DNA from: a virus
Strand: one strand, 5' to 3'
Virus record (IMG/VR): IMGVR_UViG_3300045988_109049
Length of the DNA stretch: 64,000 nt
Below the pieces are notes generated by a model. The model saw nothing but the letters and a program-made list of their open reading frames with translations. It was not told the DNA's origin and did not search any database. Made by a program: the position numbers and the translations under genes. Positions within the stretch are counted from its first letter, which is position 1, and each line of letters begins with the position of its first letter. Positions 1 through 64,000 of the stretch are shown piece by piece.

Positions 1-476
1 CTTGCAGCTTTCTTTTGATAATCAAAACCACCTGGGTTAAGAATCTTAGAGGCTGTATCTGTATTCGTTAGAACTCCCCACATCATATCTATCATCAAGT
101 TGTTTCTTGCTTCAAGACTATTTTCTTGTGGAGTTTTATTAAAGTCATACTTTACTTTTCTAATCTTGTATGTATCAAGTCTGTACTTTTCCTTGTTTTC
201 TTCAAACCATTTCTTAAACTCTACAGGTGCATTTGCAAAGTCCTCTAATAGATTTCCTGCCCTAAATAAGGTAGCTAATTCATCAAGTATTTTTTGCTCA
301 CCTTTGAAATCCTGCTTTGCTCTTCTGAAGTCAAACTTATCTACCTTGAATTCAGGAAGCATAATATACATCTTATCCACATCAAAGTCAGAACCTGACA
401 GAGTGGTAATCTCAGCAGGAAGCATAATTGCAGAACCATTCTGTTGAGGTAAGAATCCCTTGATATACAGAGGAGC
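1..476 (-). CDS. 3' exon (partial, runs off window start) of a giant virion-type RNA polymerase-like protein; carries a DxDxD motif
   Basis: My translation of the minus strand from 479 downward stays open to base 1: (M)APLYIKGFLPQQNGSAIMLPAEITTLSGSDFDVDKMYIM... It is absent from the ORF track because there is no stop in the window. SGSDFDVD resembles the catalytic Asp triad of double-psi-beta-barrel RNAPs described for crAss-like phages. The exon start at 476 assumes an intron-terminal G at 477. Confidence 0.6.
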
Positions 477-701
477 CATTGAATACTTATCTTCAGTTGG
501 TTGTTTTGTTATCTTACAGATGTTTATTCTGTAATTCTTTATGTTTCCATAAAGCACGGACTATATCTTCATCCTATAAGGATGTTGGGCACTCGTGGGT
601 ATATTATATTCTATTTTCATAGTTTCAATACCTAGTCTCTGAACCTTTTATAACCATTTAAGTTATAACTTGGCTGCTGATTGTCCCTACTTATTGAATT
701 G

Positions 702-1247
702 TCACACACTTGCATATTCCCAGTAATAACCATATCTTTTCTGATGAGTTTTAATACCACTAATTATGTTAGCATCTTTCCTAATATTTCCTAATTGTCT
801 GGCAGCTTCTCTAATAGATTGGTAAGTATTTATAATATTACCATCATTATCTATTTGATTAATCTGTCTTTTATTAGGATTAGATTCTCTAAGTTTTAAT
901 CCTATTTTAACTGCTTTATTTCCATAACAGTTATTATAAGACTTAGTACACCATTCAAGATTTTCTACAGAATTATTAGTCTTATTTTCATCTTTGTGGT
1001 TTATACATTCCAAATTGTTAGGATTTGGAATAAAAGTATCAGCTACTATTCTATGTACTGCAATAGTTCTTTTCTTGTTAGTGTCATCGTATAATTTCAC
1101 TATAGGATAGCCACTACTATCAAGTACTGAGGATAAAGGTTTCAAAATGTTACCTTGCCTATAACTAAATACTTTACCACTTTTAGTTACTTTATAGCTT
1201 GGATATTCTCCAAATCTACTTTTAATATTAAATAGTTCTTCTTCCAT
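702..1247 (-). CDS. HNH homing endonuclease (NUMOD4-like N-terminus, HNH_3 core, IENR/NUMOD-like C-terminal helix)
   Basis: Motifs YKVTKSGKVFS, AVHRIVADTF, INHKDENKTNNSVENLEW, SIREAARQLG. The ORF lies between the intron P and Q elements. Confidence 0.8.
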   Translation of the reverse strand: MEEELFNIKSRFGEYPSYKVTKSGKVFSYRQGNILKPLSSVLDSSGYPIVKLYDDTNKKRTIAVHRIVADTFIPNPNNLECINHKDENKTNNSVENLEWCTKSYNNCYGNKAVKIGLKLRESNPNKRQINQIDNDGNIINTYQSIREAARQLGNIRKDANIISGIKTHQKRYGYYWEYASV

Positions 1248-1275
1248 ATAATGTTTTTGTATAGATTTATATGTG

Positions 1276-1307
1276 CAAAGATACTATAAATATTTGAATT
1301 ATGCAAA
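1276..1307 (-). promoter_or_regulatory. Bacteroidota-type promoter (-33 TTTG / -7 TAnnTTTG) for the intron-borne HNH gene
   Basis: The minus strand reads TTTG (1307-1304), a 20-nt spacer, then TATCTTTG (1283-1276). This sits about 30 nt upstream of the start at 1247. Confidence 0.55.
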
Positions 1308-1398
1308 TTTTGTATCAATAATCTAACAGGATGTTCCAGCAATTCACCCAATTTATTATTCTTTAGTATTACTACTAAAGCGAGTCCCAATCTTTCGA

Positions 1399-4300
1399 TT
1401 AAACTCTATAACCAATCAACTTTCTAAGGTCTTCAGGCAACTTGTTGATGTCAAGTTCATGAGTCCCTTCCTTCATAAGAGGTTCATAGAATTCTCTTGA
1501 ATAAGCAGGCATATAACATTCGAGATATTTGATTCTCTTGTTCTCACCTTCTCCTTCAAATACCACATGAAGCTCATCAGTCAAGCCATAATCAGATACC
1601 TGAATTAATGCTCCACCTCTAATCTTCTGCTTGGTAATTCTGCTCTTGATGATACTATTAAGAAGAGTCTGTACTCTTTGAGATTGTACAGGATCAAATA
1701 ATGGAATATTGAACTGACCATTCTCATTAAGGGTACAGGCTCTGACCATATCAATTCCATATCTCTGATTACCTCTAATCTCTTCAAGTAGTGCCTCCTC
1801 TATCTTCTTAGGGTCTTTGAATATATCATTCACATTCTTGAATGCTTGCAAGATATTCTCAGTATTGATTGCATTATACAGGTCCAGCCATTCCTGCTTG
1901 GTCATTTTCTTACCATCAACCTCAATAATAGCATCTGATGCAATATCAGCAGTAATCAACTTTCTAATCTGAGTACCTACAAGCTGCACAGCATCAATAG
2001 CATGTTCAGGAGTTGCAGTCTGAATACCATAATCTTCATAGCTTATTTTATGTACTACATTAGGATTCTCAATACCATTAGGCATAGTAGTATTCTTCAA
2101 TACCTCCTTTACTTGCCTGAAGTCACTAACCTCGTTAAGGTCAATAACACCTTGCTTCCCGACTTTAGTAGTAGATTCAAATTGAACTACATCAATATTG
2201 TTCTCTTCCATGAATTCATTAATAGCTTTAAGCTTGCTTGATTTACTAAGTGGACCAGCTATTAACTCATGCATGGCAAGTAATAAGAATTCAGAGTTCT
2301 TATGCTGTACAGGAGTCTTAATACCAGTATGACCTTCTACACCACTCATGTTGCTAATTTGGGTATATACATAAGGTTTCTTAGTCTGCCAGATGATATT
2401 AAAGTCAGCAATGTTCCAAGTACCATTTTTGAAATTATTATATGCCTGCTCCATCTCATCTGTCCATTGGCCAGACATACCAAGTATTGCTCTATAGGAG
2501 CTTAAACTTCTATAAGCCTGTGCATCTGCAACATTAACTGCCTTAAACTTGTTAATAATATTATCTCTATCCATCTTGGGCATTTCACCTTTCTTAACTC
2601 TCTCATCAAGAACTGTTTCAATATCACTCAGTACTGAAGATACAACCTCATCATCCTTCAAGTAGATAGTTCTTTCCCAATCTCTACCAATTCTTTCTCC
2701 CTTATAAGTAGCTTTGGTATTCATTCTAAGAGCTGGGGCATGAACCTCCTTATATCTCTTCTGAAAGTCCTCTACATTCTTATAGAAAGCTAAGTCGGTA
2801 GTAGTTAACTCAATAATTTGAGAAGTAGCTAATTTACTATTCCAGTAATACTCTCTTAATGCAGCTTTTGTATTATTCTTTACTATAAGGTTTTTGTTAA
2901 TACTATCTGCTTCTTGTTTAGTAATATCTCCTCTTATAGACTTCTGATTTATTAAGTCTTTAATTTGTTGGAACAAATCTGTAGCAACTCTATCATCTAC
3001 TGGATTATTGTTGTTATAATCTTTCAATAACAACTCCATATCAGTAGTCCATAAAGTAGTACCAAGGATTTCTTTAGCTTTGATAAGAGACTTTGCAGTT
3101 CTTGAGTTCTGCTGTGATTGACCTGCAAAAGGTAAGTACTTATACTTTCCATTTGGTAACTCATCAAATAAACCAATTCTTGCCCAGTCTCTATATGCCT
3201 CTTCAAAGCCATTATCCATAACTTCTCTAAGAGTATCTCTAATGAATTCCTTTAACTCAGCACCACTGCCTTCCCTGCTCAATCTACTCAATCTGTCAAG
3301 GAATGTTTCTCCATTATTATATCTAATGGAATTAAGTGCAGGTAAGAACTTAAACTCAGCTCCCCCTATACTCTTAATACTTCCATCCTTCTTCCTGGAA
3401 ATATCATAGTTTGCTATAGGGGAGATGTTTGGATTATTATTCTGAAATTCCTCATCTCTTGCTCTGACAAGCATTATTCTGTCATATTCTTGATTGACTA
3501 AATCAGTTAGTTTATCAAGGATAATATCATCATAAGTCAGCTTGTTCCCATTCTCATCATATTCAACTCCACTTACATACTTTCTGAATCTAATGAATTC
3601 GGCAGAAGGAGAGTCTGAAAGAATAGGAACATGATACCAGGCCCACTTTACACTTGTTCTGCTGTCCTCTGGATCTCCCCAATATTCAGTAAGTAATGCT
3701 AAAGTATAGTCTAAGTCATCCCAATTAGTATAATCCACTTTATCAGAGTTCAATACTACTTTATGATTTAGGCCTCTTCTCATTTCCTCAGAGTTAACCA
3801 GTTGCTCTAACCAGTCACTTCTCCATCTCCCATCTTTAAAGAACCACTCATATTGCTTAAACTCAGTATTAATAAATTCTTCAAATCTCTTCCTATCTCC
3901 TCTTACATTCTTAAGCTGTTTAATTAACTTTCCAAGATAATTTGGGGTGACATGAGAGTAATAAGACTTATCATTCTCTCTAACACTACTTTCAATAGCA
4001 TCTTCAGTTACATTAGCCATCATATTTGCAATTGCACTATAAGCTGAACCAAATGTATTGATTAAGTCTCCTCTCTTCTCTATTCCATCTTCTCCTGTTT
4101 CTGACTTTATTTCCCCCTTCTTGATTCCTTTGAATATAATATTCAATTGAGGTAGTAGGACCATAATAGGGTCAGTAAACTTAGCTGTATCAGAAGTTCT
4201 AATATCAGTTAGTGCATTTCTTAATATAGAGGGATTGGCATCAATACCAATCATATTCAACAGCTTTAGTATAGTTTTCCAGATCCTATCATCCTCAAGA

Positions 4301-5751
4301 AGTTCTAATCTTGCTTCAGTATCCAAATTAGAGAATTTATTGTTTAGAGTTTCAACCCACTTAAGACCTTTTTCAGCATTTTCAATATTTATGTCCCCAT
4401 TCTTCTCATATACACTATCATTATCAAGTTGCATACCATTCTCATAGTTATCTCTCCAAGCATCAAGAAGGTAATATACACCTTCAGGCTTGTTAATAGC
4501 AATGGTTTGCATCTTGAATGTACCATCAAGCATCGTCTTTTTCTTCTGGATCCAATAGGGTATAAAATCCTTTCTAAAATCTTGATAGAACTGAGAAAAT
4601 AGAGTATCATCTTTCTCAAGCAATTCTCTTACTTGAGCCACCCAGGGTTTATTCCTTTCAAGCTCCTGTATAAGAGGAATCATATCTTCAGAAGTAATCA
4701 TATCTCTCAATTTATCAATAAGAGTTGCATGAACATAATCAGCATCTAAATACCTTAGATTACCCAAATCATCTTCCTCATACATTCCTTCATAGTCAAG
4801 CCTGGGTATTTCCCTAATAACTTTTCTAACTGCTTGAGATGATAATTCATGGGAACTAACTTGTCTAAAGTTAGTCATCCAGCCATCTTTAAAAGTCTCT
4901 TCCTTATTATAATCATCAGCTTGCTCATCAAGCTCACTGTATCCTTCAGGAGTATCATCATTTAAGTTAGCATCTTTAGGAGCAATATAGTTCAAGTCAA
5001 TTCTAACTCCTTCTGTCATTATGAGTAATGTGCTAGCTTCTTCTGCCAAAGGTTTAAAGTTATCAACAACTTTTCTATAAGCTTGTTCCTTATATACAGC
5101 TTTTCTTCTTGCAGCATCCAATTTTTGTTCATCAGAGAATCTTTCAGATTCATCTATAACACCCTCATCAATTAATGTCTGCTCTCTTGCATTTATTGCC
5201 CCAAGTTCAATTTGTACTCTATTCTCTTCTGTATCGTTGATATAGGATTGAAATATATCCAATACTCTATCAAATAATCCAGCAGGGGTGTATTTCTTTA
5301 TGGCATCAAATCTATTAAGGGAGCTTAACTCCATCTGTAATTGTAATCTTTCTTCATCAGAAGCTGTATCCATTCTCTTATTAAGAGAATCATTCATTTC
5401 CTGTAGTGCTTTATCTACCTCATTACTAAAGAACCTTGCAATAAGACTTACTCTATCTCTTCTTGTTCTTGGATCAAAGTCTAAATCAACCTTAGCTTGT
5501 TCTTCAATAGAAGAGACCTTAGGAGCATCAAATGAAGGAGATAATGCTTCATCGAGCATCTCTACTGTATTTGCACTTCTTAGTTTAAATCTAAAATTAT
5601 TAAGTTCTCTTACAGTAGGATACTCTTCAATAGATTTATTATTCTCTTTTTGCCACAAAGCTACAAGACCCTTTACAGATTCCTCTGTTTCATCTTGTAA
5701 CTCCTTAGTTAGGTACCTAATCTCTTCAGTTGTTACTAAACAATTATTCAT
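1399..5751 (-). CDS. 5' exon of the giant virion-type RNA polymerase-like protein (1450 aa to the in-frame stop inside the intron)
   Basis: Long uninterrupted ORF. It continues after the intron into the exon carrying DFDVD. Size and context are typical of crAss-like giant RNAP genes. The last few codons (..LIGYRV*) probably belong to the intron. Confidence 0.6.
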   Translation of the reverse strand: MNNCLVTTEEIRYLTKELQDETEESVKGLVALWQKENNKSIEEYPTVRELNNFRFKLRSANTVEMLDEALSPSFDAPKVSSIEEQAKVDLDFDPRTRRDRVSLIARFFSNEVDKALQEMNDSLNKRMDTASDEERLQLQMELSSLNRFDAIKKYTPAGLFDRVLDIFQSYINDTEENRVQIELGAINAREQTLIDEGVIDESERFSDEQKLDAARRKAVYKEQAYRKVVDNFKPLAEEASTLLIMTEGVRIDLNYIAPKDANLNDDTPEGYSELDEQADDYNKEETFKDGWMTNFRQVSSHELSSQAVRKVIREIPRLDYEGMYEEDDLGNLRYLDADYVHATLIDKLRDMITSEDMIPLIQELERNKPWVAQVRELLEKDDTLFSQFYQDFRKDFIPYWIQKKKTMLDGTFKMQTIAINKPEGVYYLLDAWRDNYENGMQLDNDSVYEKNGDINIENAEKGLKWVETLNNKFSNLDTEARLELLEDDRIWKTILKLLNMIGIDANPSILRNALTDIRTSDTAKFTDPIMVLLPQLNIIFKGIKKGEIKSETGEDGIEKRGDLINTFGSAYSAIANMMANVTEDAIESSVRENDKSYYSHVTPNYLGKLIKQLKNVRGDRKRFEEFINTEFKQYEWFFKDGRWRSDWLEQLVNSEEMRRGLNHKVVLNSDKVDYTNWDDLDYTLALLTEYWGDPEDSRTSVKWAWYHVPILSDSPSAEFIRFRKYVSGVEYDENGNKLTYDDIILDKLTDLVNQEYDRIMLVRARDEEFQNNNPNISPIANYDISRKKDGSIKSIGGAEFKFLPALNSIRYNNGETFLDRLSRLSREGSGAELKEFIRDTLREVMDNGFEEAYRDWARIGLFDELPNGKYKYLPFAGQSQQNSRTAKSLIKAKEILGTTLWTTDMELLLKDYNNNNPVDDRVATDLFQQIKDLINQKSIRGDITKQEADSINKNLIVKNNTKAALREYYWNSKLATSQIIELTTTDLAFYKNVEDFQKRYKEVHAPALRMNTKATYKGERIGRDWERTIYLKDDEVVSSVLSDIETVLDERVKKGEMPKMDRDNIINKFKAVNVADAQAYRSLSSYRAILGMSGQWTDEMEQAYNNFKNGTWNIADFNIIWQTKKPYVYTQISNMSGVEGHTGIKTPVQHKNSEFLLLAMHELIAGPLSKSSKLKAINEFMEENNIDVVQFESTTKVGKQGVIDLNEVSDFRQVKEVLKNTTMPNGIENPNVVHKISYEDYGIQTATPEHAIDAVQLVGTQIRKLITADIASDAIIEVDGKKMTKQEWLDLYNAINTENILQAFKNVNDIFKDPKKIEEALLEEIRGNQRYGIDMVRACTLNENGQFNIPLFDPVQSQRVQTLLNSIIKSRITKQKIRGGALIQVSDYGLTDELHVVFEGEGENKRIKYLECYMPAYSREFYEPLMKEGTHELDINKLPEDLRKLIGYRV

Positions 5752-5779
5752 ATAATATACTTGTTAAATAAAACAATAG

Positions 5780-5787
5780 CAAAGGTA
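5780..5787 (-). promoter_or_regulatory. Candidate -7 promoter element TACCTTTG upstream of the giant gene
   Basis: The minus strand reads TACCTTTG about 30 nt upstream of the start at 5751. The -33 element is imperfect. Confidence 0.4.
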
Positions 5788-5973
5788 AGTATTTATCCTT
5801 AATAAACCAAGATATTAAGTGTGAAAGTTACCATCAATTAATTTGATTACTAATTACAGTATGAAGAAATAAGAGGTTAATTTATATATTTACATCTAAC
5901 CCCTTTAAGATGTTTATATTAATTTACTTTATCAGAATAAAGTAGCCTTTTGAATTCTTCCTTGACCTTAAGA

Positions 5974-6020
5974 AGAAAAAAAAATTACTAAGGGAGTAAC
6001 AAGATCTCTCCGTTACTCCC
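5974..6020 (-). terminator. Candidate intrinsic terminator after the 208-aa gene
   Basis: Minus-strand hairpin GGGAGUAAC..GUUACUCCC (9 bp), followed 7 nt later by a U9 run. Confidence 0.5.
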
Positions 6021-6063
6021 ATTTGAAAATTTTCTAATATTGTCAGGAAGAGATGTAAATAGA

Positions 6064-6690
6064 TTACTCTACTACATATTTTACTCCATTATAAATAAGA
6101 TGTGAAATCGTATTTATATTTACATATCTTTCTCCAGTCTCTTTTTCTGTTCTTTTGATGTCCATATCCATACATTTATATTTACCATCTCTAGAAACAA
6201 ACTGCATCTTGTAACCTCTTAGTACTCTATCCTCTCCTTCAATATAATCCTTTACAGGATTGTTTTGAATGAATTCTAGAGCTTCCTTATAGGCTGTAGC
6301 CATAGACTTCTTTTGTCTTTTAGCTTTATCTATTAATGCAATAGCCTCAGCTCTTTGAGATTCTCTCTCAGACTCAAACTGTTTCTTAGTCTTAGCCTTG
6401 TCTTGTTTCTTGAAGACCACAGTGAATACCTCAGAGGACTTAATACCTTCAAAGATAGTTCTTATGCCCGGAGTACCATCTTTCTTATCTTCCTTAGTAA
6501 CCTTTACTTCTTTTTCATACTGGTCAGAAGTATTGAGCATATTATGAATATACTCATTGCTCAGACTTACAGTCTTACCACTCTCAAGATGTTCAAATAC
6601 AACACTATCCTTCTTTATTTCTTTTACAATGTAATGGGACTCTTCTGAGAAGACGTCACCTACTTCAATTTCTGTAAGATTTACTTTCAT
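6064..6690 (-). CDS. hypothetical protein (Lys/Glu-rich central region)
   Basis: Clean ORF, co-oriented and tightly packed with neighbours. No motif recognised. Confidence 0.7.
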   Translation of the reverse strand: MKVNLTEIEVGDVFSEESHYIVKEIKKDSVVFEHLESGKTVSLSNEYIHNMLNTSDQYEKEVKVTKEDKKDGTPGIRTIFEGIKSSEVFTVVFKKQDKAKTKKQFESERESQRAEAIALIDKAKRQKKSMATAYKEALEFIQNNPVKDYIEGEDRVLRGYKMQFVSRDGKYKCMDMDIKRTEKETGERYVNINTISHLIYNGVKYVVE

Positions 6691-6702
6691 GCTTTTATTA
6701 TT

Positions 6703-7458
6703 TTAAGATATTACTTCTTTTGAATAAGCTGCATATACAGCAGTCATTTCAATATCACCACTTGCTTCAAAGCTATCCATGGTAGTCTTATAAAGGTCTC
6801 TTGTCCTTTCTCCTCCTCTTGCCAATGCAACAGCTTCAATAAGCTGTGAAGTCTTTAAGCTTGTACTGAAGGGGGCACTCACACCATTAGTAATCTTTGA
6901 GAGTTCTTTATACCACTCAGTTTTATTTATAGTCACTGTATCAAACTTAATTCCTTTTTCAGCAGCTTTCCTAGCTTCTTCTCTCCAATCAATTTGATTA
7001 TTAACCACTTTGTTACCATAATGGTATCCTACTCCATGTGGTTCTGAATCTGCAATAAGGAGAACTGCTTTGATAGAACCCTCTCTCCAATTAGTCTCTT
7101 CTACTATCTTCTTAATGACAAGTTCATAGAATTCCTCTACATCGCCCCCACTTGTATTCTTTGCCTTGGTGACAAACTCTATAAGTCTAGTCTCATCATT
7201 AGTAAGCTCACATACTTGATATGCCTTACCAAATTTATCTTTTCTTGGCATATCACAATAATCACCAAAAGCTACTAATCCTATCCTTAAATTAGAATTC
7301 TGTTCAAAGAGTTTAGGGATCAGTTCCTTTATATTCAACTTAACTGCTTCAATGTAAGCCCACATAGAGCCAGTAGTATCAAATGCAATCACCATATCAA
7401 GCATACTATCATTTAGAGGTGATTTTGTGTCTTTTTTCTTAACTAAATTCGTTCTCAT
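6703..7458 (-). CDS. von Willebrand factor A (vWA) domain protein
   Basis: MIDAS-like VIAFDTTGSM, later GGDVEEF and LLIADSEPHG. Alternating beta/alpha pattern. Confidence 0.65.
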   Translation of the reverse strand: MRTNLVKKKDTKSPLNDSMLDMVIAFDTTGSMWAYIEAVKLNIKELIPKLFEQNSNLRIGLVAFGDYCDMPRKDKFGKAYQVCELTNDETRLIEFVTKAKNTSGGDVEEFYELVIKKIVEETNWREGSIKAVLLIADSEPHGVGYHYGNKVVNNQIDWREEARKAAEKGIKFDTVTINKTEWYKELSKITNGVSAPFSTSLKTSQLIEAVALARGGERTRDLYKTTMDSFEASGDIEMTAVYAAYSKEVIS

Positions 7459-7633
7459 ATTCTTTTTCTACTAAATACATTTCATCATTTTCAGCATCAT
7501 ATGCGACAGCAGAGTTATAGGGAGTAAACTTGTGAGCCCAACAGAATTGAACAAAATTAAAAATATTTGAAAAGCAGAATATTTTAGGATTATCCTGCAG
7601 CCAGGCTTCTCTTAATTTATCTATATTCATCAT
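7439..7633 (-). CDS. hypothetical protein
   Basis: Short ORF whose ends overlap both neighbours, suggesting translational coupling. Confidence 0.5.
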   Translation of the reverse strand: MMNIDKLREAWLQDNPKIFCFSNIFNFVQFCWAHKFTPYNSAVAYDAENDEMYLVEKEYENEFS

Positions 7634-8523
7634 ACCAGTCCTCTTTTGATAAATTCTTCACTTAAAGGAATAGCTAATTCTCTCGCACTAGGATGAGCAT
7701 TAGGAGCACATCTTAATTCAAAGAAATGTTTCCAATCGTTAATAAAGCCAGTCATTACTAATTCTGTCTTTAAGGCATTAGGTAGTACTGCTCTTGCTTG
7801 TTGAGGAGCCCAGGGATTATTCCTAAACCCAGTCTTATACCTCTTGTCAGGTATCTTATCTTCCCACTGTTTTAGTAAGTTAAGATAGTTAGCCTCGGCA
7901 GCTCTTAGTGCTACTAAGAATCCATTATAATAGGTATTACTTTCATAGTTATAATCCTCCAACCAGCAAGGTTCAATAAAGGTAAGCTCATTACCAAACT
8001 TGTCCTTAGAGTAGTTACAATAACGGGTACTCTCTTGAGCAAAGGAGAATACTCTATGTCTTACAAACTCATGTGATACACCTCTATCACAGATAAAGTG
8101 TACAGTTATCCTCTTCTCATGGTACTCTGTAGGCTCACAGATATACTGTAAGTCATCAAGCCAGCCATTCTCTACTAACACTCTAAGGTTAGTAGTAACA
8201 GCTACTCTCCTCTGACCATCAACCTCACATACTTTGAAACCCTTTGAATAAGGGTTCTTAGTATATTTACCCCAACCATTAGCTTCTATAGGCATTATAG
8301 TCTCCATAGGCATAGCTAGATACACTGTACCATGCTCCAACATGGCACCATGACCAGACTTAATCATTCTATCTACAAATCCTTTAGCAGAATCCTCTGT
8401 CATTTTATCTTCTGACTTATAACAGGTCCTTCCAGCTCTTTCTATGGCTTTATATATCCCATCTATTCCAGGTTCCTGTTCTAAAATCTCCCATGAGGGT
8501 TTAATTAATTTCATATACAACAA
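7630..8523 (-). CDS. thyX: FAD-dependent thymidylate synthase ThyX
   Basis: ThyX signature RHRxxSxxxxSxR seen as VRHRVFSFAQESTRY. Size is appropriate. Confidence 0.85.
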   Translation of the reverse strand: MLYMKLIKPSWEILEQEPGIDGIYKAIERAGRTCYKSEDKMTEDSAKGFVDRMIKSGHGAMLEHGTVYLAMPMETIMPIEANGWGKYTKNPYSKGFKVCEVDGQRRVAVTTNLRVLVENGWLDDLQYICEPTEYHEKRITVHFICDRGVSHEFVRHRVFSFAQESTRYCNYSKDKFGNELTFIEPCWLEDYNYESNTYYNGFLVALRAAEANYLNLLKQWEDKIPDKRYKTGFRNNPWAPQQARAVLPNALKTELVMTGFINDWKHFFELRCAPNAHPSARELAIPLSEEFIKRGLV

Positions 8524-8790
8524 TTATTGATAAATAAATTTTAATAACTTCTCTTTTGATACCATCCCAGACAATTTCCTTAAAAGATTACCTTCGTTAT
8601 CTGTAACTAGAAGTGTGGGGAGTGACTTAATGTTATATTTGAGAGAAAGCCCTTCTCCATCCATAGAGTCTATATTAACACTTTCATGCTCAATATTGCA
8701 TTCTCTTAATAACTTTTCCAACTCTTTACATGGCCCACACCAATCAGCATATATCTTTATCACCTTCATTTGTTTCCTCCTCTTCTGCAA
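8524..8790 (-). CDS. thioredoxin/glutaredoxin-like redox protein
   Basis: The WCGPCK active site and a cis-Pro context (SLPTLL) are present. The start may be the internal Met (MKVIKIY). Confidence 0.8.
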   Translation of the reverse strand: MQKRRKQMKVIKIYADWCGPCKELEKLLRECNIEHESVNIDSMDGEGLSLKYNIKSLPTLLVTDNEGNLLRKLSGMVSKEKLLKFIYQ

Positions 8791-9136
8791 TATCCACTAT
8801 TTCCATACAATCTTCACACCAGTATTCATTATTTGCCCAATCTTCCTGTGCAAATTCTAAAGTATTAGCATCTACCCATGCATGCTTCAGAATACTTGTA
8901 CCTCCACAATTATTACAATGTAGAGGTTTTCTATTATCTTCACAGCTTTCTTTCTCTTCTAGAGAGTTTAATACTAACTTTCTTGGCTCATCATCCTCCC
9001 ATCTTACTTCTGGGAACTTAGAATCATCGCTAAGTATATCCCAAGCACCTTTGTCTGAAACCCAAACATAAGCAGTTTTTACAGGTTTCTCTTCAAATAT
9101 GCTTAATTCTCCATCTCTATTTCTCGCAATATACAT
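8744..9136 (-). CDS. hypothetical Cys-rich (zinc-ribbon-like) protein
   Basis: CNNCGG...CEDC pairs. Co-oriented ORF. Confidence 0.6.
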   Translation of the reverse strand: MYIARNRDGELSIFEEKPVKTAYVWVSDKGAWDILSDDSKFPEVRWEDDEPRKLVLNSLEEKESCEDNRKPLHCNNCGGTSILKHAWVDANTLEFAQEDWANNEYWCEDCMEIVDIAEEEETNEGDKDIC

Positions 9137-9165
9137 ATTTTATTCCTCCAAGAACTTTAATAGTA

Positions 9166-9173
9166 CAAATATA
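9166..9173 (-). promoter_or_regulatory. Candidate -7 promoter element TATATTTG
   Basis: The minus strand reads TATATTTG about 30 nt upstream of the start at 9136. Confidence 0.35.
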
Positions 9174-9186
9174 CCTATCATTGCCC

Positions 9187-9465
9187 TCATTTCGCATTGT
9201 CGTATGTAATTTCTCTCCAATAATTACTCCAAAGTCTAACTAATTGTTTTTCTGTATATGGTTCTGTTATACCCATATTTGCATTTACATACCATATTCC
9301 GATGGAGTCAACAAGGATAAATCTATTCATGTCTACTTGATATATCTCATCATCGGGGTGTGCTTCCTTTACAGCAGTTGTACAGTCTCCATTTGTATAG
9401 CAGCTTGTTAGTATAATCGATACTAATAAAAGCAATAGGAATTTCTTCATAGTTACTCCTCCCAC
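9187..9465 (-). CDS. putative lipoprotein
   Basis: N-terminal signal peptide ending in the lipobox-like ILTSC. Confidence 0.6.
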   Translation of the reverse strand: MGGVTMKKFLLLLLVSIILTSCYTNGDCTTAVKEAHPDDEIYQVDMNRFILVDSIGIWYVNANMGITEPYTEKQLVRLWSNYWREITYDNAK

Positions 9466-10253
9466 TCGATTTTAATTGTGCCTAAATACGATGGTGGACA
9501 ATTACTTACGGCTTCTTCTCTGTTAGGAAATACGCCAACAACTGATGTATCTCCATGATTATTTTTGCACAAGTTAATCCACCCCTCTTTCTTCTGGGGG
9601 AGCATCATTAAGTCATCTTTATATGTCGCGTCATCTTCAATTAGAACCTTACCTTTTTCATTATAACCATATACGGTTTCTTCTTTGGCAGTATCTTCTA
9701 CCAAAGCAATGATTGGATAGCTTACGCCCTTGAATAAAAATTTTCTATCAAAGGAAATAATCCTTGCCTTTCTACCATCACGAGTACATACTGGCTTGCC
9801 AGCTTTGGCTGCTTCAAGGTCAAAGGGTTTAAGACTCAATTTCTTTTCTTCCATATTTTCTTTGTTTTGTTTAATTTCTACAAACATTTCATTTATTAAG
9901 CATGAATATGTTGGATAATGATTTATGTGGCCATTCAATTTGCAGTCTCTTGAAAAATTATCATAAAAAGCACAATTATTACAAAGAGCATCAGAAACCT
10001 TTATTTTCTGGTATGATTTATTCTCTATCCTAATAGGCTCTCCGACCTTTTCAAGTTTCTTGAAGATTACAGATTTACCATCTTTTCTATAACATGATAA
10101 ACATTCTCCTCTTATCTCAAATACATCACTACAATGAATATTACTCTTGGTATCTAAATCACAATTCTCACATCCAAGAGATTTTGTATGAATACACTGA
10201 TACCATTCTCCGTTGTACTCAAATATTTCTCCTACTTTTCTTTCCATAATCAT
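9453..10253 (-). CDS. hypothetical Cys-rich protein
   Basis: Multiple CxxC pairs in the N-terminal half. Clean ORF. Confidence 0.65.
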   Translation of the reverse strand: MIMERKVGEIFEYNGEWYQCIHTKSLGCENCDLDTKSNIHCSDVFEIRGECLSCYRKDGKSVIFKKLEKVGEPIRIENKSYQKIKVSDALCNNCAFYDNFSRDCKLNGHINHYPTYSCLINEMFVEIKQNKENMEEKKLSLKPFDLEAAKAGKPVCTRDGRKARIISFDRKFLFKGVSYPIIALVEDTAKEETVYGYNEKGKVLIEDDATYKDDLMMLPQKKEGWINLCKNNHGDTSVVGVFPNREEAVSNCPPSYLGTIKIEWEE

Positions 10254-10256
10254 ATT

Positions 10257-10784
10257 TCATTTTAAATCGAATATCTTACTTGAATCCCTAATAGAATCAA
10301 TAGACATCTTAGCGCTTAATTGCCCCATAAATTCAGCAAAATTCATTGCCAAGTTCCAACTATTCCATTTGTGAGTAATCTCTACCAGTTCAAAAGCATT
10401 TAATTCGATAAGATTTTCGTTCTTTGTGCGAAGATCTTTAACAGCTTTTCGTATCGGTTCATATTTAGGACCTTTATATTTTGACGAGATGTCTATATCT
10501 CTCCTTTCAATAGTTCTGTATTCAGCTATATATGAAGGTAACATATTTGCTTGTATTGCATTATATACATCACTCTCCACGGGGCCATATGGCATAGCAT
10601 AGAAATTATCGAATATATCCAAAAGGTCATCGCCTCCTTCTTCCTTAGGAGCAGCAGCCAAAAACAGCAGTTTCATGGCTGTAAGTTTAGGAAACGGTTT
10701 GCCCTTAATCGTTTCATGATTATCCCGCCACTCTTCAAAAAGGTGGAGCATATAATCAAATGCCTCTATTTTATCTACTTTCAT
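10257..10784 (-). CDS. Panacea/DUF4065 (SocA-like antitoxin domain) protein
   Basis: MKLLFLAAAP...FYAMPYGPVESDVYN matches my recollection of the DUF4065 core (KLLY..A..yGPV...vY). Confidence 0.55.
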   Translation of the reverse strand: MKVDKIEAFDYMLHLFEEWRDNHETIKGKPFPKLTAMKLLFLAAAPKEEGGDDLLDIFDNFYAMPYGPVESDVYNAIQANMLPSYIAEYRTIERRDIDISSKYKGPKYEPIRKAVKDLRTKNENLIELNAFELVEITHKWNSWNLAMNFAEFMGQLSAKMSIDSIRDSSKIFDLK

Positions 10785-10788
10785 AATT

Positions 10789-11403
10789 TCACTTTACCAG
10801 TTCGAAATCATACACAAATACATAGGGGTTTCTCTCCCATGTGCCTTTACCGCTTACTTTATCAATTAGTGCAGCATAGGCTTCACGAGGTGTATCAAAT
10901 AATTTTCCCGTTGAACACCAAGAAAAACCCTCTTGCTCATAGTAATTAATCCCCTCTGCCATACAATCAACATCAGATATATCCCGCAACCTCTCCACTC
11001 TTACGGCTGTTATCCTAACTCTGTGTGGCATTAGCTCCGGCTTCACATACATTTTATTTGTCCAGCCTGCACCGTTTGGGAATAAATTAGGATTGCACTC
11101 ATCATTGTAAAAGGAATTGTAGCTTTGAGCGGCGGCTACGATTTCACCTACTTTATACGGGAGTCGGAATATGCTACCTCCTTCCAGCTTTGCTCCATAA
11201 CCACAGAACTCACAATAAACACTACCATCTTCGTTGACAACCAAACTCATGGGTTTGTCCTTCCAATATGCTGATTTATACCAACGATGTACCGTAGAAC
11301 AGTCCTCCGGTTGTGGATTCATTATCCGCCTTGTCTGAGTTTTTCTTCCTTCAAGTACGGCTTGTGTAAGTCCGTATTTATCATTGAACATTATTTTTTT
11401 CAT
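10789..11403 (-). CDS. ASCH/PUA-like domain protein
   Basis: The N-terminal motif AVLEGRKTQTRR is typical of ASCH domains. Confidence 0.45.
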   Translation of the reverse strand: MKKIMFNDKYGLTQAVLEGRKTQTRRIMNPQPEDCSTVHRWYKSAYWKDKPMSLVVNEDGSVYCEFCGYGAKLEGGSIFRLPYKVGEIVAAAQSYNSFYNDECNPNLFPNGAGWTNKMYVKPELMPHRVRITAVRVERLRDISDVDCMAEGINYYEQEGFSWCSTGKLFDTPREAYAALIDKVSGKGTWERNPYVFVYDFELVK

Positions 11404-11526
11404 ATTTCAATCGCCATTAATTAGATAAACTTCTGTAACCTCGTCGTCTCCATATATCTTACCCATAGAATAGACTTTTAAATTATTTTGGAACTTTCAT
11501 AAGTTCGTCAATCAATTCTTGTACTG

Positions 11527-11658
11527 TCATATTCTTTTCTTTTTAAGTTTTCCACATTTTTTACATGTCAATAGGAGCTTATCACAAGTCTCATAACGAG
11601 TGATATGTAATATTATCCACTCATGTGAACATTGAAATTTCCTCAACCATTCCTTCAT
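11527..11658 (-). CDS. small zinc-ribbon-like protein (43 aa), not in the ORF track
   Basis: My translation: MKEWLRKFQCSHEWIILHITRYETCDKLLLTCKKCGKLKKKRI*. It starts 7 nt after the upstream stop. Confidence 0.4.
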   Translation of the reverse strand: MKEWLRKFQCSHEWIILHITRYETCDKLLLTCKKCGKLKKKRI

Positions 11659-11664
11659 AAGATA

Positions 11665-11991
11665 TTACAAATTAAATCTCTTGATTTCTTCCTTAGTAAA
11701 CCAATGTTCCAATTTCAAAGGCTTAAAGCTAAAAAGCATTTTGTTATAGGAATGTCTATCATAAATTTTATTCCATTCTTTATGCATAGATTCATACTTA
11801 TCAATATCTTCATATAATATGCGAAGCAGCTCATTATGAGCTCTATCTAGTATATACGTTCTGAAAACAAATACTTTTTCATTTCTTATGAGAATATATA
11901 AGTTGGCTGCTACTATTAAAATTATAAAACTTATCAGTATGTTCATTGCTTGTCTTCTTTCTTCAATTCCGTAATGAGGGCATCGGCACAT
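11665..11991 (-). CDS. hypothetical membrane-anchored protein
   Basis: One hydrophobic helix (ILISFIILIVAANLYILI). Confidence 0.6.
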   Translation of the reverse strand: MCRCPHYGIEERRQAMNILISFIILIVAANLYILIRNEKVFVFRTYILDRAHNELLRILYEDIDKYESMHKEWNKIYDRHSYNKMLFSFKPLKLEHWFTKEEIKRFNL

Positions 11992-12275
11992 TCTATTGCA
12001 TATTGCGCTTGTGCCATTGTATTTTTGAATCCTGTTGTATCATTGTTATGTTGTTCAGCAGCAGTCATCATATCTTTGGCTATCTCATACCTACGTTGCT
12101 CCCAATCAATGTTCTTGTGTGGTTCTTCTTTAATAAATTCAAGCTCTGATTGCACGTATGTACACCAACTACGCTTGTTATCAACATATTGACGCTCCAC
12201 TCCTCTTTTGGTGATAATATTTTCTGTCTGTGATACCTCTATGACTTCCCCTGTTGTTTTAACTTTCGCTTTCAT
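11943..12275 (-). CDS. hypothetical protein
   Basis: Co-oriented ORF, no motif recognised. Confidence 0.6.
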   Translation of the reverse strand: MKAKVKTTGEVIEVSQTENIITKRGVERQYVDNKRSWCTYVQSELEFIKEEPHKNIDWEQRRYEIAKDMMTAAEQHNNDTTGFKNTMAQAQYAIECADALITELKKEDKQ

Positions 12276-12290
12276 TTCTTTATTATATCA

Positions 12291-12602
12291 TCAACATTTC
12301 TTAATTTCTACTTCTAGACTATCTACCTTCCACTCATTTAAATTACCTTTATCTGGTAGTATAATTTGGTCTCTTACTGCTCCTTCTATATCACATTCTG
12401 AGTAGTCTATGTCTTCAAAGTAATCCCCATCTTCATCTACCCCTGAATCCACTATTGTATAGTCATCTACCCATATCGGTACTATCTTACTTAATGTTAT
12501 AGTAGCTTCAACCTCAATTTTCCTACTTGAATTTGATTTTATATTCCATGGGGAATGATCATTATGTTCCACTCCTTCTGGATAATATCCACTTTCAGTC
12601 AT
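12291..12602 (-). CDS. hypothetical acidic protein; sits where a HicA partner would be
   Basis: Overlaps the HicA-like ORF by 4 nt. Very acidic. No HicB motif recognised. Confidence 0.55.
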   Translation of the reverse strand: MTESGYYPEGVEHNDHSPWNIKSNSSRKIEVEATITLSKIVPIWVDDYTIVDSGVDEDGDYFEDIDYSECDIEGAVRDQIILPDKGNLNEWKVDSLEVEIKKC

Positions 12603-12808
12603 TTCTTCTTTTTCTTTAAGTTCGTATCTAGGTTATTCTCCTTAATCAACCTCCTAATAATCACGTCCTTAATGTTCTTCGGGATGCTGATATGCCTCCC
12701 TTCACTATTTATGTAAATAGAATGGCTTCCATTACATCTATCATAATAGAAGCCATTACTCTCTACCATTTTAATAAATTCTCTCCTTGTATATTGTTTT
12801 CTTTGCAT
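12599..12808 (-). CDS. hicA: HicA-like toxin (mRNA interferase family)
   Basis: FIKMVESNGFYYDRCNGSHSIYINSEGRHISIPKN..IIRRLIKENNL fits the HicA pattern (Gf...r.GSH..y....g...tiP). Size is about 70 aa. Confidence 0.6.
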   Translation of the reverse strand: MQRKQYTRREFIKMVESNGFYYDRCNGSHSIYINSEGRHISIPKNIKDVIIRRLIKENNLDTNLKKKKK

Positions 12809-12824
12809 GGAATCTTTTTAAAAT

Positions 12825-13238
12825 CTACAAAATTCCTCTCATCTTTAGTAAAATCTCTACTCCATTCCAATCCACATAGGGTAATGTACTATATTCATCA
12901 TGCTTTAGTGGTATTCCAAGAGCACTATCATCTATATAAATATGTGCAAATATCTTTTTAGAGGAAGTCCAATTATGTTGGGTAGGATTTTCATTGACAC
13001 CATATAGAGGAATCTCGTTTTTACGAAACCAATCAATAGCTTCCTGAAGAGTATCCACAAGTCTAACACCCTCATTGGTAACACATTTATTGTTACAGTG
13101 ACTCCTCATAGTATATAAGATAATTTGATGTTCTTTCTCTACTAGTTTTCTCAATACAGGTATTGCACCTATATCTTTACCTATTTTAGGGAACTCATGA
13201 GTTACACAAGTTCCATCAAAATCTACTGCTATTACCAT
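12825..13238 (-). CDS. HAD-superfamily phosphatase/nucleotidase-like protein
   Basis: N-terminal DxDGT motif (VIAVDFDGTCV) and a later IYIDD. Confidence 0.6.
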   Translation of the reverse strand: MVIAVDFDGTCVTHEFPKIGKDIGAIPVLRKLVEKEHQIILYTMRSHCNNKCVTNEGVRLVDTLQEAIDWFRKNEIPLYGVNENPTQHNWTSSKKIFAHIYIDDSALGIPLKHDEYSTLPYVDWNGVEILLKMRGIL

Positions 13239-13526
13239 CTACTTCCCTCCTTCGTTACTAGTTAGATATTCTATTTCAAATTCAGATTTAGGAATCTCAA
13301 AGCAACAGTGAGTCCCAAATTCAACCCATCTTAGTTTATATCCCAAGGATTCAAGCCTTCTAGATAAAGGTGCTTTAGTACTAATGATATTCACAAACTT
13401 ATTATTTCCCATATAGTTTAATCCATTATTTCCTGTACCGTAGACTTTCCCTATCTTAGACAAATTAGGTCTACCAGGCTTATAGTAAAGCCCAGTAGCC
13501 TTGTGTTTCATTTTATACGGAATCAT
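13239..13526 (-). CDS. hypothetical protein
   Basis: Co-oriented ORF abutting its neighbours. Confidence 0.55.
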   Translation of the reverse strand: MIPYKMKHKATGLYYKPGRPNLSKIGKVYGTGNNGLNYMGNNKFVNIISTKAPLSRRLESLGYKLRWVEFGTHCCFEIPKSEFEIEYLTSNEGGK

Positions 13527-13941
13527 TACCAGTTTCTCTTTTATTCAACCACATCACAGTCATTATAGCATAATTAGCAAGATCCAGAAGGGTATCTTTA
13601 ATAGACTCATTCTTAACCATAGCCTTCTTATTAACTAATGACTCCAGTCTATTCATCTTGTCTCCCATCCTTACTAGACCTGCTATAAGTCCAAACTTAT
13701 TAAGAGAACAATCAAAGGAATTACCATAATCATGATTCTTAGCTGCATAAGTCTTAGCCATATTAGTAGTTATGTCCATAAAGGAATCTACACTACTGTC
13801 AAGTTCTGGTCTTTGCCCTAAGATTTTCAGTTCATTCATTACAGACCTTATAGGATTTAAAGCCTCTATAGATACTCCTGCTCTTATAGCATTTTCAAGT
13901 TTATCTATAAGATCTTTATACACTTTATTAATTTTTACCAT
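13513..13941 (-). CDS. DUF1599-like (nucleotide-modification-associated, all-alpha) protein
   Basis: KNHDYGNSFD...RMGDKMNRLESL resembles the DUF1599/Nmad1 core as I recall it. Confidence 0.45.
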   Translation of the reverse strand: MVKINKVYKDLIDKLENAIRAGVSIEALNPIRSVMNELKILGQRPELDSSVDSFMDITTNMAKTYAAKNHDYGNSFDCSLNKFGLIAGLVRMGDKMNRLESLVNKKAMVKNESIKDTLLDLANYAIMTVMWLNKRETGNDSV

Positions 13942-13978
13942 TTCCTTAATTTATTTTTTTTTTACTATATTATCTTAA

Positions 13979-14296
13979 TTAATGAACCCAGTAGGTTGGA
14001 AGAGGACCATTGTCATCAAGATATTCTCTATAGCTCTTTGGTAAGTCCTTTATTTTATAAGACTGATTAGTTCTAATATTTACTAGAACATCTTCCCCCA
14101 TAGAGGCTATAATATCACCCTTAACCATAATCTTCTCTCCATTGAATTCAAAGTCTTCTATACATAACTTATGTCTAGACACATCTGCATCCAACTTTAC
14201 CCTATGGACAAAATATGCTCCAGATTTAACCATTATATCATACAGTACTTTAGCTATATCTTCTGCTATCTCTTCTGGAGCTTCGCAGTTGATTTC
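13979..14296 (-). CDS. polA: DNA polymerase family A, 3' exon (begins inside motif C)
   Basis: Exon 2 begins EINCEAPEE. Joined to exon 1 it reads ..LITVTPYD|EINCEAP, a motif-C-like (H/Y)DE. The intron-terminal G is at 14297. Confidence 0.7.
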   Translation of the reverse strand, partial: EINCEAPEEIAEDIAKVLYDIMVKSGAYFVHRVKLDADVSRHKLCIEDFEFNGEKIMVKGDIIASMGEDVLVNIRTNQSYKIKDLPKSYREYLDDNGPLPTYWVH

Positions 14297-15160
14297 CACA
14301 TATGTTACGAATATGTCGATTCCACATATTCTCTTTAGATTTCTCTAAAGGTCGGACTATATCTTATAAAAATCTCCACATATAGGCTAGTTGCCCATTG
14401 GTTAGATTTCTATCAGTGCTTTTCAGCTGCTCTTGCAGCTTACTCCATTTCTGGATAGTCTCTGAACTCCATAATTTATAAGAGTAACAATTAATAGGAT
14501 ATTTAGCTAATATAGAATGAATAATATAGGCTCCCTCATATTTATTTATTCCTAAATAATATAATGGTCTGCTATGATTATTATCTACTCTTACTTTAGC
14601 TTTTACTCCTATACTCTCAAAGAAAGGAATAAATACATTTTCTTGAATATTCAGAGAAAATTTCTGAGTATTAAGGTTGTAATATAAGTCCCTCTTATGA
14701 AGGCTCCCATCATCATAGAACCACAATGCTAAACCTAACTCATCAAGATTACTCACTACTTCTTCTATAGGGAGTTCCTTGATTAATTTAAGTGAAAACC
14801 AAGCTCCTCCATAATAAGTATATATGGGAGTTTGGTTATAACCATTGCTGTCTACATGATTTATTTTGCCTTTACCAATTAATTGTTTTTTATACTCTAA
14901 GTATTCCTTATGCTTACAATTGGATGTATATATAGTACTACCACTATTAGTAGTAGATATGCAACCATCCCCTAATATAGCAGTAAGAAAAACCTGAGTT
15001 TGCTCTCTTGTAAAATCATAAAGCTGCTTATTGCCTATTTCTCTTAAGTTACTTAAAATCATATTTAATACTTTTACTAGTTTATTATTACAATAATTCA
15101 GTGATTAAATCTTTAAGGGTTTCAAGCAATTAACACTGTTTTACTACAACAAAATTACTT
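14297..15160 (-). mobile_element. Group I intron in PolA motif C with a LAGLIDADG ORF
   Basis: R GGAGUUCAGAGACUAUC (14456-14467 core), S AAGAUAUAGUCC (14354-14365), P-like AAUUGCUUGAAACCC near 15090-15110. The 5' exon ends in GAU. The HE ORF runs through R into S. Confidence 0.75.
14364..15062 (-). CDS. LAGLIDADG homing endonuclease (double-motif)
   Basis: LTAILGDGCIS and LALWFYDDGSL motifs. Confidence 0.85.
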   Translation of the reverse strand: MILSNLREIGNKQLYDFTREQTQVFLTAILGDGCISTTNSGSTIYTSNCKHKEYLEYKKQLIGKGKINHVDSNGYNQTPIYTYYGGAWFSLKLIKELPIEEVVSNLDELGLALWFYDDGSLHKRDLYYNLNTQKFSLNIQENVFIPFFESIGVKAKVRVDNNHSRPLYYLGINKYEGAYIIHSILAKYPINCYSYKLWSSETIQKWSKLQEQLKSTDRNLTNGQLAYMWRFL

Positions 15161-17125
15161 ATCGTAGGGTGTTACAGTAATTAACACCTTGAATAATAAG
15201 TCATTACGTCTTAAGTATTCAAAAAAGTTTATCATGCTTACCTTATAACACAATGCTCCAGTATGCTGTATTCTGTAGTTGATAGATTGCTTCTCAGAAT
15301 CTACTTTCCTCTTGAAATACTCCTTAACCATCCTTACTGTATCACAGTCAGGAGAGCTAATCTTCATATCCCTATAATAATCCCAAAATCCAGGTTCTTT
15401 AAATCTAGCTCTTACCTTAGCCATCCAGTTAAAGTCGTAGATGTAAGCCTTATACCCAACTTTAGGATTAAGGAGAATATAACCTTTCTGCATAACATCT
15501 TTTCTACAGAAGTCTTGATAAGTTTTAATACCTCTAAAACCCGACATATAAGCATTATATATCTTCTTAGCCTCTTCTATAGGTATTCCCTTATTATTAG
15601 ATATAGTATTAGCATCACCTCCATAATTAATAGCAAATTCGATACCTTTAGCCTCATTCCTAAGAGAATGATACTTTTTCTTTATCTCATTTATAGGGAT
15701 ATCTCTAGGTATTTCTTTATAAGACATATATGCAGTCAAGCTATGTATATCTCCACTACCATGAATAAGCTCCTCTATAATTGCCTTATCATTAGCAATA
15801 TCAGCTAAAATATAAGTTTCTTGACCAGAATAATCAATACTTACCCACTTGTTACCATCCTCAGCTATAAAACAAGCTCTAGTTTCAGCATCAGCAGGCA
15901 TATTAAGCATGTTTATATACTCAACCTTAGCTGACTTGTCCTTACCACCTGAGCTTATCCTTGCTGTATCCGTGCCCAATGAATTAAAGTTGGTATATAG
16001 CCTTCCAGTATCCCTATCTATCTGTTTAAGTACATTTGCCCCATAGGTACTGCACAGCTTCTTCATTTCCTTATACCTTATATATAAGGGAACAAGACTG
16101 CACTTATCTTTCTGAGGACCTAGTACCTTAGCTCCTATACTGTCCTTATCCTCATCATCTTCTTTATCCAGAGCAGTGGTATCGACTCCATATTTCTTGA
16201 ATAAGGGGATAACTTGTTTAGGACTATTCCAATTGAGAGTTACCTGTGGTTCAATATTAAAACCTGAAAATAGATTACCTTGCCTATCTATCTTAATGTA
16301 TTTTGAGTCAGGCTCATGCTCTATAAGCCACTTATCCATTTCACTTTTGATACTATTAAGAACAGATTGATCATGTTCCATCTTCTTTTGCCACCTATCT
16401 CTATCTATTCTTATACCACAATAGCACATGTAAGCAATAGGAAGTATAGCCTTATTTTCATACTCCATGGCAGTAAGAAGTCCTTGCTTCTCCAATTGTT
16501 TCAGTTGTAATTCTCGTATCTTCTCAAGGTACTTTACATCATTAGCAGCATAAACTATAACATCTCCTGTAAGGCCTTTATAGATGATTTGTCCTCTTAT
16601 AGACTTATCCAGTTCTATTCCAAGGTACATTTCACCTAACTTCTTCAGATTCATATACAAGATATACTTAGCTTTCGAGCCTTTCTTGCTAGGGTCTGCT
16701 GGTATATAGTCATACCTAGAACACTGTATTTTATCCCATACTTCTGGACTTAGTACAGTAGGGTAACCCAACCACATTAATTTCTCTGCTAGAAATAAGT
16801 CATAGACATTACGAGGAACTATATGATATTTATAAAGCCACTGTAGGTCAAACTTAGCATTATGAAATAAGAAAAGCCTATCAGATTCAAGATAGTTTTC
16901 ATATAAAGTAATATCTGTAGTAAGACAATCTATTACTACTTGAAAATCAAAGCACCCTAATTGCAATGACAAGAGCTTATCCTTATGACAACTTAATCCA
17001 CTAGTCTCGGTATCAACTCCTACAATTCTAAGAGGTTTAAGTAGGGATAGACTCTCGTCTACCCCTATTATTTTGTACTTCTCAGGTTCAAATAATTCTA
17101 TATTTTTCGTAACTACATATATCAT
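15161..17125 (-). CDS. polA: DNA polymerase family A with 3'-5' exonuclease, 5' exon
   Basis: Exo I VGVDTETSGL, Exo II HNAKFDLQWL, Exo III YAANDVKYL, motif A SIDYSGQETY, motif B RNEAKGIEFAINYGG. The ORF-track stop at 15155 lies in the intron. Confidence 0.85.
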
Positions 17126-17394
17126 TATTCAAATATTATAATATGTCCATACCCTATTGAATAAATAATAGACTTAACAACTGCTCCAGCTTCTTTCAGG
17201 AACTCTCCTTCTATTATCATAGGACCTCCTGGTGGGGAAATAAATCTCTTAGTCTCCTCTACATATCCAGATTTCACATTTATATAATCGTGCTTCAATA
17301 CATAGGTTTTGGAATCTTTTCCACTCATATTCTTGAGTTTTCTTAGACAATTATCTATTCCTCCCCTAGAATTAAGTTTTATTATGTTATCCAT
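17125..17394 (-). CDS. hypothetical protein
   Basis: Its start and stop overlap the neighbouring genes. Confidence 0.55.
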   Translation of the reverse strand: MDNIIKLNSRGGIDNCLRKLKNMSGKDSKTYVLKHDYINVKSGYVEETKRFISPPGGPMIIEGEFLKEAGAVVKSIIYSIGYGHIIIFE

Positions 17395-17882
17395 TATTTC
17401 ATATATGCTATCAAGTTTTTGAAATCAATGACATACTTATATTTTTCAAAGAATCTACTTCCTAAGATTCCATGGAGTTGTACACCGGATTCTTGCTTAA
17501 TCACCTTGAATGCTGCATCTAAATCAGCCATACTGAACTCTTCTTCGAATTTTTTCCTTTTATATGTTACTGTAATTTTGCAAGAGCCAGTACTAACTTC
17601 ATTTCCTTCAAATCCTACTACGCTAGATTCCCTATCAATGATTTCATGGTCTAGAAGAGGTAAAACAGAACTGTTTATATAGGATAAATTACTACCTGTG
17701 TCCAATAGAAAATTTAATTTCTTTCTATTACAGTTAAATGTTGCTACTGGTAGCTCTGTTAAATCCATAGATTCTTTAAAGGAGATTTTACTATTGTTTC
17801 TATTCCTTACTTCCATGATGGTATTAGCAATAAAAGCTACTGCTAATACCATTAATATCACGATTATTATATCTAATATCAT
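17394..17882 (-). CDS. membrane-anchored retropepsin-like aspartic protease
   Basis: N-terminal TM helix (ILDIIIVILMVLAVAFIANTI), catalytic LLDTGSNLS and a downstream GILGSRFF, matching the retropepsin D(T/S)G and ILG motifs. Confidence 0.6.
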   Translation of the reverse strand: MILDIIIVILMVLAVAFIANTIMEVRNRNNSKISFKESMDLTELPVATFNCNRKKLNFLLDTGSNLSYINSSVLPLLDHEIIDRESSVVGFEGNEVSTGSCKITVTYKRKKFEEEFSMADLDAAFKVIKQESGVQLHGILGSRFFEKYKYVIDFKNLIAYMK

Positions 17883-17905
17883 GCCTCATAATTTTTTTTT
17901 AGTTA

Positions 17906-18445
17906 TTATCTAAGTCCAGTGGAACCAAGACCTCCTCTTTGTTTTCCTTCCAGATTCTCTACCTCAACTAATTTTATTCCAGAACTTAATAGCCATTTTA
18001 ACTTCTGCCATATAGAAGCATGTTGGCTAAGTCCGATTTCAAATTGACAGATTCTGTCCCCCCTTTTAATAGAGGTTTCTCTCAATGGGGAGCAGATATA
18101 GTTCCACTCATCCTCTTCTCCTTTATAGAGATTATCTACAAAACCCAAACCATTAGGGATAAACAATCCTACCTTTCTAGGTGTGCTACTCCTTGACAGT
18201 ATTTTAGCTGTAAATCCTTTTGGTAATTCCATAGCTACCCCAAGTGGCACATAATAAGTTTCCATTGTTACATTTCTATATCCAACTTCATTTCCATCTT
18301 GATCTACTCTTCTCTTGAGAGTGCCTGATTGAGGGGCTGGAATATTCATATTTACAGCACTTCTTAAATCAATACAGTCTCCAAGTTTATTAATTTCAGG
18401 CATACAACCATCTACTAATACTTTTACCTTTATCTTAAGTTTCAT
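17906..18445 (-). CDS. dut: dUTP diphosphatase
   Basis: C-terminal motif V RGGLGSTG and a motif-3-like GFVDNLYKGE. Confidence 0.75.
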   Translation of the reverse strand: MKLKIKVKVLVDGCMPEINKLGDCIDLRSAVNMNIPAPQSGTLKRRVDQDGNEVGYRNVTMETYYVPLGVAMELPKGFTAKILSRSSTPRKVGLFIPNGLGFVDNLYKGEEDEWNYICSPLRETSIKRGDRICQFEIGLSQHASIWQKLKWLLSSGIKLVEVENLEGKQRGGLGSTGLR

Positions 18446-18468
18446 ATTTATTCTATATTTTTTTATTA

Positions 18469-18684
18469 TTAAAACAAATAATTATAATCTACTATATGAG
18501 GAGGAGTCAAAGCTCTCTTCTTTTTAAACATAATTTTATTTCCTGTCATAAAAGAGATGCTATCTACGTTATATCCTATAGTTTCAAGGTACTCCTCTAC
18601 ATTATCTATTTTATTAGCCACCTCTTCTGGTATTTTTATACAATCCACGGTGGAACTTTGATGATCCAATACTACAATTTCCAT
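18469..18684 (-). CDS. hypothetical protein
   Basis: Short co-oriented ORF. Confidence 0.5.
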   Translation of the reverse strand: MEIVVLDHQSSTVDCIKIPEEVANKIDNVEEYLETIGYNVDSISFMTGNKIMFKKKRALTPPHIVDYNYLF

Positions 18685-18701
18685 AATTAAATAGTTATTA
18701 G

Positions 18702-21266
18702 TTAATCACATCTTGAATAACCACAATTCATGCAGTGTGTACAACCTCCATCTCTAACTAGGTTTCCTCCACACTCTGGGCACACTTCTCCTTTAATCTC
18801 TGAAGATTTAATATACTTGGCTAATATTCTACACATGGCAGAACTGAAGGAAGTTATATTATCATTTACTTTTTTGGCTGTTTTAGTAATAAATTCAATG
18901 CTAACTCCATGTCTTAATAGCATTGATGAATACAAAGTAGCAGCTTTCTCCTCTATATTAGTATTAGCCAATTGTAAATCAGATAATTGAATAAATTTAC
19001 TATCAAAGCTGTAATGCATTTTACCCTTCTTGATAATCTTTCCTTTGTGGGGAGGAATATCGATAGGTCTCAGAGGTCTGAATGCAAAAACCTCATAAGG
19101 CTTCCCTTCTAATAGTCCTACAAGAACGATAAATTGCTCCCCCTTTACTCTGACTTGATGATAGTCAGCCTCGAGCTCTTTAGGTCTTTTAGGAGCCTGT
19201 CTATTATCTATTATAGCAGGCTTTTCTATCTTATTCAGAACTCCTTCTCTGCAGCCATCTCTGTATATAGTTTGTCCTTTGTTTCCAGTCTTCCATGCTT
19301 CTATATAGATATCAGCAATTTCTTCCTCAGTAATTTCTTTTGGGAGATTTATAGTAGAACTGATGCTATGGGTAATATATTTCTGTATAATACCCTGCAA
19401 CTTAATTCTCTGTCTCCAATTAATTTCTGATGCGGTAGATCCATAATAAGGACTATCCTTGAAAGCTATTTTGAGATACTCTATATCCTGTAACCTCTCC
19501 AGATATTCATTACTATTAAAGTTACCTCCAAATGTAGAAAAGCAAAGCCACTTTGCTAGATTAGGATGAACCACGGTAAATAGGGTATATTTCTCCCCCT
19601 TCACATCTGTGTAGTCGGCTCTGTCATTAGGAGACATACATTTTCTTTTTCTTTCATAGAAAGGTAAAAACACAGGTTCAATACCAGAAGAACATTGAGC
19701 CATAATACTCACAGTACCTGTAGGTGCGACGGTTGACCAGCTTATATTCCTTCGACCATAACATCTCATTTTAGCAGTTGTTGAGGTGAAATTTTCATTA
19801 ATGAAATTATACCACTCATTCTTACCAAAAACAAGTGATTCTTTGGTTTCAAACTCCTTGGATGCATCCCAGGCTGGGAATGCTCCTCTTTCAATAGCCA
19901 TATCTATTTGAGCATCAAACTGACCATTGAATATAATCTTCATCAGTTGCTCTACATTTTCAATACCCTCGTCAGAGTCATATTTCAATCCTAACATAGC
20001 TATGGCATCTGCTAACCCAGTAAACCCAAGACCTGCTCTTCTACCTCTTCTAGTAGTCTCCTTTATCCTATTCCACAGATTAAATTCTACAAAATCTTTT
20101 TCATCTTTAACTACATTTATGATTTTATCTATGGCTTCCAGTTCAAGATCTACTAAGTCATCTGCTAATCTCATAGCTTCATAAGAATGTTTGTAGAGTA
20201 ATTCTTCATTGATATGTGCCATATCTGTAAATGGATCTACTATGTAACTTGTTAAATTAATATGAATTAATCTACAACTATCAAAGGGACCCATTGGTAT
20301 TTCACCGCAAGGATTTGTCCCGATCATCTTAAATTCTTCATAAACACCATCAGGAGCATAATTATGCATGGTACTTTCAAATATTATTCCAGGTTCTGCA
20401 GTATTATATGCACAATGCATTAGAGTATTCCATAATTTTCTTGCTTTAATCTTTTTCAGATAAACCCTCTTATCAACGGAAAGAGATTCTCCAATACAAA
20501 GCAACTTGTCATATTCCATCTCCTCTAGTTGTGATGGACTATAGTTAGTATATACTGGCCATCTAAGCAAATAATCCTTATCATCAACTACTGCTTTCAT
20601 AAATTCATCTGTAACCTTCACACTGATATTAGCACCAGTCACTTTAGTAAGATCTTGTTTCTTAGTGATAAATTCCTCAATATCAGGATGATTTATATTT
20701 ATACTTAACATTAAAGCTCCCCTACGGCCTCCTTGTGCTACCTCATTAGTAATATCAGAACATACTTCCATGAAAGAGGCTGCCCCTGTAGATACCTTTG
20801 CAGCATTATTTACTTTAGTTCCTCTTGGTCTCAAGTTGGATAGATCATAGCCAACACCTCCTCGTCTTTTCATAAGTTGAACCTGTTGACTTCTAGTATT
20901 CATTATGCTAGAATAACTATCTTCTGGAGATCCTATTACAAAGCAGTTAGATAAAGAGACTAATTTTCCTGTGCCTAATCCAGACATGACAGAACCTCCA
21001 GGGATTACATACTTAAATCTTTTAAACAATTCGTATATATCCTCCTCTTTTAGCTCTTTCCTATTATATCCATAAGAGGATAACATTAATTTGTCCTTTT
21101 GACTGATAGAAGTATTATCTGCATATTCCCTCTCTATTCTACCAAATTCCTTAGCAAGTCTTCTATGCATATCATCAGGAGTTCTCTCTCCTTCCATAGC
21201 ATACTTGTTTTTCCATGTAGAAGCTGCTAACTCATCTCCATTAAAGTAATTTAATAAATCATTCAT
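18702..21266 (-). CDS. nrdJ: ribonucleotide reductase, class II (adenosylcobalamin-dependent) type
   Basis: The active-site TNPCGEI is present. N-terminus STWKNKYA. C-terminal Cys cluster CPECGG..CTHCMNCGYSRC is typical of NrdJ. Single-chain size, no separate beta subunit nearby. Confidence 0.8.
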   Translation of the reverse strand: MNDLLNYFNGDELAASTWKNKYAMEGERTPDDMHRRLAKEFGRIEREYADNTSISQKDKLMLSSYGYNRKELKEEDIYELFKRFKYVIPGGSVMSGLGTGKLVSLSNCFVIGSPEDSYSSIMNTRSQQVQLMKRRGGVGYDLSNLRPRGTKVNNAAKVSTGAASFMEVCSDITNEVAQGGRRGALMLSININHPDIEEFITKKQDLTKVTGANISVKVTDEFMKAVVDDKDYLLRWPVYTNYSPSQLEEMEYDKLLCIGESLSVDKRVYLKKIKARKLWNTLMHCAYNTAEPGIIFESTMHNYAPDGVYEEFKMIGTNPCGEIPMGPFDSCRLIHINLTSYIVDPFTDMAHINEELLYKHSYEAMRLADDLVDLELEAIDKIINVVKDEKDFVEFNLWNRIKETTRRGRRAGLGFTGLADAIAMLGLKYDSDEGIENVEQLMKIIFNGQFDAQIDMAIERGAFPAWDASKEFETKESLVFGKNEWYNFINENFTSTTAKMRCYGRRNISWSTVAPTGTVSIMAQCSSGIEPVFLPFYERKRKCMSPNDRADYTDVKGEKYTLFTVVHPNLAKWLCFSTFGGNFNSNEYLERLQDIEYLKIAFKDSPYYGSTASEINWRQRIKLQGIIQKYITHSISSTINLPKEITEEEIADIYIEAWKTGNKGQTIYRDGCREGVLNKIEKPAIIDNRQAPKRPKELEADYHQVRVKGEQFIVLVGLLEGKPYEVFAFRPLRPIDIPPHKGKIIKKGKMHYSFDSKFIQLSDLQLANTNIEEKAATLYSSMLLRHGVSIEFITKTAKKVNDNITSFSSAMCRILAKYIKSSEIKGEVCPECGGNLVRDGGCTHCMNCGYSRCD

Positions 21267-22332
21267 TATTTAACCAATCTGTTATCATGTTAGTTTTTGA
21301 AATATTTATAGGATATTCTACATTATTAGTAGAATAATGGTGGAGCTCTGATACTATCTTACTCCAATGCCTACATAAGTATTGCTTGTTTCTTCCATAG
21401 ATGTGATCTTCAAATCCAACAGTATCCTCATATATCCATATGAGAGGTTTTTTATTATATTTATTGATTACTATAAATCTGTAATCTAATAATCTATAAT
21501 TCTTATAAAGATCATCCTTATCTAGAGTTTGCCTTATAAGATACCAATAAAGCTGAGCTTGTATCCAATAATTCCAGTCTATAAAAGATTTATAAAATTC
21601 CCATTCATTCTTTCCAGATGTTTTTAAATCACAAGGTATAATGGATTTATCCTTATGATTAACTACTAGTAAGTCCGCCATACATCTCAATGGGATCCCA
21701 TTCCATTCTCCTTTGAACTTTAATTGATAAAACCTCTCTATTTCAGGATTAAATGGGTTATTAGGTTCAAAGTACCACTTAGTCATTCTATGTGTTTTCA
21801 ATACTTCTACACATTCACAGGCACTTATGTAATCTTTAGTTGATACTAATGTTTTATCTTTGGATAAAAATAATAGAGAGTAATAATCTCTACACTCTTC
21901 TTTTATCTTTCTTATTCTATAGGAGGCATACTTAGGATTGGAATAATATCCACAAGATTCCCCAATACTTGATATAATACTGTCTGGTATTTGCTCTATA
22001 CTACTATAAGATTCATGGCATGTATTGAATAGCATTTTGGCTACCTGAGCCAGAGAGTCACTAATGTTAGGAAGTTCAGCTACCTCATATCTTTTATTGA
22101 ACTCTTCTTGACCATCTGTAAGAAGAGTATCTACCATACTACCAAATAACAAAGAAGGAGTCTCTACTTTATCATATAAATTCCTCAAACCATTAAATCC
22201 TTCTCTGTTAAATCTAGCTATAGTGGAATAAGAATAGGCTTGATCGGACCTATATTCCTCCTCATTTACTTTCCACGAAATATCATATAAAGACTTCATA
22301 ATCCGAATTATTAAAATCATTGGGCAATTCAA
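21259..22332 (-). CDS. PD-(D/E)XK (RecB/Cas4-like) exonuclease
   Basis: MADLLVV...IIPCDLKTSGK...QAQLYWY gives D...D-x-K plus QxxxY. The start is more likely the internal MKSLYDISW. Confidence 0.65.
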   Translation of the reverse strand: MNCPMILIIRIMKSLYDISWKVNEEEYRSDQAYSYSTIARFNREGFNGLRNLYDKVETPSLLFGSMVDTLLTDGQEEFNKRYEVAELPNISDSLAQVAKMLFNTCHESYSSIEQIPDSIISSIGESCGYYSNPKYASYRIRKIKEECRDYYSLLFLSKDKTLVSTKDYISACECVEVLKTHRMTKWYFEPNNPFNPEIERFYQLKFKGEWNGIPLRCMADLLVVNHKDKSIIPCDLKTSGKNEWEFYKSFIDWNYWIQAQLYWYLIRQTLDKDDLYKNYRLLDYRFIVINKYNKKPLIWIYEDTVGFEDHIYGRNKQYLCRHWSKIVSELHHYSTNNVEYPINISKTNMITDWLNNE

Positions 22333-22576
22333 GCCTCATTAAATACACATCTACTTCAGATTTGAGTATATGTAAACCTTCTAGATCAATTTTAGCATAT
22401 TCTGGTCTTGGGTGTTCACTAGTCACATTCTTTTTTACTTTAAGTATTGCCGAATCTACTAACTCTTTTAATGAAGAGAAATCTCGACTGTCTAAGAATT
22501 TGTAACCCAAGTTAATATCTTTTTCAGGAAGTAAACTAATTAATTTTCTAATTCTCTCTACTGGTGTACTATTCAT
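22283..22576 (-). CDS. hypothetical protein
   Basis: Co-oriented ORF. Confidence 0.5.
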   Translation of the reverse strand: MNSTPVERIRKLISLLPEKDINLGYKFLDSRDFSSLKELVDSAILKVKKNVTSEHPRPEYAKIDLEGLHILKSEVDVYLMRLELPNDFNNSDYEVFI

Positions 22577-23066
22577 AATTCTTTATAATTTCTATTGCTT
22601 GAAGAAGCTGTTTCTTAGTATATACCTCAAAATAAATAGATTTCTCTCCTTTTTCTAGGTGTAATCTATCTAGGTAATGCAGAAACATCTTCTTTTTAAT
22701 ATAGAATACATCATTCTCTATCCCTTTGGCTTCAATATACACATTGAGATTATTATACTTAAAATAGAAATCTGGAGTATATCTAATACCTACCAATTTT
22801 CCAGTCTTCTGTACTAGCATCCTCGATGGACAATTATTTACCCCCTCCTCAAGTCTCTTGGCTACCTGTCTATCTGTCTCCTTATCATAATAAGGGGTTA
22901 TTGGTTGGAACCCCTCCCATAAAGTAAAAGTCTTAGGCTCATATTGAGGATTGAATCCATGTTGCAGAAGGATATTATAAAATCTCTTCTCTATAACACT
23001 CTTAAAGGTAATGCTACTATCCTTGCAGACAGTAGCATTCCTTATCTTTTTATTTGCAGTTTTCAT
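22569..23066 (-). CDS. T7 endonuclease I-like Holliday junction resolvase (PD-(D/E)XK)
   Basis: IRYTPDFYFKYNNLNVYIEAKG...KKKMF parallels the T7 gp3 pattern YTPDF....vE.KG. Confidence 0.6.
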   Translation of the reverse strand: MKTANKKIRNATVCKDSSITFKSVIEKRFYNILLQHGFNPQYEPKTFTLWEGFQPITPYYDKETDRQVAKRLEEGVNNCPSRMLVQKTGKLVGIRYTPDFYFKYNNLNVYIEAKGIENDVFYIKKKMFLHYLDRLHLEKGEKSIYFEVYTKKQLLQAIEIIKNYE

Positions 23067-23641
23067 TTAAAGTCAAAACATTCTTGCGTTAGCAAATTTT
23101 GAAGCTCTTCCAATAATCCAAGAGCAATTTGGGCTTCTCTGGCAGATCTGAAAGCAGCGAAGTTTTTGTAATCCTTGATACATCCTTTTCTCAGGTTATA
23201 AACTTTCATACTAATTATATCTACCATATATATGTCAGGGCTATTACTAATATGATCTTCATAATTGGCATCTAGATCGATAGCTATTTCCCTTAAGAAC
23301 ATAGTATATAGTGAAGCTGGACAAATATTAAGTAAGGTAAAAAGGAATTCCATAGAATTCTCTTCATTTAGACTGGATTTTTGGCATATTTTCCTAAGAT
23401 AATACTCTACATCTTTTTCAGATTTAAGGGGTCCTTCTTCTAGATCTTCTCTCTCTACTATTAAACCTTTTTTAATTAGTTTACTTATGCTATTAGAAAG
23501 TACAATAAATTCTTGAATTACAGAAAAGTAATCTCCCCTACGTACTCTTCTTATAACGTCACCCATTTTTACTTCTTCACCTGCTTTAGTGTAATACCTT
23601 TTCTTATTCATATTTTTCTGTTTAATGTCAATATTCTTCAT
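23063..23641 (-). CDS. hypothetical protein
   Basis: Co-oriented ORF, overlapping starts and stops. Confidence 0.6.
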   Translation of the reverse strand: MKNIDIKQKNMNKKRYYTKAGEEVKMGDVIRRVRRGDYFSVIQEFIVLSNSISKLIKKGLIVEREDLEEGPLKSEKDVEYYLRKICQKSSLNEENSMEFLFTLLNICPASLYTMFLREIAIDLDANYEDHISNSPDIYMVDIISMKVYNLRKGCIKDYKNFAAFRSAREAQIALGLLEELQNLLTQECFDFK

Positions 23642-24119
23642 ACCATTTTATGGAATACCCATAAATATCTCTTAATTTTTTATCTATTTCATCAAATAGA
23701 TAATGAGGCATCTTTGTCCCACTCCTTGCAAAGTATGCAGGATGCTCAATTTTTAAAATGTGATTAAATCTTTTATTAATATATAGATCAAATGTTTGAG
23801 CTTGCTTACCGAATAATACATATATAATGGAACAAGAACATTCAGATAGATTCTTTAATAGTTTGGCTATGAATGGTCTCCAAACCATGACATGAGAACC
23901 TATTTTATTCATCTCCACTGTGAGGGCAGAATTAATCATTAATATACCCTGCTTGGCCCAACTCTCTAAAGTTTGGTCAAAGATAATATTATTGTGGGGA
24001 ATTTCAAAATCTATTACTGCTTCTTTTATCACTTGAAGAGAAGGAGATAAATTCTCTTCTAAGACTTCCTTCCTATTTCCAAATAATACACCAGTGGCTA
24101 TTCCTTTCTGGGGATAAGG
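23628..24119 (-). CDS. ung: uracil-DNA glycosylase family 1, 3' exon
   Basis: Begins PYPQKGIATGVLFG, then QGILMINSALTV, VLFGKQAQ, IEHPAYFA. The intron-terminal G is at 24120. The ORF-track Met is a TTG inside the intron/exon junction. Confidence 0.8.
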   Translation of the reverse strand, partial: PYPQKGIATGVLFGNRKEVLEENLSPSLQVIKEAVIDFEIPHNNIIFDQTLESWAKQGILMINSALTVEMNKIGSHVMVWRPFIAKLLKNLSECSCSIIYVLFGKQAQTFDLYINKRFNHILKIEHPAYFARSGTKMPHYLFDEIDKKLRDIYGYSIKWYEEY

Positions 24120-24260
24120 CAATTTGTTACCCTAACAGCTCTTTATCTGTTAGTTCTATATGTTACCATATAGTTCGGACTATATCTTCATTGTTTACAA
24201 TGCAGGGCACTCGTGTCAGGTTTATTATTTGAGCTATTCACCTGTTAGTCTCTGAACCTT

Positions 24261-24965
24261 CTACATACTTTTATGCTCTTCTGTAGCTTGGCTGCTGATT
24301 GACTCATTAAGTTGTTCCAGCAATTCACCCTGTTTATCCAGAACCCTTCTTTTACTATAAGTAATTAATTTATACTGCATAGATGGAATAACAAAATCTT
24401 TAATCAGCTCTACAAATTTAGGAAAATCCTTAGCTTGCAGATACATACTATTATCATGCTTGCCTACAGTAAAATGTAAATCAAATTTATCTAATAATAT
24501 ATTAGCTAATAAAGATTGTTCTTCTAAAGTAAAAGAACAAGTAGATAAGATACATGAATTTTTAGTTACATAACCATCGTCCATATACCATATAGCTAAA
24601 CCTAAAGTATCCATATCTTTTACAAATTCTTCAAAAACTCTTTTATGACCATTAGAATCATAGTATTTTAATCTTATATTTGTAAAGATAGGATGTAATC
24701 TAGATTTAAATCTATACCCTACTAATTCGTGTGAATATCTTTTATTATTTATATGATACTCAACTATAGGAGATACTAAATTATACTTATTTAGTATATT
24801 CCATTTATACTCAAGATATTCTTTTTGTTTTTCAGAATGTGCTATACTAAGACACATATTCTTAGTTTTACTTCCTACTGAACAAAAACATCCATCTCCT
24901 AATAAACTTCCTATAAGAAGTTGTTTTAAGTCATTACCCATTTCTAAATCTTTATGATTCTTCAT
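24261..24965 (-). CDS. LAGLIDADG homing endonuclease (double-motif)
   Basis: LIGSLLGDGCF and LAIWYMDDGYV. The C-terminal codons overlap intron P4-P6 and R. Confidence 0.85.
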   Translation of the reverse strand: MKNHKDLEMGNDLKQLLIGSLLGDGCFCSVGSKTKNMCLSIAHSEKQKEYLEYKWNILNKYNLVSPIVEYHINNKRYSHELVGYRFKSRLHPIFTNIRLKYYDSNGHKRVFEEFVKDMDTLGLAIWYMDDGYVTKNSCILSTCSFTLEEQSLLANILLDKFDLHFTVGKHDNSMYLQAKDFPKFVELIKDFVIPSMQYKLITYSKRRVLDKQGELLEQLNESISSQATEEHKSM

Positions 24966-24987
24966 ACTATCAAAATTTTTAATAGTA

Positions 24988-24995
24988 CAAAGATA
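24988..24995 (-). promoter_or_regulatory. Candidate -7 element TATCTTTG for the intron LAGLIDADG gene
   Basis: The minus strand reads TATCTTTG about 25 nt upstream of the start at 24965. The -33 element matches 3 of 4. Confidence 0.45.
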
Positions 24996-25053
24996 AGGTA
25001 TTTGACCTAATATTACAATACTTTAAGTAAATTATTTATAGTTACTTATTAAA

Positions 25054-25239
25054 ATCCTGTCCCAGAAACACTACCTTCAAATCCTCGAATAGACATAACT
25101 TAAAAGCCCTAAACACATCAGTTTGCTTAGGGCATACAGACTTTATCATATACTCCTTAGATAATATATTCATTACATGATTAAGCTCTACTTTATCAAT
25201 GACCTTCATCCAACCTCCAAAATATTCTTCTGTCGTCAT
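25054..25239 (-). CDS. ung: uracil-DNA glycosylase family 1, 5' exon
   Basis: Ends ..LKVVFLGQD, the first half of GQDPY. The start overlaps the upstream ORF stop by 4 nt. Confidence 0.8.
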
Positions 25240-25946
25240 TCCAGTGCTAGTAAATCGTCTATATTATTTTCTAAAAGATTATTTAGAGATTCATTTATAT
25301 CTTCACCTTGAGGTGGAGGAATAGTCTTTATGAACTCTTCAGCATTATCTATTTTAACTTCCACTTGGCTTAGGTATCCATAATCTGCCAATTCCGAAAG
25401 GAATGCAGGAATAACCCTTTTAATTATATGTTTCTCTAATATACCTGGTCTATCTAACAAGAATAGTGTCGGAGACACATGTACTACTATCTTTCTAGTA
25501 GGAGCTAACCTGCGATCCTTCAATACGTAACAGGAGTTAACCATTAGTAACATATTCATGCATCTATCTAATATTATTCCTCTGCATCCATAGTACACCT
25601 GATCTTTACAAGACACTTTACTCAAGGAGAATGAATCAAATAAGGCTCTAATTAATGAGCTATTTCCTAATGCAGTATTCTCTTTTGAGTTTAAGAACAC
25701 AGGAGTAACTATTCTACATTTTCTTGACAACAACTCATCTAACTTACTCCCAGATAGTTTAGAGAATCGGCTCCTCAGTATAGTGGGAATCTCTATATTC
25801 ATATCCTCTTTTAGAGTAGCTTCAACAAGAATTCTATACGGGTTTGTATTGTTAATTCCATATAGTGGAGGGGCAGATACTGAGGGTCCACTAATTAATA
25901 TTGCTTTGTGTAAGTCCTTTATATATTTTCCTGAAAAAATCATCAT
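25236..25946 (-). CDS. hypothetical protein, last gene of the Ubl-system operon (acidic C-terminal tail)
   Basis: ATGA-type overlaps with the E1-like gene upstream and UDG downstream. No motif recognised. Confidence 0.7.
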   Translation of the reverse strand: MMIFSGKYIKDLHKAILISGPSVSAPPLYGINNTNPYRILVEATLKEDMNIEIPTILRSRFSKLSGSKLDELLSRKCRIVTPVFLNSKENTALGNSSLIRALFDSFSLSKVSCKDQVYYGCRGIILDRCMNMLLMVNSCYVLKDRRLAPTRKIVVHVSPTLFLLDRPGILEKHIIKRVIPAFLSELADYGYLSQVEVKIDNAEEFIKTIPPPQGEDINESLNNLLENNIDDLLALE

Positions 25947-26893
25947 GATATAGTTTTAAAATACATAGTTTCTGCATTATATTCAGTATAGAACGGAAGG
26001 TCCCTGTCTATAAGTGGATTACATTTATTTGCTATAAAATTGACAAACAAATTAACTATAACGGATCCAATCATATTAGCCATAAAAGTAGTTTGTTTAT
26101 AACTGCATACAGTAGGATCGGCCTCAAAGTCTGAGAACAAATAAGGTTCATATCTTCGTATATTATCCATATCGTCTCCTTTTATACAGAACACTTGAAA
26201 TTCTTCTGCTGCCAATCTGCCATCTATAAACAGACATTCTTCTCGTCTTTCTTTGGGTAATTCTAACACCTTATCAGTCCAATTCTTAAAAGCATCTTTT
26301 CTAGCTTTCATATTATCGAACCCACAAATAGTTATTCCAGTTATGGTTGAAGAGGTATCCAGTTTTTTAGTTAAAGCTGAAACACTATAATAGTCTGAAT
26401 AATTTTCTATCATATCTGCTATAGCATTTGCCTTATAAAGACCTATTTGAGACTTACTATATAACTGTCCAGACAAATTAACTGTTTCTACCTTATCTGG
26501 GTCATATAAAGTTAGTGACCTGACATCCATTCTAGATAACATAAATACTACATAGCTTCCTATCCCTCCTAATCCAGCTACAGTAATATTTTGCTTAAGT
26601 ATCTTATCGAACCAAAGGGCAGAGCTAAATCTCGATGTTTCTTCTTTTATTAATAAGGTCTCAGAATTTTCAGGAATTTTATCTATAACCAAATCCTGAT
26701 CTATTAGTGCAGATATTAACATAGAATGTTCTTCTTCATTAAGATAAAATCTACTACCTTCTACAGTAATTTCACTAACAAATTCTCCATCCATAATAAC
26801 TTGCCTAATACTGGAAATAGCCTTTCCTTTGATTAACTCTATTAAGTCTCCTACAGGTAGTGATTCATTAGTGTTTTGATCTAAGCTTTTCAT
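25943..26893 (-). CDS. ThiF/MoeB/E1-like adenylyltransferase (ubiquitin-activating-enzyme superfamily)
   Basis: Rossmann nucleotide loop VAGLGGIGSYVVFMLSR, then LYDPDKVETVNLSGQLY (E1 pattern D.D.V...NL.RQ) and GFDNMKARK (DN...R). Confidence 0.75.
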   Translation of the reverse strand: MKSLDQNTNESLPVGDLIELIKGKAISSIRQVIMDGEFVSEITVEGSRFYLNEEEHSMLISALIDQDLVIDKIPENSETLLIKEETSRFSSALWFDKILKQNITVAGLGGIGSYVVFMLSRMDVRSLTLYDPDKVETVNLSGQLYSKSQIGLYKANAIADMIENYSDYYSVSALTKKLDTSSTITGITICGFDNMKARKDAFKNWTDKVLELPKERREECLFIDGRLAAEEFQVFCIKGDDMDNIRRYEPYLFSDFEADPTVCSYKQTTFMANMIGSVIVNLFVNFIANKCNPLIDRDLPFYTEYNAETMYFKTIS

Positions 26894-26908
26894 ATTATCA
26901 TTTCTCCT

Positions 26909-28093
26909 TTAAAAAATATAATCACTTAATATTTTAATACATTCTTCTATGTATATATTACTATCAAGCTTCTCTAATTCTTCTTTGATTGCAGTAGCAC
27001 ATAATGTAACTATCTCATCATTATCCACTCCTTGTCCAACCAAATCCTCATCTATTGTATACCAACACAGGAATTCTATAAATCCTTCAGCCCACTTCTT
27101 GAACATCTCCAGTCCTTCTTCTCCCTTCCCAAATCTTCTTTCATATATAGGTATCATTCCTGCTACCCAAGATTTTATATTTATTTTACTTTCTCTAGGG
27201 ATAACCACACTTCCTGTTACCAATTGAAGGGTTAAAGACTTTGCCAGACCTTTATTAAAACTATACTTCTTTGTATCATCTCTAAATTTTAAAGTCTGCT
27301 GTCTCTGACCTAAATCATCTTCTTCCATTAGATTATATATATCCTTTTGTGTCAATGGTTCAAACTTGGAAAAAGGCTTATACGTGTGAAGAGGAGGATC
27401 AAATCTACTATTTATTTTCTGAATCTTAGACTCCTCTATCTCTTTAAGTCTGGATTCTAACTCTGTATATTCACTACACCCTTCTACTTCTATATCAAGA
27501 TAGTAATATTCCAATTCCTCAGTATTAGTTCCTTCAAAATTTCGAACTTCCTTGATTTGGGTGTTACCAAAACTAGGATAGCAGAAACTTTCCACAATAC
27601 ACTTGTTAACCAATCTTCTAGTTATGGCTGCTGTATAATTCCCTCTATTATTAACTATTAAGGAAACAAAGTGATTTCTATCCAATCCTTCCTCTTTCAG
27701 AGTTCTTATATCTGTTCCACTGAAGAAGGTATCCATGTTATTATGTGAATGGATTAATCCCATATGACAATCTAGCAGCTCAGGGTTGTTCGCTACATAA
27801 CTGCATACATCAGGAGACATATCAAACTCCGTATAAGCAGAACTTCCGATATCCATAACACATATATCTTCACATTTTATGATTAGACTTCTATCTTCAA
27901 AGGATCCCTCAGATGTAAAAAATAGAACTCCAGACCACTCATCTTTCCATACCTTTCTACATATGTATCTTATTTTTTCTTCTACTTTCTTCGGTATTAT
28001 CATTTTATAAGTAGTAGAATTCTTGGTCATCTGAATTATTTGTTCCTCTGCTTTTTTCTGACTCATCTCTGAGACTTGATTTATTCCTTCCAT
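26909..28093 (-). CDS. JAB/MPN+ (JAMM) metalloprotease with a C-terminal extension of about 200 aa
   Basis: Exact JAMM motif HSHNNMDTFFSGTD (HxHx7Sx2D), with an upstream Glu in KDEWSGVLFF. An alternative ATG at 28003 lies 1 nt after the upstream stop (TAAAATG) and would remove the 89-nt overlap. Confidence 0.8.
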   Translation of the reverse strand: MEGINQVSEMSQKKAEEQIIQMTKNSTTYKMIIPKKVEEKIRYICRKVWKDEWSGVLFFTSEGSFEDRSLIIKCEDICVMDIGSSAYTEFDMSPDVCSYVANNPELLDCHMGLIHSHNNMDTFFSGTDIRTLKEEGLDRNHFVSLIVNNRGNYTAAITRRLVNKCIVESFCYPSFGNTQIKEVRNFEGTNTEELEYYYLDIEVEGCSEYTELESRLKEIEESKIQKINSRFDPPLHTYKPFSKFEPLTQKDIYNLMEEDDLGQRQQTLKFRDDTKKYSFNKGLAKSLTLQLVTGSVVIPRESKINIKSWVAGMIPIYERRFGKGEEGLEMFKKWAEGFIEFLCWYTIDEDLVGQGVDNDEIVTLCATAIKEELEKLDSNIYIEECIKILSDYIF

Positions 28094-29318
28094 ATTTACA
28101 ATTTACTAATTTTAATATTCTATTCAATAAAAAACCTATTATATCTGGATTTAAGATGGTAGTAACATAATTATTAATATTATCTCCTTCTGTTATATGA
28201 ACTACTACTTCTTTCCCCTTAAATGTGCCCATCACTCCTAGATTAGATCTATTAATCTCTAAAACATCCCGGGTATTAGTAATTCTGTAAATACTATCCT
28301 TAAATACAAATACCTTGGTTAAAATATTTTCTAGAGACTCTTCCTCTTTTCTTATAATTCCTTTTTGATATATATATCTTCCTTTGGTATTAAACCAAGT
28401 GATAAATTCATTACTTACTAGTAGTATAAATTTCGTTATATTCATACCAATAGAGTAACCCCCATTTTTGTAATTGAAGATAAGTTTTTTCTGTTCTATG
28501 AAATATTTAATGAAATCATAAACCATAGGCTTCAAACATGATGGTATATATACCGAATCATTAAGACCGATATGATCTGTTTTAACACTTCTGTTAGAAG
28601 CCACCTCCTCTAATCTCCTATAAGGACCTCCACTTAGGGATTCTGTTGCTACATACTTCTCCAATTCTACACAAAACAGTCTCCAAATATCCAAATCATA
28701 AAGAACATTCAAGGAATTTACTGTATTTCTTATAGGACCACTTCCCAAACATACTTGAAGAAACTCTTTAGGGTTCCTCTTTGGTATTCCACATACATGG
28801 GAATGCATATAGTCACAAAAATACTGTGTCATTGTATATTCCCCTCTATTAAGAAGGAAGGATCCTACCATAGTACCGTCCATATCTATTGTTACTTTGA
28901 CATATAGTTCAGTAATATCTATAAAATGATCATATTCATTACTAACTCTTACTTCTGGGAAATATACTATGATGTGAGACTGTATCTTACTCCCTAATTT
29001 CAATATTACCTCATCCAGAAGATCCCTAATGCTAGGGATACTACTTAGAATTTCATCAGGTATGTCCTTTATTAATTGTATATTAGACATTTTTTTCTTT
29101 AACCTGGATGACTCCTCAGTGCCCAGTGCTGTTTCAATACTTATATTATCATAAGTTTTCGAGAATTCCTCTTCTATTTCTGAAATGGTAGGAACATCTT
29201 GTAAGTCTACCTTATCTTCTCCAAAGAAATCTTCGAATATTTCTAATACACTTGTTATATTTCGTAAACGTTCCTTACATATTGCTTCTATAACTTTCCT
29301 AGTTTTTTCCCCTATCAT
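28005..29318 (-). CDS. hypothetical protein, first gene of the JAB/E1 operon (candidate E2-like or nucleotidyltransferase-like partner)
   Basis: Clean 437-aa ORF. The segment YMHSHVCGIPKRNPKEFLQVCLGSGPIRNTVNSLNVLYDLDIW could be read as an HPN..C-like E2 motif or as a GS..DxD NTase motif. Neither reading is secure. Confidence 0.7.
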   Translation of the reverse strand: MIGEKTRKVIEAICKERLRNITSVLEIFEDFFGEDKVDLQDVPTISEIEEEFSKTYDNISIETALGTEESSRLKKKMSNIQLIKDIPDEILSSIPSIRDLLDEVILKLGSKIQSHIIVYFPEVRVSNEYDHFIDITELYVKVTIDMDGTMVGSFLLNRGEYTMTQYFCDYMHSHVCGIPKRNPKEFLQVCLGSGPIRNTVNSLNVLYDLDIWRLFCVELEKYVATESLSGGPYRRLEEVASNRSVKTDHIGLNDSVYIPSCLKPMVYDFIKYFIEQKKLIFNYKNGGYSIGMNITKFILLVSNEFITWFNTKGRYIYQKGIIRKEEESLENILTKVFVFKDSIYRITNTRDVLEINRSNLGVMGTFKGKEVVVHITEGDNINNYVTTILNPDIIGFLLNRILKLVNCKYGRNKSSLRDESEKSRGTNNSDDQEFYYL

Positions 29319-29328
29319 ATCATATAAT

Positions 29329-29361
29329 AAAAAAAAAGCAGGTAAGAAGAATCTTACCTGC
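29329..29361 (-). terminator. Intrinsic terminator after the Ubl-like gene
   Basis: Minus strand GCAGGUAAG-loop-CUUACCUGC followed directly by U9. Confidence 0.8.
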
Positions 29362-29378
29362 TAGTAAACAAACCTTTA

Positions 29379-30008
29379 TCAAACAAAATCAAACATTTCA
29401 TCAATCTCATCATCTGAGTAGGTGGAGAGCTCTTTTTTTGGCTTTACAGTGTTAGAGAAGTACTTACCATTAAGAATATTAGTAGCCTCCTCTCTTTCCA
29501 AAATTTCAGCATCTACCAAAGAGTCTAATAGGCATTTAATAGAGGTTTTCAATGAAGTTACTTCTTTCTCTAAATCACCTTTAGGAGCTTCTTTCTTAGA
29601 TGTAGAACCGTGATGCTCTTCAACCAGTTTCAGAAGATCTTCAGATTTACACAGAGTATAATTTTTCCCGTACTTTCTAATACAGGCATCCTCCAAGTGA
29701 TATTCTTTTATACTATTGTAAATCTCTTTTCTATTTACAGCTCCAGATCTAATCTTTTTATTAGGAGAAGTCAACATGAACACAAGCTCATTAGTAGTCT
29801 GTCCTTTATAAAGGACATCATGAGGAAGAATAGAATCATTATTGATTAATTCAGTTTTTGAAAGTCCTTCATAGAATGTCATGTCATGATAATTTACGCC
29901 TGATCTATCCAGATCTCTCTTCAGTTCCCCTAATGTAGTAGCACTAGACATAATTACTTTTTTCTCTTGTGTTCTCGTAGATACGATTGTGATTTTTCTT
30001 GCTTCCAT
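29379..30008 (-). CDS. candidate ubiquitin-like (beta-grasp) protein with a C-terminal HeH/SAP-like and acidic region
   Basis: The first roughly 89 aa (KITIVS..KKVIMSS..TLGELKRDLDRSG..MTFYEG..ELVFMLTSPNKKIRSG) have a beta-beta-alpha-beta-beta pattern like ubiquitin. YTLCKSEDLLKLVEEH looks HeH-like. Confidence 0.45.
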   Translation of the reverse strand: MEARKITIVSTRTQEKKVIMSSATTLGELKRDLDRSGVNYHDMTFYEGLSKTELINNDSILPHDVLYKGQTTNELVFMLTSPNKKIRSGAVNRKEIYNSIKEYHLEDACIRKYGKNYTLCKSEDLLKLVEEHHGSTSKKEAPKGDLEKEVTSLKTSIKCLLDSLVDAEILEREEATNILNGKYFSNTVKPKKELSTYSDDEIDEMFDFV

Positions 30009-30052
30009 AATTAATTTTATTAAATGTTTTTTTTTTTTACTTTTTTTTTCTT

Positions 30053-31054
30053 TTATTTTTCGAATAATTCTTTCATTATTTTAATGAAGTCATTCTTGTC
30101 TTGAAGAGAATGATAAAGGCCTGATATATCATTATCTCCTTCGAATTTAGGTAATATCAAATTAGTAAATCCTGTGGATTTAGCCAGTTTCTCCCCATCT
30201 ATAAGTCCTGCTTCATCATTATCAAATAATATGAATATCCTTTTATACCTTCTTTTAAGCTCATTAATAGCTGTGTTGCTTATTCTATAGCCTTCTCCCT
30301 GAACAGCTAAGGATGGAATTCCGGTATTAGCCCATAAGCAAAGAGCGTCTTTTACAGAAGAACATATGCATACTGAATCTCCATATTCAGGTATTTTTGT
30401 CCACAAACTAATTACAGACAAGTCATGTTTGTTACTCCATTTATAACCATCTTTGTTAAATGGTTGGTAAATCTTCAAAGTAACCTTTCCTTCTTTACGT
30501 TCTACATACGCATAGGCATATTTATCTGCTGCATACACTCTTCTCACTCCATCCTTTATCACGATCTTATGAGATATAGGATAAACATCAGCATATTTTA
30601 ACCATTCCAGACTCACTCCAAAGGATTCCCAGTACTCTATATCATGTTTCCTCCACTCTCTTATTTTGCATTGTAAGTCAATTGACTTATTATAACTTTT
30701 AGTAGTAATTATACTGCAGGAATTATAAGGTCTTATATTAGAATTATTAGAGAATCTAAGCATATCCTTATCTATTCTTTCTAAAACTTCTACATATGAT
30801 ATCCCCCATAGTTTAGACAGAAGGTCAAATAATCCTCCTCTGTCTCCTGTAGATAAATCAACATAAAATATTCTCTTTCCATCTCTAGAGTATAACCCAA
30901 AAGAAGGTCTTTTATCTTCTCTGAGAGGAGAATTTATTATACAAGGTATTTCAGTGATACCCAAATAAAAGTATAGAATACTAGATTCTGTTGTTTTCTT
31001 CAATATGTCCTCTAAGCTAATTGAAGATCTTCCAGAAATAAATGGCATATTCAC
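30053..31054 (-). CDS. DNA primase (Toprim domain)
   Basis: Toprim-like ICSSVKDALCLW..AVQGEGY and ILFDNDEAGL (DxD). Confidence 0.65.
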   Translation of the reverse strand: MNMPFISGRSSISLEDILKKTTESSILYFYLGITEIPCIINSPLREDKRPSFGLYSRDGKRIFYVDLSTGDRGGLFDLLSKLWGISYVEVLERIDKDMLRFSNNSNIRPYNSCSIITTKSYNKSIDLQCKIREWRKHDIEYWESFGVSLEWLKYADVYPISHKIVIKDGVRRVYAADKYAYAYVERKEGKVTLKIYQPFNKDGYKWSNKHDLSVISLWTKIPEYGDSVCICSSVKDALCLWANTGIPSLAVQGEGYRISNTAINELKRRYKRIFILFDNDEAGLIDGEKLAKSTGFTNLILPKFEGDNDISGLYHSLQDKNDFIKIMKELFEK

Positions 31055-31073
31055 ATTATTTTTCTATTTATTA

Positions 31074-32000
31074 TTATTTATCAAACCACGGAGAGGATTG
31101 CATTGGCATGTCAAAAGGAGATCCTGTCTGGGTCAAGTCATTATTGAAGTCAGTCGGTTCTATTGTGTACTCCTTTAAATCACAGACTTCAAATTCTGTA
31201 GTAGGATAAGCTCCAGCGGCTTTTCTGTTTTGAAGTTCTTCATCCAGTTTGCTATAATCTGCTACACTATTCTTCAGGAACTTTTGAACATAAACAGCTT
31301 GATACTGTTTGCCATCTTCAGTAGTTCTTACTCCGAATAGACCTTTGACTCTGTTCTTAGGCTGCAAAGAGATTGCTTCTTTCAATTCTGAATAATCTCC
31401 TTTGAAATAATTTTCAATCTTATCCAATCTAGCTTCCGCATCAGCTTTATTAGGAAGTTCTACCACTTCTCCATTGGATTTTCTATAGGATTTATTAGGA
31501 ATATTTAAATATGCCTTCAAGAATCCTGTAAGATCCTCTTCCCCTATATAAGCTGGCCTAAAATCAGCAGGTTCGAACCAATTAAGATTGGATGGAATAG
31601 TGCCAGATTTTGCATTTTCTATAGGCAGCCAAGTAGTTTCTCCATATTTATTTATTACTTGGACTTTGCTTCCATCTCTGTTATATCTAACCTCCCTGGC
31701 AATGAAGAAAGATATTTTAGTTTTCATATCAATTCCATTGCATTTCTCAGGGTCTGTCTGTACAATAAAATCTATTCTTACTTGAGGAACAGTATGTTTA
31801 TCACCTTCTGGACCAACTTCAACTTCACTTAAATATGAAGGACCATCATTAATAGTGGTATTATACAATTTTTCTAGTGTTTCCTTATCAGGATTAACAG
31901 CTAATACACCTACTGAGCCTACTCCAATATACTTTTTAACTACACTACCTTCTGTAGATTCACTACCCGTAGCAAAAGCCATAAAAATCTTGTTTGTCAT
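31074..32000 (-). CDS. putative single-stranded DNA-binding protein (T7 gp2.5-like class)
   Basis: Position between primase and helicase genes, and an acidic/aromatic C-terminal tail (..DFNNDL..PFDMPMQSSPWFDK). The call rests on context. Confidence 0.4.
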   Translation of the reverse strand: MTNKIFMAFATGSESTEGSVVKKYIGVGSVGVLAVNPDKETLEKLYNTTINDGPSYLSEVEVGPEGDKHTVPQVRIDFIVQTDPEKCNGIDMKTKISFFIAREVRYNRDGSKVQVINKYGETTWLPIENAKSGTIPSNLNWFEPADFRPAYIGEEDLTGFLKAYLNIPNKSYRKSNGEVVELPNKADAEARLDKIENYFKGDYSELKEAISLQPKNRVKGLFGVRTTEDGKQYQAVYVQKFLKNSVADYSKLDEELQNRKAAGAYPTTEFEVCDLKEYTIEPTDFNNDLTQTGSPFDMPMQSSPWFDK

Positions 32001-32026
32001 ATTTAATATTCTCTTTATATAATGTT

Positions 32027-32062
32027 AATAACAATAATAATAATAATAACAATAATAATAAT
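32027..32062. repeat. Exact 18-nt tandem duplication (aataacaataataataat x2) in the intergenic spacer
   Basis: Read directly: 32027-32044 equals 32045-32062. Confidence 0.9.
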
Positions 32063-32071
32063 AAATTTTGT

Positions 32072-32503
32072 TTATACAAATTCTTTCAAGGTAGGTCCTT
32101 GAACATTCTGCTCTTTATCTTCATGATCTATTTCTACAGGATTTGCTACAGAAGCTACTACAGGATCTGAGAAGACTTCATCATGAATCTCATATACCTT
32201 CTTCTCCTCATTGAATACTACTATATTCGACTTTGGTTCATATTTAGTTATTTTGATGGGTTTCCCGTTTCTATCCATCTTGCCAGTGTCCTCTACTACT
32301 CTAGTTATGAGCTCTTCACTAGAATGTCCAGTAAGTATTCTTACTCCAACTTCATGACCCTCTATCTCATTGATCAGATCTTCACATTCTTTGTTCAATT
32401 CTCTTATTTGCTCCAACAATTTATTCTTCTTGGTAACTAAGGAGCTTACATTTTGTGCTACTCTTTTCACAGTAGCTAGTTGTCTAATTGAAATTGTTTT
32501 CAT
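32072..32503 (-). CDS. hypothetical protein (N-terminal coiled coil)
   Basis: Co-oriented ORF. Confidence 0.6.
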   Translation of the reverse strand: MKTISIRQLATVKRVAQNVSSLVTKKNKLLEQIRELNKECEDLINEIEGHEVGVRILTGHSSEELITRVVEDTGKMDRNGKPIKITKYEPKSNIVVFNEEKKVYEIHDEVFSDPVVASVANPVEIDHEDKEQNVQGPTLKEFV

Positions 32504-32504
32504 A

Positions 32505-32765
32505 TTAATAAGCTAAAATTGTTTTGTTATTACTATCTCTTATTTCTACTATATTTAATTTATTCTTGTAGTACTCTAGTATTTCAGTAAAGCATCTATC
32601 CGCTACACCAATGCTAAAAAGGATTGTAATAAAACATTTTGTTAATTCTGTATCTTTATTATGTTCTACACAACAATACTCTAGGAACAACTCCATCATA
32701 GCTGTTCTAGTTAGTTTCCCTCCTGCATTGTTATTTATTATTTTAACTACGGTTTCCCTATCCAT
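32505..32765 (-). CDS. hypothetical protein
   Basis: Co-oriented ORF abutting its neighbours. Confidence 0.55.
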   Translation of the reverse strand: MDRETVVKIINNNAGGKLTRTAMMELFLEYCCVEHNKDTELTKCFITILFSIGVADRCFTEILEYYKNKLNIVEIRDSNNKTILAY

Positions 32766-33132
32766 AAATCTCCTTTAACTTATCTACTATTATAGATAAA
32801 TCATTAGGGATCTCATCAGGAAGATCATCCAATGCCCCAAGACTGTCTTTAGCAGGATACTCCCCGTCAAATTCTTTCACAAAGTGTTTAATGGGTTTTT
32901 TATTCTCTGCGTCATATCCTACCTTGCCAAATAGAATAATATCGAACTTACCTTCAGGTGTTATATAGTCATCCACCATCTTTCCAGTAGTCTTAAACTT
33001 ATAAGAAATGGAATCACCATTTTTATCTTTATACTCCTCATAGTGGGCACAACAGATAATATTCTTATTCTCCGGGAATCCCTTAAAGGCATCAAATATA
33101 AGACCCACACCATAGCCAATCTGCTTAGGTGT
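32758..33132 (-). CDS. AAA_24/Sak4-like ATPase, 3' exon
   Basis: Starts TPKQIGYGVGLIF after the intron-terminal G at 33133. Continues the ATPase core (IICCAHYEE). Confidence 0.65.
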   Translation of the reverse strand, partial: TPKQIGYGVGLIFDAFKGFPENKNIICCAHYEEYKDKNGDSISYKFKTTGKMVDDYITPEGKFDIILFGKVGYDAENKKPIKHFVKEFDGEYPAKDSLGALDDLPDEIPNDLSIIVDKLKEIYG

Positions 33133-33278
33133 CATTTTGTTACCCTAAAGGCTTTTTATCCTTTAGTTCTATAGTTTCTTGCATTGTTACCATAGTTCAG
33201 CATACATTTTCATCCTCTAATTGAGGAGTCGGATACTCTTGGATACATTATATTCTCTATATAATAGAGGTTCAGTAT

Positions 33279-33992
33279 CTATGCGTTACACTGTGCAGTC
33301 CTTTTATCTACTGCATTTAGCACGGTATTAAGTGCTTTATCCCTTTTTCTTTTCAAAAACACTGTAGCATCTTTATACAGATAGTCAAAGATAGCTTTTC
33401 TTACTTTTATACTATAACTAAAATGTAAACTCCAATAGGGAGTGGTCTTTCTATTCTCTTTATAGATTACCCATTTTAGTTCAGGTATAGCTGTTAAAAA
33501 CCTATCTTTAATTTGCTCTGCAAATTTAGGTGAGTTACAAATCATACTGAAATGTCTATCACCAATAGACCCATCTCCATCCATAAAACCTCTTATGAAA
33601 TCTCTTTCATACTCCTGAGGTATATTAGGAAATTCAAAATCAGAATCATAAGTTTTTCTTGGTTGTATATTATATAAAGACCTTAAATCATTTATAAGTT
33701 CCTTATCACATATTTGAAGAATAGTAGTTTGTTTCCTATTACCACTAGGTTGATAATATCTAAGATTGTTATCAGGAGCTATCTCTCTCTGTATTAATCT
33801 TAAAATTTCATCATCTTCAGATACACATCCAAATCTCAATCTTATTAATTTACTAGGTCTGTCTTTTCTTACTGATTCTTCTATAGAACCATCAGCTACT
33901 AAATAGCCTAAAATATAGGCTTTAACTTCAGAGTCGATTATTTTAAAATAATCACTTTTGTGTTCCTTCTTATTAGGAATAAAGTCTCTCAT
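33279..33992 (-). CDS. LAGLIDADG homing endonuclease (double-motif)
   Basis: ILGYLVADGSI and FIRGFMDGDGSI. Confidence 0.85.
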   Translation of the reverse strand: MRDFIPNKKEHKSDYFKIIDSEVKAYILGYLVADGSIEESVRKDRPSKLIRLRFGCVSEDDEILRLIQREIAPDNNLRYYQPSGNRKQTTILQICDKELINDLRSLYNIQPRKTYDSDFEFPNIPQEYERDFIRGFMDGDGSIGDRHFSMICNSPKFAEQIKDRFLTAIPELKWVIYKENRKTTPYWSLHFSYSIKVRKAIFDYLYKDATVFLKRKRDKALNTVLNAVDKRTAQCNA

Positions 33993-34012
33993 ATTATTTA
34001 TATTTTGGTTGG

Positions 34013-34044
34013 CAAATATATAAATAATTTATGAGATATGCAAT
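34013..34044 (-). promoter_or_regulatory. Candidate Bacteroidota-type promoter for the intron LAGLIDADG gene
   Basis: The minus strand reads ATTG (3 of 4 of TTTG), a 20-nt spacer, then TATATTTG (34020-34013). Confidence 0.45.
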
Positions 34045-34107
34045 ACCCTTCACCGTTTTTACCCGATTATTTTCACATAGATTGCTCTATGCAGGGACAC
34101 ACATTCT

Positions 34108-34503
34108 ATCCCATCCACCCTTCATGGCATTCGCCATATAGAAATCCTGAGCAAGATAATTCATATCATCTATAATAATATTCTTATAGGGTGATTTCTT
34201 TATTATGTTAACAATTTCTGCAACCGCTGCAAATCTGTCAAGTCCTGTAAGATTATCTACCTGTACCCTATTTCCTGTAGCAAGAGTATTTATATTTATA
34301 AGTTTCTGTGTAGGTTTACCTACATTCTCTACTCCGATACTACCCTCAATCAATTTAAAGTCAGGGTTAGGAACACCTCTGCCAATACATTGGATAACAT
34401 AGGTTTCTTTTGGATCAAGTCCCTTAATACCTAATTTATCCCTACCACAATAAGAAGTGGTTTTTCCAAACCCACTCTTTGCTAAAACAAGTATCTTAGC
34501 CAT
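34108..34503 (-). CDS. AAA_24/Sak4-like ATPase, 5' exon
   Basis: Walker A LAKSGFGKTTS and Walker B NIIIDDMNYL. The ORF-track tail RMCVPA* is probably intronic. Confidence 0.65.
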
Positions 34504-34510
34504 TCTAATT

Positions 34511-35701
34511 CTACTTTTTAAATTTGTTATACTTCTTATTTATTTTTCTTATTCTATAAGTGATAAAAGACTTATGTACCTTTTTTCCTCCCTTCTCTTC
34601 CTCTGATTCCAAAAAGTTATATACTTTCTGTATAGCTACCCTCTCAGTAGGTAAGGGCAATTCATGAAATACAGATGCTGCTCCATCGAAATATAAGGGG
34701 TATATATTACCTCCACTTCCACTATGTCTATCCTCTAAAATAGAGAGAAATCTTATTTTCTTTTTGAATTTGGTTATGTCATATCCCTCAAACTCTCTCA
34801 AACCATACTTAAAAGGACTGAATAATCCGAATATATAATCTATATCCCTTGAAGTTACCTTGCAATCTCCTAAACCATCCGTAGTGGGATAGAGCATATT
34901 CAACTTCCTATTTTCAATTCCTTCTTGACTTTGAGCTTGATGTTGCACAGCTACTATATGATATTCCAACTGGTCTCTTAAAGTTAGGAAGTATTTACTC
35001 ATTTTCTCTATATTCTCTATCTTATTATAGCCTGACTCTCTAGATAAATTAGTAAAGTTATCTAAGATTATAACATGATAACATTCAGGGTCATTCCATT
35101 CAAAATAGTCGGAAACTTCTATATCTTTTAACTTTTCGGACAAACTATCTTTCACCTGTACAGTCTTTTTATGCAAAGTTCCCCTGGATAAAGCATATTC
35201 TCTACAGAACTTATTAATGCCCGTGGGATTTTTTACATCATCTATAAAGGTCACTATCTCTTGGAATTTTTCAATATAAGTTTTATATCTTTCAGATTCT
35301 ATAAGTTCTAGTTCCCTCTCACCTAAAAGTTTCTCTTTCGATACTGACTTTAGTTGCTGGGTATCTATTCTTATATTATCCAACCTAAATAGTAAATGAC
35401 ATAAAAAATCGTAAAACTTGTCTGTTTTACTCATCTCTAAAGTAAAGTATAGAATCTTGAGATTATAGCTAGCATTTTTCTCTATTATATCAAATATAGG
35501 TTCATATACTAACATGTAATCTACTAACTTACTCTTTCCAACTTTTTGTGAAGCAGTTATTATACCATATCTTTTTTTCTCAAATCCAGGAAAATCATAA
35601 CTCATTCTCTTGAAGGGAATAGGAATACAGTTGGTTTTTCCTTCTATGATTCTATCTCTCCTTTCCTTTAAATCCTTTATAGCTCTAGAATAATCTTCCA
35701 T
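34511..35701 (-). CDS. DnaB-like replicative helicase (RecA-fold C-terminal domain)
   Basis: Walker A TASQKVGKSKL, Walker B HVIILDNFTNL, then VAVQHQAQ. Confidence 0.7.
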   Translation of the reverse strand: MEDYSRAIKDLKERRDRIIEGKTNCIPIPFKRMSYDFPGFEKKRYGIITASQKVGKSKLVDYMLVYEPIFDIIEKNASYNLKILYFTLEMSKTDKFYDFLCHLLFRLDNIRIDTQQLKSVSKEKLLGERELELIESERYKTYIEKFQEIVTFIDDVKNPTGINKFCREYALSRGTLHKKTVQVKDSLSEKLKDIEVSDYFEWNDPECYHVIILDNFTNLSRESGYNKIENIEKMSKYFLTLRDQLEYHIVAVQHQAQSQEGIENRKLNMLYPTTDGLGDCKVTSRDIDYIFGLFSPFKYGLREFEGYDITKFKKKIRFLSILEDRHSGSGGNIYPLYFDGAASVFHELPLPTERVAIQKVYNFLESEEEKGGKKVHKSFITYRIRKINKKYNKFKK

Positions 35702-35704
35702 ACA

Positions 35705-36307
35705 TTAACTTAATTGAGTAGTCCAATCACTTCTAAGGTCGTCTGTCTGCCCTGCATTCTCAATGTAACTAATCAGCTCAGAGTCTCCCTCTACTTCTCC
35801 TGAAGCTCCTACTTTTTCCTTAAATATGAAATACTTCAACAGTCTCATATACGTGTAGTTCCCATTGAATCCTTCTACATACTTTTTAGTAGCCTGAATT
35901 ATCTGTTCATCTGTATATTCATTACCATACTTTTTAAAGAATAATTTAAGCCTTCTCACAATTAAGGCTAGTCCATCTGCCCAATAATAACTTGTACCTG
36001 CTTTTTTCCCTTTAGGAAATATTGCTTTCATTTGCTGAGCTAAACTAACCAATCTGTCTTGTGGTTCTTGCTCTTTACTAGAATCTAATATTACTGAGTC
36101 TAATACTGTAGAACCTTCATTGGTCAGTTTCCATCCTATAGGTTGTCTGTACTCATCTCTATCTGCTGTAATGAATCCTTTTTCAATAAGGCCGATTTCA
36201 GCTTTCTTTAAGTCAGCCTTATTGAATATGGATAACATTAAGAGAACTTCTCCCAGGCATAAACTATTTTGGGTTATAGCCATTTCATTTAAACATATTG
36301 TAGTCAT
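35705..36307 (-). CDS. hypothetical protein (possible wHTH replication accessory)
   Basis: Sits between the two helicase genes. No secure motif. Confidence 0.55.
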   Translation of the reverse strand: MTTICLNEMAITQNSLCLGEVLLMLSIFNKADLKKAEIGLIEKGFITADRDEYRQPIGWKLTNEGSTVLDSVILDSSKEQEPQDRLVSLAQQMKAIFPKGKKAGTSYYWADGLALIVRRLKLFFKKYGNEYTDEQIIQATKKYVEGFNGNYTYMRLLKYFIFKEKVGASGEVEGDSELISYIENAGQTDDLRSDWTTQLS

Positions 36308-37527
36308 AGTTCCAGGTCCTCCAACTTGTAAATCTTAGTTATATATTTTTTATTTACTCCTTCTAGAACATTCCTAAGATATTCAGTATCTCTGGTATTT
36401 TCATAGTAGAAGATGAACTGGATAGGATCTTCAGCTCTTAAACTTCTACCAAATTTTTGAATAAATGCTCTTTCCTGTCCATCTAGTTGTACAATTATTC
36501 CAACCTCAATATCAGTTAAGTTTTGTCCTTCCTGCAACATTCCGACAGCAAATAGGTTATTTATTCTCTTACGATTAAAATCATCTATTATCTGTAAAGA
36601 ATCAACCCTCTTGGAATGTATGGCATTTTGACCTCCTAATTGCTCAGCTTGTTCTATACTGGTACAAAAACATATAAGTCTTTTGTTACTTACTTTGCAA
36701 AGTAGAGACCTTACGACATCTGTCTTTAATTCCCCCAAGAATCTTTTCCTCTTTGATCCAGTTTGAAGCCATTTGTTCTTGATGAATTCTTGTCTCCTTA
36801 ATAGAAATAGATTCTTCCAATATTCGAATTGATTGGACAAATAATCATATTTCTGTTGCTCACTGCAGTGTATAACTAGGGTTGCATTCGGGTATTTATT
36901 CTTATTTCTTAAATACATCCACCTATCTTGGAATAAACATTCATAGGTGACTCTATCTTCCTTTTTCCCCCACTCCTCTACTATGGTACAGGTGTAATGT
37001 TCCTTATTCAAAGACAATGGAATAAGATATACTTTAGGTTCAGGAAGCATCTTCCACTCTAATGCTTTTTTAAGTGGAATTTTCGAGACTAGAAATTCAC
37101 CGAAAATTCTTGTCAGGGCTTGAATTACAGAATCAGGAAGAGTAGCAGAAAGTAATATTACATTGTCTACAGGCATACTGGATAGAATATCCATCTTTAG
37201 ATCAGTACCCAGATGGTGAGCTTCATCAAAGATAATTAAATCCCAATACGTGTTTCTATATTTAGCTAGAGAGGCATAACACTCTATATTGATATTGTTG
37301 GACTTGAACTTCCATTTGGCTAATTCTACCTCCCAATTCGATTTATGAGCAGTTTCAGCTACCACTAAAAGAACCTTTAATTCTCTCTCCTTTTTTCTGC
37401 TCTGTAAATAATTAGCCATTTCTATAGCTACTCTGGACTTCCCCAAGCCAGTAGCCCATAGTAGGGCTACTCTTGGGTTCCTCCTAATTAATCTTATTGC
37501 ATCTTGCTGTAAATCTTCTCTATTCAT
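36304..37527 (-). CDS. SF2 (SNF2/DEAH-type) helicase
   Basis: Motif I ATGLGKS, motif II IIFDEAHHL, motif III LLSATL, motif VI QKFGRSLR. Confidence 0.8.
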   Translation of the reverse strand: MNREDLQQDAIRLIRRNPRVALLWATGLGKSRVAIEMANYLQSRKKERELKVLLVVAETAHKSNWEVELAKWKFKSNNINIECYASLAKYRNTYWDLIIFDEAHHLGTDLKMDILSSMPVDNVILLSATLPDSVIQALTRIFGEFLVSKIPLKKALEWKMLPEPKVYLIPLSLNKEHYTCTIVEEWGKKEDRVTYECLFQDRWMYLRNKNKYPNATLVIHCSEQQKYDYLSNQFEYWKNLFLLRRQEFIKNKWLQTGSKRKRFLGELKTDVVRSLLCKVSNKRLICFCTSIEQAEQLGGQNAIHSKRVDSLQIIDDFNRKRINNLFAVGMLQEGQNLTDIEVGIIVQLDGQERAFIQKFGRSLRAEDPIQFIFYYENTRDTEYLRNVLEGVNKKYITKIYKLEDLEL

Positions 37528-37889
37528 GTTAATTCTTTATTAAGAAACTCCGATATAGATCTTATCATCTTTGCAAGTCTAGGACTATTCTCTTTAATCT
37601 CCACTACCCATATCGTGCACTCATGAGGATCATCCGGGTAACTCGCTTTGACTGCTATTTGTGTTATTAGAATTATGAACCATGCTATATTAAACCACGG
37701 AACTAATAATAAGAGCCACATTATGATACGCAAAGGAGTAAGAGGGAGCCTTCTACTGGAATCCCTATCTAATCCCCAATGCTGAGAATAATAGCTAGGA
37801 CCTGAAGATGTTTGTGTATAATCATATACGGTAATATTCTTCCATATGAAGCCTATTACCATCATAGCCAGCACTATAAAAATAATCAT
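37524..37889 (-). CDS. membrane protein (2-3 TM helices)
   Basis: Hydrophobic segments MIIFIVLAMMVIGFIW and IIMWLLLLVPWFNIAWFIILI. Confidence 0.6.
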   Translation of the reverse strand: MIIFIVLAMMVIGFIWKNITVYDYTQTSSGPSYYSQHWGLDRDSSRRLPLTPLRIIMWLLLLVPWFNIAWFIILITQIAVKASYPDDPHECTIWVVEIKENSPRLAKMIRSISEFLNKELT

Positions 37890-37890
37890 A

Positions 37891-38694
37891 TTATTTACTT
37901 ATTTTACTTATATCTAAAAATACTCCGCTGTTTCCATTAGAAGTTACTGTAGGTACAGTACCATTCCACTTTTCAATCCACATTTGTTGTAATATTTGAG
38001 GAGTTAAAGATTTGGTTCTTAGAATATTGGCTTCATACTCAGCTTGTGCTGCTATTACTTTCTTTTGAGCCTCAGCTTTGACAATAGCCAATTCATTTTC
38101 CGCTTTTTGGCTCTTTTGTACAGCCTCATTTTTACTATTTATGGCTTCTATCAGAATTTTAGGATATTGTAACCCTGATGTAAGCTGCTCAAGTTGAAAA
38201 TTTTCTTCTAATAATTCCTTAGATAGTTTATCCTCTATAGCTTTTTCAAATTCTTCTCTTTTACTAACTAGTTCATCAGTAGTATAAGCATTTAATTGTA
38301 TTCTAAAAGCATTTCTCACATAATTATATAGGGTAGTATTAATAACCTCTGTAATATTTACCTTTCTATATTTCTTAAATACTTCAGCTGACTTACCGTC
38401 GACTATCTTAAGGGAAATGGTAGGATCTACTACAAAAGAACTGCCATCTTTAGCATTAACGCTAAATGGAGGATAATCCACAGTTTGAACGAATGTAGGA
38501 TACTCATAAATAGCAGTTGTTATAGGATTATACCATACCATTCCAGTTACTAATGTAACCTTATCAACCCCTTTGTCGTCTCCATAAAGATTGACTTTGA
38601 TACCTTCATAACCTGCATCTACTCTCTCAGCACAACTAGATACGGAAAGTATTAGTAATGCAACTAGTAATCCAAAAATAAATTTACTTTTCAT
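37891..38694 (-). CDS. SPFH/band-7 (prohibitin/flotillin-like) lipoprotein
   Basis: Signal peptide plus lipobox LSVSSC. SPFH-like core, then a long Ala/Glu/Gln-rich helix (AENELAIVKAEAQKKVIAAQAEYEA). Confidence 0.6.
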   Translation of the reverse strand: MKSKFIFGLLVALLILSVSSCAERVDAGYEGIKVNLYGDDKGVDKVTLVTGMVWYNPITTAIYEYPTFVQTVDYPPFSVNAKDGSSFVVDPTISLKIVDGKSAEVFKKYRKVNITEVINTTLYNYVRNAFRIQLNAYTTDELVSKREEFEKAIEDKLSKELLEENFQLEQLTSGLQYPKILIEAINSKNEAVQKSQKAENELAIVKAEAQKKVIAAQAEYEANILRTKSLTPQILQQMWIEKWNGTVPTVTSNGNSGVFLDISKISK

Positions 38695-38887
38695 CTTTTT
38701 TACTTTTTAATTTTATTATTGTTAAACATTTGGTTTTGATTGAAATAATCGATAGGAATATGATAATAAAGAATCCAATTATATTCTCTACTGTATTAGA
38801 TGTGGACATCATTACTAATCCTATATTAAGTATAGTAACAAATAGGATAAGCCACACTGCTAACTTAATTATTGTACTTGTTCTCAT
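38684..38887 (-). CDS. small membrane protein (2 TM)
   Basis: Two hydrophobic helices. Overlaps the SPFH gene start. Confidence 0.55.
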   Translation of the reverse strand: MRTSTIIKLAVWLILFVTILNIGLVMMSTSNTVENIIGFFIIIFLSIISIKTKCLTIIKLKSKKDEK

Positions 38888-38914
38888 TTTTGAATAGTAT
38901 TATCAAGAGTAGAA

Positions 38915-39454
38915 TTACCAAACAGTCTGTATTCTTTCTCTTAGCTGTTTATTATTACAGCATATATAGTTAAAGAGCTTACTAATGGTTTTATATGTAT
39001 CATAAATACCACATAAATCCCCTCCCTTTTCATCTAGTTCGTTTGATACACACAGCATATCCAATTTGTTCTTTGGAGCTTCCATAGTATTCAACACTTG
39101 ATTAGTTAATTCGATTACAGTATTTCCTGAAGATATAAAATCATCTACCATTATGACAGGAGAATTAGTCGGAATACAAAGAGATCGTCCCTCATGATGA
39201 CTTCTTGGAAATCCATATACCACAACATCTCTTCCCATTTCTACCAGTTTGGTAGCTATTCCACCTAACAATATATTTCCAGATCTATTAGTTCCGACTA
39301 AATATAATGTTCCTATCTTCTTATCATATGCTTTCAAAATGTTCTGAACTACACTATGTATATAATCAACGTTCAACATAAAGTATTCCCCAGTAGGGTA
39401 AGTGCAATCTACATATTTGTCATAGTATAGTAACTTTGCATTAGTTGTTTTCAT
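38915..39454 (-). CDS. type I phosphoribosyltransferase
   Basis: PRPP-binding loop VIMVDDFISSGNT. Confidence 0.7.
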   Translation of the reverse strand: MKTTNAKLLYYDKYVDCTYPTGEYFMLNVDYIHSVVQNILKAYDKKIGTLYLVGTNRSGNILLGGIATKLVEMGRDVVVYGFPRSHHEGRSLCIPTNSPVIMVDDFISSGNTVIELTNQVLNTMEAPKNKLDMLCVSNELDEKGGDLCGIYDTYKTISKLFNYICCNNKQLRERIQTVW

Positions 39455-39472
39455 TATTATTTGTTCTAAGGT

Positions 39473-39508
39473 AAAAAAAAAAGCAAGGTAAGTACCTCCT
39501 TACCTTGC
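39473..39508 (-). terminator. Intrinsic terminator
   Basis: Minus strand GCAAGGUAAG-loop-CUUACCUUGC followed by U10. Lies downstream of the gene ending at 39525. Confidence 0.8.
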
Positions 39509-39524
39509 TTTATTCCATTATTGG

Positions 39525-39947
39525 TTAATCCTCAAATATAACATAAGAATCAACTATGCCTCCAAGAGATTTGGCCAGCTCATTGACATTGAACTCTACT
39601 CTAACTTTCACCGGGAGGCTCAACCAATATGATTTTCTGTTCCAATATTTTTTTGGAACATCATTAACCATTCCCTCATAAGCATCCCTGCTTATATTTA
39701 TAATCTGCTTGGCAGGCTTGAACTTTCTGGTAGTGTAATGTATTACCTCCGGCTTTTCCTTTTTCTTTCCATCTACTCTTATAGTATGGACGATTACCTT
39801 CTCCGGATCTTCTGCAGTTTCCTTCTTAAATATCTTCTTTCCATTTTTTAATACTTTTACTTTACGAGTTGTTTTAAGGCACTCCTCCTTGCTAAACATT
39901 GTTCTTCCTGGAAGAATAATGGTTAGACTTAACTTAGTTTCCATCAT
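39525..39947 (-). CDS. hypothetical basic protein
   Basis: Clean ORF followed by a strong terminator. Confidence 0.65.
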   Translation of the reverse strand: MMETKLSLTIILPGRTMFSKEECLKTTRKVKVLKNGKKIFKKETAEDPEKVIVHTIRVDGKKKEKPEVIHYTTRKFKPAKQIINISRDAYEGMVNDVPKKYWNRKSYWLSLPVKVRVEFNVNELAKSLGGIVDSYVIFED

Positions 39948-39949
39948 AT

Positions 39950-40195
39950 TTAGTCGATAATTAGGGTATCTTTATAAATATTGTCTCCACATTCATCACA
40001 ATGCGCTATTAATTCTGATTCTCCCATTATTTCTACTGCTTGAATTAGTAAAGTTCTTAATAACTCCTCATTATCTATCTTCTCTATGACCTTTAGAGCT
40101 TTCTCTTTAAATTCTTTGGGATCTAAATCTATAGTCTCAACTCCATCTATTGTTAAAGAATGAGCCATGCATCCAGATGTATATTCTATTTTCAT
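39950..40195 (-). CDS. hypothetical protein
   Basis: Co-oriented ORF. Confidence 0.55.
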   Translation of the reverse strand: MKIEYTSGCMAHSLTIDGVETIDLDPKEFKEKALKVIEKIDNEELLRTLLIQAVEIMGESELIAHCDECGDNIYKDTLIID

Positions 40196-40251
40196 GTCAT
40201 TTAGTTAAATTTTCTGTTAATATCTATCCTCATTTCCATATTTGTTTTTTT

Positions 40252-40611
40252 TTATTTCAATTCAACAGGTTCATCTTCCCATGTAAGATCCCTACCTATA
40301 AGTTTCTTAATAGAGCCTTTTGGGAGAACAACTAAGTAATCTAATTTGTTACCATCAGAATCAAATTCAAAATTATCCCAGAATGAAAGAACTTCTATAG
40401 CTTTTCCCCTATCCATTTTGAATGGACTATTGTAAGTTGCTCTACTATACCTTTTACCATCTCCATCGACTATACAACTTATCCCATTAGAAGCGCACTT
40501 ATCACATAAAACAGGATCACATTTTTTGTATCTCTTATAATATCCACTTCTGTATAAAGAATAATCTGATATTATTTCCGTACCATCCTTATTAACCGCC
40601 AGATATGCCAT
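40252..40611 (-). CDS. hypothetical protein
   Basis: Co-oriented ORF with an ATG start. A stop lies 7 codons upstream in frame, so it is not an exon continuation. Confidence 0.6.
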   Translation of the reverse strand: MAYLAVNKDGTEIISDYSLYRSGYYKRYKKCDPVLCDKCASNGISCIVDGDGKRYSRATYNSPFKMDRGKAIEVLSFWDNFEFDSDGNKLDYLVVLPKGSIKKLIGRDLTWEDEPVELK

Positions 40612-40764
40612 ACTGTATAATTTATTTCTTTAATATTACAAATAATTTTACTCTTACTTATAGTTCACAAATTTGTGGAGCATGAGGGATTCGCGAAGTT
40701 AGTAATTTCTTTAATATTCCAAAATAATTTCTATTATACTGTTATCTATGTGCTTGATTATTCT

Positions 40765-40772
40765 TAACTTTG
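40765..40772 (+). promoter_or_regulatory. Candidate -7 element TAACTTTG upstream of the plus-strand HNH gene
   Basis: Read directly. It lies 16 nt upstream of the ATG at 40788. No good -33 element. Confidence 0.4.
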
Positions 40773-40787
40773 TACAAAACTTAAAAT

Positions 40788-41348
40788 ATGGAGTTATACA
40801 AACAGAAAAGAAAACTAGTAACTGTCACTTGTGATTACTGTAGAGAGAGTTTCTCTAAACCAGAATCAGAGTATAAAAGAAATATTAAATTAGGCAGACA
40901 TAACTTTTGTTCAAGGTCTTGTTGCGGTAAATACATTGCATCTCTCAACAAGCCTCTTACTCAAGCTCAAATAGGGTCTAGAAACTCTATAAGAAACTAT
41001 AGTAGTAATAGAAATGATGAGTACACACCATTTAGAGAAATTCTAAGAACCGTAAGAAACAGGTGTAAAGAATTTAATCTAGATTTACCTTATCTTGTGG
41101 AACTTTGGAACTCACAAAATGGTATTTGTCCTTATACAAGACTTAAACTTGTTTTACCTACTTGGAATACTAATCCTGACATAAGATATAGAGCTTCACT
41201 TGACAGAATAGATTCTTCTAAAGGATATATTAAAGGTAACGTGCAATTTGTTGCGACTCCTATCAATTATCTTAAAGGAACTATGTCAGATGAGACTACT
41301 AAAGCTTATCTCAGAGAAATTGCCGCTTCTATTTTCATAGAAGATTAG
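40788..41348 (+). CDS. HNH endonuclease (free-standing or antisense-intronic)
   Basis: SLDRIDSSKGYIKGNVQFVATPINYLKG is an HNH-type core. N-terminal Cys pairs CDYC..CSRSCC. It is the only plus-strand gene inside the minus-strand module. Confidence 0.7.
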   Translation: MELYKQKRKLVTVTCDYCRESFSKPESEYKRNIKLGRHNFCSRSCCGKYIASLNKPLTQAQIGSRNSIRNYSSNRNDEYTPFREILRTVRNRCKEFNLDLPYLVELWNSQNGICPYTRLKLVLPTWNTNPDIRYRASLDRIDSSKGYIKGNVQFVATPINYLKGTMSDETTKAYLREIAASIFIED

Positions 41349-41900
41349 ACTATATCATCACCTCAATAATTTGAGGGTAGGACGCTCAAGCTGGTAATTA
41401 AGGAGACTGTACTCCTCCAGTAGTCGTTGCACTTTCATTAGGTGTACCTAATGCTTAGCTCAGGATTGGCATGATAAAAGCTAGTTCTGAGCTTTTATTT
41501 TAGCGTTCCCTGAGTTCATCCTATTTTGTAAATACTATCACTAGTAAGCGGGTCCGAACTTAAACCCTCGTCTTACTAACTTTTAATAAAAGAATTTCAC
41601 ATGTTTACCACTTTGATATGTAGTAGGTTCTCTACTGGGGTCAACCGATAGTTGACAGATCCACCACTCTATTTAATCTAATAGAGAAATCTTCATAAGG
41701 AGTTATAAGAATTAAAATTGAAGGGTCACACCCTCTGCATACACCAGGCAGCTTGCTCCTAACTAATAAACAAACTATATATAATATTAAAGGTGTATTG
41801 AAAGTAGGTATAGCCTTATTAACTTCCTTCTTGACCCTATTATTCACCTTTCTGTTTCCAAGCAGGTGAGGCTCAGCCTACAAGTTAGGCGGCAGCTCTA
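41326..41900 (-). ncRNA. Group I intron-like ribozyme core with no recognisable flanking exons
   Basis: Minus strand: P AACUCAGGGAACGC (P4 5' strand 41514-41509), Q CAAUCCUGAGC (41468-41458), R GUGCAACGACUACUGG (41432-41417), S GAUGAUAUAGUCU (41359-41347), then P9-like CUUCUAU-GAAA-AUAGAAG (41343-41326). Many further hairpins up to about 41900. The 5' extent is uncertain. Confidence 0.7.
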
Positions 41901-42419
41901 TAAGTGTTGCCAGTTAAAGTTTTGATGTCTTTCCATCAGTCTTTACATGTTCTCTTACCAAATAATTAGCAATCAAAACCAAATCATGCCCCATATTATA
42001 GTGGAAGAAGTTGTTAATACTGATTTTTTTTTGCTGTATGTAACATCTTCTTCCACCTATAGTCAATCTCTTTTCATTTTTCTTACTTTCTTTCCAGATT
42101 TCATTTTCTCTGTCTTTTTCACCTGGAGTTCTTCATTACTGTAATCATTAATATTTATTCTTTTCATTTTTCTATTTCGTCTTACTGAAAAATAACTTGA
42201 ATATTGTTTTCCAAATACCGGATCTTTGTTTCTCAGGCTGTTGAGTGTTCTCCATTGCAGTCTTTCTGTTATAGTTTACACTCTTCTTCCCTACTGTGAT
42301 AAAGACAGTATTTGTCTTGTCATTTGAGTCTTTCCTAGATAGGGCTGTCTTCTTCCTTAGTAAATCTTCTTTTAGTTGTCATTTTCTTTAGAATTGGTTA
42401 AAAATATAAATAGTTATAG

Positions 42420-42491
42420 TGGCTCCTCCCAGATTCGAACTGGGATTAGAGGCTTAGAAGGCCACTGTTCTTTCCATTGAACTAAGGAGTC
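42420..42491 (-). tRNA. tRNA-Arg (anticodon UCU)
   Basis: Hand-folded cloverleaf: acceptor GACUCCU/AGGAGCC (one A-C mismatch), D stem GUUC/GAAC, anticodon loop CUUCUAA, T arm CCCAG-UUCGAAU-CUGGG. Confidence 0.7.
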
Positions 42492-42646
42492 TTTTAAAAA
42501 TGATAGTCTATTCCTATCAGTCAAATAAACAAAAATCTTTATTGAATCTGAGAAAGGTATAAGTGTTTTGCTATACGTATAATTGCTATTGAACCTATAT
42601 TACTCCTATCTTTCATGGGCTTTTTGTATTATTATGATTTCCTGCG

Positions 42647-42718
42647 CACTCCTAATAGGAATCGAACCTATATCTACTCTCTAGAAGAGAATTGTTCTAT
42701 ACATTGAACTATAAGAGT
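42647..42718 (-). tRNA. tRNA-Arg (anticodon UCU), second copy with a different body
   Basis: Acceptor ACUCUUA/UAGGAGU, D stem GUUC/GAAC, anticodon stem AUUCU/AGAGU, loop CUUCUAG, T arm AUAGG-UUCGAUU-CCUAU. Confidence 0.7.
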
Positions 42719-42753
42719 GTATATTGCCTATCTTCGCAGATTAGCAATTCGTT

Positions 42754-43485
42754 TTAAAATAAATTAAGTACTTCTTTCCCTAGAATTTTAATTGCTTTTT
42801 CTGCATCCTCAGGATTCTTAAAGTAGATAATACCTGCATGTTGTGTTCCCTCATGTTCAAATACTTCGATCTCCCCATCTTTATAGAGTTTCCCTATAAA
42901 GTATCCAGCATTTTCTGTAGTTTTTTCCCAAGTTTTATTGAAGTACTCAGCAATGAACTTTAAATGTGCTAATGTTTGTTGTTTTGTTACTTCTTTTGCT
43001 GTAAGTGGAAAAATCTTTCTTCGACCTATAATAGCCGTCATGATATATTCAAGATCTATATTTAATTCACTTTCCTTGAAAGTACTCAATGCTAGTGTTC
43101 TTAGTGCTAAATTATCACTGTTGTACCATTCTCTTGCTTGTTCTAATGTTACTTTTATTGTTCTAGATTCTTCCGTGATTGCTTCTCGTTTATTTAAGTT
43201 GTGATATGTTTCTGGTATGCTACCATTTATTAATCCTATTGGTTGATTAATACATTTTCCGTTTATTCTGGTGATATAGATATCCTTAAGAACCAAACCT
43301 TTCTGTCTCCTTTTTGTACTTGGATCAAATCCTACTACCATCATTTGAGGGCAATATCTAGGATCTTCGATCATATCATATTGTTTAACTAAGTCATAGT
43401 TACATAAAAATTTGTACTTTTTATAGTTAGGGATTTCACTAACTGGTACTTTATGATCTGTAAATATTACTATTATTGTTCTCAT
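42754..43485 (-). CDS. hypothetical protein
   Basis: Clean 243-aa ORF. Confidence 0.65.
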   Translation of the reverse strand: MRTIIVIFTDHKVPVSEIPNYKKYKFLCNYDLVKQYDMIEDPRYCPQMMVVGFDPSTKRRQKGLVLKDIYITRINGKCINQPIGLINGSIPETYHNLNKREAITEESRTIKVTLEQAREWYNSDNLALRTLALSTFKESELNIDLEYIMTAIIGRRKIFPLTAKEVTKQQTLAHLKFIAEYFNKTWEKTTENAGYFIGKLYKDGEIEVFEHEGTQHAGIIYFKNPEDAEKAIKILGKEVLNLF

Positions 43486-43498
43486 GTTATCTTTTTTT

Positions 43499-43711
43499 TT
43501 ATTTGTTTAACCATTTATCTAGAGTTAATTTTTTCAATTCTTCTTTAGAAATAGTCTTGTAACAGATATAACACATGGATATTATTATAGTTATGAAGTG
43601 TAGGAAGTACCCATTGTCATATATGCTATCTACTCCTGCTAAGAAGAAAAAAGACAAAAGGAATGTTACATATAGCAACACTCCTTTTATAATCAGTTTT
43701 ATGACTCTCAT
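43499..43711 (-). CDS. small membrane protein (2 TM)
   Basis: Hydrophobic helices GVLLYVTFLLSFFFLAGV and FLHFITIIISMCYICY. Confidence 0.55.
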   Translation of the reverse strand: MRVIKLIIKGVLLYVTFLLSFFFLAGVDSIYDNGYFLHFITIIISMCYICYKTISKEELKKLTLDKWLNK

Positions 43712-43811
43712 CTTACTTACTTTTTTGAACTATTATCTTGTGCTGTAAGATATATAAAGAATGCTCCTGTTAATAACAAGCATAAGATTGTGTAATAAGG
43801 TTCTTCCATGG

Positions 43812-44042
43812 TTATTTCCATATTATAGTTACTGTGTTTTGTATTAAATGTGCTTCTTGTTCTGTTATTGGAATTAACTTATCAAAACATTTAATATAGG
43901 CACATTTTATTTCTGTATAACTCTCAATTACCTTTATATTTTTGGTGTGATGTTCTGAAAGATAATTTTTATATATCTCTCTTGAGAGTATGTAATTATC
44001 TGAACTACATATTCTCGACTTTCTAAATTTGGTTCTTGACAT
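43812..44042 (-). CDS. hypothetical protein
   Basis: Co-oriented ORF. Confidence 0.5.
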   Translation of the reverse strand: MSRTKFRKSRICSSDNYILSREIYKNYLSEHHTKNIKVIESYTEIKCAYIKCFDKLIPITEQEAHLIQNTVTIIWK

Positions 44043-44235
44043 AGTTTTAATTGTTTGTTAGTCTGTTATTTGCATTTTACACCTAAAACTTATTGCAACA
44101 AGTATACTCATTATCTCTCGATTTATATAAATCTGCAAGCAACATTGTCATTATCTCTCATAAGAAACTGGTGTCCTCAATGACTTGGAAAGTTATTAAG
44201 TTTTTAATTAATCCCTATAAGGGATAATTTATATA

Positions 44236-44556
44236 TTAATCATCATAAGGTCTGACAAAAGTATATACATATATATTAAGTTCTTCATTATATGAGAGCT
44301 TATAGTATACATGAAGAGCATTTAACATGGAGGGTTCTTTATCATTTTTCAGTTGATATAAACCTTCATTCCATATTGCCTCTTTCTCATAACCAAGTTC
44401 ACTCTCCATAATAGAAGCAATGGCTTTTCTTACATGAGGATAATTCTCATCGTTTGTCTTTATATGATATACTTTGTGTTGAGTATAGTCATTATTAGAC
44501 AATTGTGGCTGATACTTTATCTGATAAAGTATACCATTATAGAAGTGTTTGGACAT
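44236..44556 (-). CDS. hypothetical protein
   Basis: Co-oriented ORF. Confidence 0.55.
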   Translation of the reverse strand: MSKHFYNGILYQIKYQPQLSNNDYTQHKVYHIKTNDENYPHVRKAIASIMESELGYEKEAIWNEGLYQLKNDKEPSMLNALHVYYKLSYNEELNIYVYTFVRPYDD

Positions 44557-44660
44557 TTTTAGGAGATTTGATTCTATAATGTGTTCAGTAAATTTAGTTA
44601 TATTTTACAGATAATACTTAAGAGAGTATAATCTGCTAATCATTCTTATTTTGTACTAGA

Positions 44661-44725
44661 CTTTAATAGTTCAAACCTGTTAGTATAAATTACTATTAAT
44701 ACTAAAAGGATTGAAACTATTAAAG
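44661..44725. repeat. Inverted repeat of about 14 bp (ctttaatagttcaa / ttgaaactattaaag) with a 36-nt spacer
   Basis: Read directly. One-nt bulge. Lies between the terminator at 44737-44761 and the start at 44556. Confidence 0.7.
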
Positions 44726-44736
44726 CTTAGAGGAAT

Positions 44737-44761
44737 AAAAAAAAAGGGTACATAGTACCCT
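44737..44761 (-). terminator. Intrinsic terminator after the 86-aa gene
   Basis: Minus strand GGGUAC-UAU-GUACCC followed by U9. Confidence 0.7.
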
Positions 44762-44765
44762 TTCT

Positions 44766-45026
44766 TTAGAATGATGCAAGTACAGGTGCTCCACCATTAC
44801 CCTCTTCATGTAGAAGCCAGAAGCTATCTCCGTCAGGAGTAGTGACATTGCTGAGCATAGGATTTGTGGGAATTCCTTTTGATGCTACAGCTCCAGTACT
44901 ACTTCCAAATGTAAAGAAGAGTTTGTCTGTCTTAGGATTCCTCTTAACATCAATGCGTGAAACATGCATTTTGTCCTTAAATTGCTCAACAGTTAAAGTT
45001 GCATTGAATACAAGATTATTTCCCAT
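44766..45026 (-). CDS. hypothetical small protein (first gene of the minus-strand module)
   Basis: Clean ORF with its own terminator. Confidence 0.6.
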   Translation of the reverse strand: MGNNLVFNATLTVEQFKDKMHVSRIDVKRNPKTDKLFFTFGSSTGAVASKGIPTNPMLSNVTTPDGDSFWLLHEEGNGGAPVLASF

Positions 45027-45210
45027 AATGGTAATAATTTAATTGTTAGATAATAAGTTAATACCGGGGGAATATCCCCACTGGCTAAGTGATGGGGGAG
45101 GTTTGGTTGGTGTACATCTCTCTCATATAAAACAAGCCAAGAAAAAAAAATAAAAAAAAAAAATAAAAAATAAATTTTTCATAGCACCGAAATAAAATCT
45201 CACTAAATAA

Positions 45211-45242
45211 TTTGCATATATTATTTATTTTGCTTACATTTG
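45211..45242 (+). promoter_or_regulatory. Bacteroidota-type promoter (-33 TTTG, 20-nt spacer, -7 TACATTTG) for the plus-strand module
   Basis: TTTG at 45211-45214 and TACATTTG at 45235-45242. This matches the published Bacteroides consensus TTTG/TAnnTTTG. Confidence 0.6.
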
Positions 45243-45582
45243 TACCTGTTGAGAATATCTACAGTTCTTATCTCTCCAGAGATTCATACCATAAAGTTGA
45301 TGTACAGGCTTTGGAGATGAATAGGGTAGTAGTTCCAAATAGGAATGAGGTAACCCCTATACAAAAACTGTCTTGGTTATAAGGAGTGGTAGCCTACCAA
45401 TGTAGATGAGAAAAGGTTGAGGGTAAAAGGCTCTTGGGGTAAACCGCCCACTATGAAATTCCAAGATAAGGGGATACAGTAATGTATCCTCTAATGGATT
45501 TAAAAAAAATTTAACAAATCCATAAGGGATAACTATACCCTAAAGGAAATGAAGTAAAGTATAAAAATAAAAGAAAAGTAAC
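45243..45582 (+). other. Long structured untranslated leader or candidate ncRNA
   Basis: About 340 nt without an ORF, locally more GC-rich than its surroundings. Several hairpins visible: UCUCU-CC-AGAGA, AUAGGGU..ACCCCUAU, GGAUAC-AGUAAU-GUAUCC, GGAUUU..AAAUCC, AGGGAUA..UACCCU. Confidence 0.4.
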
Positions 45583-46176
45583 ATGAAAGAAATCATTGTA
45601 GGAAGTAATGACAGTAGATCATACTTATCTTCATCGAGTATGTTATCTAGATTGTGGCATTCTCTGTTCTTTAGAACTCAATCTAAGAATATTTTCGAGC
45701 AACTAGAAACTACTATTAATGGAATCAAGATATCTTGTTTTGATTTAGTAATAAGTTTTAATCAAAAGACTTTAAAGTGGGAATTTGCTAATAAGAGATT
45801 TAGATATAAATCTAATTACACATTATTTGATATACTTGATATTCTTCAAAAAGAAAATAAAGATATATACGTTAGATTAAGTCTAGGAAAAATATCTTAT
45901 ATGGAAGACAATGAAGGATTTACACACTTATGCAACTATTTAGAGAAAAATTATCCTAAAATCAGATTTTTTGGTGGATGTAGGATAAAAGATAATAAGC
46001 AACTTTATAAATTTGACTCTAATATAGCAGAATCAGATATCCATCTATGGGTAGCTTCTTCAATGGAAGATTCTAAATGGTATGAGAAGGTACTTCCGAA
46101 ATTATACTCCAGAAGAAGGAATAAAGAGAATTACTTAAAGATAAAACCAGGAATAAACTTGTTCGATTTTGTATAA
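45583..46176 (+). CDS. hypothetical protein
   Basis: First ORF of the plus-strand module. Confidence 0.6.
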   Translation: MKEIIVGSNDSRSYLSSSSMLSRLWHSLFFRTQSKNIFEQLETTINGIKISCFDLVISFNQKTLKWEFANKRFRYKSNYTLFDILDILQKENKDIYVRLSLGKISYMEDNEGFTHLCNYLEKNYPKIRFFGGCRIKDNKQLYKFDSNIAESDIHLWVASSMEDSKWYEKVLPKLYSRRRNKENYLKIKPGINLFDFV

Positions 46177-46194
46177 AATTCATAATCAATTATA

Positions 46195-46326
46195 ATGTAT
46201 AAAATACAAGAAAAATTAGATGAGATAATAAAGAACCAAGAGATCCTTAATAAAATTCAAGTGGCTATTTATGATCTATTACTAAGGATAGAAAGTAAAA
46301 TGCCATCTGGGGAAAAGAGTTCTTAA
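46195..46326 (+). CDS. small coiled-coil ORF (43 aa); may continue in another frame to 46409
   Basis: My translation: MYKIQEKLDEIIKNQEILNKIQVAIYDLLLRIESKMPSGEKSS*. The adjacent frame reads ..EFLRNYLADIAGTITAELGLVDILNEIKKR* without a start codon. Confidence 0.4.
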   Translation: MYKIQEKLDEIIKNQEILNKIQVAIYDLLLRIESKMPSGEKSS

Positions 46327-46418
46327 GAAATTATTTAGCGGATATAGCTGGAACTATAACAGCAGAATTAGGATTAGTTGACATATTAAATGAGATAAAG
46401 AAAAGATAAGAAAAACTT

Positions 46419-46739
46419 ATGAAAAAATTAATTATTGAATGTAACGGAAATATAGTTAAAGTTAACTTGACTGTAAATAACACACAAATTATAGATTCTT
46501 ACAAAATAAAATCAGTACATGATATGATGGATATATTAGATAAGGTAAGAGAATCCAGTAAGGACTTTTATGCAGTGCATCATAGAGGTATTGTAGGAAT
46601 GATAAATGAATGGAGAGCTCATAATCTTCTTTATAATTTACATATAAAGAGAGATAGAACAGGAACTGTTGATCTTAATAAAGATCAAAGTATATGGGCA
46701 AAAATAGCTTATGCTATTTTATCTTTTCTATACTTTTAA
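46419..46739 (+). CDS. hypothetical protein
   Basis: Clean ORF. Confidence 0.6.
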   Translation: MKKLIIECNGNIVKVNLTVNNTQIIDSYKIKSVHDMMDILDKVRESSKDFYAVHHRGIVGMINEWRAHNLLYNLHIKRDRTGTVDLNKDQSIWAKIAYAILSFLYF

Positions 46740-46759
46740 CATAAAATAACTAAGAATTA

Positions 46760-46791
46760 TTTGTATAATTAAATAATTATGTCTACCTTTG
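46760..46791 (+). promoter_or_regulatory. Bacteroidota-type promoter (-33 TTTG, 20-nt spacer, -7 TACCTTTG)
   Basis: TTTG at 46760-46763 and TACCTTTG at 46784-46791, about 25 nt upstream of the ATG at 46817. Confidence 0.6.
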
Positions 46792-46816
46792 TAGACATAT
46801 AAATATTGTAACAATT

Positions 46817-47263
46817 ATGTATGAAGATATATTATTAACTCCTTTAGATTCTTCAAGAAAAGAAGAAATAAATAGCCCTCAAGATTTATTTATCTCCTTC
46901 TTGAACAAATTAGAAGGGTGGAAAACTAAATGTAAGAATCTTCACTGGGCTGCTCCAAAGAAAAACATACATGTGTATCTAGATGAGTTCCTTGATATTT
47001 TAGGAGATTATCAAGATGGCTTAGCTGAAGGTTATATGGGAATTTTAGGAAAGATGCAACCTAATGTAATAAAGGGTATTCCAAGTGATACGTTAAATGC
47101 TATGGATTTTATAGAGGAAGTAAGATCGGATACTCTTTTATTTTATAACAAAATACCTCAAGAAACTATATATAAGGGGATAACATCTGAGTGTGAGACC
47201 TTTATACAAAATATTAATAAGTATAGATATTTATTCGGTCTATGTGATATCAGGCCTTATTAA
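46817..47263 (+). CDS. Dps/ferritin-like four-helix-bundle protein (tentative)
   Basis: KNLHWAAPKKNIHVYLDEFLDILGDYQDGLAEGYMGILG parallels the Dps pattern (hW.v.G..f...H..ldE......D.iAER...LG). Confidence 0.4.
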   Translation: MYEDILLTPLDSSRKEEINSPQDLFISFLNKLEGWKTKCKNLHWAAPKKNIHVYLDEFLDILGDYQDGLAEGYMGILGKMQPNVIKGIPSDTLNAMDFIEEVRSDTLLFYNKIPQETIYKGITSECETFIQNINKYRYLFGLCDIRPY

Positions 47264-47271
47264 TATATTTT

Positions 47272-47343
47272 GCTCCCTTCTTCCAATGATTAGGAAATCA
47301 GTTTTGTACTCTGAGAATAAAGGTTTGAATCCTTTAGGGAGCT
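47272..47343 (+). tRNA. tRNA-Thr (anticodon UGU)
   Basis: Acceptor GCUCCCU/AGGGAGC (7 perfect bp), D stem UUCC/GGAA, anticodon loop UUUGUAC, T arm AAAGG-UUUGAAU-CCUUU. Confidence 0.8.
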
Positions 47344-47367
47344 CTAAACTTTAATAGTTTACAAATA

Positions 47368-47529
47368 ATGGATGTACAAAGAGTAATGAGTGTTTATGTG
47401 GGAAGCACAGTAAGAGAAGTTGTTGACTATGCCAACAAACATCTTGTAAAAAAAGATGATATTGTGACTATAATGGAGCGTGGAACTCAAATCTATCTTA
47501 TTTATTATAAGCCTATCGCAGTTCAATAA
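47368..47529 (+). CDS. small hypothetical protein (53 aa), not in the ORF track
   Basis: My translation: MDVQRVMSVYVGSTVREVVDYANKHLVKKDDIVTIMERGTQIYLIYYKPIAVQ*. The antisense track ORF 47359-47553 looks spurious. Confidence 0.5.
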   Translation: MDVQRVMSVYVGSTVREVVDYANKHLVKKDDIVTIMERGTQIYLIYYKPIAVQ

Positions 47530-47541
47530 AATAATATTAAT

Positions 47542-47823
47542 ATGGAGAAGCAAGAAACAGTAGAAAGAGAGCTAATGTCTCAAGAAGAGTTTGAGAAATA
47601 TATAGAAGATAATAGTGGATTAAAAACTTTTGAAGCTGTTGGAAGATATAAATCGGTAGGAAGAGCTTATAGAAGAAATCATATAACAAGAAATGGGCTT
47701 ATCATACCAAAGAGACCATTTAATAATAGAAAGAATACTTCTAAAAGAAAAGGAGCTCATAGTAGAAGTGTGAATGAATATAAAAAGAGAATCTATGAAC
47801 AAATTAAGTATCTCAGAAGATAA
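47542..47823 (+). CDS. hypothetical basic protein
   Basis: Clean ORF with an Arg/Lys-rich C-terminal half. Confidence 0.55.
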   Translation: MEKQETVERELMSQEEFEKYIEDNSGLKTFEAVGRYKSVGRAYRRNHITRNGLIIPKRPFNNRKNTSKRKGAHSRSVNEYKKRIYEQIKYLRR

Positions 47824-48019
47824 GCATAGCAAAGAAGATTATGAGCGCATCCCAGTATCTTACTGTAGAAATTGCCTATCTTTAAGTATCATGAAGATAG
47901 ATGATGATGACCCAGAATTAGATTACTGTGATGAATGTGGAAGCACATCTATCCTAGTAACGGATATAGCAAAATGGAGAGAGCTATATAAAGAAAAATA
48001 TGGAAAATATTTAGTTTAA
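47774..48019 (+). CDS. zinc-ribbon protein
   Basis: CRNC...CDEC pairs. The true start is probably an internal Met. Confidence 0.55.
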   Translation: MNIKRESMNKLSISEDKHSKEDYERIPVSYCRNCLSLSIMKIDDDDPELDYCDECGSTSILVTDIAKWRELYKEKYGKYLV

Positions 48020-48026
48020 TAATATA

Positions 48027-48323
48027 ATGAAGGAGAATATGGAAAAACCGGAAGTAAAAGAGAATGAAAAAATGAGTTATGAACAATTAGAGAATGTAGC
48101 TCATCAACTAAGTGAACAAGTAAGACAATTATATGCAAAACTACAAGAAGCTAATCTTGAGAATATGTTTAAGAGATTAGATTATTTATTTAGAGTTGTG
48201 GAAAATGCTCATTCATTTAGTGTAGATTTTGTCAATAAATGTACTTCAGAAATAGAGTCTTTAATGACTCTTCCTGACCCTGAAGATGAACCTAAAGAAG
48301 ATTCAGGACAATCTGAAAATTAA
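48027..48323 (+). CDS. hypothetical coiled-coil protein
   Basis: Clean ORF. Confidence 0.55.
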   Translation: MKENMEKPEVKENEKMSYEQLENVAHQLSEQVRQLYAKLQEANLENMFKRLDYLFRVVENAHSFSVDFVNKCTSEIESLMTLPDPEDEPKEDSGQSEN

Positions 48324-48327
48324 ACAT

Positions 48328-48711
48328 ATGAATAGGAAAGCTAATAATGTTATTAGAATTCCTACTTCACTAGATGGTAAATTTTTCGAATATTGGTTTA
48401 AGTTTCTTAGACCTTTCCATAGTCTAACAGATAGAGAAATAGATGTCATTGCATGCTTTGTAAAGCATAGATATGAGCTTAGTAAAGTTATCAAAGATAA
48501 TGATATACTTGATAAAGTTACTATGAGTGAAGATACTAAAAGAAAAGTGAGGGAAGAGTGTAATATAACTCTTCCGCACTTTCAAGTAATTATGGGAAAG
48601 CTAAGAAAGAATGGAGTAATAATAAATGGTAAAATAAATCCCAGGTTTATACCAAACTTAGAGGAAGAATGTAATGCTTTTCATTTATTACTGTACTTTG
48701 AATTAAAATGA
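48328..48711 (+). CDS. hypothetical protein with probable (w)HTH
   Basis: Start moved to the ATG (MNRKANNV) just after the upstream stop. ITLPHFQVIMGKLRKNGVI looks HTH-like. Confidence 0.5.
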   Translation: MNRKANNVIRIPTSLDGKFFEYWFKFLRPFHSLTDREIDVIACFVKHRYELSKVIKDNDILDKVTMSEDTKRKVREECNITLPHFQVIMGKLRKNGVIINGKINPRFIPNLEEECNAFHLLLYFELK

Positions 48712-48986
48712 GGTACGAAGATATTCTGAATAAGGTTGCTACAGATTTAAACATTCCTGTTGAAGTAGTAAGATTAGCCTATAAATCTTATTGGGAGTTC
48801 ATAAGGCAAACTATTCAATCCTTACCATTAAAGGATAATCTAAGTGAAGAGGAGTTCTCTAAATTAAGAACTAATTTTAATATTCCAAGCCTAGGGAAAC
48901 TATCTTGCACATTTGATAGAATGACCAGGATGAAAAAGAGATTCGAATATATAAGTAAATTAAGAAAGAAAGATAAATATGATTAA
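48708..48986 (+). CDS. HU/IHF-like DNA-binding protein (tentative)
   Basis: N-terminal helices ILNKVATDLNIPVEVVRLAYKSYWEFIRQTI, then FNIPSLGKLSC, resemble the HU fold pattern. Confidence 0.4.
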   Translation: MRYEDILNKVATDLNIPVEVVRLAYKSYWEFIRQTIQSLPLKDNLSEEEFSKLRTNFNIPSLGKLSCTFDRMTRMKKRFEYISKLRKKDKYD

Positions 48987-49404
48987 AGTAAAAAAGATAC
49001 GTCCTATGTTCACTACATTAGTGACTACCATGAATAAGTATGAGAATGATGTAAAAACCTCTACTGGCCTAATAGATACAAGTAGACAAAAAGGGACTCT
49101 AAAAGAATATCAGACAGTACTTGCTGTAGGAGACTCAGTAAGAGGAATTAATGTAGGAGATATTGTATGTATAAATCCTTCTAGATTTGCGGTTAAGAAA
49201 CATAAGGAAGGATCATTAAAAGATGGTATCGTTACTGATAATCCAGTTGTAACCTATAATTTCGATATTATCGAACTTGATAATAAACAATGTTTATTAC
49301 TTCAAGACAGAGATATTGATTTTGTAATTGAAGATTATGAGGAAATTCCAGATGTGGCTCCTTCAAATATAATCATACCTAGGAAAGAGAAAATTCTTTC
49401 CTAA
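48979..49404 (+). CDS. GroES/Cpn10-like co-chaperonin
   Basis: Block-wise match to E. coli GroES: IRPMF/IRPLHDRV, TSTGLIDTS/SAGGIVLTG, QTVLAVGDS/GEVLAVGNG, INVGDIVCIN/VKVGDIVIFN, LLLQDRDIDFVIE/LIMSESDILAIVE. Confidence 0.6.
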   Translation: MIKVKKIRPMFTTLVTTMNKYENDVKTSTGLIDTSRQKGTLKEYQTVLAVGDSVRGINVGDIVCINPSRFAVKKHKEGSLKDGIVTDNPVVTYNFDIIELDNKQCLLLQDRDIDFVIEDYEEIPDVAPSNIIIPRKEKILS

Positions 49405-49411
49405 ATTCAGG

Positions 49412-49456
49412 AAGGCCAGTCAGTTAGTTGGCTGGCCTTTCTTTTATTTTTTTTTT
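49412..49456 (+). terminator. Intrinsic terminator
   Basis: AAGGCCAG-loop-CUGGCCUU followed by a U-rich run (tcttttattttttttt). Confidence 0.8.
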
Positions 49457-49474
49457 CCTTAATTTTCTTTATTT

Positions 49475-49816
49475 ATGAGTATAGAAGATATTATAGAGTC
49501 TTTGAATAGGTACATACGTCTAGAAAGAAATGAACAAGGGATCTCTGTTAACAGCCATCTGGTTTTGCAAAGAATTGTAGAGCCTAATTCAACATTTAAA
49601 TCATATAAGAAGTATGAATGGATAGTATGGCTAATTGATAATGATTCTAAATATAGAATTCTCACAGTATCTCTTGTAGAAAAAGTCCTGAAAGATCAGG
49701 AAGAGAAAATAAATAAGAGATTATGTAATTCTTTATTAGAAGCTCTTTTTAGATTTATAAGAACTGAGGATTACAATCAAATAGTAAATGGTAATTATAA
49801 GGGAGGAAGTCTATGA
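49475..49816 (+). CDS. hypothetical protein
   Basis: Clean ORF. Confidence 0.6.
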   Translation: MSIEDIIESLNRYIRLERNEQGISVNSHLVLQRIVEPNSTFKSYKKYEWIVWLIDNDSKYRILTVSLVEKVLKDQEEKINKRLCNSLLEALFRFIRTEDYNQIVNGNYKGGSL

Positions 49817-50352
49817 GGTTATTAAAATATGAAGGATTTAAATTGACATTTGAACCGGAGTTACTTACCATAAAAGTCTTTAAGAAGCTTCATCAGAGAG
49901 ATAAAACCAAAGATAAAAGTAAATTTTTACAGGAGTTAGGGTATATATATTTTTTTGTAGATCCTAGATCTGATTTTCAAATATATACTGATGAAGAGGA
50001 GAGACATAAAAAGATATTAGAAGGTATAGGAGTTTCTGACACTTGGAAGATAGATAAAGATTTACAAGAAGCTATAGATTATTATGCTAAATTCAAACCG
50101 ATATCAGCTCTGTTATTAGATGATACTAGAGCTATGATTAATGGATACAGAAGCAAGTTAAGAGCTTTAACAGCTACTATGGCTGATCTGGATGTGAAAG
50201 AAACAAAAGATGTAGGAAGTATAATAAAGCAAATACCTTCTCTAGTAAAAGATTTGGATGAAGCTGAAAAGGCAATTACTAAGGAAATTGCTTCAAATGA
50301 TAGAGTAAGAGGTAGTGTAGAAAAATCCATGTATGAAGATCTTATACTGTAG
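49813..50352 (+). CDS. hypothetical protein (positional candidate for the small terminase subunit)
   Basis: Immediately upstream of TerL. No motif recognised. Confidence 0.55.
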   Translation: MRLLKYEGFKLTFEPELLTIKVFKKLHQRDKTKDKSKFLQELGYIYFFVDPRSDFQIYTDEEERHKKILEGIGVSDTWKIDKDLQEAIDYYAKFKPISALLLDDTRAMINGYRSKLRALTATMADLDVKETKDVGSIIKQIPSLVKDLDEAEKAITKEIASNDRVRGSVEKSMYEDLIL

Positions 50353-50363
50353 CATATTTTATT

Positions 50364-52622
50364 ATGGATGAAGAAGTATTAATACAAACTAATGAATATC
50401 AAACTCCTATAACCAGAGAACTTTTATCTAAATATCCAGATGAAGTGGTAGAGCAATTTATGGACTTCATTTCTACAGTTCCTTTTATTCAGAATCTTAT
50501 TTCTTCTTCTAGACCAAAAATAGAAGATTTACCCAGAGATAAGTATAATAGAGCTATTATAGATATAACTAACCCACCAATATATAAAGATGCAGATTAT
50601 TTCAGGCAATCTGCATTGTATTTTCTAAAAGAAGGGGTATATACAAAACTTATACCTAATCCTAATCCTAATAGTGAGTATAGAAGATTCTGGGATAGAG
50701 AAATAGATAGATGCTATAATGGTCTCTTAAGAGAATCTGATGGAATGTGGATTCCAGGATATTTATATTGGTTCCTCAATTATTGTCCAATGATGATAAA
50801 TGAATATCAGAAGGGCAAAAAGAAAGCTATAAGAAAGGAGGGATTCGGGCTATTCTTTGAAGGAATTTGGCTACGGTATCTATACCTTAATGACGCCAGA
50901 GAAGAAGGCCATCATGCTGCAGAGCTTGCTAAGAGAGGTTGTAGTAAAAGTTACTCATTGGCATCTATAATGTCAAAAAATTTGATAATAGGGGAGTCTG
51001 TGGAAACTCAAAGAAGAAATATTACAGTTCTCACAGCATACCAAAAGGAGTATCTTAGAGATGATAAGGATGGAACTTTAAGTAAGTTTGTTCCTACTTT
51101 ATCTCACTTGTCAAAATACACTCCATTTCCTAGACTAATGATTAAACAGTCATCTAATGAGATGACCTGGCAAATGGGATATAAGGATGAGTATGGGAAA
51201 CTTCAAGGGTCACTAAATATGGTTATGGGGGTATCTGCTAAAGATGACTCTGATAAGTTAAGAGGAAAGAGAGGTTGGATATTATTTGAAGAGTTTGGTA
51301 ACTTTAGTGGACTACTGGAGCTTTACGATGTTACTAGAAAATCAGTAGAAGATGGTGATTTTACTTTCTCTCTAATGTATCTTGTGGGTACAGCCAACAA
51401 TAAAGAATCTAATTTCCAGTCTGCTAAAACTTTATTATATGCTCCCAGTTCTTATAATATAAAAGAAGTAAAAAATGTATATGATAAGAAAGGTCAAGGA
51501 AAAGATTACTTCGCATATTTCTTTCCAGCTTACTTAAATAGAGCAGGATGCTTTAATGAAGATGGAATATCGGATGTAGTAATGGCCCTATTACAAATAT
51601 TGAATAATAGATATAAAGCAAAATATGGGGCTGATCCAACCTCAGTATTAAGAGTAATAGCAGAAGATCCTATTACTCCTGCAGAAGCTATTATAAAGGT
51701 AAAAGATGCTTATTTTAATGTACAAGCTCTTAATGAGAGAGCTTCTCAATTGGATAAAAATCCTAGCCTATATAATGATATATATGTTGGGGAATTATAT
51801 ATTGATGGAGAAGGAGAAGTAAAATTCAGACCAACTGATAGTACTCCTATACGGAGTTATCCAGTTGATAATGATACTAAGGGAGCATTGGAGATATATG
51901 CTATGCCTGAAAAGGACAAATCTGGTAAAGTATTCAATAACAGGTATATTATAGGAGTAGACCCTGTTGATAATGATGTAGCTGAATCCTCTTCATTATA
52001 CTCATGCTTTGTATTCGATTTATTTACTGATACCATAGTAGCTGAGTTTACTGGAAGAAATCCTTTTGCTGATGATAATTTTGAGATAACAAGATTATTA
52101 TGTTTGTTCTATAATGCAAGATGTTTGTATGAGAGTAATAAGAAAGGAATATATGCATATTTTAAAGTTAAAAGAAGTGTTCATCTTTTAGCTGAAACTC
52201 CAGAGTATCTTAGAGACAAACAACTTATAAAGTACAGTAATGTTGGATCTAATGCATATGGAGTAAATGCCAGTTCTGCTATTAATAATTATGCTAATTC
52301 TTTATTACGAGATTGGTTTAATAAGCTAGTTCCCATAGTTATAGAAAGGGAGGATGGGACTTCAGATCAAGTAAATGTTCCAGTAATATATACTTTAAAA
52401 ACAAGAGCTTTAATAGAAGAGGCTATACAATTTAATCCTGAAATCAATGTAGATAGAATAAGAGCTATGGGAATGGTTATGATATATAGACAAGAATATA
52501 TTATAAGATATGGTGATAATATGAATGCTGAGTCTAGAGAAAAATATGATGAGGACGATTTAAGTAATGATCCCTACTTTAGAAATAACTACGATCTTAG
52601 ATTTGGCAGTAAATTTAGCTAA
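50364..52622 (+). CDS. terL: terminase large subunit
   Basis: Walker A-like ELAKRGCSKS, Walker B-like GWILFEEFG, RNase-H-like nuclease Asp in YIIGVDPVDND. Size and position next to portal fit. Confidence 0.75.
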   Translation: MDEEVLIQTNEYQTPITRELLSKYPDEVVEQFMDFISTVPFIQNLISSSRPKIEDLPRDKYNRAIIDITNPPIYKDADYFRQSALYFLKEGVYTKLIPNPNPNSEYRRFWDREIDRCYNGLLRESDGMWIPGYLYWFLNYCPMMINEYQKGKKKAIRKEGFGLFFEGIWLRYLYLNDAREEGHHAAELAKRGCSKSYSLASIMSKNLIIGESVETQRRNITVLTAYQKEYLRDDKDGTLSKFVPTLSHLSKYTPFPRLMIKQSSNEMTWQMGYKDEYGKLQGSLNMVMGVSAKDDSDKLRGKRGWILFEEFGNFSGLLELYDVTRKSVEDGDFTFSLMYLVGTANNKESNFQSAKTLLYAPSSYNIKEVKNVYDKKGQGKDYFAYFFPAYLNRAGCFNEDGISDVVMALLQILNNRYKAKYGADPTSVLRVIAEDPITPAEAIIKVKDAYFNVQALNERASQLDKNPSLYNDIYVGELYIDGEGEVKFRPTDSTPIRSYPVDNDTKGALEIYAMPEKDKSGKVFNNRYIIGVDPVDNDVAESSSLYSCFVFDLFTDTIVAEFTGRNPFADDNFEITRLLCLFYNARCLYESNKKGIYAYFKVKRSVHLLAETPEYLRDKQLIKYSNVGSNAYGVNASSAINNYANSLLRDWFNKLVPIVIEREDGTSDQVNVPVIYTLKTRALIEEAIQFNPEINVDRIRAMGMVMIYRQEYIIRYGDNMNAESREKYDEDDLSNDPYFRNNYDLRFGSKFS

Positions 52623-52680
52623 AAAGAATGTTAGGAATTAATAAACTACTTATATTATTGTTTTAGAAAGCAGTTTCACG

Positions 52681-52688
52681 TAACTTTG
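52681..52688 (+). promoter_or_regulatory. Candidate -7 element TAACTTTG upstream of portal
   Basis: Read directly. A 3-of-4 -33 element (ATTG) lies 20 nt upstream. Confidence 0.4.
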
Positions 52689-52710
52689 TAAAGAATAAAA
52701 TGAATCAAAT

Positions 52711-55113
52711 ATGTCTGAATTAATAAATTTACCTCCACAGCAATTACCATTCTCCAAGAAGAATAAGAAGTGGAGAAAGGCACATCTTGATTGGGCTGAC
52801 TCTAAAACTTTCTTCAACTATAGTCTTGTAAGAAAATCTGTAATTCATAAAAAGATCAATTATGACCTTTTGAATGGAAAACTTCATATGTCAGATATAG
52901 AATTAGTGTTGAACCCTGATAGTATAAAGGCTGGATTTGTTCCAGATAGGATTCAGCATTATCCTATTATGAATAGCAAATTAAATGTGTTAAGAGGTGA
53001 AGAATCTAGAAGAGTCTTTGATTATAGAGTAATTGTAACTAATCCAAATGCTATCTCTGAAATAGAGAATAATAAGAAGGAAGAGCTATTACAGAACCTA
53101 CAGAAACTAATGGCTGATACATCTAAATCTGAGGAAGAATTTAACCAAGAATTAGAAAAACTTAATGATTATTATACCTATGAGTGGCAAGACATGCGGG
53201 AGATAAGGGGGAATGCTATTCTTAATCACTATGTTAAAGAATATAATATCCCATTATTATTCAATAATGGCTTCATGGATGCAGTCACTGTAGGTGAAGA
53301 AATATATCAATGTGATATTGTTGGGGGAGAGCCTGTAATAGAAAGACTTAATCCTTTAAAGGTTAGAATATTCAAATCAGGTTATTCTAATAAAATAGAA
53401 GATGCTGATATAATTATAATAGAGGATTATTGGAGCCCTGGTAGAGTTATAGATACATATCATGATGTCTTAAGTAAAAAAGATATTGAATATATAGAGA
53501 ATATCCCTGACCATATTGGTCAAGCATCTATTGATTCAATGGATAATATAGATGAAAGATTTGGATATGTAAATAACCATATGGTAGGAGAAGAGATAAG
53601 TACAGATGGGTTCTATTTTGACCCCTTTAATCTATTCTCAGATTCTATCTCAAATTCTTTACTCCCTTACGATCTAGCAGGCAATATTAAAGTGCTAAGA
53701 ATGTATTGGAAATCTAGAAGGAGAATAAAGAAGGTTAAATCCTATGATCCAGAGACTGGGGAAGAAGTTTATAATTTCTTTCCTGAAACTTACATTATAG
53801 ATAAGGATAATGGAGAGGAGGAGCAAATATTTTACATAAACGAAGCTTGGGAAGGTACTAAGATAGGAACTGATATTTATGTAAATATGAGACCTAGAGT
53901 AGTACAATATAATAGATTATCTAATTCATCTAGATGTCATTTCGGTATTATAGGAAGTATATATAATCTTAATGATAGTAGGCCATTTTCTTTAGTCGAT
54001 ATGATGAAGAGATATAATTATTTCTATGATGTTATTCATGATAGACTAAATAAGATAATGGCTAGAAACTGGGGAAAACTATTAAGATTAGATTTCGCCA
54101 AAATTCCGAAGAAATGGGATATAGAAAAATGGATGTATTATGCCAAAGTTAATGGTATAGCAGTTGAAGATAGCTTCAAAGAAGGTAATATAGGAGCTGC
54201 TAGTGGAAAACTTGCAGGAGCTCTTAATAATTCCTCTTCTGGAGTAATAGATGCTGAGTTTGGAAATTCTATTCAATCACAGATTAACCTTCTTGAGTTT
54301 ATCAAGATGGAGATGTCTGAGGTGGTTGGGATTACTAGACAAAGAGAAGGACAAATAAGTAATAGAGAGACAGTAGGAGGAGTGGAAAGAGCTACCTTAC
54401 AATCTTCTCATATAACTGAATGGTTGTTTGTTGTACATGATGATGTAAAGAGACGAGTATTAGAGTGTTTTCTGGAAACAGCTAAGATAGCTTTTAAGGG
54501 AAGAAGTAAAAAGTTCCAATATATTTTATCAGATAATTCCATGAGAATTATGGATATAGATGGGGATGAATTTGCAGAAGCTGACTATGGTTTAGTTGTT
54601 GACAATAGCCAAGGTACTCAAGAATTAGCACAGAAACTGGACATGTTAGCACAAGCTGCTTTACAAAATCAAGCATTATCATTCTCTACAATCATGAGAT
54701 TATATAATTCTAGTTCTTTAGCTGAAAAGCAGAGATTAGTAGAGAGAGATGAACAAGCTATACAAGCAAGAAATGCCCAAGCTCAACAGCAACAATTACA
54801 GACTCAGCAACAAATAGTCCAATTAGAGAATGAACAGAGATTAGCTGAGATGCAGCAGAAAGAACAAGCTAATATAAGGGATAATGAAACTAAAATCATT
54901 GTGGCTCAGATACAGGCTAATAGTAAGGAAGATGGAATAAGTGAGCCTGAAACTGATGATGATAGAGCTAATTTAAGAGAGAAAATTAGAGAGTTCGATG
55001 AAAAGCTTAAACTAGAAAAAGAGAAACTTTCCTTTGAAAGGAAAAAACACTCTGATGATATAAGAATAAAAGAGAAATCTTTACAAAACAAAAATACTAA
55101 CTCTAATAAATAA
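52711..55113 (+). CDS. portal protein (with a Gln-rich coiled-coil C-terminus)
   Basis: An 800-aa ORF directly after TerL. The call rests on position and size. C-terminal QARNAQAQQQQLQTQQQIVQLENEQ. Confidence 0.6.
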   Translation: MSELINLPPQQLPFSKKNKKWRKAHLDWADSKTFFNYSLVRKSVIHKKINYDLLNGKLHMSDIELVLNPDSIKAGFVPDRIQHYPIMNSKLNVLRGEESRRVFDYRVIVTNPNAISEIENNKKEELLQNLQKLMADTSKSEEEFNQELEKLNDYYTYEWQDMREIRGNAILNHYVKEYNIPLLFNNGFMDAVTVGEEIYQCDIVGGEPVIERLNPLKVRIFKSGYSNKIEDADIIIIEDYWSPGRVIDTYHDVLSKKDIEYIENIPDHIGQASIDSMDNIDERFGYVNNHMVGEEISTDGFYFDPFNLFSDSISNSLLPYDLAGNIKVLRMYWKSRRRIKKVKSYDPETGEEVYNFFPETYIIDKDNGEEEQIFYINEAWEGTKIGTDIYVNMRPRVVQYNRLSNSSRCHFGIIGSIYNLNDSRPFSLVDMMKRYNYFYDVIHDRLNKIMARNWGKLLRLDFAKIPKKWDIEKWMYYAKVNGIAVEDSFKEGNIGAASGKLAGALNNSSSGVIDAEFGNSIQSQINLLEFIKMEMSEVVGITRQREGQISNRETVGGVERATLQSSHITEWLFVVHDDVKRRVLECFLETAKIAFKGRSKKFQYILSDNSMRIMDIDGDEFAEADYGLVVDNSQGTQELAQKLDMLAQAALQNQALSFSTIMRLYNSSSLAEKQRLVERDEQAIQARNAQAQQQQLQTQQQIVQLENEQRLAEMQQKEQANIRDNETKIIVAQIQANSKEDGISEPETDDDRANLREKIREFDEKLKLEKEKLSFERKKHSDDIRIKEKSLQNKNTNSNK

Positions 55114-55118
55114 ATAAG

Positions 55119-56177
55119 ATGTTAAGAGTAAAGGATATAATTATTTCAGAGTCTGCTCCGAATGATTCAAAAGTTGGATGGATAACCATTAGTAATGGAA
55201 AGCCTGTACTTAGATTCAATATAAATGGAGTATGGAAGGATATGACGGAAAAGACTGATAACCCAGGAGAGGATGTAGATAATTATTATAGAATATTAGT
55301 AGATCCGGCTGGAGGTCTTTGGTTGCTGTCCATATATGGAGATGCAGATTTGAACAATGATGAGCAGACTACTGATATGACCGCAGTTTGTTTCAGTACT
55401 GAAGAATCCTTAATGAGATGGAGATTTGTTGCCGGATACACTGTTGGTCAGTATAAGGCATTAACTGGAGAAACTATTTCAAATGAAATTGATTTTGATG
55501 ATAAGCATCAATTTCCATTATATATTGACTCAGATTTAATTAGTTCAGCAAAATATGGTCAATTAGAAGACACAGATACTTTAACAGAGATACTCCAAAG
55601 GTTATGGGGTAATTGTGGGGAAGGAACTGTAAGACAGTTTACAGACGGCTATGGAAACATATACAATGTATCTAAAGTAGCAGATAGTAATACTGTTTCA
55701 GTAATTAAGTATTTTCCAGAAGAACAATGGGTAACCTTTTTATTTGGGTCTAATGTAAGCTTCTCTGATAATGCTGCTATAATAGCAGCTATGAATGGAG
55801 GGAGCACAGTTACTATAGATTTAGCAGATATACAATCTATTATATCTTCTACTAGATATGGAAATACAGATAATTCTAATGTTACCCTTTATCCTAATCA
55901 GACAGTATGGTGTTCTGTAGCTGCAGAAGCATTAAATGTTACCATCAATACAGATGGTAGGGAAAAAAGTAGTGCGATGTCAGGAGTAAGTTATTTGGCT
56001 TGTAAACCTTATGTTAAGACTATAAATCTTACAGCTGGAGCCAATATCAGTATATTTCCAAGTGGTCCCTTGAGCTTAACAGGCAGTGGAAACAAATTAG
56101 TACAATTTACCTTCGTAAAAACAAGTGAAGGAATTGCTTATGAGGTTTATGTTAGTAAATTAGGAGAAGATTTTTAA
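55119..56177 (+). CDS. putative virion/tail fibre-like protein
   Basis: Late-module position. N-terminal IIISESAPNDSKVGWI motif resembles that of the 37-aa ORF at 61004. Confidence 0.45.
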   Translation: MLRVKDIIISESAPNDSKVGWITISNGKPVLRFNINGVWKDMTEKTDNPGEDVDNYYRILVDPAGGLWLLSIYGDADLNNDEQTTDMTAVCFSTEESLMRWRFVAGYTVGQYKALTGETISNEIDFDDKHQFPLYIDSDLISSAKYGQLEDTDTLTEILQRLWGNCGEGTVRQFTDGYGNIYNVSKVADSNTVSVIKYFPEEQWVTFLFGSNVSFSDNAAIIAAMNGGSTVTIDLADIQSIISSTRYGNTDNSNVTLYPNQTVWCSVAAEALNVTINTDGREKSSAMSGVSYLACKPYVKTINLTAGANISIFPSGPLSLTGSGNKLVQFTFVKTSEGIAYEVYVSKLGEDF

Positions 56178-56181
56178 GATT

Positions 56182-57930
56182 ATGGGAGTGATAAGAAAAT
56201 TAAAAGATAAAGAACTGGTTGGAGGAACCCAAGATGAAGAAGTTTATCCTATAACAAGTACACAATCAGTTTATAATAGCCAGAATAAGACATTGGATCA
56301 GCTGTTAGCTCTTAATCTTCCAATAAATATTTCTGCCAATTATTCTGCCAATTATTCTGCCACTGCATACTCTCTTCAAGAGGCTATAAGTGCAGTTCCC
56401 TTATATGATAGAAGGATTGGATTTGTAGGAACATTTTTATCTAAGGATTTGACTCCGAATAAGTGGGTAACCATACAGTATAATGGTGTATCTGTAGATA
56501 GTAGTGCTTGGGTTAACCCTGATAATTGGGTTCAGATGTTATCTGAGTTAGATATAGTACAATCTATTGGAGAGTCTGAAGATAAAGTGATGAGTCAGAA
56601 AGCTATAAAAGAGTATGTTGAAAGAAATAAAGACTCTACAGTAACGTATGACTTATCTTTATTTGAAGCATTATCTTTTGGAGATAATGTCAGCAATGCT
56701 TTTGTACCTATATCTGGTGGATTTGAAGGCATGTCTAAGTTTCCTTCTATAGGGGATAAGGTAGCTAACGTAGCTTATGGTTCTATCCAAGGAGTGGTAA
56801 TATTCTCTGGGATAGAACTAAGAACAGGCAGAAAAGTGGTAATATATACGAGTTATGGAGGAGTAAATACTATATATATCAATAACAACTCTGTCTCTAA
56901 TATATCCAGAACTCATGTATATAATTTTGCCTTATTAAAGACTATTAACGGTGATAGCATGTCTTCAGAACTTAGAGCTGCATTTATACCAGTGGGGGGT
57001 AATGAATTAATTCCTCCTAGAGCTGGAGATGTAGCTGTTTCAGCCGGATCCTCTGAAAGTGCCGTATTTGTTTCAGTTACCTATGATGATAGTGCCTATA
57101 CCATTCATTATATAGTAAATGATGAGCATAGGATGATAAAAGCATCTTCCGATTGGGTGATACAGGACTATACTGTATATAGCTTACCAGAGTTAAAATA
57201 CTCAATAGAAGCTCTAACCGCTAAATTACCTTTATCTAGATTTCTAGTACTTCAAACCGGAGACTCACAAGTAAATGTTGCTAAAGCATTAGGTATGAGT
57301 TCTAGTGCTACTAGTGGTATGATAACTACTTCATTGATTAGATTAAGTACTGTTCCTGTAATTAATCTAGTGTCTAATAACGCTGATACTAGTGAGAATA
57401 GAATAAAGTGCAATATAAGTGAATTTTCTGAGATTATAGGTACTTCAGCTAAAACCTTGCATAGAATATCTTTTATTTATATGGGTAAGGCATATGATTA
57501 TGACTTCTATGCAAAAGATAATAATGAATACACTGTTAGAGTTACAGTGGGCGGATTAAATGTGGAGACCCTGTCATTTGTTAATATTCAGGCTCTGAAT
57601 GGTTCTTCTAATGTCAATACTATAAAAACTGCTTTAAAAATAGATAGTTCAAAATCCATTAAGTCTAGACTGGAAGAGCTATCAAAATGTACAGTAGTAT
57701 TAACGGATGATGATGCAAGTGACAATTTTGAGGATAGAACTTATGTAAATTTATATAAAAGTAGAAAGAGTATAAATTCTACTTCATATGCAGGTGTAGC
57801 TATGACCTATATGAGTTCGAATTATATACAAACTACTTTCTTCTATAATCCAACTCCGGAAGAGGAAGATTTAGATTATTCAAAAACACATAGAGAGGTC
57901 TATTTATTGGGTGAACCTTCAATTGACTAA
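56182..57930 (+). CDS. putative tail fibre/receptor-binding protein
   Basis: N-terminal ..EVYPITSTQSVYNSQNKTLDQLL is fibre-like. Contains an in-frame 12-nt tandem repeat (56332-56355, SANYSANY). Confidence 0.45.
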   Translation: MGVIRKLKDKELVGGTQDEEVYPITSTQSVYNSQNKTLDQLLALNLPINISANYSANYSATAYSLQEAISAVPLYDRRIGFVGTFLSKDLTPNKWVTIQYNGVSVDSSAWVNPDNWVQMLSELDIVQSIGESEDKVMSQKAIKEYVERNKDSTVTYDLSLFEALSFGDNVSNAFVPISGGFEGMSKFPSIGDKVANVAYGSIQGVVIFSGIELRTGRKVVIYTSYGGVNTIYINNNSVSNISRTHVYNFALLKTINGDSMSSELRAAFIPVGGNELIPPRAGDVAVSAGSSESAVFVSVTYDDSAYTIHYIVNDEHRMIKASSDWVIQDYTVYSLPELKYSIEALTAKLPLSRFLVLQTGDSQVNVAKALGMSSSATSGMITTSLIRLSTVPVINLVSNNADTSENRIKCNISEFSEIIGTSAKTLHRISFIYMGKAYDYDFYAKDNNEYTVRVTVGGLNVETLSFVNIQALNGSSNVNTIKTALKIDSSKSIKSRLEELSKCTVVLTDDDASDNFEDRTYVNLYKSRKSINSTSYAGVAMTYMSSNYIQTTFFYNPTPEEEDLDYSKTHREVYLLGEPSID

Positions 57931-57934
57931 TATT

Positions 57935-58264
57935 ATGAATGTTAGACATGATGATGATTTTAAAATTTCTGTAAATTTTGTTGGAGAGGATGGCACTCCA
58001 TTAAATAACTCTGAGGTAAAGTTTAACTTTGTTTATCAAGATTGCGAAGGTAATAAATATGAAGTATCTTTCGATGGAACAACCAGATTGAATAATGTAG
58101 TCAAAGATGATCGTGTTGTAATTATATTTAATGCTAACACGTTTCAGAGAGGCCAACTATCTGTAACAAGGAGATACCAAGTGGATGATAGTGATTTTAA
58201 TGATGGGGTATGGAACTACAGTTCTCCTCAAGGTAGTGAATTAATAGATGTGATTATAATATAA
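57935..58264 (+). CDS. hypothetical small beta-rich protein
   Basis: Start moved to the ATG (MNVRHDDD) after the upstream stop. Confidence 0.5.
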   Translation: MNVRHDDDFKISVNFVGEDGTPLNNSEVKFNFVYQDCEGNKYEVSFDGTTRLNNVVKDDRVVIIFNANTFQRGQLSVTRRYQVDDSDFNDGVWNYSSPQGSELIDVIII

Positions 58265-58270
58265 TTAGAT

Positions 58271-59680
58271 ATGCAAGATTCCTGTATTACAGTACAAATA
58301 CCAGTCGTAGAAGAAGAAATAATCTGTCCACAACCTCAGATTCAAGTACAAGAAAAAGTAGTAGTTCCAGCTATTGTTCAAAAACCTAAATTCATTCCCG
58401 ACCCGTCATGGGGAAATCTTGACGAATGCCCGGATAATGACATTTGGTTTGTGGTGACAGACGATAAACCGACGACATTTGAAGATTATATTTTTGTGCA
58501 GTACTCCTCTTTTGATGTAAAAAGTTATAAGATAGATTGGGGAGACGGTAGTGAAATTTATACCGCTATCGCCCCAGCGACTACCAATATAACAAACCAT
58601 AAATATTTAAAAGGAACTGGCAGAATAGATACTAATGGCAGGGAATTTTGGATAATGAAGGTTACGTATGAATTACATTCGATTGACTATCCCCATTATA
58701 TTTATCCAAACGGTTATGTGTATATAAATTATCCTCAAAAGATATTTAATATAGCTCCTTATAAATATATTGTATTCGGAAAGAATCTTCGTAAGTTTGA
58801 GTTCTCCGTCTTCGACATAGCGACATTCCCCTTAGAAGCCATTAAATTTCTATCGGATACAATAGACATGATTCCCTCTTTTCCTTATAATAAAACCAGA
58901 TTGAAATACATATTACATGCCGGGGATACTTTAAAATTAACTAAGCTAATCGGTTATAGATTTAGGAGTGGTGTCTGTCAAGATTTAAGTGACATTCAGA
59001 TTGAAGGAGGAGAATTTGGAGAATATCTATGGGGTTGTGAAAATCAAACCAGAGGTAAAGTAGACCTTTCTAAAATGAAGGTATCATCGACTAACACATG
59101 GAGTCATTGCTTTTATGCAATTGGACAAATGGTCGAGGAAATAATCATGCCTCAGGAACCATTTACTGGTACTTATGTTAGGAACTGTTTTTTTAATTGC
59201 ACCTCATTGAGAAAATTGGTATTACCCAAATCGATGCCGAATGTAGAGGATGCAGAAGGATTTTTGCAAAATTGTAGACAGTTATATGATTTTGAATTAC
59301 CAAGCGATTTTGGGTCAAAAGGAAATGGACTCATTCTTAATATGGATTATGTACCAAAAACCATGAGATTGGACCTAAAAAATACAAAGATAAGATGTTT
59401 AGTGTGGTCAAGTGAAAGAGAACATTCAAGTATTGGTCTAATTGGGTTAACATTTTCATCGGAATCCCCATTTGATTATCAAATTGGTAACGCACATTTA
59501 TATTTTCAGTTTGCTCCACTTTCTTATGACGCCATAATAGAAATTTTTAATCAGTTACCAAATTTCAAAGGTGAATCAGTAAGAGTTATTAACATAAATG
59601 GATGTGCCGGGACATCTGAACTTACGGAAGAAGATATAAAGATAGCTACGGATAAAAATTGGCAAGTAATAGGAGTATGA
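58271..59680 (+). CDS. BspA-type leucine-rich-repeat (LRR_5-like) protein
   Basis: Repeats such as NCFFNCTSLRKLVLPKSMPNVEDAEGFLQNCRQLYDFELPSDF match the F..C.sL..i.lP pattern. Confidence 0.5.
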   Translation: MQDSCITVQIPVVEEEIICPQPQIQVQEKVVVPAIVQKPKFIPDPSWGNLDECPDNDIWFVVTDDKPTTFEDYIFVQYSSFDVKSYKIDWGDGSEIYTAIAPATTNITNHKYLKGTGRIDTNGREFWIMKVTYELHSIDYPHYIYPNGYVYINYPQKIFNIAPYKYIVFGKNLRKFEFSVFDIATFPLEAIKFLSDTIDMIPSFPYNKTRLKYILHAGDTLKLTKLIGYRFRSGVCQDLSDIQIEGGEFGEYLWGCENQTRGKVDLSKMKVSSTNTWSHCFYAIGQMVEEIIMPQEPFTGTYVRNCFFNCTSLRKLVLPKSMPNVEDAEGFLQNCRQLYDFELPSDFGSKGNGLILNMDYVPKTMRLDLKNTKIRCLVWSSEREHSSIGLIGLTFSSESPFDYQIGNAHLYFQFAPLSYDAIIEIFNQLPNFKGESVRVININGCAGTSELTEEDIKIATDKNWQVIGV

Positions 59681-59883
59681 AAAGAATACAAGCAAAAAAT
59701 GGTTTTATGCTGGTAAAAACTGGTATAGAGGAAAGTGGACTACCTTTTATAGTAATTACTCGTGCTATATCAGGTCCAGATAATAGTGATTTTTCTGATT
59801 GGAAAGAATTACCAGAACAAGAAGCATTGGAATTACAAGAAAAATATAATACAGAAAATGGGAACAATAATTTCAGGAACTAA
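59659..59883 (+). CDS. hypothetical small protein
   Basis: Overlaps the upstream gene end. Confidence 0.5.
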   Translation: MASNRSMKRIQAKNGFMLVKTGIEESGLPFIVITRAISGPDNSDFSDWKELPEQEALELQEKYNTENGNNNFRN

Positions 59884-59894
59884 TACAAATTATA

Positions 59895-59905
59895 GGGGGG
59901 GGGGG
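59895..59905. repeat. Homopolymeric G11 tract
   Basis: Counted directly. It lies between an ATG at 59858 and the ORF 59958-61001. Confidence 0.95.
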
Positions 59906-59957
59906 AGGAAGTACTCCATCCCCTAGTACTGATAAAATTGATGTAGGAAGCTCCAGA

Positions 59958-61001
59958 TTGTCATTATCAAATTCTGACTTTACTGTAAATAATATAATGG
60001 AGAATTTGGATTTTAGTAATCTTGAGTATACAGATTTTTCAAGTATAAAACGACTTGAATTAGTAGAAGGTATCAGTACTGACTCCCCTGATTTCTTTGA
60101 ATTGTATTATGATATACTTAAATATAGTGGAAGTATTGGTATATGTGAGAACTGTTTTATAAAATATAAGGATCTAATAGATAAACTCTTGGAGATTAAC
60201 CTATCCAAGATAAAAGATATATCCAACTTGTTCAAAGGAGCTCAAGTAATAATAGATGACCCAAGTGATATACAAAGATTAGAAAGGGGGAGTCCATTAC
60301 TTAGTAACTTCGCTTCTAATTACTTAAATAATGACTCTGCCAAGATTGTAGGGGATACTTTTGATGACTGTATATTTTACATAGTTAGTAAAACTTCGAC
60401 TATCAACGAAATTACTGTAGTAGATGATATTAATATCTCTAGCAATGTAAAAATGCTCAAGGGGATGATATATTTACTTGGACGTATATCAGTTGTAAGA
60501 CTTCCAGAATTTACAACAGAGGGAGTAACGCAGGTTACTCCAGTAGGGGTAAAATATTCTGACATTAATATTCTGAATATGAATAAAGATCAAGATAATA
60601 TAATTCAGCTTAGTTCTAATGAAGCTCCTATACAAGAGATTGGAGATCTGACAGGGGATATAGAAGATGTTATGGACTTAGTTTCTGGTACTGTAGTTAA
60701 AATAGGAAATTTAAATGTTCCAAGTTTTGAAAATAAGCCAAATGTTTTTCTTGGTAAAACTTCTTTAATGGAAGTAGGAAAGTTTCCTATGATTTTAGGA
60801 AGTTTAGATATAAGTCAAACTTCTTTTAATACACAAACCCTTGAAAAACTCTTTAATGACACTGCTAACCAAGGTATGCAGAAGTTACTAGGTGGTGAAT
60901 CTGCCACAATCTATGTAAATTCATATATAAATAACAGCTTTACCCAAGAGCAGAAGGATAATATCAGAGCACTTGGGTATATAATAACTGTAAAATCGTA
61001 A
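59958..61001 (+). CDS. late structural/adhesin-like protein, apparently gated by the G tract
   Basis: The ORF-track start is TTG. The frame is open back to 59871 with no ATG. An ATG at 59858 would be in frame if the G tract were 10 or 13 nt. Confidence 0.55.
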   Translation: MSLSNSDFTVNNIMENLDFSNLEYTDFSSIKRLELVEGISTDSPDFFELYYDILKYSGSIGICENCFIKYKDLIDKLLEINLSKIKDISNLFKGAQVIIDDPSDIQRLERGSPLLSNFASNYLNNDSAKIVGDTFDDCIFYIVSKTSTINEITVVDDINISSNVKMLKGMIYLLGRISVVRLPEFTTEGVTQVTPVGVKYSDINILNMNKDQDNIIQLSSNEAPIQEIGDLTGDIEDVMDLVSGTVVKIGNLNVPSFENKPNVFLGKTSLMEVGKFPMILGSLDISQTSFNTQTLEKLFNDTANQGMQKLLGGESATIYVNSYINNSFTQEQKDNIRALGYIITVKS

Positions 61002-61003
61002 AT

Positions 61004-61117
61004 ATGTTAGAAAGAAGAGTAATACTTAGCAGTAGTGAACCTGATAGAAATTCTCTATGGCTTCATGCTAAGGATCTATTAGAAGGTCTGAGATCTGCTG
61101 GTGTTCTAGAACCATAA
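61004..61117 (+). CDS. small ORF (37 aa), not in the ORF track
   Basis: My translation: MLERRVILSSSEPDRNSLWLHAKDLLEGLRSAGVLEP*. Confidence 0.35.
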   Translation: MLERRVILSSSEPDRNSLWLHAKDLLEGLRSAGVLEP

Positions 61118-61128
61118 ATATCATAGAT

Positions 61129-61755
61129 ATGATTACTATTATTAAAAACTATTTATTGGTTATACTAGTAGTAATATTTGGATTACTCATTACTAGTACT
61201 TGTGTTTTTTACAACAGATCAAAAAATCTAGAAAATGAATTGTCTGTTTCCTTAGCTAATGAAAAGGCTTTCTCTGCAGAAAATTCTATCTTGAAGAATG
61301 AAAGTAGAGTGTTTCAGTTCAGAATAGAACAATTAGACTACTATAATGACTCTCTTCTAGAGCAAATGAATAAGGTTAGAAAAGAACTTAAGATAAAAGA
61401 TGGTAAGTTAAAGCAAATGCAGTATCTATTAGCTCAGTCTTCTAAGAAAGATACTATATTCTATAGAGATACTATATTTAAGGATGCAACTATTAATAAG
61501 GATACTGTATTAGGAGATAAGTGGTACAAGTTAAAGCTGGGTCTAAGATACCCTAATACTATAATAGTTAATCCTGAATTTACTACAGAAACTAATATAG
61601 TTTGGAGTATAAATAAAGAAACTATAAAACCCCCTCATAAGTGCTGGTTAGTAAGATTATTTCAGAAGAAACATAATGTACTGAAGGTCGATATTGTAGA
61701 AAATAACCCATACTCAACAGTTAAAAAAACTAGATTTATAGAGGTGATAAAGTAA
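61129..61755 (+). CDS. membrane-anchored coiled-coil protein
   Basis: N-terminal TM helix LLVILVVIFGLLITSTCVF, then a coiled coil. Confidence 0.55.
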   Translation: MITIIKNYLLVILVVIFGLLITSTCVFYNRSKNLENELSVSLANEKAFSAENSILKNESRVFQFRIEQLDYYNDSLLEQMNKVRKELKIKDGKLKQMQYLLAQSSKKDTIFYRDTIFKDATINKDTVLGDKWYKLKLGLRYPNTIIVNPEFTTETNIVWSINKETIKPPHKCWLVRLFQKKHNVLKVDIVENNPYSTVKKTRFIEVIK

Positions 61756-61792
61756 TAATAAATATTTTATTTATATAGTTGATTATATTAGT

Positions 61793-62089
61793 TTGTTTGT
61801 ATATCTTTGTATATATTTAATGCATGTTATAATGGATAATAGAATAATAAATAGAGCTGAAGTTATTAACTCTTTACAAGTAAGCGTGTTAAAAGATATC
61901 CCAGCAGGTGACTTTAACCCAGGGATTGGATTTTTAGTTAAGAATATTACTGAAGAAAATATACAGTTACGAGTGAGACCAGCTGGTCAACTAGAGTTTG
62001 TAACTACTATTTTGTATCCAGGTTGGAATCCGGAAATTTATTCTGAGATTAAAGGAGTATTAGCGAATACTCTACAATATGGATATTAA
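61793..62089 (+). CDS. hypothetical protein (start uncertain: TTG 61793, ATG 61820 or 61832)
   Basis: Clean ORF. Confidence 0.5.
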   Translation: MFVYLCIYLMHVIMDNRIINRAEVINSLQVSVLKDIPAGDFNPGIGFLVKNITEENIQLRVRPAGQLEFVTTILYPGWNPEIYSEIKGVLANTLQYGY

Positions 62090-62101
62090 ATCTTAGATAG
62101 A

Positions 62102-62111
62102 GGGGGGGGGG
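62102..62111. repeat. Homopolymeric G10 tract (intergenic)
   Basis: Counted directly. All three frames close just upstream (TAA 62087, TAG 62094, TAG 62098). Confidence 0.95.
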
Positions 62112-62125
62112 AATGAAAAATATTA

Positions 62126-62302
62126 TTGGAATTTAACGTAGGTCATTCTACAGGAGGTAGTGGACTATGTATAGGAGGAAAAGTAAATGATCAGATCAAT
62201 GGAGATATGTTTTTTCACAAACTTCTTCTATACCCTTATTCTATGCATGTAGATCTTTTAAAAAGACAATTAAAGAAATTGAAAATAGAAAATAATTTTT
62301 AA
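62126..62302 (+). CDS. possible small ORF (58 aa, TTG start)
   Basis: My translation: (L/M)EFNVGHSTGGSGLCIGGKVNDQINGDMFFHKLLLYPYSMHVDLLKRQLKKLKIENNF*. Below the track length cut-off. Confidence 0.3.
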   Translation: MEFNVGHSTGGSGLCIGGKVNDQINGDMFFHKLLLYPYSMHVDLLKRQLKKLKIENNF

Positions 62303-62305
62303 TAT

Positions 62306-62689
62306 ATGGATCCAAGTTTAATTACAGGAATTGTAACTTTGGGTACTAACCTAGCTACAGGTATAGTAACTTGGTTACTAGCTAGAAGAAAATATAATAC
62401 AGAAGTAGACTCTAATGAGATAGAAAACTTAAAGAAATCTCTAGCGTTTTATGAGGATATAGTAAGAGATAACAATAGAAAGCTTCAATTCTATATTAAA
62501 CTTGCTGAAGACAATAGAGTAGAGGTATATAGATTAAAGGGTATTATTCATAGATTACTAAATAATTCCTGCTTGGATAATGTATGTACTAAAAGACAAT
62601 TTTATACTGAAGACCAAATCAGGGATATATTAGGGGAGGTAGCTCCTAACTTAGAGGAAAAGAATATTAAAGATGGAACTGAGTCTTAG
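62306..62689 (+). CDS. holin-like membrane protein (tentative)
   Basis: N-terminal TM helix ITGIVTLGTNLATGIVTWLLA, then a charged helix. Overlaps the lysin gene start. Confidence 0.45.
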   Translation: MDPSLITGIVTLGTNLATGIVTWLLARRKYNTEVDSNEIENLKKSLAFYEDIVRDNNRKLQFYIKLAEDNRVEVYRLKGIIHRLLNNSCLDNVCTKRQFYTEDQIRDILGEVAPNLEEKNIKDGTES

Positions 62690-63134
62690 AAGAAAATATC
62701 TTGGAGATACTTATACAATAGGAGACTTATACATAGATGGAAAGTTCTTTTCTAATACTCTTGAAGATGTAGATAGAGGCTTAGATAGCTCAATGACCAT
62801 AGAGGAAATTAAGGGTAAGAAGATATATGGAAATACGGCTATTCCTAAAGGAGTTTATGAGATTACTTTAGATATAATAAGTTCTAAATTTAAGAATAGA
62901 TCATGGGCTAAATTCTGTAATGGAAAACTACCTAGATTGCTTAATGTAAAAGGTTATGAAGGAGTTCTTATTCATGTAGGAAACAATAGTAGTGATACTC
63001 TTGGATGTATTCTGGTTGGAGAGAATACTAGTAAGGGAGTTATTACTAATAGTACTATTACATTTAAGAAGCTTTATTCATATCTTCTAGTAGCTAAGGA
63101 AAAAGGAGATAAGTTAACTATTAAAATAGAGTGA
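62673..63134 (+). CDS. YkuD-like/DUF5675-type putative cell-wall peptidase (endolysin candidate)
   Basis: TIGDLYIDGKFFSNTLED...IPKGVYEI...GVLIHVGNNSSDTLGCILVG carries an H...GC catalytic signature like L,D-transpeptidase-fold enzymes. Confidence 0.5.
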   Translation: MELSLRRKYLGDTYTIGDLYIDGKFFSNTLEDVDRGLDSSMTIEEIKGKKIYGNTAIPKGVYEITLDIISSKFKNRSWAKFCNGKLPRLLNVKGYEGVLIHVGNNSSDTLGCILVGENTSKGVITNSTITFKKLYSYLLVAKEKGDKLTIKIE

Positions 63135-63293
63135 TCAATATGAAAAGAAGTGGATGTAAAGGAAAAGGTAAAGGTAAAAAAGGTAAAGGTAAATAATTAT
63201 GGGAAGACCTAGAGCACTAAATGGCACAACTGGAGCTTCTTCTCTTAGAAGAAGAAGAGAGTTGAAGAGAAAAAAGAAGAAATAAGATTTGCC

Positions 63294-63671
63294 ATGAGAA
63301 GAATAGTTATCTATAAATTGGAATTAATCTGTATAAAGTATATTCCAATAATTGTAGCTCTCCTTAGTTTACTAGATAATATATTAATGTACTATGATAT
63401 TAGCTTAGATATACTTTCATATATTGCTGGTACATCTATATTAACTACTATTCCAATGTATATTAGTAGTTATATTTACAAATTTTGTAAATATCATAGG
63501 ATGTTTATACATTATATAGTAGTAAACAAAGTAATAGCAATGGTAGATAACTACATCATAATACCTTTAAGTGATTTCTACCTGTTATTATCTAATATGA
63601 TAATAGCAGGTATATTTTTATTTTTTGTATTGTACTTTCACTTAAAATATGGAGGGAGAAGCAATGATTAA
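63294..63671 (+). CDS. polytopic membrane protein (about 4 TM)
   Basis: Four hydrophobic stretches. Confidence 0.6.
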   Translation: MRRIVIYKLELICIKYIPIIVALLSLLDNILMYYDISLDILSYIAGTSILTTIPMYISSYIYKFCKYHRMFIHYIVVNKVIAMVDNYIIIPLSDFYLLLSNMIIAGIFLFFVLYFHLKYGGRSND

Positions 63672-64000
63672 TCTAATTAAAGAATATTTACTGAAGTTGG
63701 TAGATAATATTGATGCTGGAAATTCTAATTTGACGGAAGATGAAACAATTAAATTAATTTCTGTACTGAAAGAATTAACTGATAGGGAAAGAAGATTAAG
63801 TAAATATGAGTCTTGTAGATATTTAAATGTTAGTAGAGCAACATTTGATAACTATGTAAGAGCTGGAAAATTACCTAGAGGTGAACATATAGCAGGATTT
63901 AAAGAATTAAGTTGGTCCAGAAAAGACCTTGATGAATTCATCCAGAAGAGTAAAAGTAATCACAGCTTGCGCAGCAAGCTAGAATCACAGCTTGCGCAGC
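63664..64000 (+). CDS. HTH (excisionase/MerR-like) DNA-binding protein, partial at window end
   Basis: My translation: MINLIKEYLLKLVDNIDAG...SCRYLNVSRATFDNYVRAGKLPRGEHIAG... It stays open to base 64000. Confidence 0.55.
   Translation, partial: MINLIKEYLLKLVDNIDAGNSNLTEDETIKLISVLKELTDRERRLSKYESCRYLNVSRATFDNYVRAGKLPRGEHIAGFKELSWSRKDLDEFIQKSKSNHSLRSKLESQLAQ

What the first reader, a model, noticed from the sequence alone, without database searches (positions are those of the whole stretch)
25236..30008. Phage-borne ubiquitin-like conjugation/deconjugation cassette: E1-like ThiF, JAMM/MPN+ protease, candidate Ubl and two unknown partners, inside the replication module
**Seen in the sequence**
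- A 316-aa protein carries the E1/ThiF/MoeB adenylation signature (GLGGIGS, then D.DKVETVNLSGQ, then DNMKARK).
- Directly upstream is a protein with a perfect JAMM motif (HSHNNMDTFFSGTD) and the upstream catalytic Glu.
- The genes run 437 aa, JAB, E1, 236 aa, UDG. Their junctions are TAAAATG, a 15-nt gap and two ATGA overlaps, so this looks like one operon.
- A separately terminated gene just upstream (29379-30008) has a ubiquitin-like N-terminal pattern.

**Established knowledge**
- E1+JAB(+E2)+Ubl gene sets were predicted in prokaryotes by Iyer, Burroughs and Aravind.
- They were later shown to act in bacterial anti-phage defence (CBASS Cap2/Cap3, Bil/Bub systems).
- E1+JAB+ThiS-like sets also do sulfur transfer (CysO/Mec+, QbsE/QbsD).

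**Inference**
- Here the set is on the phage side. It could modify phage or host proteins during infection.
- It could strip host Ubl conjugates from virion proteins, acting against Bil-type defence.
- It could act as a sulfur carrier for nucleotide or DNA thiolation.
- I know of no characterised crAss-like phage system of this kind.
Basis: partly seen in the sequence, partly recalled or inferred. Interest (0 to 1): 0.92.

Follow-up and report, generated by a model that had tools for sequence, protein, structure and literature searches.

The report
Phage-encoded ubiquitin-like activation cassette
A group of abundant human-gut crAss-like phages carries its own five-gene set built around a ubiquitin-like protein, an E1-type activating enzyme and a JAMM protease, machinery so far characterised in bacteria only as anti-phage defence or sulfur transfer; its target is unknown, but it can be tested directly in cultured phages such as crAss001.

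Summary
Five minus-strand genes lie between the primase and UDG genes.

- **Pro-Ubl, 209 aa:** the predicted N-terminal 80 residues form a ubiquitin-type β-grasp. A floppy tail follows and ends in KKIRSG.
- **p437, 437 aa:** phage-restricted, with no detectable fold relatives. Ser-His, Cys and Glu-Ser are invariant.
- **JAMM/MPN+ peptidase:** all catalytic residues are present.
- **Minimal ThiF/UBA5-like E1:** it has an invariant crossover-region Cys, but the canonical NxxRQ arginine is replaced by Gly.
- **Fifth protein, 236 aa:** fast-evolving.

The order Ubl–p437–JAB–E1 is kept in essentially every untruncated locus of 166 examined. These include crAss001, DAC15 and Flavobacterium phages. 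Gly89 of the Ubl is invariant (137/137). In three phages a homing-endonuclease gene splits the Ubl gene two codons after that Gly.

Best reading: JAB exposes Gly89 and the E1 activates it for transfer. Protein conjugation is favoured; sulfur carriage is not excluded. No E2 fold could be confirmed, and the target is unknown.

In crAss001 the genes are annotated only as "thiamine biosynthesis protein" and "metalloprotease domain". I found no paper describing the system.

Verdict: a new phage-borne variant of the known prokaryotic Ubl/E1/JAB systems, of high interest.

The parts
29379..30008 (-). Pro-Ubl gene (209 aa). It encodes an N-terminal β-grasp domain, a 3-helix region, a variable linker, a further helical region and an acidic C-terminal tail (…SDDEIDEMFDFV).
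   Evidence: ORF. More than 5,105 homologues. AF2 model with pLDDT 77. The top 50 Foldseek PDB hits all belong to the ubiquitin superfamily, with probability 0.87-1.00.
29742..30008 (-). Ubl domain proper (residues 1-89). The β-grasp spans 4-80 and a disordered tail spans 81-89, ending KKIRSG. The predicted JAB cleavage and E1 activation site is after Gly89 (codon 29742-29744).
   Evidence: Translation. pLDDT is below 50 for residues 83-90. Gly89 is invariant in 137/137 and Ser88 is present in 128/137 aligned unique sequences. In L016, L021 and L033 a homing-endonuclease gene splits the gene two codons after the Gly.
29337..29362 (-). Intrinsic-terminator-like hairpin (11-bp stem, 9 T) between the Ubl gene and the enzyme genes. 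It may act as an attenuator that sets a high Ubl-to-enzyme ratio.
   Evidence: A hairpin (ΔG ≤ -7) plus a T5 run lies within 90 nt of the Ubl stop in 116 of 152 related loci (no shuffled control).
28005..29318 (-). p437, a phage-restricted protein of unknown fold. The conserved core is residues about 95-240, with invariant Ser173-His174, Cys190-x-Gly192 and Glu226-Ser227-x-x-Gly230. It is a candidate downstream acceptor, ligase or effector.
   Evidence: Alignments. Invariance in 143/143. AF2 model with pLDDT 73.7. No significant PDB fold match. BFVD returns only crAss orthologues. 2,503 clusters in 1.84 billion representatives. Only 5 MAG contigs among 185,579 species genomes.
26909..28093 (-). 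JAMM/MPN+ (Prok-JAB) zinc peptidase with a roughly 230-aa C-terminal extension of unknown function. The conserved domain starts at the ATG at 28003. The true start is probably the ATG at 28093.
   Evidence: Pfam PF14464, 27.8 bits. Weak PDB sequence hits to Rpn11-like protein and JAMM1. Glu22, His85, His87, Ser95 and Asp98 are invariant in every sequence aligned at those columns (144-147 of 154 unique). Motif at 27710-27751.
25943..26893 (-). Minimal E1-like adenylyltransferase (316 aa). It has a variable N-terminal extension (1-85), a Rossmann/ThiF core, and an invariant Cys263 (codon 26105-26107) in the crossover region. There are no CxxC zinc motifs, and Gly142 replaces the canonical Arg.
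   Evidence: Pfam ThiF 6.7e-18. NCBIfam ThiF models reach 1e-19, all below cutoff. PADLOC Cap2 models (labelled E1-E2 in PADLOC) and BilD match only the Rossmann part. PDB UBA5 6e-7. Invariants. Cys codon.
25236..25946 (-). Fifth gene (236 aa). It is fast-evolving and always lies directly after the E1 gene, usually overlapping it. The only conserved motif is YYG-x-x-G-x-[IL]-x-D. Function unknown.
   Evidence: Only 8 close homologues. Gly123 and Asp127 are the only internal invariant residues across 7 genera. Positional orthologues with a similar G-x-G…D motif occur after E1 in divergent loci. No Pfam or PDB match.
30053..31054 (-). DnaG-type primase, the upstream flank of the cassette.
   Evidence: PHROG DNA primase 1.7e-41 and Toprim Pfam hits.
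23628..25239 (-). Uracil-DNA glycosylase, the downstream flank. It is interrupted by a group I intron. Exon 1 is 25054-25239, the intron is 24120-25053 and exon 2 is 23628-24119.
   Evidence: Pfam UDG. Rfam RF00028, 85.9 bits. The spliced product aligns without gaps to the uninterrupted cr128_1 UDG.

Best explanation
This is a self-contained, phage-encoded ubiquitin-like protein (Ubl) processing and activation module. It is expressed with the DNA-replication genes of Steigviridae-type crAss-like phages.

**Shown**
- The 209-aa gene encodes a ubiquitin-fold domain. Its flexible tail ends in an invariant Ser-Gly and is followed by a separable C-terminal part.
- The next genes encode a catalytically intact JAMM zinc peptidase and a minimal ThiF/UBA5-like E1 with an invariant crossover-region cysteine.
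- Two phage-specific proteins complete the set: p437, with invariant Ser-His, Cys and Glu-Ser, and a fast-evolving fifth protein.
- The five genes are inherited as a block.

**Inferred mechanism**
1. The Ubl gene is transcribed in excess, because a terminator-like hairpin separates it from the enzyme genes.
2. The JAB peptidase cuts the precursor immediately after Gly89. This releases an 89-residue Ubl and a helical fragment with an acidic tail. In phages where a homing endonuclease has split the gene, JAB would trim a 2-residue extension instead.
3. The E1 dimer binds the Ubl, adenylates the Gly89 carboxylate with ATP, and probably takes it onto Cys263 as a thioester.
4. The Ubl is passed on, most plausibly to Cys190 of p437 acting in an E2-like or ligase role, and from there to lysines of target proteins.
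5. JAB can also reverse the modification.

**Speculative**
The targets are unknown. The position between primase and UDG, and the acidic tail of the released fragment, suggest phage or host replication and repair proteins, or host defence proteins.
For: **The three known components**
- E1 fold and ATP-site residues. The GxGGxG motif is near-invariant (third Gly in 139 of 150 aligned). Asp131, Asp133, Lys154, Asp193, Arg198, Arg226 and Cys263 are invariant in 150 aligned unique sequences. Arg88 is in 149 of 150 and Asn139 in 151 of 152.
- JAMM residues are invariant.
- Ubl fold: the AF2 topology is β-β-α-β…β followed by a disordered tail. All top 50 PDB Foldseek hits are ubiquitin, SUMO, UBX or DIX-type domains, with target-normalised TM-score 0.15-0.72.

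**The activation site**
- Gly89 is invariant in 137/137, including a divergent lineage where the tail reads …KDGKQG.
- Natural gene fission: in L016, L021 and L033 an HNH homing-endonuclease gene sits exactly at the junction. ORF1 ends …KSG-KF or …RSG-IC, and ORF2 carries the rest. The two parts therefore work as separate polypeptides.

**Linkage of the genes**
- Strict co-occurrence: 77, 74 and 74 of 50,697 phage records, with the same organism breakdown apart from two weak Moraxella-phage E1 hits.
- The order Ubl-p437-JAB-E1 is conserved in 166 loci.
- Overlapping or tightly spaced enzyme genes.
- Conserved hairpin after the Ubl gene.

**Experimental precedent**
- The BubCD JAB domain cleaves a Ubl-fusion precursor immediately after its conserved Gly (PMC11601596).
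- A predicted precedent is phage lambda TAPI, a Ubl with a conserved C-terminal Gly plus an extra C-terminal domain next to a JAB (PMC1779556).
Against: - No biochemical data exist.
- No E2/UBC fold was detected in p437. Foldseek against PDB gave a best E of 0.54. hhalign against classical E2s gave 0.35% probability. Pfam and PDB profile searches found nothing.
- The E1 lacks the conserved Arg of the NxxRQ motif (Gly142) and has no zinc-binding CxxC pairs. Its chemistry may therefore deviate from the canonical.
- The tail ends Ser-Gly rather than Gly-Gly.
- The Ubl is normally embedded in a larger protein, so it could be a non-cleaved adaptor domain.
- PADLOC, NCBIfam and Pfam models for Bil, Cap3 or PRTRC partners do not match any protein other than the E1.
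Confidence: 0.55

Rival explanations
1. Sulfur-carrier system. The processed Ubl is adenylated by the E1 and converted to a C-terminal thiocarboxylate, as in ThiS, MoaD, CysO, QbsE and TtuB. It then donates sulfur to a nucleotide, DNA base or cofactor made during replication. p437 would be the sulfur-inserting enzyme.
For: - The E1's best curated matches are ThiF models (NCBIfam PRK08644 9.5e-20, TIGR02354 2.7e-16).
- E1+JAB+small Ubl triads do sulfur transfer in QbsCDE and CysO/Mec+ (own knowledge; discussed in PMC1779556).
- The invariant E1 Cys263 could carry an acyl-persulfide.
- The cassette sits among nucleotide-metabolism genes: UDG, RNR, dUTPase and ThyX.
Against: - All ThiF model scores are far below their cutoffs and cover only the Rossmann half.
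- The tail is Ser-Gly, not the Gly-Gly I recall for known sulfur carriers (own knowledge).
- No rhodanese, cysteine desulfurase, PP-loop or radical-SAM protein was found in the cassette or in the 20 other replication-module ORFs scanned.
- p437 has no known sulfurtransferase motif.
Confidence: 0.12
2. Counter-defence device aimed at host Ubl-based immunity (type II CBASS Cap2/Cap3, Bil, Bub). The phage JAB strips host Ubl or CD-NTase conjugates. The phage Ubl and E1 act as decoys or competitors for the host E1/E2 machinery rather than building functional conjugates of their own.
For: - The phage E1 Rossmann region resembles Cap2 and BilD models (PADLOC 8.5e-13 and 8.8e-8).
- Bil and CBASS use exactly these enzyme classes against phages (PMC11601596; PMC13276650).
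- A 2026 preprint noted in passing a gut-phage family matching UBA5 as a possible phage homologue of defence proteins (10.64898/2026.03.05.709809).
Against: - A decoy role does not explain the invariance of every catalytic residue in both enzymes or of Gly89.
- It does not explain the presence of two further conserved phage-specific proteins.
- The cassette is part of the core replication block in all members of the lineage, not a variable accessory island.
- No sequence similarity to Cap3, BilC or BilA was found.
Confidence: 0.1
3. The β-grasp is a permanent adaptor domain, like UBX or other integral Ubl domains, of a replication-associated protein. The E1-like and JAB proteins act on something else, for example a peptide or nucleic-acid substrate as the E1-like enzymes MccB, PaaA and TcdA do.
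For: - PDB sequence matches of the E1 include TcdA (2.3e-5), MccB (2.6e-5) and PaaA (3.8e-4) beside UBA5.
- The top Foldseek hit of the Ubl model is a UBX domain. DIX, RBD and FERM-type non-conjugated domains are also among the hits.
- The canonical ATP-site Arg is missing.
- The Ubl is fused to further domains in most genomes.
Against: - It does not explain the invariant Gly at the end of a disordered tail.
- It does not explain the gene fission exactly there in three phages.
- It does not explain the one-to-one co-occurrence and adjacency of the Ubl gene with E1 and JAB across very divergent phages.
Confidence: 0.13

Closest known systems
Prokaryotic Ubl + JAB + E1 + E2 + α-helical-protein operons (Iyer, Burroughs & Aravind 2006, operon type 6d; NCBIfam also carries a 'PRTRC system' ThiF model, TIGR03736)
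   Same: - Five-component set with a small Ubl, a separate JAB, a separate short E1 and two further proteins.
- Carried on mobile elements and reported also in Bacteroides (PMC1779556).
- The NCBIfam PRTRC_ThiF model hits the phage E1 at 5e-9.
   Different: - The score is 35.8 bits against a cutoff of 144.75.
- No PRTRC, Prok-E2 or Prok_Ub model matches the other four proteins.
- Here the Ubl is fused to a C-terminal module.
- The E2 slot is occupied by a 437-aa protein with no detectable UBC fold.
- The genes sit in a lytic phage replication module.
Type I Bub (6E) pathway: BubAB / BubCD / BubE
   Same: - The Ubl is made as a fusion precursor.
- A JAB domain cuts it immediately after a conserved Gly to create the E1 substrate.
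- The E1 is a minimal UBA5/ThiF-like homodimer type (PMC11601596).
   Different: - Bub has JAB-E1 and Ubl-E2 fusions, a DUF6527 serine protease, and no catalytic cysteines (it uses oxyester intermediates).
- The phage genes are separate.
- The E1 and p437 each have an invariant Cys.
- The Ubl's fusion partner is a helical protein with an acidic tail, not an E2.
Bil (BilABCD) anti-phage system
   Same: It combines Ubl, E2, JAB and E1, and conjugates a Ubl to proteins during infection.
   Different: [quoted passage not shown] The phage E1 is a single short domain.
- The only match is a partial BilD hit (8.8e-8, Rossmann part). BilA, BilB and BilC give none.
- Bil is encoded by the host as defence. 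This cassette is on the phage.
Type II CBASS Cap2 (E1-E2) / Cap3 (JAB)
   Same: An E1 adenylation domain and a JAB act as an antagonistic pair. These are the best PADLOC matches of the phage E1 (down to 8.5e-13).
   Different: - The matches cover only about 80-90 residues of the Rossmann fold.
- There is no fused E2 and no CD-NTase.
- The substrate in CBASS is the CD-NTase C-terminus, not a β-grasp Ubl.
Phage lambda/T1 tail assembly proteins TAPI (Ubl) and TAPK (JAB + NlpC/P60)
   Same: A phage-encoded β-grasp with a conserved Gly at its end, fused through a linker to a C-terminal domain. It lies next to a JAB that is predicted to release it (PMC1779556).
   Different: - There is no E1 in the lambda set.
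- Its context is tail assembly, not replication.
- There is no sequence relationship.
UBA5-UFM1 (eukaryotic minimal E1 and its Ubl)
   Same: - UBA5 is the best solved-structure sequence match of the phage E1 (6e-7).
- From own knowledge: UBA5 is a single-domain homodimeric E1 with its Cys in the crossover loop; UFM1 ends in a single Gly (Val-Gly) and is made with a 2-residue extension that a protease removes. This resembles the …SG-KF and …SG-IC split forms.
   Different: - Processing in UFM1 is by cysteine proteases, not a JAMM enzyme.
- UBA5 keeps the NxxR arginine and a zinc site.
- A dedicated E2 (UFC1) with a UBC fold exists.

Membership tests
E1 / ThiF / MoeB superfamily (PF00899) | Profile match above the curated threshold | tested here: met
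   PF00899: 65.1 bits against a cutoff of 28.1, E=6.7e-18, residues 96-201.
E1 / ThiF / MoeB superfamily (PF00899) | Nucleotide-binding GxGxxG, ribose/Mg Asp residues, Lys and N-terminal Arg | tested here: met
   Gly107, Gly109, Asp131, Asp133, Lys154, Asp193 and Arg198 are invariant in 150 aligned unique sequences. Gly110 is in 139 of 150 and Arg88 in 149 of 150.
E1 / ThiF / MoeB superfamily (PF00899) | Conserved Arg of the N-x-x-R-Q motif | tested here: not met
   Gly142 aligns with the UBA5 Arg. Across the family the position is 140 Gly, 9 Asn and 1 Val, never Arg.
E1 / ThiF / MoeB superfamily (PF00899) | Cysteine in the crossover region for a thioester or persulfide | tested here: met
   Cys263 is invariant in 150/150. 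Its placement in the crossover loop is inferred from the alignment, not from a structure.
E1 / ThiF / MoeB superfamily (PF00899) | ATP-dependent adenylation of a C-terminal carboxylate | not testable with these tools
   Needs biochemistry.
JAMM/MPN+ metallopeptidases (Prok-JAB PF14464) | Profile match above the curated threshold | tested here: met
   27.8 bits against a cutoff of 25, E=2.4e-6. This is marginal but supported by the motif.
JAMM/MPN+ metallopeptidases (Prok-JAB PF14464) | Glu … His-x-His-x7-Ser-x2-Asp zinc and catalytic motif | tested here: met
   Glu22, His85, His87, Ser95 and Asp98 are invariant in every sequence aligned at those columns (144-147 of 154 unique).
Conjugatable ubiquitin-like modifiers | β-grasp (ubiquitin) fold | tested here: met
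   AF2 model with pLDDT 79-93 over residues 1-80. The top 50 Foldseek PDB hits are all ubiquitin superfamily, with probability 0.87-1.00. No sequence-profile hit.
Conjugatable ubiquitin-like modifiers | Flexible C-terminal tail ending in Gly that is, or becomes, the free C-terminus | tested here: inconclusive
   The tail at 83-90 is disordered and Gly89 is invariant. The Gly is internal in most genomes. Three genomes have a stand-alone Ubl with only 2 extra residues. Cleavage has not been shown.
Conjugatable ubiquitin-like modifiers | Genomic linkage to an E1 | tested here: met
   The same locus in 166 loci and matching phyletic distribution.
Conjugatable ubiquitin-like modifiers | Isopeptide conjugates on targets | not testable with these tools
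   Needs proteomics.
E2 / UBC fold (for p437) | UBC fold: helix, four-strand β-meander, Cys loop, helices | tested here: inconclusive
   The order of secondary structure in the model (H95-111, E114-126, E132-144, E150-158, E160-162, loop carrying His-Ser-His and Cys190, H195-205, H209-223) resembles it. Foldseek gave no E2 hit (best E 0.54) and hhalign against UBE2D2, UBC9 and UBC13 gave 0.35% probability. The loop region has pLDDT 58-68.
E2 / UBC fold (for p437) | Match to UQ_con or Prok-E2 profiles | tested here: not met
   No such hit for 7 full-length or 35 diverse core sequences, even at E ≤ 10.
Bil system (BilABCD) | BilA, BilB and BilC homologues, and a BilD with IAD-AAD-CYS architecture | tested here: not met
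   The only match is a partial BilD hit (8.8e-8, residues 98-201). No hits for the other four proteins. The E1 is 316 aa with a single adenylation domain.
Type II CBASS (Cap2/Cap3) | E1-E2 fusion protein, Cap3, CD-NTase and effector | tested here: not met
   The Cap2 models align only to about 80-90 residues of the Rossmann part. There is no E2 fusion, and the JAB has no PADLOC hit.
PRTRC-type ThiF system (NCBIfam TIGR03736) | Curated PRTRC_ThiF score and PRTRC partner proteins | tested here: not met
   35.8 bits against a cutoff of 144.75. No NCBIfam hit for the other four proteins.
ThiS/MoaD-type sulfur carriers | C-terminal Gly-Gly and an associated sulfur donor or acceptor enzyme | tested here: not met
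   The tail is Ser-Gly (128/137 Ser). No rhodanese, desulfurase or PP-loop protein in the cassette or in 20 neighbouring ORFs. This lowers the sulfur reading but does not exclude it.

The most novel reading that the evidence does not exclude
A lytic bacteriophage lineage encodes a complete, autonomous protein-conjugation pathway. The Ubl is released from a precursor by a JAMM protease and activated by a stripped-down E1. It is then transferred by a previously unknown, phage-specific enzyme family (p437; invariant Ser-His, Cys and Glu-Ser) that replaces the UBC-fold E2. The pathway would modify replication, repair or host-immunity proteins during infection. This would be the first virus-of-bacteria 'ubiquitination' system and would define a new class of Ubl-transfer enzyme.
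Probability: 0.3. Interest if true: 0.92.

Novelty: new variant of a known kind. Interest (0 to 1): 0.8.

Why it matters
- **Side of the arms race.** Prokaryotic Ubl/E1/JAB machinery has been characterised as sulfur-transfer chemistry and, since 2023-24, as bacterial anti-phage immunity (CBASS Cap2/Cap3, Bil, Bub). Here the same toolkit sits on the virus side. It lies in the core replication block of a lineage that includes cultured crAss-like gut phages (crAss001, DAC15/17, PhiCrAssBcn) and fish-pathogen Flavobacterium phages.
- **Scale.** The lineage is large: 410 IMG/VR contigs carry the E1, and p437 has 2,503 clusters at 50% identity.
- **Current annotation.** The genes are labelled 'thiamine biosynthesis protein', 'metalloprotease domain' or 'hypothetical'.
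- **If it conjugates proteins.** It would be a new mode of phage control over host or phage proteins, and p437 would be a new kind of Ubl-handling enzyme.
- **If it carries sulfur.** It would point to an unknown thio-modification.
- **Testability.** Either way it can be tested immediately with existing phage-host pairs.

Tried and rejected
**1. p437 as an E2.**
- Foldseek of the full AF2 model against PDB gave nothing (best E 0.54). BFVD returned only orthologues.
- The profile against PDB sequences found only spurious YbbR and L32 matches.
- Pfam on 7 full-length and 35 diverse core sequences at E ≤ 10 found nothing.
- The E2 idea survives only as a resemblance in secondary-structure order.
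- Weak recurrent EndoG or DNA/RNA-nuclease hits (probability ≤ 0.38) were judged to be noise.

**2. SAP/HeH domain after the Ubl.** I read residues 93-128 as SAP/Rho_N-like by eye. Pfam on 25 members gave no SAP, HeH or Rho_N hit, so I describe it only as a 3-helix region.

**3. Membership in Bil, Cap2/Cap3 or PRTRC.** Rejected.

**4. The fifth protein.** No Pfam or PDB relative. The enolase hit at E=0.005 was judged spurious.

**5. Reaching remote cellular relatives of p437.**
- The 1.84-billion-protein profile search lists only its best 150 hits, and all were full-length orthologues.
- The genome scan returned 5 MAG contigs that look like mis-binned phage.

**6. Domain fusions as Rosetta-stone evidence.** None in 166 loci.

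**7. Literature.**
- Searches for crAss001+ThiF, Crassvirales+ubiquitin, crAss-like+ubiquitin, crAss001 gp76-79, and phage-encoded+ubiquitin-like+JAB found no description of the system.
- Two early searches were wasted on 'crass' matching Crassostrea and N. crassa.
- The PMC id I guessed for Yutin et al. 2018 is not held, so that paper was not checked.

Full report
**1. What is in the sequence**

The region is part of the minus-strand replication module of a crAss-like phage.
- The nearest GenBank record is uncultured phage cr128_1 (Crassvirales, Steigviridae, Asinivirinae, Mahlunavirus). It is 75.7% identical in nucleotide sequence over 61% of the query.
- The junctions are confirmed: TAAAATG, a 15-nt gap and two ATGA overlaps.
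- A strong hairpin plus T-run at 29337-29362(-) lies between the 209-aa gene and the rest.
- One correction concerns the JAB start. The reading frame is open upstream to an ATG at 28093. Four homologues start with an upstream 'ME…', and crAss001 has no Met at the internal position. The gene therefore probably overlaps the end of the 437-aa gene.

**2. The two enzymes are real and look active**

*E1*
- It matches Pfam ThiF at 6.7e-18, well above threshold.
- It matches NCBIfam ThiF models, PADLOC Cap2 models (labelled E1-E2 in PADLOC) and BilD only over the Rossmann half, and always below curated cutoffs.
- Its best solved relatives are UBA5 (6e-7), TcdA and MccB.
- I aligned 152 unique sequences from 166 loci. 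Of these, 150 align across the catalytic core. In those 150, Asp131, Asp133, Lys154, Asp193, Arg198, Arg226 and Cys263 are invariant. The GxGGxG glycines and Arg88 are near-invariant, and Asn139 is in 151 of 152.
- The family deviates from the canon in two ways. The Arg of NxxRQ is replaced (140 Gly, 9 Asn, 1 Val), and there are no CxxC zinc pairs.

*JAB*
- It passes the Prok-JAB threshold narrowly (27.8 against 25 bits).
- It has the full Glu…HxHx7Sx2D motif, invariant in every homologue aligned at those columns.

**3. The 209-aa protein carries a ubiquitin fold with an invariant glycine on a floppy tail**

- No sequence profile recognises it.
- An AlphaFold model built on 25 homologues gives β(4-10)-β(16-21)-α(26-36)-β(44-47)…β(75-80) at pLDDT 79-93. 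A disordered stretch follows at 83-90 (…NKKIRSG), then helices.
- All 50 best Foldseek PDB matches are ubiquitin-superfamily domains: UBX, ubiquitin, SUMO, DIX and RBD. Probability is 0.87-1.00 and target-normalised TM-score is 0.15-0.72.
- Gly89 is present in 137 of 137 aligned unique sequences and Ser88 in 128. A very divergent lineage, found by inspection, keeps the Gly as …KDGKQG.
- After the Gly come a conserved 3-helix region, a variable low-complexity linker, another helical region and an acidic tail ending …SDDEIDxMFxF. By my own reading the tail resembles the protein-interaction tails of single-strand-binding proteins. That is an inference.

**4. A natural experiment at the predicted cleavage site**

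- In three IMG/VR phages (L016, L021, L033) the gene is split in two.
- ORF1 ends …NKKIKSG-KF or …KKIRSG-IC. ORF2 starts MNTNN-MTR.EAY… and carries the rest.
- A free-standing HNH/NUMOD4-type homing-endonuclease gene sits between them. I assigned that type by reading its sequence, not from a profile search. No group I intron was detected there by Rfam.
- The β-grasp and the C-terminal part can therefore function as separate polypeptides.
- The stand-alone Ubl carries only a two-residue extension past the Gly. That is the arrangement seen in Ubl precursors that a protease trims (UFM1 and QbsE, from my own knowledge).

**5. The five genes are one inherited unit**

- tblastn against 50,697 phage records finds the E1 in 77, the Ubl protein in 74 and p437 in 74.
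- The organism breakdown for the Ubl protein and p437 is Bacteroides 29, Flavobacterium 29, uncultured 12 and four singletons. The E1 search adds two weak Moraxella-phage hits and one further record.
- GenBank annotations show the same order in five more genomes: cr128_1, crAss001 (gp79-gp75), DAC15, cr111_1 and Dulem virus 41. In Flavobacterium phage FpV4 the UDG gene lies on the other side.
- I fetched 160 more loci from IMG/VR, where 410 contigs encode the E1, and scored them with family HMMs.
- Of the 166 loci, 152 contain Ubl and p437 together with JAB and E1, always in the order Ubl-p437-JAB-E1.
- Most of the other 14 are cut by contig ends.
- Three full-length loci of a divergent lineage (plus a fourth, related locus cut at its upstream end) have a β-grasp-like 182-aa protein that the HMM missed.
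- No fusions were seen.
- The fifth gene is always present directly after the E1 gene, but it evolves fast. Only a YYG..G..[IL].D-type motif persists.
- A hairpin plus T-run follows the Ubl gene in 116 of 152 loci (no shuffled control).

**6. The 437-aa protein is a new, phage-restricted family**

- It has 2,503 clusters at 50% identity in 1.84 billion representatives.
- Only 5 hits appear in one-genome-per-species bacterial and archaeal contigs. All are MAG contigs, and two are of phage-like size.
- Across 143 unique sequences, Ser173, His174, Cys190, Gly192, Glu226, Ser227 and Gly230 are invariant.
- The AF2 model (pLDDT 73.7) has an N-terminal helical domain and a core: helix, four strands, a long loop carrying His-Ser-His and Cys190, then two helices. 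A disordered stretch and a C-terminal α/β domain follow.
- That order recalls the UBC fold with its His…Cys active site, as Iyer et al. used to recognise bacterial E2s.
- Every test I could run failed to confirm it.
- I therefore treat 'E2-like acceptor' as the most economical role, not as a finding.

**7. Mechanism**

The best-supported chain has five steps:
1. Abundant pro-Ubl is made.
2. JAB cleaves after Gly89.
3. The E1 adenylates Gly89, probably followed by a thioester on Cys263.
4. The Ubl is handed to p437 (Cys190) or directly to targets.
5. JAB reverses the modification.

Step 2 has a direct experimental precedent. The JAB domain of BubCD cuts the BubAB Ubl-fusion immediately after its conserved Gly (PMC11601596). 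It also has a predicted phage precedent in lambda TAPI/TAPK (PMC1779556).

Steps 3-5 are inference from family knowledge.

Points against:
- The missing Arg in the E1.
- Ser-Gly rather than Gly-Gly.
- No confirmed E2.
- No data on targets.

Rivals:
- Sulfur-carrier reading: the best models are ThiF, and the neighbours are nucleotide-metabolism genes. Against it, there is no Gly-Gly and no sulfur-donor or acceptor enzyme in the cassette or in 20 further ORFs scanned.
- Pure counter-defence or decoy role.
- The Ubl as a permanent adaptor domain, with E1 and JAB acting on another substrate.

**8. Comparison with known systems and novelty**

- The cassette works like the Ubl+JAB+E1+E2(+extra protein) operons of Iyer et al. 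(type 6d) and like Bil and Bub.
- It fails the membership tests for Bil, Cap2/Cap3, Bub and PRTRC.
- In crAss001 the E1 and JAB were annotated in 2018 as 'thiamine biosynthesis protein, ThiF' and 'contains metalloprotease domain'.
- A 2026 preprint notes in passing a gut-phage protein family resembling UBA5.
- I found no paper in the held library that describes the Ubl, the five-gene unit or its conservation. The library is incomplete, and Yutin et al. 2018 could not be read.
- I rate it a new, phage-borne variant of a known kind of system. One component (p437) may be categorically new.

**9. Limits**

- Only two structure predictions were allowed, so the JAB C-terminal domain, the fifth protein and complexes were not modelled.
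- The p437 core could not be searched on its own.
- The terminator statistic has no shuffled control.
- All functional statements beyond fold and motif are inference.

Noticed in passing
window 23628-25239 (-): The UDG gene is interrupted inside its catalytic GQD|PYP motif by a 934-nt group I intron (24120-25053; Rfam RF00028, 85.9 bits at 24156-24403). The intron carries a LAGLIDADG homing-endonuclease ORF (24261-24965). The spliced product aligns without gaps to the uninterrupted cr128_1 UDG.
   Followed up: yes
window 41326-41595 (-) and 537-780 (-): Two more group I introns pass the Rfam gathering score (86.0 and 54.4 bits). The host genes were not identified.
   Followed up: no
window 13513-17125 (-): The family A DNA polymerase ORF (15155-17125, 656 aa) matches only positions 29-333 of the 381-position Pfam model. 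A second LAGLIDADG ORF (14364-15062) and a 142-aa ORF (13513-13941) follow directly, so the polymerase may also be split by a mobile element. No intron was called there by Rfam at gathering score. A third LAGLIDADG-like ORF lies at 33279-33992, next to the DnaB-like helicase.
   Followed up: no
L016 3478-3995, L021, L033 (IMG/VR contigs): An HNH/NUMOD4-type homing-endonuclease gene (type assigned by reading the sequence) is inserted exactly after the Ser-Gly codons of the Ubl gene. In L016 the endonuclease has an in-frame TGA where L033 has the conserved Trp (MEI*KD… against MENWK…). This is either a decaying gene or TGA read as Trp.
   Followed up: partly
window 42419-42491, 42646-42718 (-) and 47272-47343 (+): There are two tRNA-Arg(TCT) genes 155 nt apart. 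A third tRNA is called by Rfam (53.8 bits) but not by ARAGORN.
   Followed up: no
window 10257-10784 (-), 6703-7458 (-), 38915-39454 (-): The replication module contains a SocA/Panacea antitoxin-like domain protein (1.5e-7), a VWA-domain protein (1.9e-10) and a weak PRTase-CE match (1.7e-4, below cutoff). These may be defence or counter-defence genes.
   Followed up: no
window 1399-5751 (-): A 1,450-aa ORF with no Pfam match at E ≤ 0.001.
   Followed up: no
window about 32020-32060: A run of about 12 AAT codons (poly-Asn in the spurious + strand ORF 31994-32170) lies in the intergenic region upstream of the 308-aa gene at 31074-32000. It is a possible microsatellite or AT-rich regulatory region.
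   Followed up: no

Follow-up and report, generated by a model that had tools for sequence, protein, structure and literature searches.

We considered it somewhat probable that the open reading frame at positions 29379-30008 of IMG/VR virus record IMGVR_UViG_3300045988_109049 encoded the precursor of a phage-encoded ubiquitin-like (Ubl) modifier, cut by a JAB protease and activated by an E1. The cleavage, the activation and the targets were inferred. The beta-grasp fold, an invariant Gly, the fixed length of the tail that carried it, a natural split of the gene at the domain junction, a conserved gene cassette and intact catalytic motifs in its enzymes were all observed. The presence of a Ubl with an invariant Gly beside an E1 and a JAB protein suggested that an abundant phage group, the crAss-like gut phages, runs a modification system of its own that has not been described. 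A precursor, a JAB cut and E1 activation had already been proposed from the letters of the DNA (below, the sequence-only reading), and this interpretation was supported; cleavage and adenylation remain inference. Of the three outcomes that it had listed as refuting, the two that can be checked by computation, a fold other than the beta-grasp and a Gly89 that varies, did not occur. The window below means the whole stretch of 64,000 nucleotides that was analysed. The frame was real and the peptides quoted from it by the sequence-only reading were found where it had placed them. Its parts were as follows.

29379..30008, minus strand: Ubl-fusion ORF with an ATG start, 209 aa plus stop, homologue of PhiCrAss001 gp79 (ORF list, sequence)
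29769..30008, minus strand: beta-grasp domain, residues 1-80 (AlphaFold2 pLDDT about 88-97; Foldseek matches)
29742..29768, minus strand: flexible tail, residues 81-89 (SPNKKIRSG), recognised by low pLDDT, Gly89 conservation and fixed length
29742-29744, minus strand: codon of Gly89; JAB cut predicted between Gly89 and Ala90
29610..29732, minus strand: small, conserved three-helix domain, residues 93-133 (AlphaFold2, column conservation)
29472..29582, minus strand: helical segment, residues 143-179, following a variable low-complexity linker at 134-142 (AlphaFold2)
29382..29426, minus strand: acidic-aromatic C-terminal peptide, residues 195-209, S-x-Y-S-D-D-E-I-D-x-M-F (column conservation)

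The family of this protein comprised 5105 members in 1278 clusters at 50% identity, and column conservation was taken from 150 representatives of these clusters. The order of strands and helix that had been guessed from the sequence was the same as in the AlphaFold2 model. Namely, residues 1-80 had the b-b-a-b-b-b topology, with strands at 4-10, 16-21, 44-47, 65-67, 70-72 and 75-80 and a helix at 26-36. The best Foldseek matches in the PDB all belonged to the ubiquitin superfold (UBX, DWNN/Mpe1, DIX, ubiquitin variants and SUMO1), at E about 1e-3, probability 1.0 and target-normalised TM-scores of 0.5-0.73 over about 80-93 columns. Against BFVD, members of the family itself ranked first and giant-virus ubiquitins came next. 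Thus, the structure model placed residues 1-80 in the ubiquitin superfold. Pfam and PDB profile searches gave no match to the domain, and hhalign against ubiquitin returned a probability of 0.3; kinship with ubiquitin, ThiS or MoaD at the sequence level was rejected on these searches. The lack of such similarity and the Foldseek E of only about 1e-3 both spoke against the modifier reading.

At residues 85-89 of the model, pLDDT fell below 50. The sequence-only reading had pointed to Gly89, at the domain boundary, as the residue that a protease could expose, and the alignment of homologues bore this out as far as conservation was concerned: Gly89 was invariant (150/150 cluster representatives), Ser88 was retained in 147/150 and Arg93 in 149/150. 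The tail T-x3-K-K-I-x-S-G had a constant length and was followed by 2-7 variable residues up to Arg93. In the Flavobacterium phage FpV4 group, which contained the most distant relatives, Gly89 was kept as SGG (...KQVKSGG). A Ubl that can be activated should have a flexible tail past the last strand that ends in a conserved Gly, and the protein had this feature. The end of the tail was Ser-Gly rather than Gly-Gly, which was a point against the modifier reading. The codons of the KKIxSG motif varied synonymously, with Ser drawn from both codon families and Gly from all four codons. This indicated that it was the peptide, rather than the DNA, that was under selection, and a DNA-level constraint such as a homing site was ruled out as the cause of the motif. 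The trimming of Ubl precursors by JAB peptidases, which the sequence-only reading had invoked, has published precedents: a BubCD JAB cleaves the BubAB Ubl-E2 fusion past a conserved Gly (PMC11601596), and BilC pre-processes BilA (PMC10557695). For the TAPI/TAPK proteins of phage lambda, a JAB cut at the beta-grasp Gly has been predicted (Iyer 2006, PMC1779556).

A natural variant of the gene separated the two parts of the protein at the same place. One widespread lineage of phages had an HNH homing-endonuclease gene immediately behind the Gly codon, exactly at the Gly|Ala boundary, leaving a free-standing Ubl of 91-92 aa (...KKIKSG-KF*) and a separate C-terminal ORF; an unsplit sibling read ...KKIKSG|AMSR... 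at this position. One exact split sequence was found on 89 contigs of up to 101 kb, and in one locus (L027) the HNH gene had decayed with the split still present. A group I intron was rejected as the origin of the split in phage cr106_1: outside the HNH ORF only 1 nt and 15 nt of the insert were left, so that there was no room for an intron core, and the two halves had stop and start codons of their own. The split variant was equally compatible with two domains that work merely as separate proteins. The exposure of a free C-terminal Gly by processing had only indirect support, from the gene split after Gly (plus KF) and from the intact JAB protein nearby. In eukaryotes, ubiquitin is made fused to the ribosomal proteins eL40 and eS31 and is released at its terminal Gly by a dedicated protease, and pro-UFM1 carries a 2-residue C-terminal extension from which a dedicated protease frees the terminal Gly. 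The KF of the split phage Ubl paralleled the extension of pro-UFM1. However, the phage Ubl had no sequence homology to these eukaryotic modifiers, its predicted protease was a JAB rather than a Cys protease, and its fusion partner was different.

Downstream of the Ubl-fusion gene, four more genes of the same cassette and one terminator-like hairpin were present in the window.

29328..29362, minus strand: intrinsic-terminator-like hairpin with a T9 run, separating the Ubl and p437 genes; folding z-score -4.7
28005..29318, minus strand: p437, conserved cassette protein of unknown fold, homologue of PhiCrAss001 gp78, with 571 homologues
26909..28093, minus strand: JAB/JAMM protein, Prok-JAB PF14464 at 2.8e-6, above cut-off, homologue of PhiCrAss001 gp77
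25943..26893, minus strand: ThiF-family E1, 316 aa, PF00899 at 6.7e-18, homologue of PhiCrAss001 gp76
25236..25946, minus strand: p236, fifth gene of the cassette, poorly conserved, homologue of PhiCrAss001 gp75

The order primase, Ubl fusion, p437, JAB, ThiF-like E1, p236 was found in 65/84 loci, and in the others the cassette was truncated where the contig ended or was broken up by endonuclease genes. The p236 gene was present in 71/84 loci. The same order occurred in Flavobacterium phages and in PhiCrAss001 (gp79-gp75), and the cassette was also present in DAC15. It lay inside the replication module, where it adjoined the primase gene and had helicase and UDG genes close by. In GenBank, 74 phage records carried the Ubl and the E1 together. 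When 185,579 species genomes were scanned, only 3 matches to the Ubl family came up, all of them mis-binned phage contigs.

The terminator that had been read from the sequence as a strong hairpin followed by U9 proved to be genuine: it had an 11-bp stem, a 4-nt loop and a run of T9, and it was kept in relatives. Moreover, a hairpin plus T-run with differing stem sequences lay 3' of the Ubl gene in at least 36/57 distinct related intergenic regions. An Rfam 'L20_leader' hit over the terminator was below threshold (32 vs 58.7 bits) and was taken as chance.

The C-terminal part of the fusion protein consisted of helices. Those of the three-helix domain spanned residues 93-102, 106-113 and 122-133 (AlphaFold2, pLDDT 83-91), and R93, Y97, I100, L105, G114, K115, N116, T118 and L125 were conserved. 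The suggestion that this part was HeH-like stood only in its geometry, since a helix at 106-113, an extended stretch at 114-121 and a helix at 122-133 were compatible with it; the label itself had no profile match and remained unconfirmed. There were no Pfam matches to SAP, HeH, LEM or Rho_N at E up to 1 among 28 diverse C-terminal halves, and for the three-helix domain neither a PDB profile search nor a comparison with the Rho N-terminal domain by hhalign gave a match. The linker at 134-142 differed widely in length and composition across the family. In phage cr126_1, the linker of the homologue contained a ribosomal L12 C-terminal domain. Two further helices followed at 143-166 and 172-179. 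The acidic C-terminus noticed earlier was conserved at Y197, S198, D199, E201, I202, D203, M205 and F206, and a short helix was modelled at 199-205. Phage SSB and helicase proteins end in peptides that resemble this acidic-aromatic one.

These features allowed a different explanation, in which the protein is never cut. The beta-grasp domain would be an interaction module of the UBX/UBL kind, and a flexible linker would connect it to a helical part that binds DNA or the replisome and has an SSB-like acidic tail; the JAB and E1 would act on another substrate. That the gene was always in the replication module, beside the primase and close to helicase and UDG genes, agreed with such a scaffold, as did the conserved C-terminal peptide with its likeness to SSB and helicase proteins. 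Additionally, the best Foldseek matches included the non-conjugated domains UBX, DIX and DWNN, and the split variant proved no more than that the halves are separable. However, an uncleaved scaffold left unexplained why the distance between the last strand and an invariant Ser-Gly was fixed, with a spacer of variable length after it, and why E1 and JAB occurred in the same phage records. Furthermore, no other gene of the cassette supplied a conserved C-terminal Gly for the E1: the proteins ended in ...FYYL (p437), ...DYIF (JAB), ...KTIS (E1) and ...LALE (p236), without a conserved terminal Gly. We regarded the scaffold as unlikely.

The enzymes that the modifier precursor would need were intact as judged from their motifs. 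The neighbour that the sequence-only reading had called a JAB protein was indeed one by its Pfam match. Its metalloprotease domain lay at about residues 27-160 and was joined to a C-terminal part of some 230 aa that is uncharacterised; the protein also matched an Rpn11-like protein weakly. E52, H115-x-H117, S125 and D128 were at least 95% conserved (n=69), so that the JAB/JAMM motif ExnHxHx7Sx2D was complete. The E1 had a single Rossmann/ThiF domain at about residues 96-305 preceded by an N-terminal extension of 90 aa, and its G107xGGIGS, D131, D133, D193, R198 and C263 were at least 95% conserved. Thus, both an intact nucleotide-binding site and a catalytic Cys, as expected of a cognate E1, could be recognised in its sequence, and its activity was only inferred. 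Its PDB matches were headed by UBA5 (6e-7), the E1 of the UFM1 system and its closest solved relative, followed by TcdA, MccB and UBA7. In PADLOC, it matched the Cap2 E1-E2 (8.5e-13) and BilD (8.8e-8), the latter over residues 98-201 only. The best NCBIfam matches were ThiF models (9.5e-20), and a SAMP-activating E1 model matched weakly (7.9e-7); all 28/28 matched NCBIfam models stayed below their cut-offs, with ThiF at 71 vs 159 bits. The E1 had NLSGQ where ThiF and MoeB carry NLxRQ, which counted against the modifier reading.

The ThiF matches were also in line with a sulfur-carrier explanation. In this case, the cleaved Ubl would be adenylated and thiocarboxylated, as are ThiS, MoaD, TtuB, CysO and QbsE, and would deliver sulfur for a phage-directed thio-modification of nucleotides, tRNA or a cofactor, with p437 as a sulfurtransferase or modification enzyme. 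A set of JAB, E1 and Ubl without E2 is the make-up of the CysO/Mec+ and QbsE/QbsD pathways (PMC1779556), and no E2 was found here. The invariant Cys190, Cys216, His172 and His174 of p437 would fit this role as well. However, the scores of the ThiF, MoeB and TtuC types were all far under the curated cut-offs, and what the E1 matched most closely in the PDB and in PADLOC were the conjugation enzymes UBA5, Cap2 and BilD. Sulfur carriers typically end in Gly-Gly, whereas the Ubl tail ended in Ser-Gly. Finally, Pfam and NCBIfam showed no domain of the rhodanese, cysteine desulfurase or PAPS-reductase type among the cassette proteins. It was hard to give much credence to a sulfur carrier on this evidence.

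If the cleaved Ubl is instead a conjugated modifier, the step after its activation had no obvious enzyme. The invariant residues of p437 included H172-S-H174, C190-x-G-x-G-P and C216. Searches of Pfam, PADLOC, NCBIfam and PDB profiles gave nothing for this protein, and its AlphaFold2 model (pLDDT 75) had no match in the PDB by Foldseek (best E 0.24). As an E2 it was rejected, with no UBC match in the PDB by Foldseek and a probability of 0.1 in hhalign against a UBC alignment. Residues 96-240 of p437 had the order a-b-b-b-loop(HSH)-Cys-a-a, which was loosely UBC-like as an impression only. The p236 protein had no match in Pfam, PDB, PADLOC or NCBIfam; it was rejected as an E2 because the PDB profile search, Pfam and hhalign against an E2 alignment were negative and it had no conserved Cys. 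Thus, a UBC-fold E2 was not found in p437 or p236, including by PADLOC, which contains Bil proteins and Cap2 E1-E2 fusions and in which neither protein matched a BilB or E2 model.

The PADLOC matches of the E1 to the Cap2 E1-E2 and BilD, the closest in the defence library, could also mean that the cassette mimics or jams Ubl-based immunity of the host, such as type II CBASS Cap2/Cap3, Bil or Bub. The JAB might, for instance, remove conjugates made by the host, and the Ubl and E1 might serve as decoys or modify a host defence protein. The restriction of the Ubl family to phages was in line with this idea, and a 2026 preprint reported a gut-phage protein family that matches UBA5 and speculated on its link to bacterial ubiquitination-like antiphage defence proteins (10.64898/2026.03.05.709809). 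However, direct evidence was absent. The cassette had a fixed position in the replication module and was kept in all genomes of sufficient length from two distant phage groups, which looked more like a core function than an accessory anti-defence gene. We held counter-defence to be very unlikely as the explanation of the cassette; it concerns the target and leaves the modifier-precursor mechanism possible.

Of the known systems, type I Bub (6E.1/DUF6527; BubAB, BubCD, BubE; PMC11601596) was similar in that its Ubl is N-terminal in a fusion, its JAB cuts directly behind a conserved Gly to free an activatable Ubl, and an E1-like enzyme is encoded in the operon. In contrast, the phage fusion partner was all-helical and not an E2, JAB and E1 were separate ORFs, and the E1 kept Cys263 whereas Bub works through oxyesters. 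Pfam gave no match to the DUF6527 serine protease, and the system was encoded by a lytic phage rather than in a bacterial defence island. Thus, the cassette was not a member of type I Bub and shared with it only the principle of a Ubl-partner fusion cut at Gly by a JAB. The ISG15-like antiphage system Bil of bacteria (BilABCD, PMC10557695; Hor et al. 2024) had the same gene order of Ubl, second protein, JAB and E1; its JAB pre-processes the Ubl to a bare C-terminal Gly, as was predicted for the phage system, and the phage E1 matched its BilD model. However, the second phage gene, p437, was not recognisable as an E2, and the single-domain E1 lacked the IAD-AAD-CYS architecture and did not qualify as a BilD-like enzyme in this respect. 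Moreover, the phage Ubl carried a functional-looking C-terminal protein of 120 aa and the system was phage-encoded. The UBC-fold E2 with a catalytic Cys that defines Bil and canonical E1-E2 cascades was not recognised in the cassette.

The TAPI/TAPK proteins of lambda and T1 (PMC1779556) also combine a phage beta-grasp, a conserved C-terminal Gly, a linker to a second small domain and a JAB neighbour. They differ in having no E1, belonging to the tail-assembly module and having the JAB fused to NlpC/P60, whereas the crAss-like cassette had an E1 and belonged to the replication module; the two showed no detectable similarity in sequence. The archaeal SAMP/UbaA/HvJAMM1, Thermus TtuB/TtuC and Urm1/Uba4 systems (PMC4443979, PMC9574740) likewise have a Ubl, a single-domain ThiF-like E1 and a JAB without an E2. 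They differ in being cellular, in having Gly-Gly ends, in doubling as sulfur carriers and in lacking a 120-aa partner, and the phage E1 scored far under the cut-offs of these families. We found no account in the literature of a Ubl/p437/JAB/E1 cassette in crAss-like phages, and a literature search on prokaryotic Ubl systems turned up bacterial and archaeal precedents only.

The modifier precursor could operate as follows. The gene would be translated as a fusion of the Ubl with the helical protein. The JAB would then cut past Gly89 (...KKIRSG|A...), producing an 89-residue beta-grasp protein with a free C-terminal Gly and releasing a helical protein of 120 residues that bears the acidic-aromatic peptide. 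The adjacent ThiF-like E1 is predicted to adenylate Gly89, with a thioester probably forming on the conserved Cys263. The Ubl may reach its target without an intermediary, the way SAMP, TtuB and Urm1 do in their E2-less systems, or by way of p437, in which case the invariant Cys190, His172 and His174 would point to a new kind of conjugating enzyme. The terminator after the Ubl gene might let the substrate exceed the enzymes; a discrete and possibly abundant transcript had also been suggested in the sequence-only reading. No experiment shows the cleavage, the adenylation or the conjugation, and all three steps were inferred; what p437 does and what the Ubl modifies were inferred too. Replisome or host proteins were suggested as targets by the SSB-like tail and by the place of the cassette within the replication module. 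We could only tentatively entertain, as a rather doubtful extension, that a complete, self-contained Ubl conjugation pathway is encoded by crAss-like phages of the PhiCrAss001 group (Steigviridae/Asinivirinae) and by the Flavobacterium FpV4 group, with a fusion precursor, a phage JAB and E1, p437 as a non-UBC ligating enzyme, and replisome or host targets during infection. Since the cassette was present in the culturable PhiCrAss001 (gp75-gp79) and in DAC15, these proposals are directly testable.

Conjugation of Ubls in bacteria has been shown only recently (CBASS Cap2, Bil and Bub), and always in host defence; here, the same logic appeared on the phage side. The cassette was core and syntenic in one of the most abundant groups of human-gut phages, and our analysis proposed a function for five 'hypothetical' genes found in every sufficiently long related locus that was examined. 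It also provided a natural example of a Ubl that is made joined to an unrelated protein and set free at Gly, with the cleavage inferred. If the system is active, then Ubl chemistry serves these phages in their own replication or in counter-defence, and p437 may prove to be a non-UBC conjugating enzyme. Should the conjugation pathway be true, it would be the first bacteriophage-encoded Ubl conjugation system found in the literature and would bring with it a new E2-like class.

The window derived from a crAss-like phage (Steigviridae/Asinivirinae), and its nearest GenBank relative was the uncultured phage cr128_1, with ~77% nucleotide identity across the region. The ORF proposed to encode a ubiquitin-like (Ubl) fusion was present as described (29379-30008, minus strand, ATG start, 209 aa) and was part of the replication module, a block transcribed from the minus strand. 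Its family comprised 5105 proteins in a 90%-clustered collection, forming 1278 clusters at 50% identity. No member had a Pfam domain or functional name, apart from one linker domain in phage cr126_1, and PHROGs assigned the ORF to families of 'unknown function'. The family was phage-exclusive, since all 3 hits among 185,579 species genomes were crAss-like contigs mis-binned into MAGs. Downstream of the Ubl gene were four further cassette genes:

28005-29318, minus strand: p437, a protein of unassigned fold and function
26909-28093, minus strand: JAB metalloprotease (PF14464, 2.8e-6)
25943-26893, minus strand: ThiF-family E1, an adenylating enzyme (PF00899, 6.7e-18)
25236-25946, minus strand: p236, likewise unassigned

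The order primase, Ubl fusion, p437, JAB, E1, p236 was found in 65 of 84 related loci, and the remaining loci were cut by contig ends or broken by endonuclease genes. Ubl and E1 co-occurred in the same 74 GenBank phage records, among them PhiCrAss001 (gp79, Ubl fusion; gp78, p437; gp77, JAB; gp76, E1; gp75, p236), DAC15 and the FpV4 group. The JAB motif (E52, H115-x-H117, S125, D128) and the E1 residues G107xGGIGS, D131, D133, D193, R198 and Cys263, the last in the conserved stretch CSYKQTTF, were conserved at 95% or more. As called, the p437 and JAB ORFs overlapped by 89 nt (28005-28093). The actual start of JAB may be more internal, judging from a Met at JAB residue 10 kept in >80% of homologues. 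Overlaps of ~60 nt recurred in most related loci, suggesting translational coupling of p437 and JAB.

An AlphaFold2 model, built from an alignment of 120 homologues, was confident for residues 1-80 (pLDDT about 88-97) and gave the same order of elements that the sequence-only reading had guessed:

Residues 4-10, 16-21, 44-47, 65-67, 70-72 and 75-80: strands
Residues 26-36: helix

The claimed beta-grasp was borne out by Foldseek, whose top PDB matches were solely ubiquitin-superfold domains (VCPIP1 UBX, Mpe1 DWNN, DIX domains, ubiquitin variants and SUMO1; E ~1e-3, probability 1.0, target-normalised TM-score 0.5-0.73). Against BFVD, members of the family itself ranked first and giant-virus ubiquitins next. 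Because the Ubl resembled neither ubiquitin nor ThiS or MoaD at the sequence level, these predicted-structure matches supported a Ubl fold, not homology to those proteins.

When the query was aligned with 149 cluster representatives (50% identity), the proposed terminal residue Gly89 was invariant (150/150), Ser88 was present in 147 and Arg93 in 149, and Lys84, Lys85 and Ile86 were nearly invariant. The segment from the last strand to Gly89 had a fixed length (T-x-x-x-K-K-I-x-S-G), and the spacer from Gly89 to Arg93 varied from 2 to 7 residues. To judge by the alignment alone, this pattern, fixed on the P-side and variable on the P'-side, looks like a processing site. Residues 85-89 were modelled with pLDDT <50, and therefore the conserved motif lay within a flexible linker. 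Across 81 loci its codons varied synonymously (AGT, AGC, TCT, TCA and TCC for Ser; all four Gly codons), so that selection acted on the peptide. Even in the most distant relatives, Flavobacterium psychrophilum phages of the FpV4 group, the tail read ...RPKQVKSGG-RGDG....

A natural gene split fell at the same junction. In the uncultured phage cr106_1, one ORF ended in ...APEKKIKSG-KF(stop), a second ORF (METKI-MTRNELIAEAKRLG...) coded for the C-terminal half, and between them was a free-standing HNH endonuclease gene. An intron core was ruled out here, as the gaps of 1 nt and 15 nt were too small. An unsplit sibling (at least 90% identity) read ...KKIKSG/AMSRAELIAEAKRLG..., which placed the insertion exactly between Gly89 and the following residue. 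The identical arrangement recurred in another lineage, divergent from the first (IMG/VR loci L027 and L043), and L027 retained the split with a decayed HNH gene. The HNH genes directly after the Ubl Gly codon were:

L003 6281-6796: intact
L043 8323-8796: intact
L027 8277-8438: decayed

The standalone Ubl of 91 aa formed a cluster of 23 sequences, one exact sequence was found on 89 contigs (the longest 101 kb), and split-Ubl genomes all retained JAB and E1. Given its occurrence in two lineages and its abundance, the state in which the Ubl is free, with a 2-residue extension, and the C-terminal protein is separate is viable and widespread. The insert resembles a homing element aimed at the DNA coding for KKIKSG.

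Conserved, important phage genes are usually hotspots for homing elements, and the cassette was such a hotspot. The JAB and E1 genes were each interrupted in some relatives by ~1 kb inserts with LAGLIDADG-type ORFs, an HNH ORF lay between the Ubl and p437 genes in L053 (8756-9295), and L065 and L069 had a similar-sized insert there. In the window, a uracil-DNA glycosylase (UDG) gene (23628-25239, minus strand) was interrupted inside its GQD/PY motif. An ATPase gene homologous to intact 'ATPase'/Sak4-like genes of cr128_1 and FpV4 was apparently split into 34087-34503 and 32758-33135 (32758-34503, minus strand). Rfam found no group I intron in the latter at E up to 0.1, and another intron, an intein or a free-standing gene all remained possible.

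25042-25239, minus strand: UDG exon-like ORF
23628-24122, minus strand: UDG exon-like ORF (PF03167 match)
24261-24965: LAGLIDADG_2 endonuclease ORF between them (1.9e-33)
24156-24403: group I intron core between them (RF00028, 85.9 bits, E 5e-21)
33279-33992: LAGLIDADG_3 ORF inside the ATPase split (2.2e-7)
L025 10472-11206; L035 10427-11323 and 12741-13568; L040 10531-11403: inserts in JAB/E1 genes of relatives

Nearby, a (TAA)13 microsatellite (32026-32064) lay just upstream of the start of a 308-aa ORF (31074-32000) and within the 3' end of the minus-strand ORF 32072-32503. A 34-nt tract (30027-30060) between the primase stop and the Ubl start was T-rich on the plus strand and A-rich on the coding strand.

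The C-terminal half consisted of a three-helix domain followed by a linker very variable in length and composition, with AlphaFold2 helices at residues 143-179 after it. The 'HeH-like' label for residues 93-133 found no support from Pfam, PDB or hhalign; the predicted geometry was compatible with it (helix 106-113, extended 114-121, helix 122-133). The cr126_1 member (L088 1922-2848, YP_010111725.1; 308 aa) carried a true ribosomal L7/L12 C-terminal domain inside the variable linker (PF00542, 5.1e-12, residues 158-220). The acidic C-terminus proved to be conserved and acidic-aromatic (S-x-Y-S-D-D-E-I-D-x-M-F). C-termini of this kind are typical of phage SSBs and helicases docking on replisome partners, and an uncleaved replisome scaffold was a rival reading of the fusion.

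The terminator was also recovered, as an 11-bp hairpin with a 4-nt loop and T9 at 29328-29362 (z-score -4.7). Of 57 distinct intergenic regions after the Ubl gene in related loci, at least 36 had a hairpin and T-run with differing stem sequences, a lower bound since the majority of the others were clipped by the ORF caller. This fits expression of Ubl above the enzymes. An Rfam hit below threshold, for the L20 ribosomal protein leader (29324-29440, minus strand; 32.1 bits vs a gathering score of 58.7), overlapped the Ubl gene end and the hairpin and was probably due to chance.

The closest solved relative of the E1 was UBA5 (6e-7), and its closest models in a defence library were Cap2 E1-E2 (8.5e-13) and BilD (8.8e-8). 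It scored under the curated cut-off of all NCBIfam models, ThiF, MoeB, PRTRC, UbaA and Cap2 included. Two further rival readings were that the Ubl is a sulfur carrier and that the cassette has a counter-defence role, the latter bearing on the target, not the chemistry. No E2 was detected in the cassette when p437 and p236 were examined. The invariant residues of p437 were His172-Ser-His174, Cys190-x-Gly-x-Gly-Pro and Cys216; its model (pLDDT 75) had no PDB neighbour (best E 0.24), and hhalign against UBC was negative. The weakly conserved p236 had no conserved Cys and no matches.

The best-supported reading was that the Ubl precursor is processed by JAB, activated by E1 and passed to targets, with cleavage, adenylation and transfer all inferred. 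JAB would cut after Gly89, E1 would adenylate the freed Ubl and form a thioester on Cys263, and the Ubl would then go to targets directly, as SAMP, TtuB and Urm1 do, or via p437. Published precedents for the putative first step were strong, though by analogy: in type I Bub, JAB cuts the BubAB Ubl-E2 fusion directly after a conserved Gly (PMC11601596), BilA is pre-processed by BilC (PMC10557695), and lambda TAPI, a Ubl with linker and C-terminal domain, is predicted to be cut by the TAPK JAB (PMC1779556). Targeted and broader searches of the literature gave no description of this cassette; a 2026 preprint mentions in passing a gut-phage protein family resembling UBA5 (10.64898/2026.03.05.709809). 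The components are already known, as is the principle that JAB frees a partner-fused Ubl at Gly. New are that the system comes from a phage and has no recognisable E2, the partner to which the Ubl is fused, two core proteins that are unknown, and the fixed place in the replication module.

Follow-up and report, generated by a model that had tools for sequence, protein, structure and literature searches.

A phage tmRNA gene interrupted in its T-loop by a group I intron with an antisense homing-endonuclease-like gene

Our analysis of a 64,000-nt stretch of viral DNA (IMG/VR record IMGVR_UViG_3300045988_109049; hereafter the window) indicated that a group I ribozyme core, taken for an orphan in a preliminary description made from the letters alone, interrupts the T-loop of a phage tmRNA (ssrA) gene. 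We consider it highly probable (about 0.85) that this loop holds a self-splicing 869-nt group I intron with a homing-endonuclease-like gene on its opposite strand. Judged by its sequence, the host of the core is a tmRNA gene at 41992..40676 on the minus strand, spanning 1317 bp with the intron included and unannotated in the near-identical RefSeq phage cr128_1. An apparent orphan ribozyme was thus resolved into a tmRNA intron. ARAGORN, the Rfam tmRNA models at gathering threshold and the cr128_1 record all miss this complete phage tmRNA because of the long intron.

Both exons of the tmRNA gene are intact

The gene and its upstream surroundings comprise the following features.

42646..42718, minus strand: tRNA-Arg(TCT), first copy (ARAGORN; RF00005, 60.8 bits), upstream of the tmRNA on the same strand
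42419..42491, minus strand: tRNA-Arg(TCT), second copy (ARAGORN; RF00005, 58.5 bits)
41993..42418, minus strand: spacer between the tRNAs and the tmRNA, what deletions have left of a 107-aa open reading frame (ORF) and of further sequence, both still whole in the intron-less allele L007
41563..41992, minus strand: tmRNA 5′ exon, 430 nt, which together with the 3′ exon aligns to the annotated tmRNA of cr106_1 from one end to the other
41885..41911, minus strand: tag reading frame (tmRNA nt 82-108), in the register of the ARAGORN-called tags of relatives
40676..40693, minus strand: tmRNA 3′ exon, 18 nt, with T-stem and acceptor pairs that covary across relatives

The 5′ exon starts with the 5′ strand of the acceptor stem (GGGGCAU, 41992-41986); helix 2, the tag frame and the pseudoknot region follow, and the exon closes with the 5′ half of the T-stem (GAGGG, 41569-41565) and two T-loop bases, the initial UU (41564-41563). 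The 3′ exon supplies the remainder of the T-loop (CGAAU), the 3′ half of the T-stem (CCCUC), the acceptor strand AUGCUCC and the discriminator A; CCA is not encoded, CAA following directly 3′ of the discriminator. The two halves are 869 nt apart. The preliminary description could fold no tRNA halves around the element, and it overlooked the 18-nt 3′ exon (40693-40676) because that exon sits past the antisense ORF. The roughly 400 nt of further hairpins that it had listed with the core are present, extending up to 41992, and form the body of the tmRNA 5′ exon. Its tRNA pair was recovered at the positions listed.

After in silico splicing, the halves form a 7-bp acceptor stem (GGGGCAU/AUGCUCC with G3·U70) and a T-arm with a 7-nt loop (GAGGG-UUCGAAU-CCCUC). 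Compensatory changes were observed in both helices across 11 relatives, with T-stems reading GAGGG/CCCTC, AGGGG/CCCCT, AAGGG/CCCTT, TTGGG/CCCAA and ACAGG/CCTGT. G3·U70 was found in all relatives compared, every spliced T-loop read TTCGA[A/C/G]T, and all tags ended in AA. In the window, the resume codon is GGC and the tag codons read GGC AAC ACU UAU AGA GCU GCC GCC UAA, giving (A)GNTYRAAA*; at the same position, ARAGORN called DNTYRVAA* and GTSYKMAA* in relatives. Helix 2, paired by eye, reads ACAUGU/ACAUGU against ACAUGC/GCAUGU in cr106_1, with one compensatory change, and the pseudoknot region contains about 146 nt more than those of the cr106_1 and cr114_1 tmRNAs.

The tmRNA model was tested on the natural intron-less allele L007, whose 5′ exon is 99.1% identical, standing in for the spliced window. 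RF00023 (gathering 47) matched this uninterrupted allele with 60.8 bits over model positions 1-374. The scan took in four of six intron-less contigs: L011 (62.1 bits) and L017 (63.2 bits) were likewise matched over their full length, and the fourth, L012, with a shorter intron-less form, scored 67.1 bits. For comparison, the cr106_1 tmRNA reached 74 bits with the same model and was called by ARAGORN (tag DNTYRVAA*). ARAGORN called no tmRNA on the window sequence, whether unspliced or spliced in silico; it was also silent on the uninterrupted long-form alleles that RF00023 accepted, and its silence is therefore attributed to the long pseudoknot region and not counted against the tmRNA model. 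A permissive Rfam scan of the unspliced window (40500-42450) yielded tmRNA matches of 17-18 bits, below threshold, which served only as a pointer to the tag region. ROOL, GOLLD and other large non-coding RNA models, which the preliminary description had suggested trying, gave no match at threshold in the Rfam scan of the window.

Exact boundaries and fold of the intron

Comparison of alleles fixed the limits of the intron, to which the following features belong.

40694..41562, minus strand: group I intron, 869 nt, the exact segment that is missing from six intron-less alleles and occurs in three other contigs
41550..41558, minus strand: internal guide sequence UUCG-GACCC, read from the sequence
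41326..41519, minus strand: catalytic core P3-P9 (RF00028), including a P7.1 hairpin and a GAAA-capped P9 (41343-41326)
41316..41322, minus strand: 5′ strand of a candidate long-range helix, AAUUUCU, just 3′ of P9
40704..40710, minus strand: 3′ strand of the candidate long-range helix, AGAAAUU, 10 nt before the 3′ splice site

Six related phage contigs carry the same tmRNA uninterrupted, reading ...GACGAGGGTT|CGAATCCCTCATGCTCCA, with L007 reading GACGAGGGTT|CGAATCCCTC around the insertion site. Intron-less and intron-bearing alleles differ by exactly an 869-871-nt insert, at an exon identity of up to 99.1%. The insertion point lies between the second and third T-loop bases, and the differing flanking bases leave no room to shift the boundaries. 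The first intron bases are UAAGUUCGGACCC... and the last ...AACUUCG, the omega-G being 40694.

RF00028 matched positions 41326-41595 on the minus strand with 86 bits (gathering 50; E 1.6e-20; full model, 1-253), showing a full-length core on the strand where the preliminary description had traced one; its P, Q, R and S strings, its P7.1-like hairpin and its P9 with the GAAA cap are all in the sequence and lie in the corresponding parts of the Rfam alignment. The Rfam-aligned start at 41595 was rejected in favor of the 5′ end at 41562 given by the intron-less alleles, as the alignment had misused tmRNA helix-2 and T-stem sequence as P1/P2. P1 pairs the exon sequence GGGUU (ending at 41563) with GACCC (41554-41550) and places a U·G at the splice site, and a 4-bp P10 pairs UUCG (41558-41555) with the first four bases of the 3′ exon, CGAA (40693-40690). 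The same pairing logic was found in L028, L030, L025, L029 and cr6_1, and in silico excision restores the canonical UUCGAAU T-loop. RNAalifold, applied to nine related introns, recovered P3, P4, P5, P6, P7.1 and P9, with compensatory changes in 24 of 42 pairs. AAUUUCU and AGAAAUU may further form a long-range helix with the antisense ORF in its loop; the counterpart in L028, AAUUUCCUUG/UAAGGAAAUU, shows one compensatory change from U-A to C-G. This helix is tentative because chance stems are likely in AT-rich sequence, and the candidate long-range stems seen in every intron compared are all short and AT-rich.

Among the intron-bearing alleles, introns were 99.4-99.5% identical at an exon identity of only 96-97%, and this excess, read from the alignments, shows signs of lateral spread. 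Presence or absence at a fixed site, identity above that of the flanks and degenerate copies are the behavior of a mobile element. The layout of intron and antisense ORF recurs in diverged phage tmRNAs (L025, L028, L029, L030, L033-L036 and cr6_1). RF00028 reported no intron in L053 and L029 even at E <= 1, and their introns were recognized by direct alignment to the window intron.

The preliminary description had offered three explanations, of which an intron within a non-coding RNA gene proved apt, the host being the tmRNA gene. A decaying core, stranded after the loss of its host gene beside an unrelated plus-strand ORF, is scarcely credible. No protein-coding exon flanks the core, as had been observed, and coding sequence has decayed in the stretch from 41993 to the tRNAs: the 107-aa ORF is intact in L007 (5274-5597), and the spacer aligned to L007 with a 113-nt internal deletion and a deletion of about 570 nt in the window. 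Against such decay stand two intact and conserved tmRNA exons, the presence of the −1 U·G, the omega-G and P10, and a core conserved at 99.4-99.5% between contigs. The uninterrupted alleles, which differ by the insert alone and pass RF00023, already refute the orphan reading. The third suggestion, a ribozyme co-opted for processing of the tRNA transcript or for regulation of the HNH mRNA, found no support: the splice sites are canonical, and excision restores a standard T-loop.

On the probable route to the mature RNA, the precursor may be co-transcribed with the two upstream tRNA-Arg genes and would splice itself in a guanosine-initiated reaction directed by P1 (GGGUU/GACCC), P10 (UUCG/CGAA) and the omega-G end. 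Exon ligation would rebuild the UUCGAAU T-loop, with a predicted junction of GAGGGUU-CGAAUCCCUC, expected in reads as GACGAGGGUU-CGAAUCCCUCAUGCUCCA. tRNA-type end processing, CCA addition and alanine charging via G3·U70 would follow, and stalled nascent chains would receive the tag (A)GNTYRAAA from the mature tmRNA.

The antisense gene and its protein

Two features lie on the opposite strand within the intron.

40788..41348, plus strand: antisense ORF, located past P9 and before the 3′ splice site; its 186 aa combine, in this order, an FCS-type zinc finger and an HNH-like 'DRID' domain
40765..40772, plus strand: candidate promoter box TAACTTTG, 15 nt upstream of the ATG of the antisense ORF, matching TAnnTTTG

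The ORF lies where it had been placed previously, with its TAG stop (41346-41348) overlapping the end of S and its last codons antisense to P9. The earlier label of HNH endonuclease held in part. PHROG profiles of endonucleases matched the ORF (endonuclease, E 7e-20; endonuclease VII, 1e-13; HNH endonuclease, 6e-13), and the conserved motif occupies the expected position. Pfam found zf-FCS alone and NCBIfam no match, so neither identified a nuclease domain, and one PHROG match carries the label Srd anti-sigma factor. The ORF had 1217 homologues at E <= 1e-5, and the motif D139-R140-I-D142 ... N151 ... N160 was invariant in 42 diverse homologues. Its asparagines fit HNH, but the position of the catalytic histidine (D-H motif) is held by an invariant arginine, and in this respect the domain departs from HNH.

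The AlphaFold2 model (pLDDT 88.8) placed two strands (135-140 and 152-156) and a helix (159-165) around the motif, with DRID standing where DH would be and closing the first strand of a predicted beta-beta-alpha unit. Foldseek returned nothing significant against the PDB (best E 0.04); its top matches, none of them significant, were mostly HNH domains (Cas9, Cap5, PacI, Gme and T4 endonuclease VII). A PDB sequence search with the ORF gave a zinc-finger match alone (E 0.07). We regard the product as a putative homing endonuclease of an HNH-like type in which DRID replaces DH. The lack of a Pfam or NCBIfam nuclease domain, the arginine in place of histidine and the absence of a significant Foldseek match weigh against this assignment, so that nuclease activity, and the tmRNA gene as its target, are putative.

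Differences between the ORF and its L025 counterpart fell 14/9/56 over the three codon positions, with 48 synonymous against 20 non-synonymous codon changes, and this distribution demonstrates purifying selection on the antisense ORF. Frameshifted copies occur beside intact ribozymes, as expected of a selfish homing endonuclease gene. The consensus of the Bacteroidetes −7 promoter box is TAnnTTTG. A box of this form stands at a similar distance in L025, L028, L029 and cr6_1 and is absent in L030 and cr1_1; by its match and position, TAACTTTG, itself a short AT-rich motif, is a candidate promoter of the antisense gene's own. A scan for sigma-70 promoters and terminators found fewer promoter-like sites than in shuffled controls, such a scan being uninformative for a Bacteroidetes phage.

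We propose that the antisense gene is probably transcribed from its own promoter and that the 186-aa protein would cut or nick, near the T-arm, those tmRNA genes of co-infecting phages that lack the intron. During recombinational repair of the damaged tmRNA gene, the intron would be copied in together with the antisense gene. Antisense placement would free expression of the endonuclease from the highly structured, untranslated host RNA.

A different role for the antisense arrangement would be regulation, with the plus-strand mRNA pairing with the pre-tmRNA, delaying or blocking its splicing and thereby timing the phage tmRNA. With 23 nt of overlap into P7-P9, the ORF is complementary throughout to the 3′ third of the intron, and antisense interference is an acknowledged concern where homing endonuclease genes lie antisense in nuclear rDNA introns (PMC9548176). 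That regulation is the main function is nevertheless quite improbable, given the protein-level selection with its predominance of third-position changes, an L030 ORF that does not overlap the core, and free-standing relatives that are antisense to nothing.

Relatives of the protein beside bacterial tmRNA genes

Full-length relatives of the protein in bacterial or MAG contigs lay beside or inside a tmRNA gene in 22 of 26 cases; partial-domain relatives had an ARAGORN-called tmRNA within ~2.5 kb in 0 of 54. Three layouts were distinguished: a free-standing gene beside an intron-less tmRNA (cyanobacteria, Sulfurovum), a free-standing gene beside a tmRNA whose intron belongs to the same ribozyme lineage but has no ORF (L053), and a gene nested inside the tmRNA intron (crAss-like phages). 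Free-standing genes were positioned either downstream on the same strand or convergently.

The proximity in bacteria could instead reflect genomic-island cargo at an integration hot spot, with no tmRNA-targeting element involved. tmRNA genes are often integration sites of islands (PMC11915505), and in L042 14 nt of the tmRNA 3′ end recur a short way downstream. In the other seven of the eight loci examined (L040, L043, L045, L047, L048, L053 and L055), no second copy of the tmRNA 3′ end was found within the locus. The ORF starts only about 50-70 nt past the tmRNA in six cyanobacterial or Neomarinimicrobiota loci (L042, L043, L045, L047, L048 and L055), five of which, all cyanobacterial, have a terminator-like hairpin and T-run in between. 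The flanking ORFs scanned in L047 and L043 contained no integrase domain, and one neighbor in L047 is ATP synthase gamma. The same protein family also occurs inside phage tmRNA introns. Island cargo is an unlikely explanation for the bacterial loci, the cyanobacterial ones included.

A stronger competitor, which we nonetheless hold to be rather doubtful, accepts the intron and denies that its protein is a homing endonuclease: the product would bind DNA or RNA without acting as a nuclease and be linked to tmRNA by function, for instance as a regulator or in processing, or it would be a nuclease remnant, and the intron would be mobilized otherwise or be immobile. The invariant arginine, the lack of a curated nuclease model or significant structural match, and the Srd-labeled profile all accord with this, and tmRNA adjacency across phyla could stem from function instead of homing. 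Against it, the gene is distributed sporadically and varies in position and orientation relative to tmRNA (same-strand downstream, convergent and within the intron). Moreover, the gene comes and goes with the intron, its frameshifted copies stand beside intact ribozymes, and DRID takes the DH position of the predicted beta-beta-alpha unit. In cyanobacteria the DRID domain is tandemly duplicated, as in monomerized homing endonucleases, and the second repeat in the cyanobacterial L047 weakly matched a Cas9 model (24 bits against a cutoff of 100). 

Relation to known systems

That group I introns can interrupt the T-loop of bacterial tmRNA genes is already known (Williams 2002, via PMC1995217). 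The 2025 tmRNA database paper counts 883 unique tmRNA intron sequences, none longer than 700 bp, with a longest gene of 1152 bp; it describes some homing endonuclease genes after P9, reporting LAGLIDADG alone, and 'position 3' insertions only in class Bacteroidia (PMC11915505). These bacterial introns share with the window the host gene and loop, the −1 U, the omega-G and the rebuilding of the T-loop. The window site, after the second loop base, equates to position 3 when the numbering is inferred from the survey's text (PMC11915505), and Bacteroidia are the host group of crAss-like phages. The window intron differs in lying in a phage genome, in its length of 869 nt and in its gene length of 1317 bp, and its gene is HNH-like and antisense, unlike the surveyed LAGLIDADG genes. 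RefSeq viruses were within the survey, yet cr128_1 has no tmRNA annotation; the supplements of the database paper, so far as they are text, contain no crAss or phage entries (PMC11915505). A phage host for a tmRNA T-loop intron, and the longest intron of this class, appear to be new, as do the antisense homing-endonuclease-like gene in a tmRNA intron and the link of the full-length relatives to tmRNA genes.

Intron-less tmRNA genes of crAss-like phages are annotated in cr106_1 and cr114_1 and present without annotation in Kehishuvirus 'tikkala'. They are 80-82% identical to the window tmRNA over the common parts and share the tRNA-tmRNA neighborhood and a similar tag, but they lack the intron and have a pseudoknot region about 146 nt shorter. 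Our findings widen the range of tmRNA introns to an abundant human-gut phage family and to a new type of intron-borne gene, and they raise the question of how a phage benefits from its own ribosome-rescue RNA.

Antisense homing endonuclease genes have been described in nuclear rDNA group I introns, namely Didymium Dir.S956-2 and Diderma Dsq.L2066 (PMC9548176). As in the window, the endonuclease gene runs opposite to an intron in a structural RNA gene, with a presumed promoter of its own and the question of antisense interference. Those genes encode eukaryotic His-Cys box proteins and involve RNA polymerase II, poly(A) and spliceosomal introns, whereas the window has a phage gene, an HNH-like protein and a bacterial-type promoter box. 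No antisense intron homing endonuclease gene from bacteria or phages was found in the literature searched. The window offers a case from the bacterial world in which to ask why such genes of structural-RNA introns come to lie antisense.

The layouts of the DRID family also resemble collaborative homing and the proposed route to composite mobile introns, in which a free-standing endonuclease acts with an intron that has no ORF; cyanophage S-PM2 psbA and F-CphI are an example (PMC3984707; PMC6083498). Free-standing genes, genes beside an ORF-less intron and nested forms are common to both. Here the target would be an RNA gene instead of a protein gene, the nested form is antisense, and the match between cleavage site and insertion site is only inferred. 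The link of the HNH-like family to tmRNA provides a testable natural series from free-standing endonucleases and ORF-less introns to mobile introns.

A broader proposal, on which our own judgment is evenly divided, is that the zinc-finger and DRID proteins form an unrecognized homing endonuclease family that specializes in the tmRNA gene and preserves every stage of the proposed route from a free-standing gene to a composite mobile intron. In this proposal, the nested antisense form in crAss-like phages would apparently be the first outside eukaryotic nuclear rDNA, and a related ribozyme would also reside in circularly permuted tmRNA genes of Suoliviridae phages. The combination of circular permutation and an intron does not appear among the tmRNA gene forms of the 2025 census (PMC11915505).

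The introns of these putatively permuted Suoliviridae tmRNA genes also contain an antisense gene, of the DRID type in cr6_1 and with a canonical HNH in cr1_1. The cr1_1 ORF was rejected as a member of the same family, since it has the zinc finger alone in common and carries a canonical PF01844 HNH domain.

A tmRNA gene interrupted by a group I intron

Three group I introns were found by an Rfam scan of the whole window, and the one considered here matches RF00028 at 41326-41595 on the minus strand over the full model (86 bits against a gathering threshold of 50; E 1.6e-20), a score far beyond chance, with the same result in a permissive Rfam scan. The P, Q, R, and S strings of the preliminary description, its P7.1-like hairpin, and its GAAA-capped P9 (41343-41326) are all found in the sequence, as are its plus-strand ORF at 40788-41348 (186 aa; the TAG stop at 41346-41348 overlaps the end of S, and the last codons are antisense to P9) and its upstream pair of tRNA genes. 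Taken together, the RF00028 match, the traced helices, the ORF, and the tRNA pair therefore show that the observation was real. Nine related introns could be aligned on a common fold with P3, P4, P5, P6, P7.1, and P9, and 24 of the 42 pairs carry compensatory substitutions. The whole-window Rfam scan gave no score for ROOL, GOLLD, or any other large RNA model. An Rfam tRNA at 47272-47343 (plus strand, 53.8 bits) is absent from the ARAGORN list.

tRNA genes upstream of the interrupted gene, called by both Rfam and ARAGORN
42419-42491, minus strand, tRNA-Arg(TCT)
42646-42718, minus strand, tRNA-Arg(TCT)

The designation of the core as an orphan was mistaken, with tmRNA exons found on either side. 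The window is from a crAss-like phage, 97-99.7% identical over this region to the RefSeq phage cr128_1 (Steigviridae, Mahlunavirus). In BLAST, 41563-41993 matches the annotated tmRNA stretch of another crAss-like phage, cr106_1, and the match stops exactly at 41563. On the minus strand, a typical tmRNA 5′ end (GGGGCAUGAUUUGGUUUUGA...) lies at 41992, the 5′ exon ends in GACGAGGGUU with its last base at 41563, and CGAAUCCCUCAUGCUCCA stands at 40693-40676, 869 nt further on and past the plus-strand ORF. Joining the two pieces yields the T-arm GAGGG-UUCGAAU-CCCUC and a 7-bp acceptor stem, GGGGCAU/AUGCUCC, including the G3·U70 pair, and over its full length, junction included, this 448-nt sequence aligns with the cr106_1 tmRNA, a gene called by ARAGORN (tag DNTYRVAA*) and scoring 74 bits against RF00023. 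The gene encodes no CCA: CAA comes directly after the discriminator A. Across 11 relatives, the T-stems (GAGGG/CCCTC, AGGGG/CCCCT, AAGGG/CCCTT, TTGGG/CCCAA, ACAGG/CCTGT) and the acceptor stems (GGGGCAT/ATGCTCC, GGGGATG/CATCTCC, GGGGGTG/CACCTCC) covary, G3·U is retained in all 11, the T-loop spliced in silico reads TTCGA[A/C/G]T in every one, and the tag frame ends in AA in each; that of the window is GNTYRAAA* at 41911-41885 (minus strand). ARAGORN made no tmRNA call on the window sequence spliced in silico and likewise none on the uninterrupted long-form alleles, which carry about 146 nt extra in the pseudoknot region relative to cr106_1; this extra stretch probably explains why the long form is missed. 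It occupies about 41705-41850 (minus strand) in the window and is missing from the tmRNAs of cr106_1 and three comparison loci (L008, L013, L022). Judged from sequence, the identity of the gene as tmRNA is secure.

Intron boundaries, alleles, and flanking genes

With the tmRNA 5′ end as query, 18 loci were found in viral contigs. The same long-form tmRNA is uninterrupted in six of them (L007, L011, L016, L017, L020, and L023), which read ...GACGAGGGTT up to the insertion point and CGAATCCCTCATGCTCCA after it, and three others (L010, L018, and L019) carry an 869-871-nt insert at the same point, so placing the window intron at 41562..40694 (minus strand, 869 nt). The bases flanking the insert differ from the insert ends, and the boundaries therefore cannot slide. 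The three uninterrupted alleles scanned (L007, L011, L017) score 60.8-63.2 bits against the full RF00023 model, and the 5′ exon of the window shares 99.1% identity with L007. In their predicted pairings, the boundaries conform to group I rules: P1 (GGGUU/GACCC) has the exon-terminal U in a U·G pair, the last intron base is G, and P10 joins UUCG, immediately 5′ of the P1 strand, to CGAA, the start of the 3′ exon. We regard the exact boundaries as secure, and the intron presumably splices.

Among intron-bearing alleles, identity is 99.4-99.5% in the intron versus only 96-97% in the exon, and the window's closest exon relative is intron-less. Such a pattern would be expected from lateral spread by homing, the alternative being repeated loss.

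The 119-aa ORF directly downstream of the tmRNA gene (40252-40611, minus strand) had no match in Pfam or PHROG. It is missing from the intron-less L007, whose next gene lies about 120 nt past the tmRNA, and cr128_1 also diverges there, its match beginning only at 40469; the ORF is a variable gene adjoining the putative homing site. The stretch at 41993-42418, described earlier as closed in all frames, is a deletion remnant by comparison with L007: the L007 counterpart holds an intact 107-aa ORF (5274-5597) and about 570 nt more, and an internal 113 nt of this ORF are missing in the window.

The antisense HNH-like gene and its relatives

Pfam recognized solely an N-terminal FCS-type zinc finger in the antisense ORF, and the PHROG profiles endonuclease, endonuclease VII, and HNH endonuclease matched residues 13-179 (E 7e-20 to 6e-13). 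The family comprises 1217 proteins at E <= 1e-5. Among 42 diverse members, the zinc-finger residues C15, C41, and C45 are invariant and C18 is present in at least 90%, and the motif A-S-(L)-D-R-I-D-S..G-Y..G-N.Q...I-N..K is invariant except for Leu138 (at least 90%). In the AlphaFold2 model (pLDDT 88.8), this motif covers a strand-strand-helix unit in which D-R occupies the D-H place of HNH enzymes. A Foldseek search against the PDB gave no significant match, the best E-value being 0.04 and the top matches mostly HNH domains; with D-R for D-H, the protein is therefore termed HNH-like and its endonuclease activity putative.

Compared with its relative L025, the ORF differs at 14 first, 9 second, and 56 third codon positions, and its codon changes are synonymous in 48 cases and non-synonymous in 20, as would be expected of a real, selected gene, which we consider it to be. 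A TAnnTTTG box, the Bacteroidetes -7 promoter consensus, lies 15-25 nt 5′ of the start codon in the window (40765-40772), L025, L028, L029, and the RefSeq phage cr6_1, and suggests that the antisense gene has its own promoter, the use of which we infer. Two contigs have an (AG)4 run lengthened by one AG, which puts the ORF out of frame and leaves the ribozyme intact; the endonuclease gene may be decaying or switched by slippage, or the assembly may be in error. The run is at 40842-40849 in the window, and (AG)5 in L026 and L027 (the same contigs as L018 and L019) shifts the frame after 20 codons, with the intron still 99.4% identical.

All recovered phage relatives of the protein lie antisense within a T-loop intron of a tmRNA gene.

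Phage relatives, each antisense in a tmRNA T-loop intron
L024 (same contig as L010), near-identical relative
L026 and L027, frameshifted relatives
L025, L028, L029, and L030, relatives with 56-89% amino-acid identity
L033-L036, relatives on phage-type MAG contigs
cr6_1, relative in a RefSeq phage

In prokaryotes, scanned at one genome per species, 80 loci were found (26 full-length, 54 partial and domain-only). A tmRNA gene stands beside or around the family gene in 22 of the 26 full-length loci, with an ARAGORN call in 16 of these 22, two added by Rfam (L053 and the permuted tmRNA of L038), and split T-loops in L033-L036; two of the four without such a link stop at a contig edge. No ARAGORN tmRNA lay within about 2.5 kb of any of the 54 partial matches. 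The group of cyanobacteria and Sulfurovum includes Scytonema, Calothrix, Stigonema, Laspinema, and others. All five cyanobacterial loci examined in detail have an intron-less tmRNA gene and then a terminator-like hairpin, with the ORF's ATG 50-70 nt past the tmRNA on the same strand and no repeat of the tmRNA 3′ end within the locus; the neighbors scanned in L047 and L043 are ordinary genes, with no integrase among them. The cyanobacterial proteins carry the DRID domain as a tandem duplicate, resembling some homing endonucleases that turned into single-chain pseudo-dimers; those of L047, L043, and L055 (Scytonema, Laspinema, and Calothrix) have 320-353 aa and two DRID copies per chain. In Sulfurovum the family gene is convergent with the tmRNA gene, and in L053 the tmRNA gene is split by an intron of the same ribozyme lineage, about 240 nt long and ORF-less, with a free-standing HNH-like gene about 100 nt downstream. 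These three layouts (free-standing, beside an ORF-less intron, and nested) correspond to the steps by which composite mobile introns have been proposed to arise via collaborative homing (PMC3984707). The position of the family genes suggests tmRNA genes as the putative cleavage target of the family, the window's HNH-like protein included. In L042 (a Neomarinimicrobiota MAG, about 2422-2460), the final 14 nt of the tmRNA gene, ACACACCTCCACCA, occur a second time 8 nt downstream, just before the HNH-like ORF, and may be an insertion footprint.

Permuted tmRNA genes in Suoliviridae phages

In cr1_1 and cr6_1 (Suoliviridae), an intron-split T-arm and acceptor 3′ strand come first, and 90-190 nt further on lies the tmRNA 5′ end (GGGGCUG... 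or GGGGCAU...), accompanied by a tag frame. The tmRNA gene is in this order circularly permuted, and its acceptor piece contains a group I intron. The two loci span 2485-3189 and about 3190-3430 in cr1_1 (L004, NC_055873) and at 2497-3367 and about 3368-3720 in cr6_1 (L003, NC_055894). Spliced in silico, cr1_1 is called by ARAGORN as a permuted tmRNA with the tag GNTMFVTDYSCVA*; its intron, inserted after the sixth loop base (position 7), has a canonical HNH gene (PF01844) on the antisense strand. ARAGORN found nothing in cr6_1, where A, not G, precedes the 3′ exon. RAGATH motifs sit directly upstream of the intron-bearing pieces in both phages, and none was found in the window by the Rfam scan.

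RAGATH motifs in the two phages
L003, 2327-2448, RAGATH-7-assoc, 133 bits
L003, 1045-1190, RAGATH-9, 122 bits
L004, 1601-1801, RAGATH-22, 125 bits

Relation to known tmRNA introns

The element belongs to a known class, the tmRNA T-loop group I introns first described in Clostridium botulinum (as cited in PMC1995217); its setting is new and the arrangement of its cargo unusual. The 2025 tmRNA census lists 883 unique intron sequences at four insertion subsites, with position 3 confined to Bacteroidia (PMC11915505); by the numbering in its text, we take the window site, after the second loop base, to be this position. The census reports no intron above 700 bp, no gene above 1152 bp, and endonuclease genes of the LAGLIDADG type only (36 of 883 introns), whereas the window has an 869-nt intron, a 1317-bp gene, and an antisense HNH-like cargo. 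The forms in the census are standard, intron, permuted, and no-CDS variants of standard and permuted, and the permuted-plus-intron form is not among them (PMC11915505). Antisense homing endonuclease genes are documented in eukaryotic nuclear rDNA introns (PMC9548176), and none from bacteria or phages was found in the literature searched. Surveys of crAss-like phages report introns in protein genes only, with tmRNA unmentioned (PMC7886860).

The second group I intron of the window (24156-24403, minus strand; RF00028 85.9 bits) splits a gene of the uracil-DNA glycosylase family (downstream exon ORF at 23628-24122) and has a sense-strand LAGLIDADG_2 ORF (24261-24965), a conventional layout unlike that of the tmRNA intron. 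The third (537-780, minus strand; RF00028 54.4 bits) has an overlapping sense-strand HNH_3/NUMOD ORF (702-1247) and lies directly downstream of a 1450-aa ORF (1399-5751); its 3′ exon would pass the window start.
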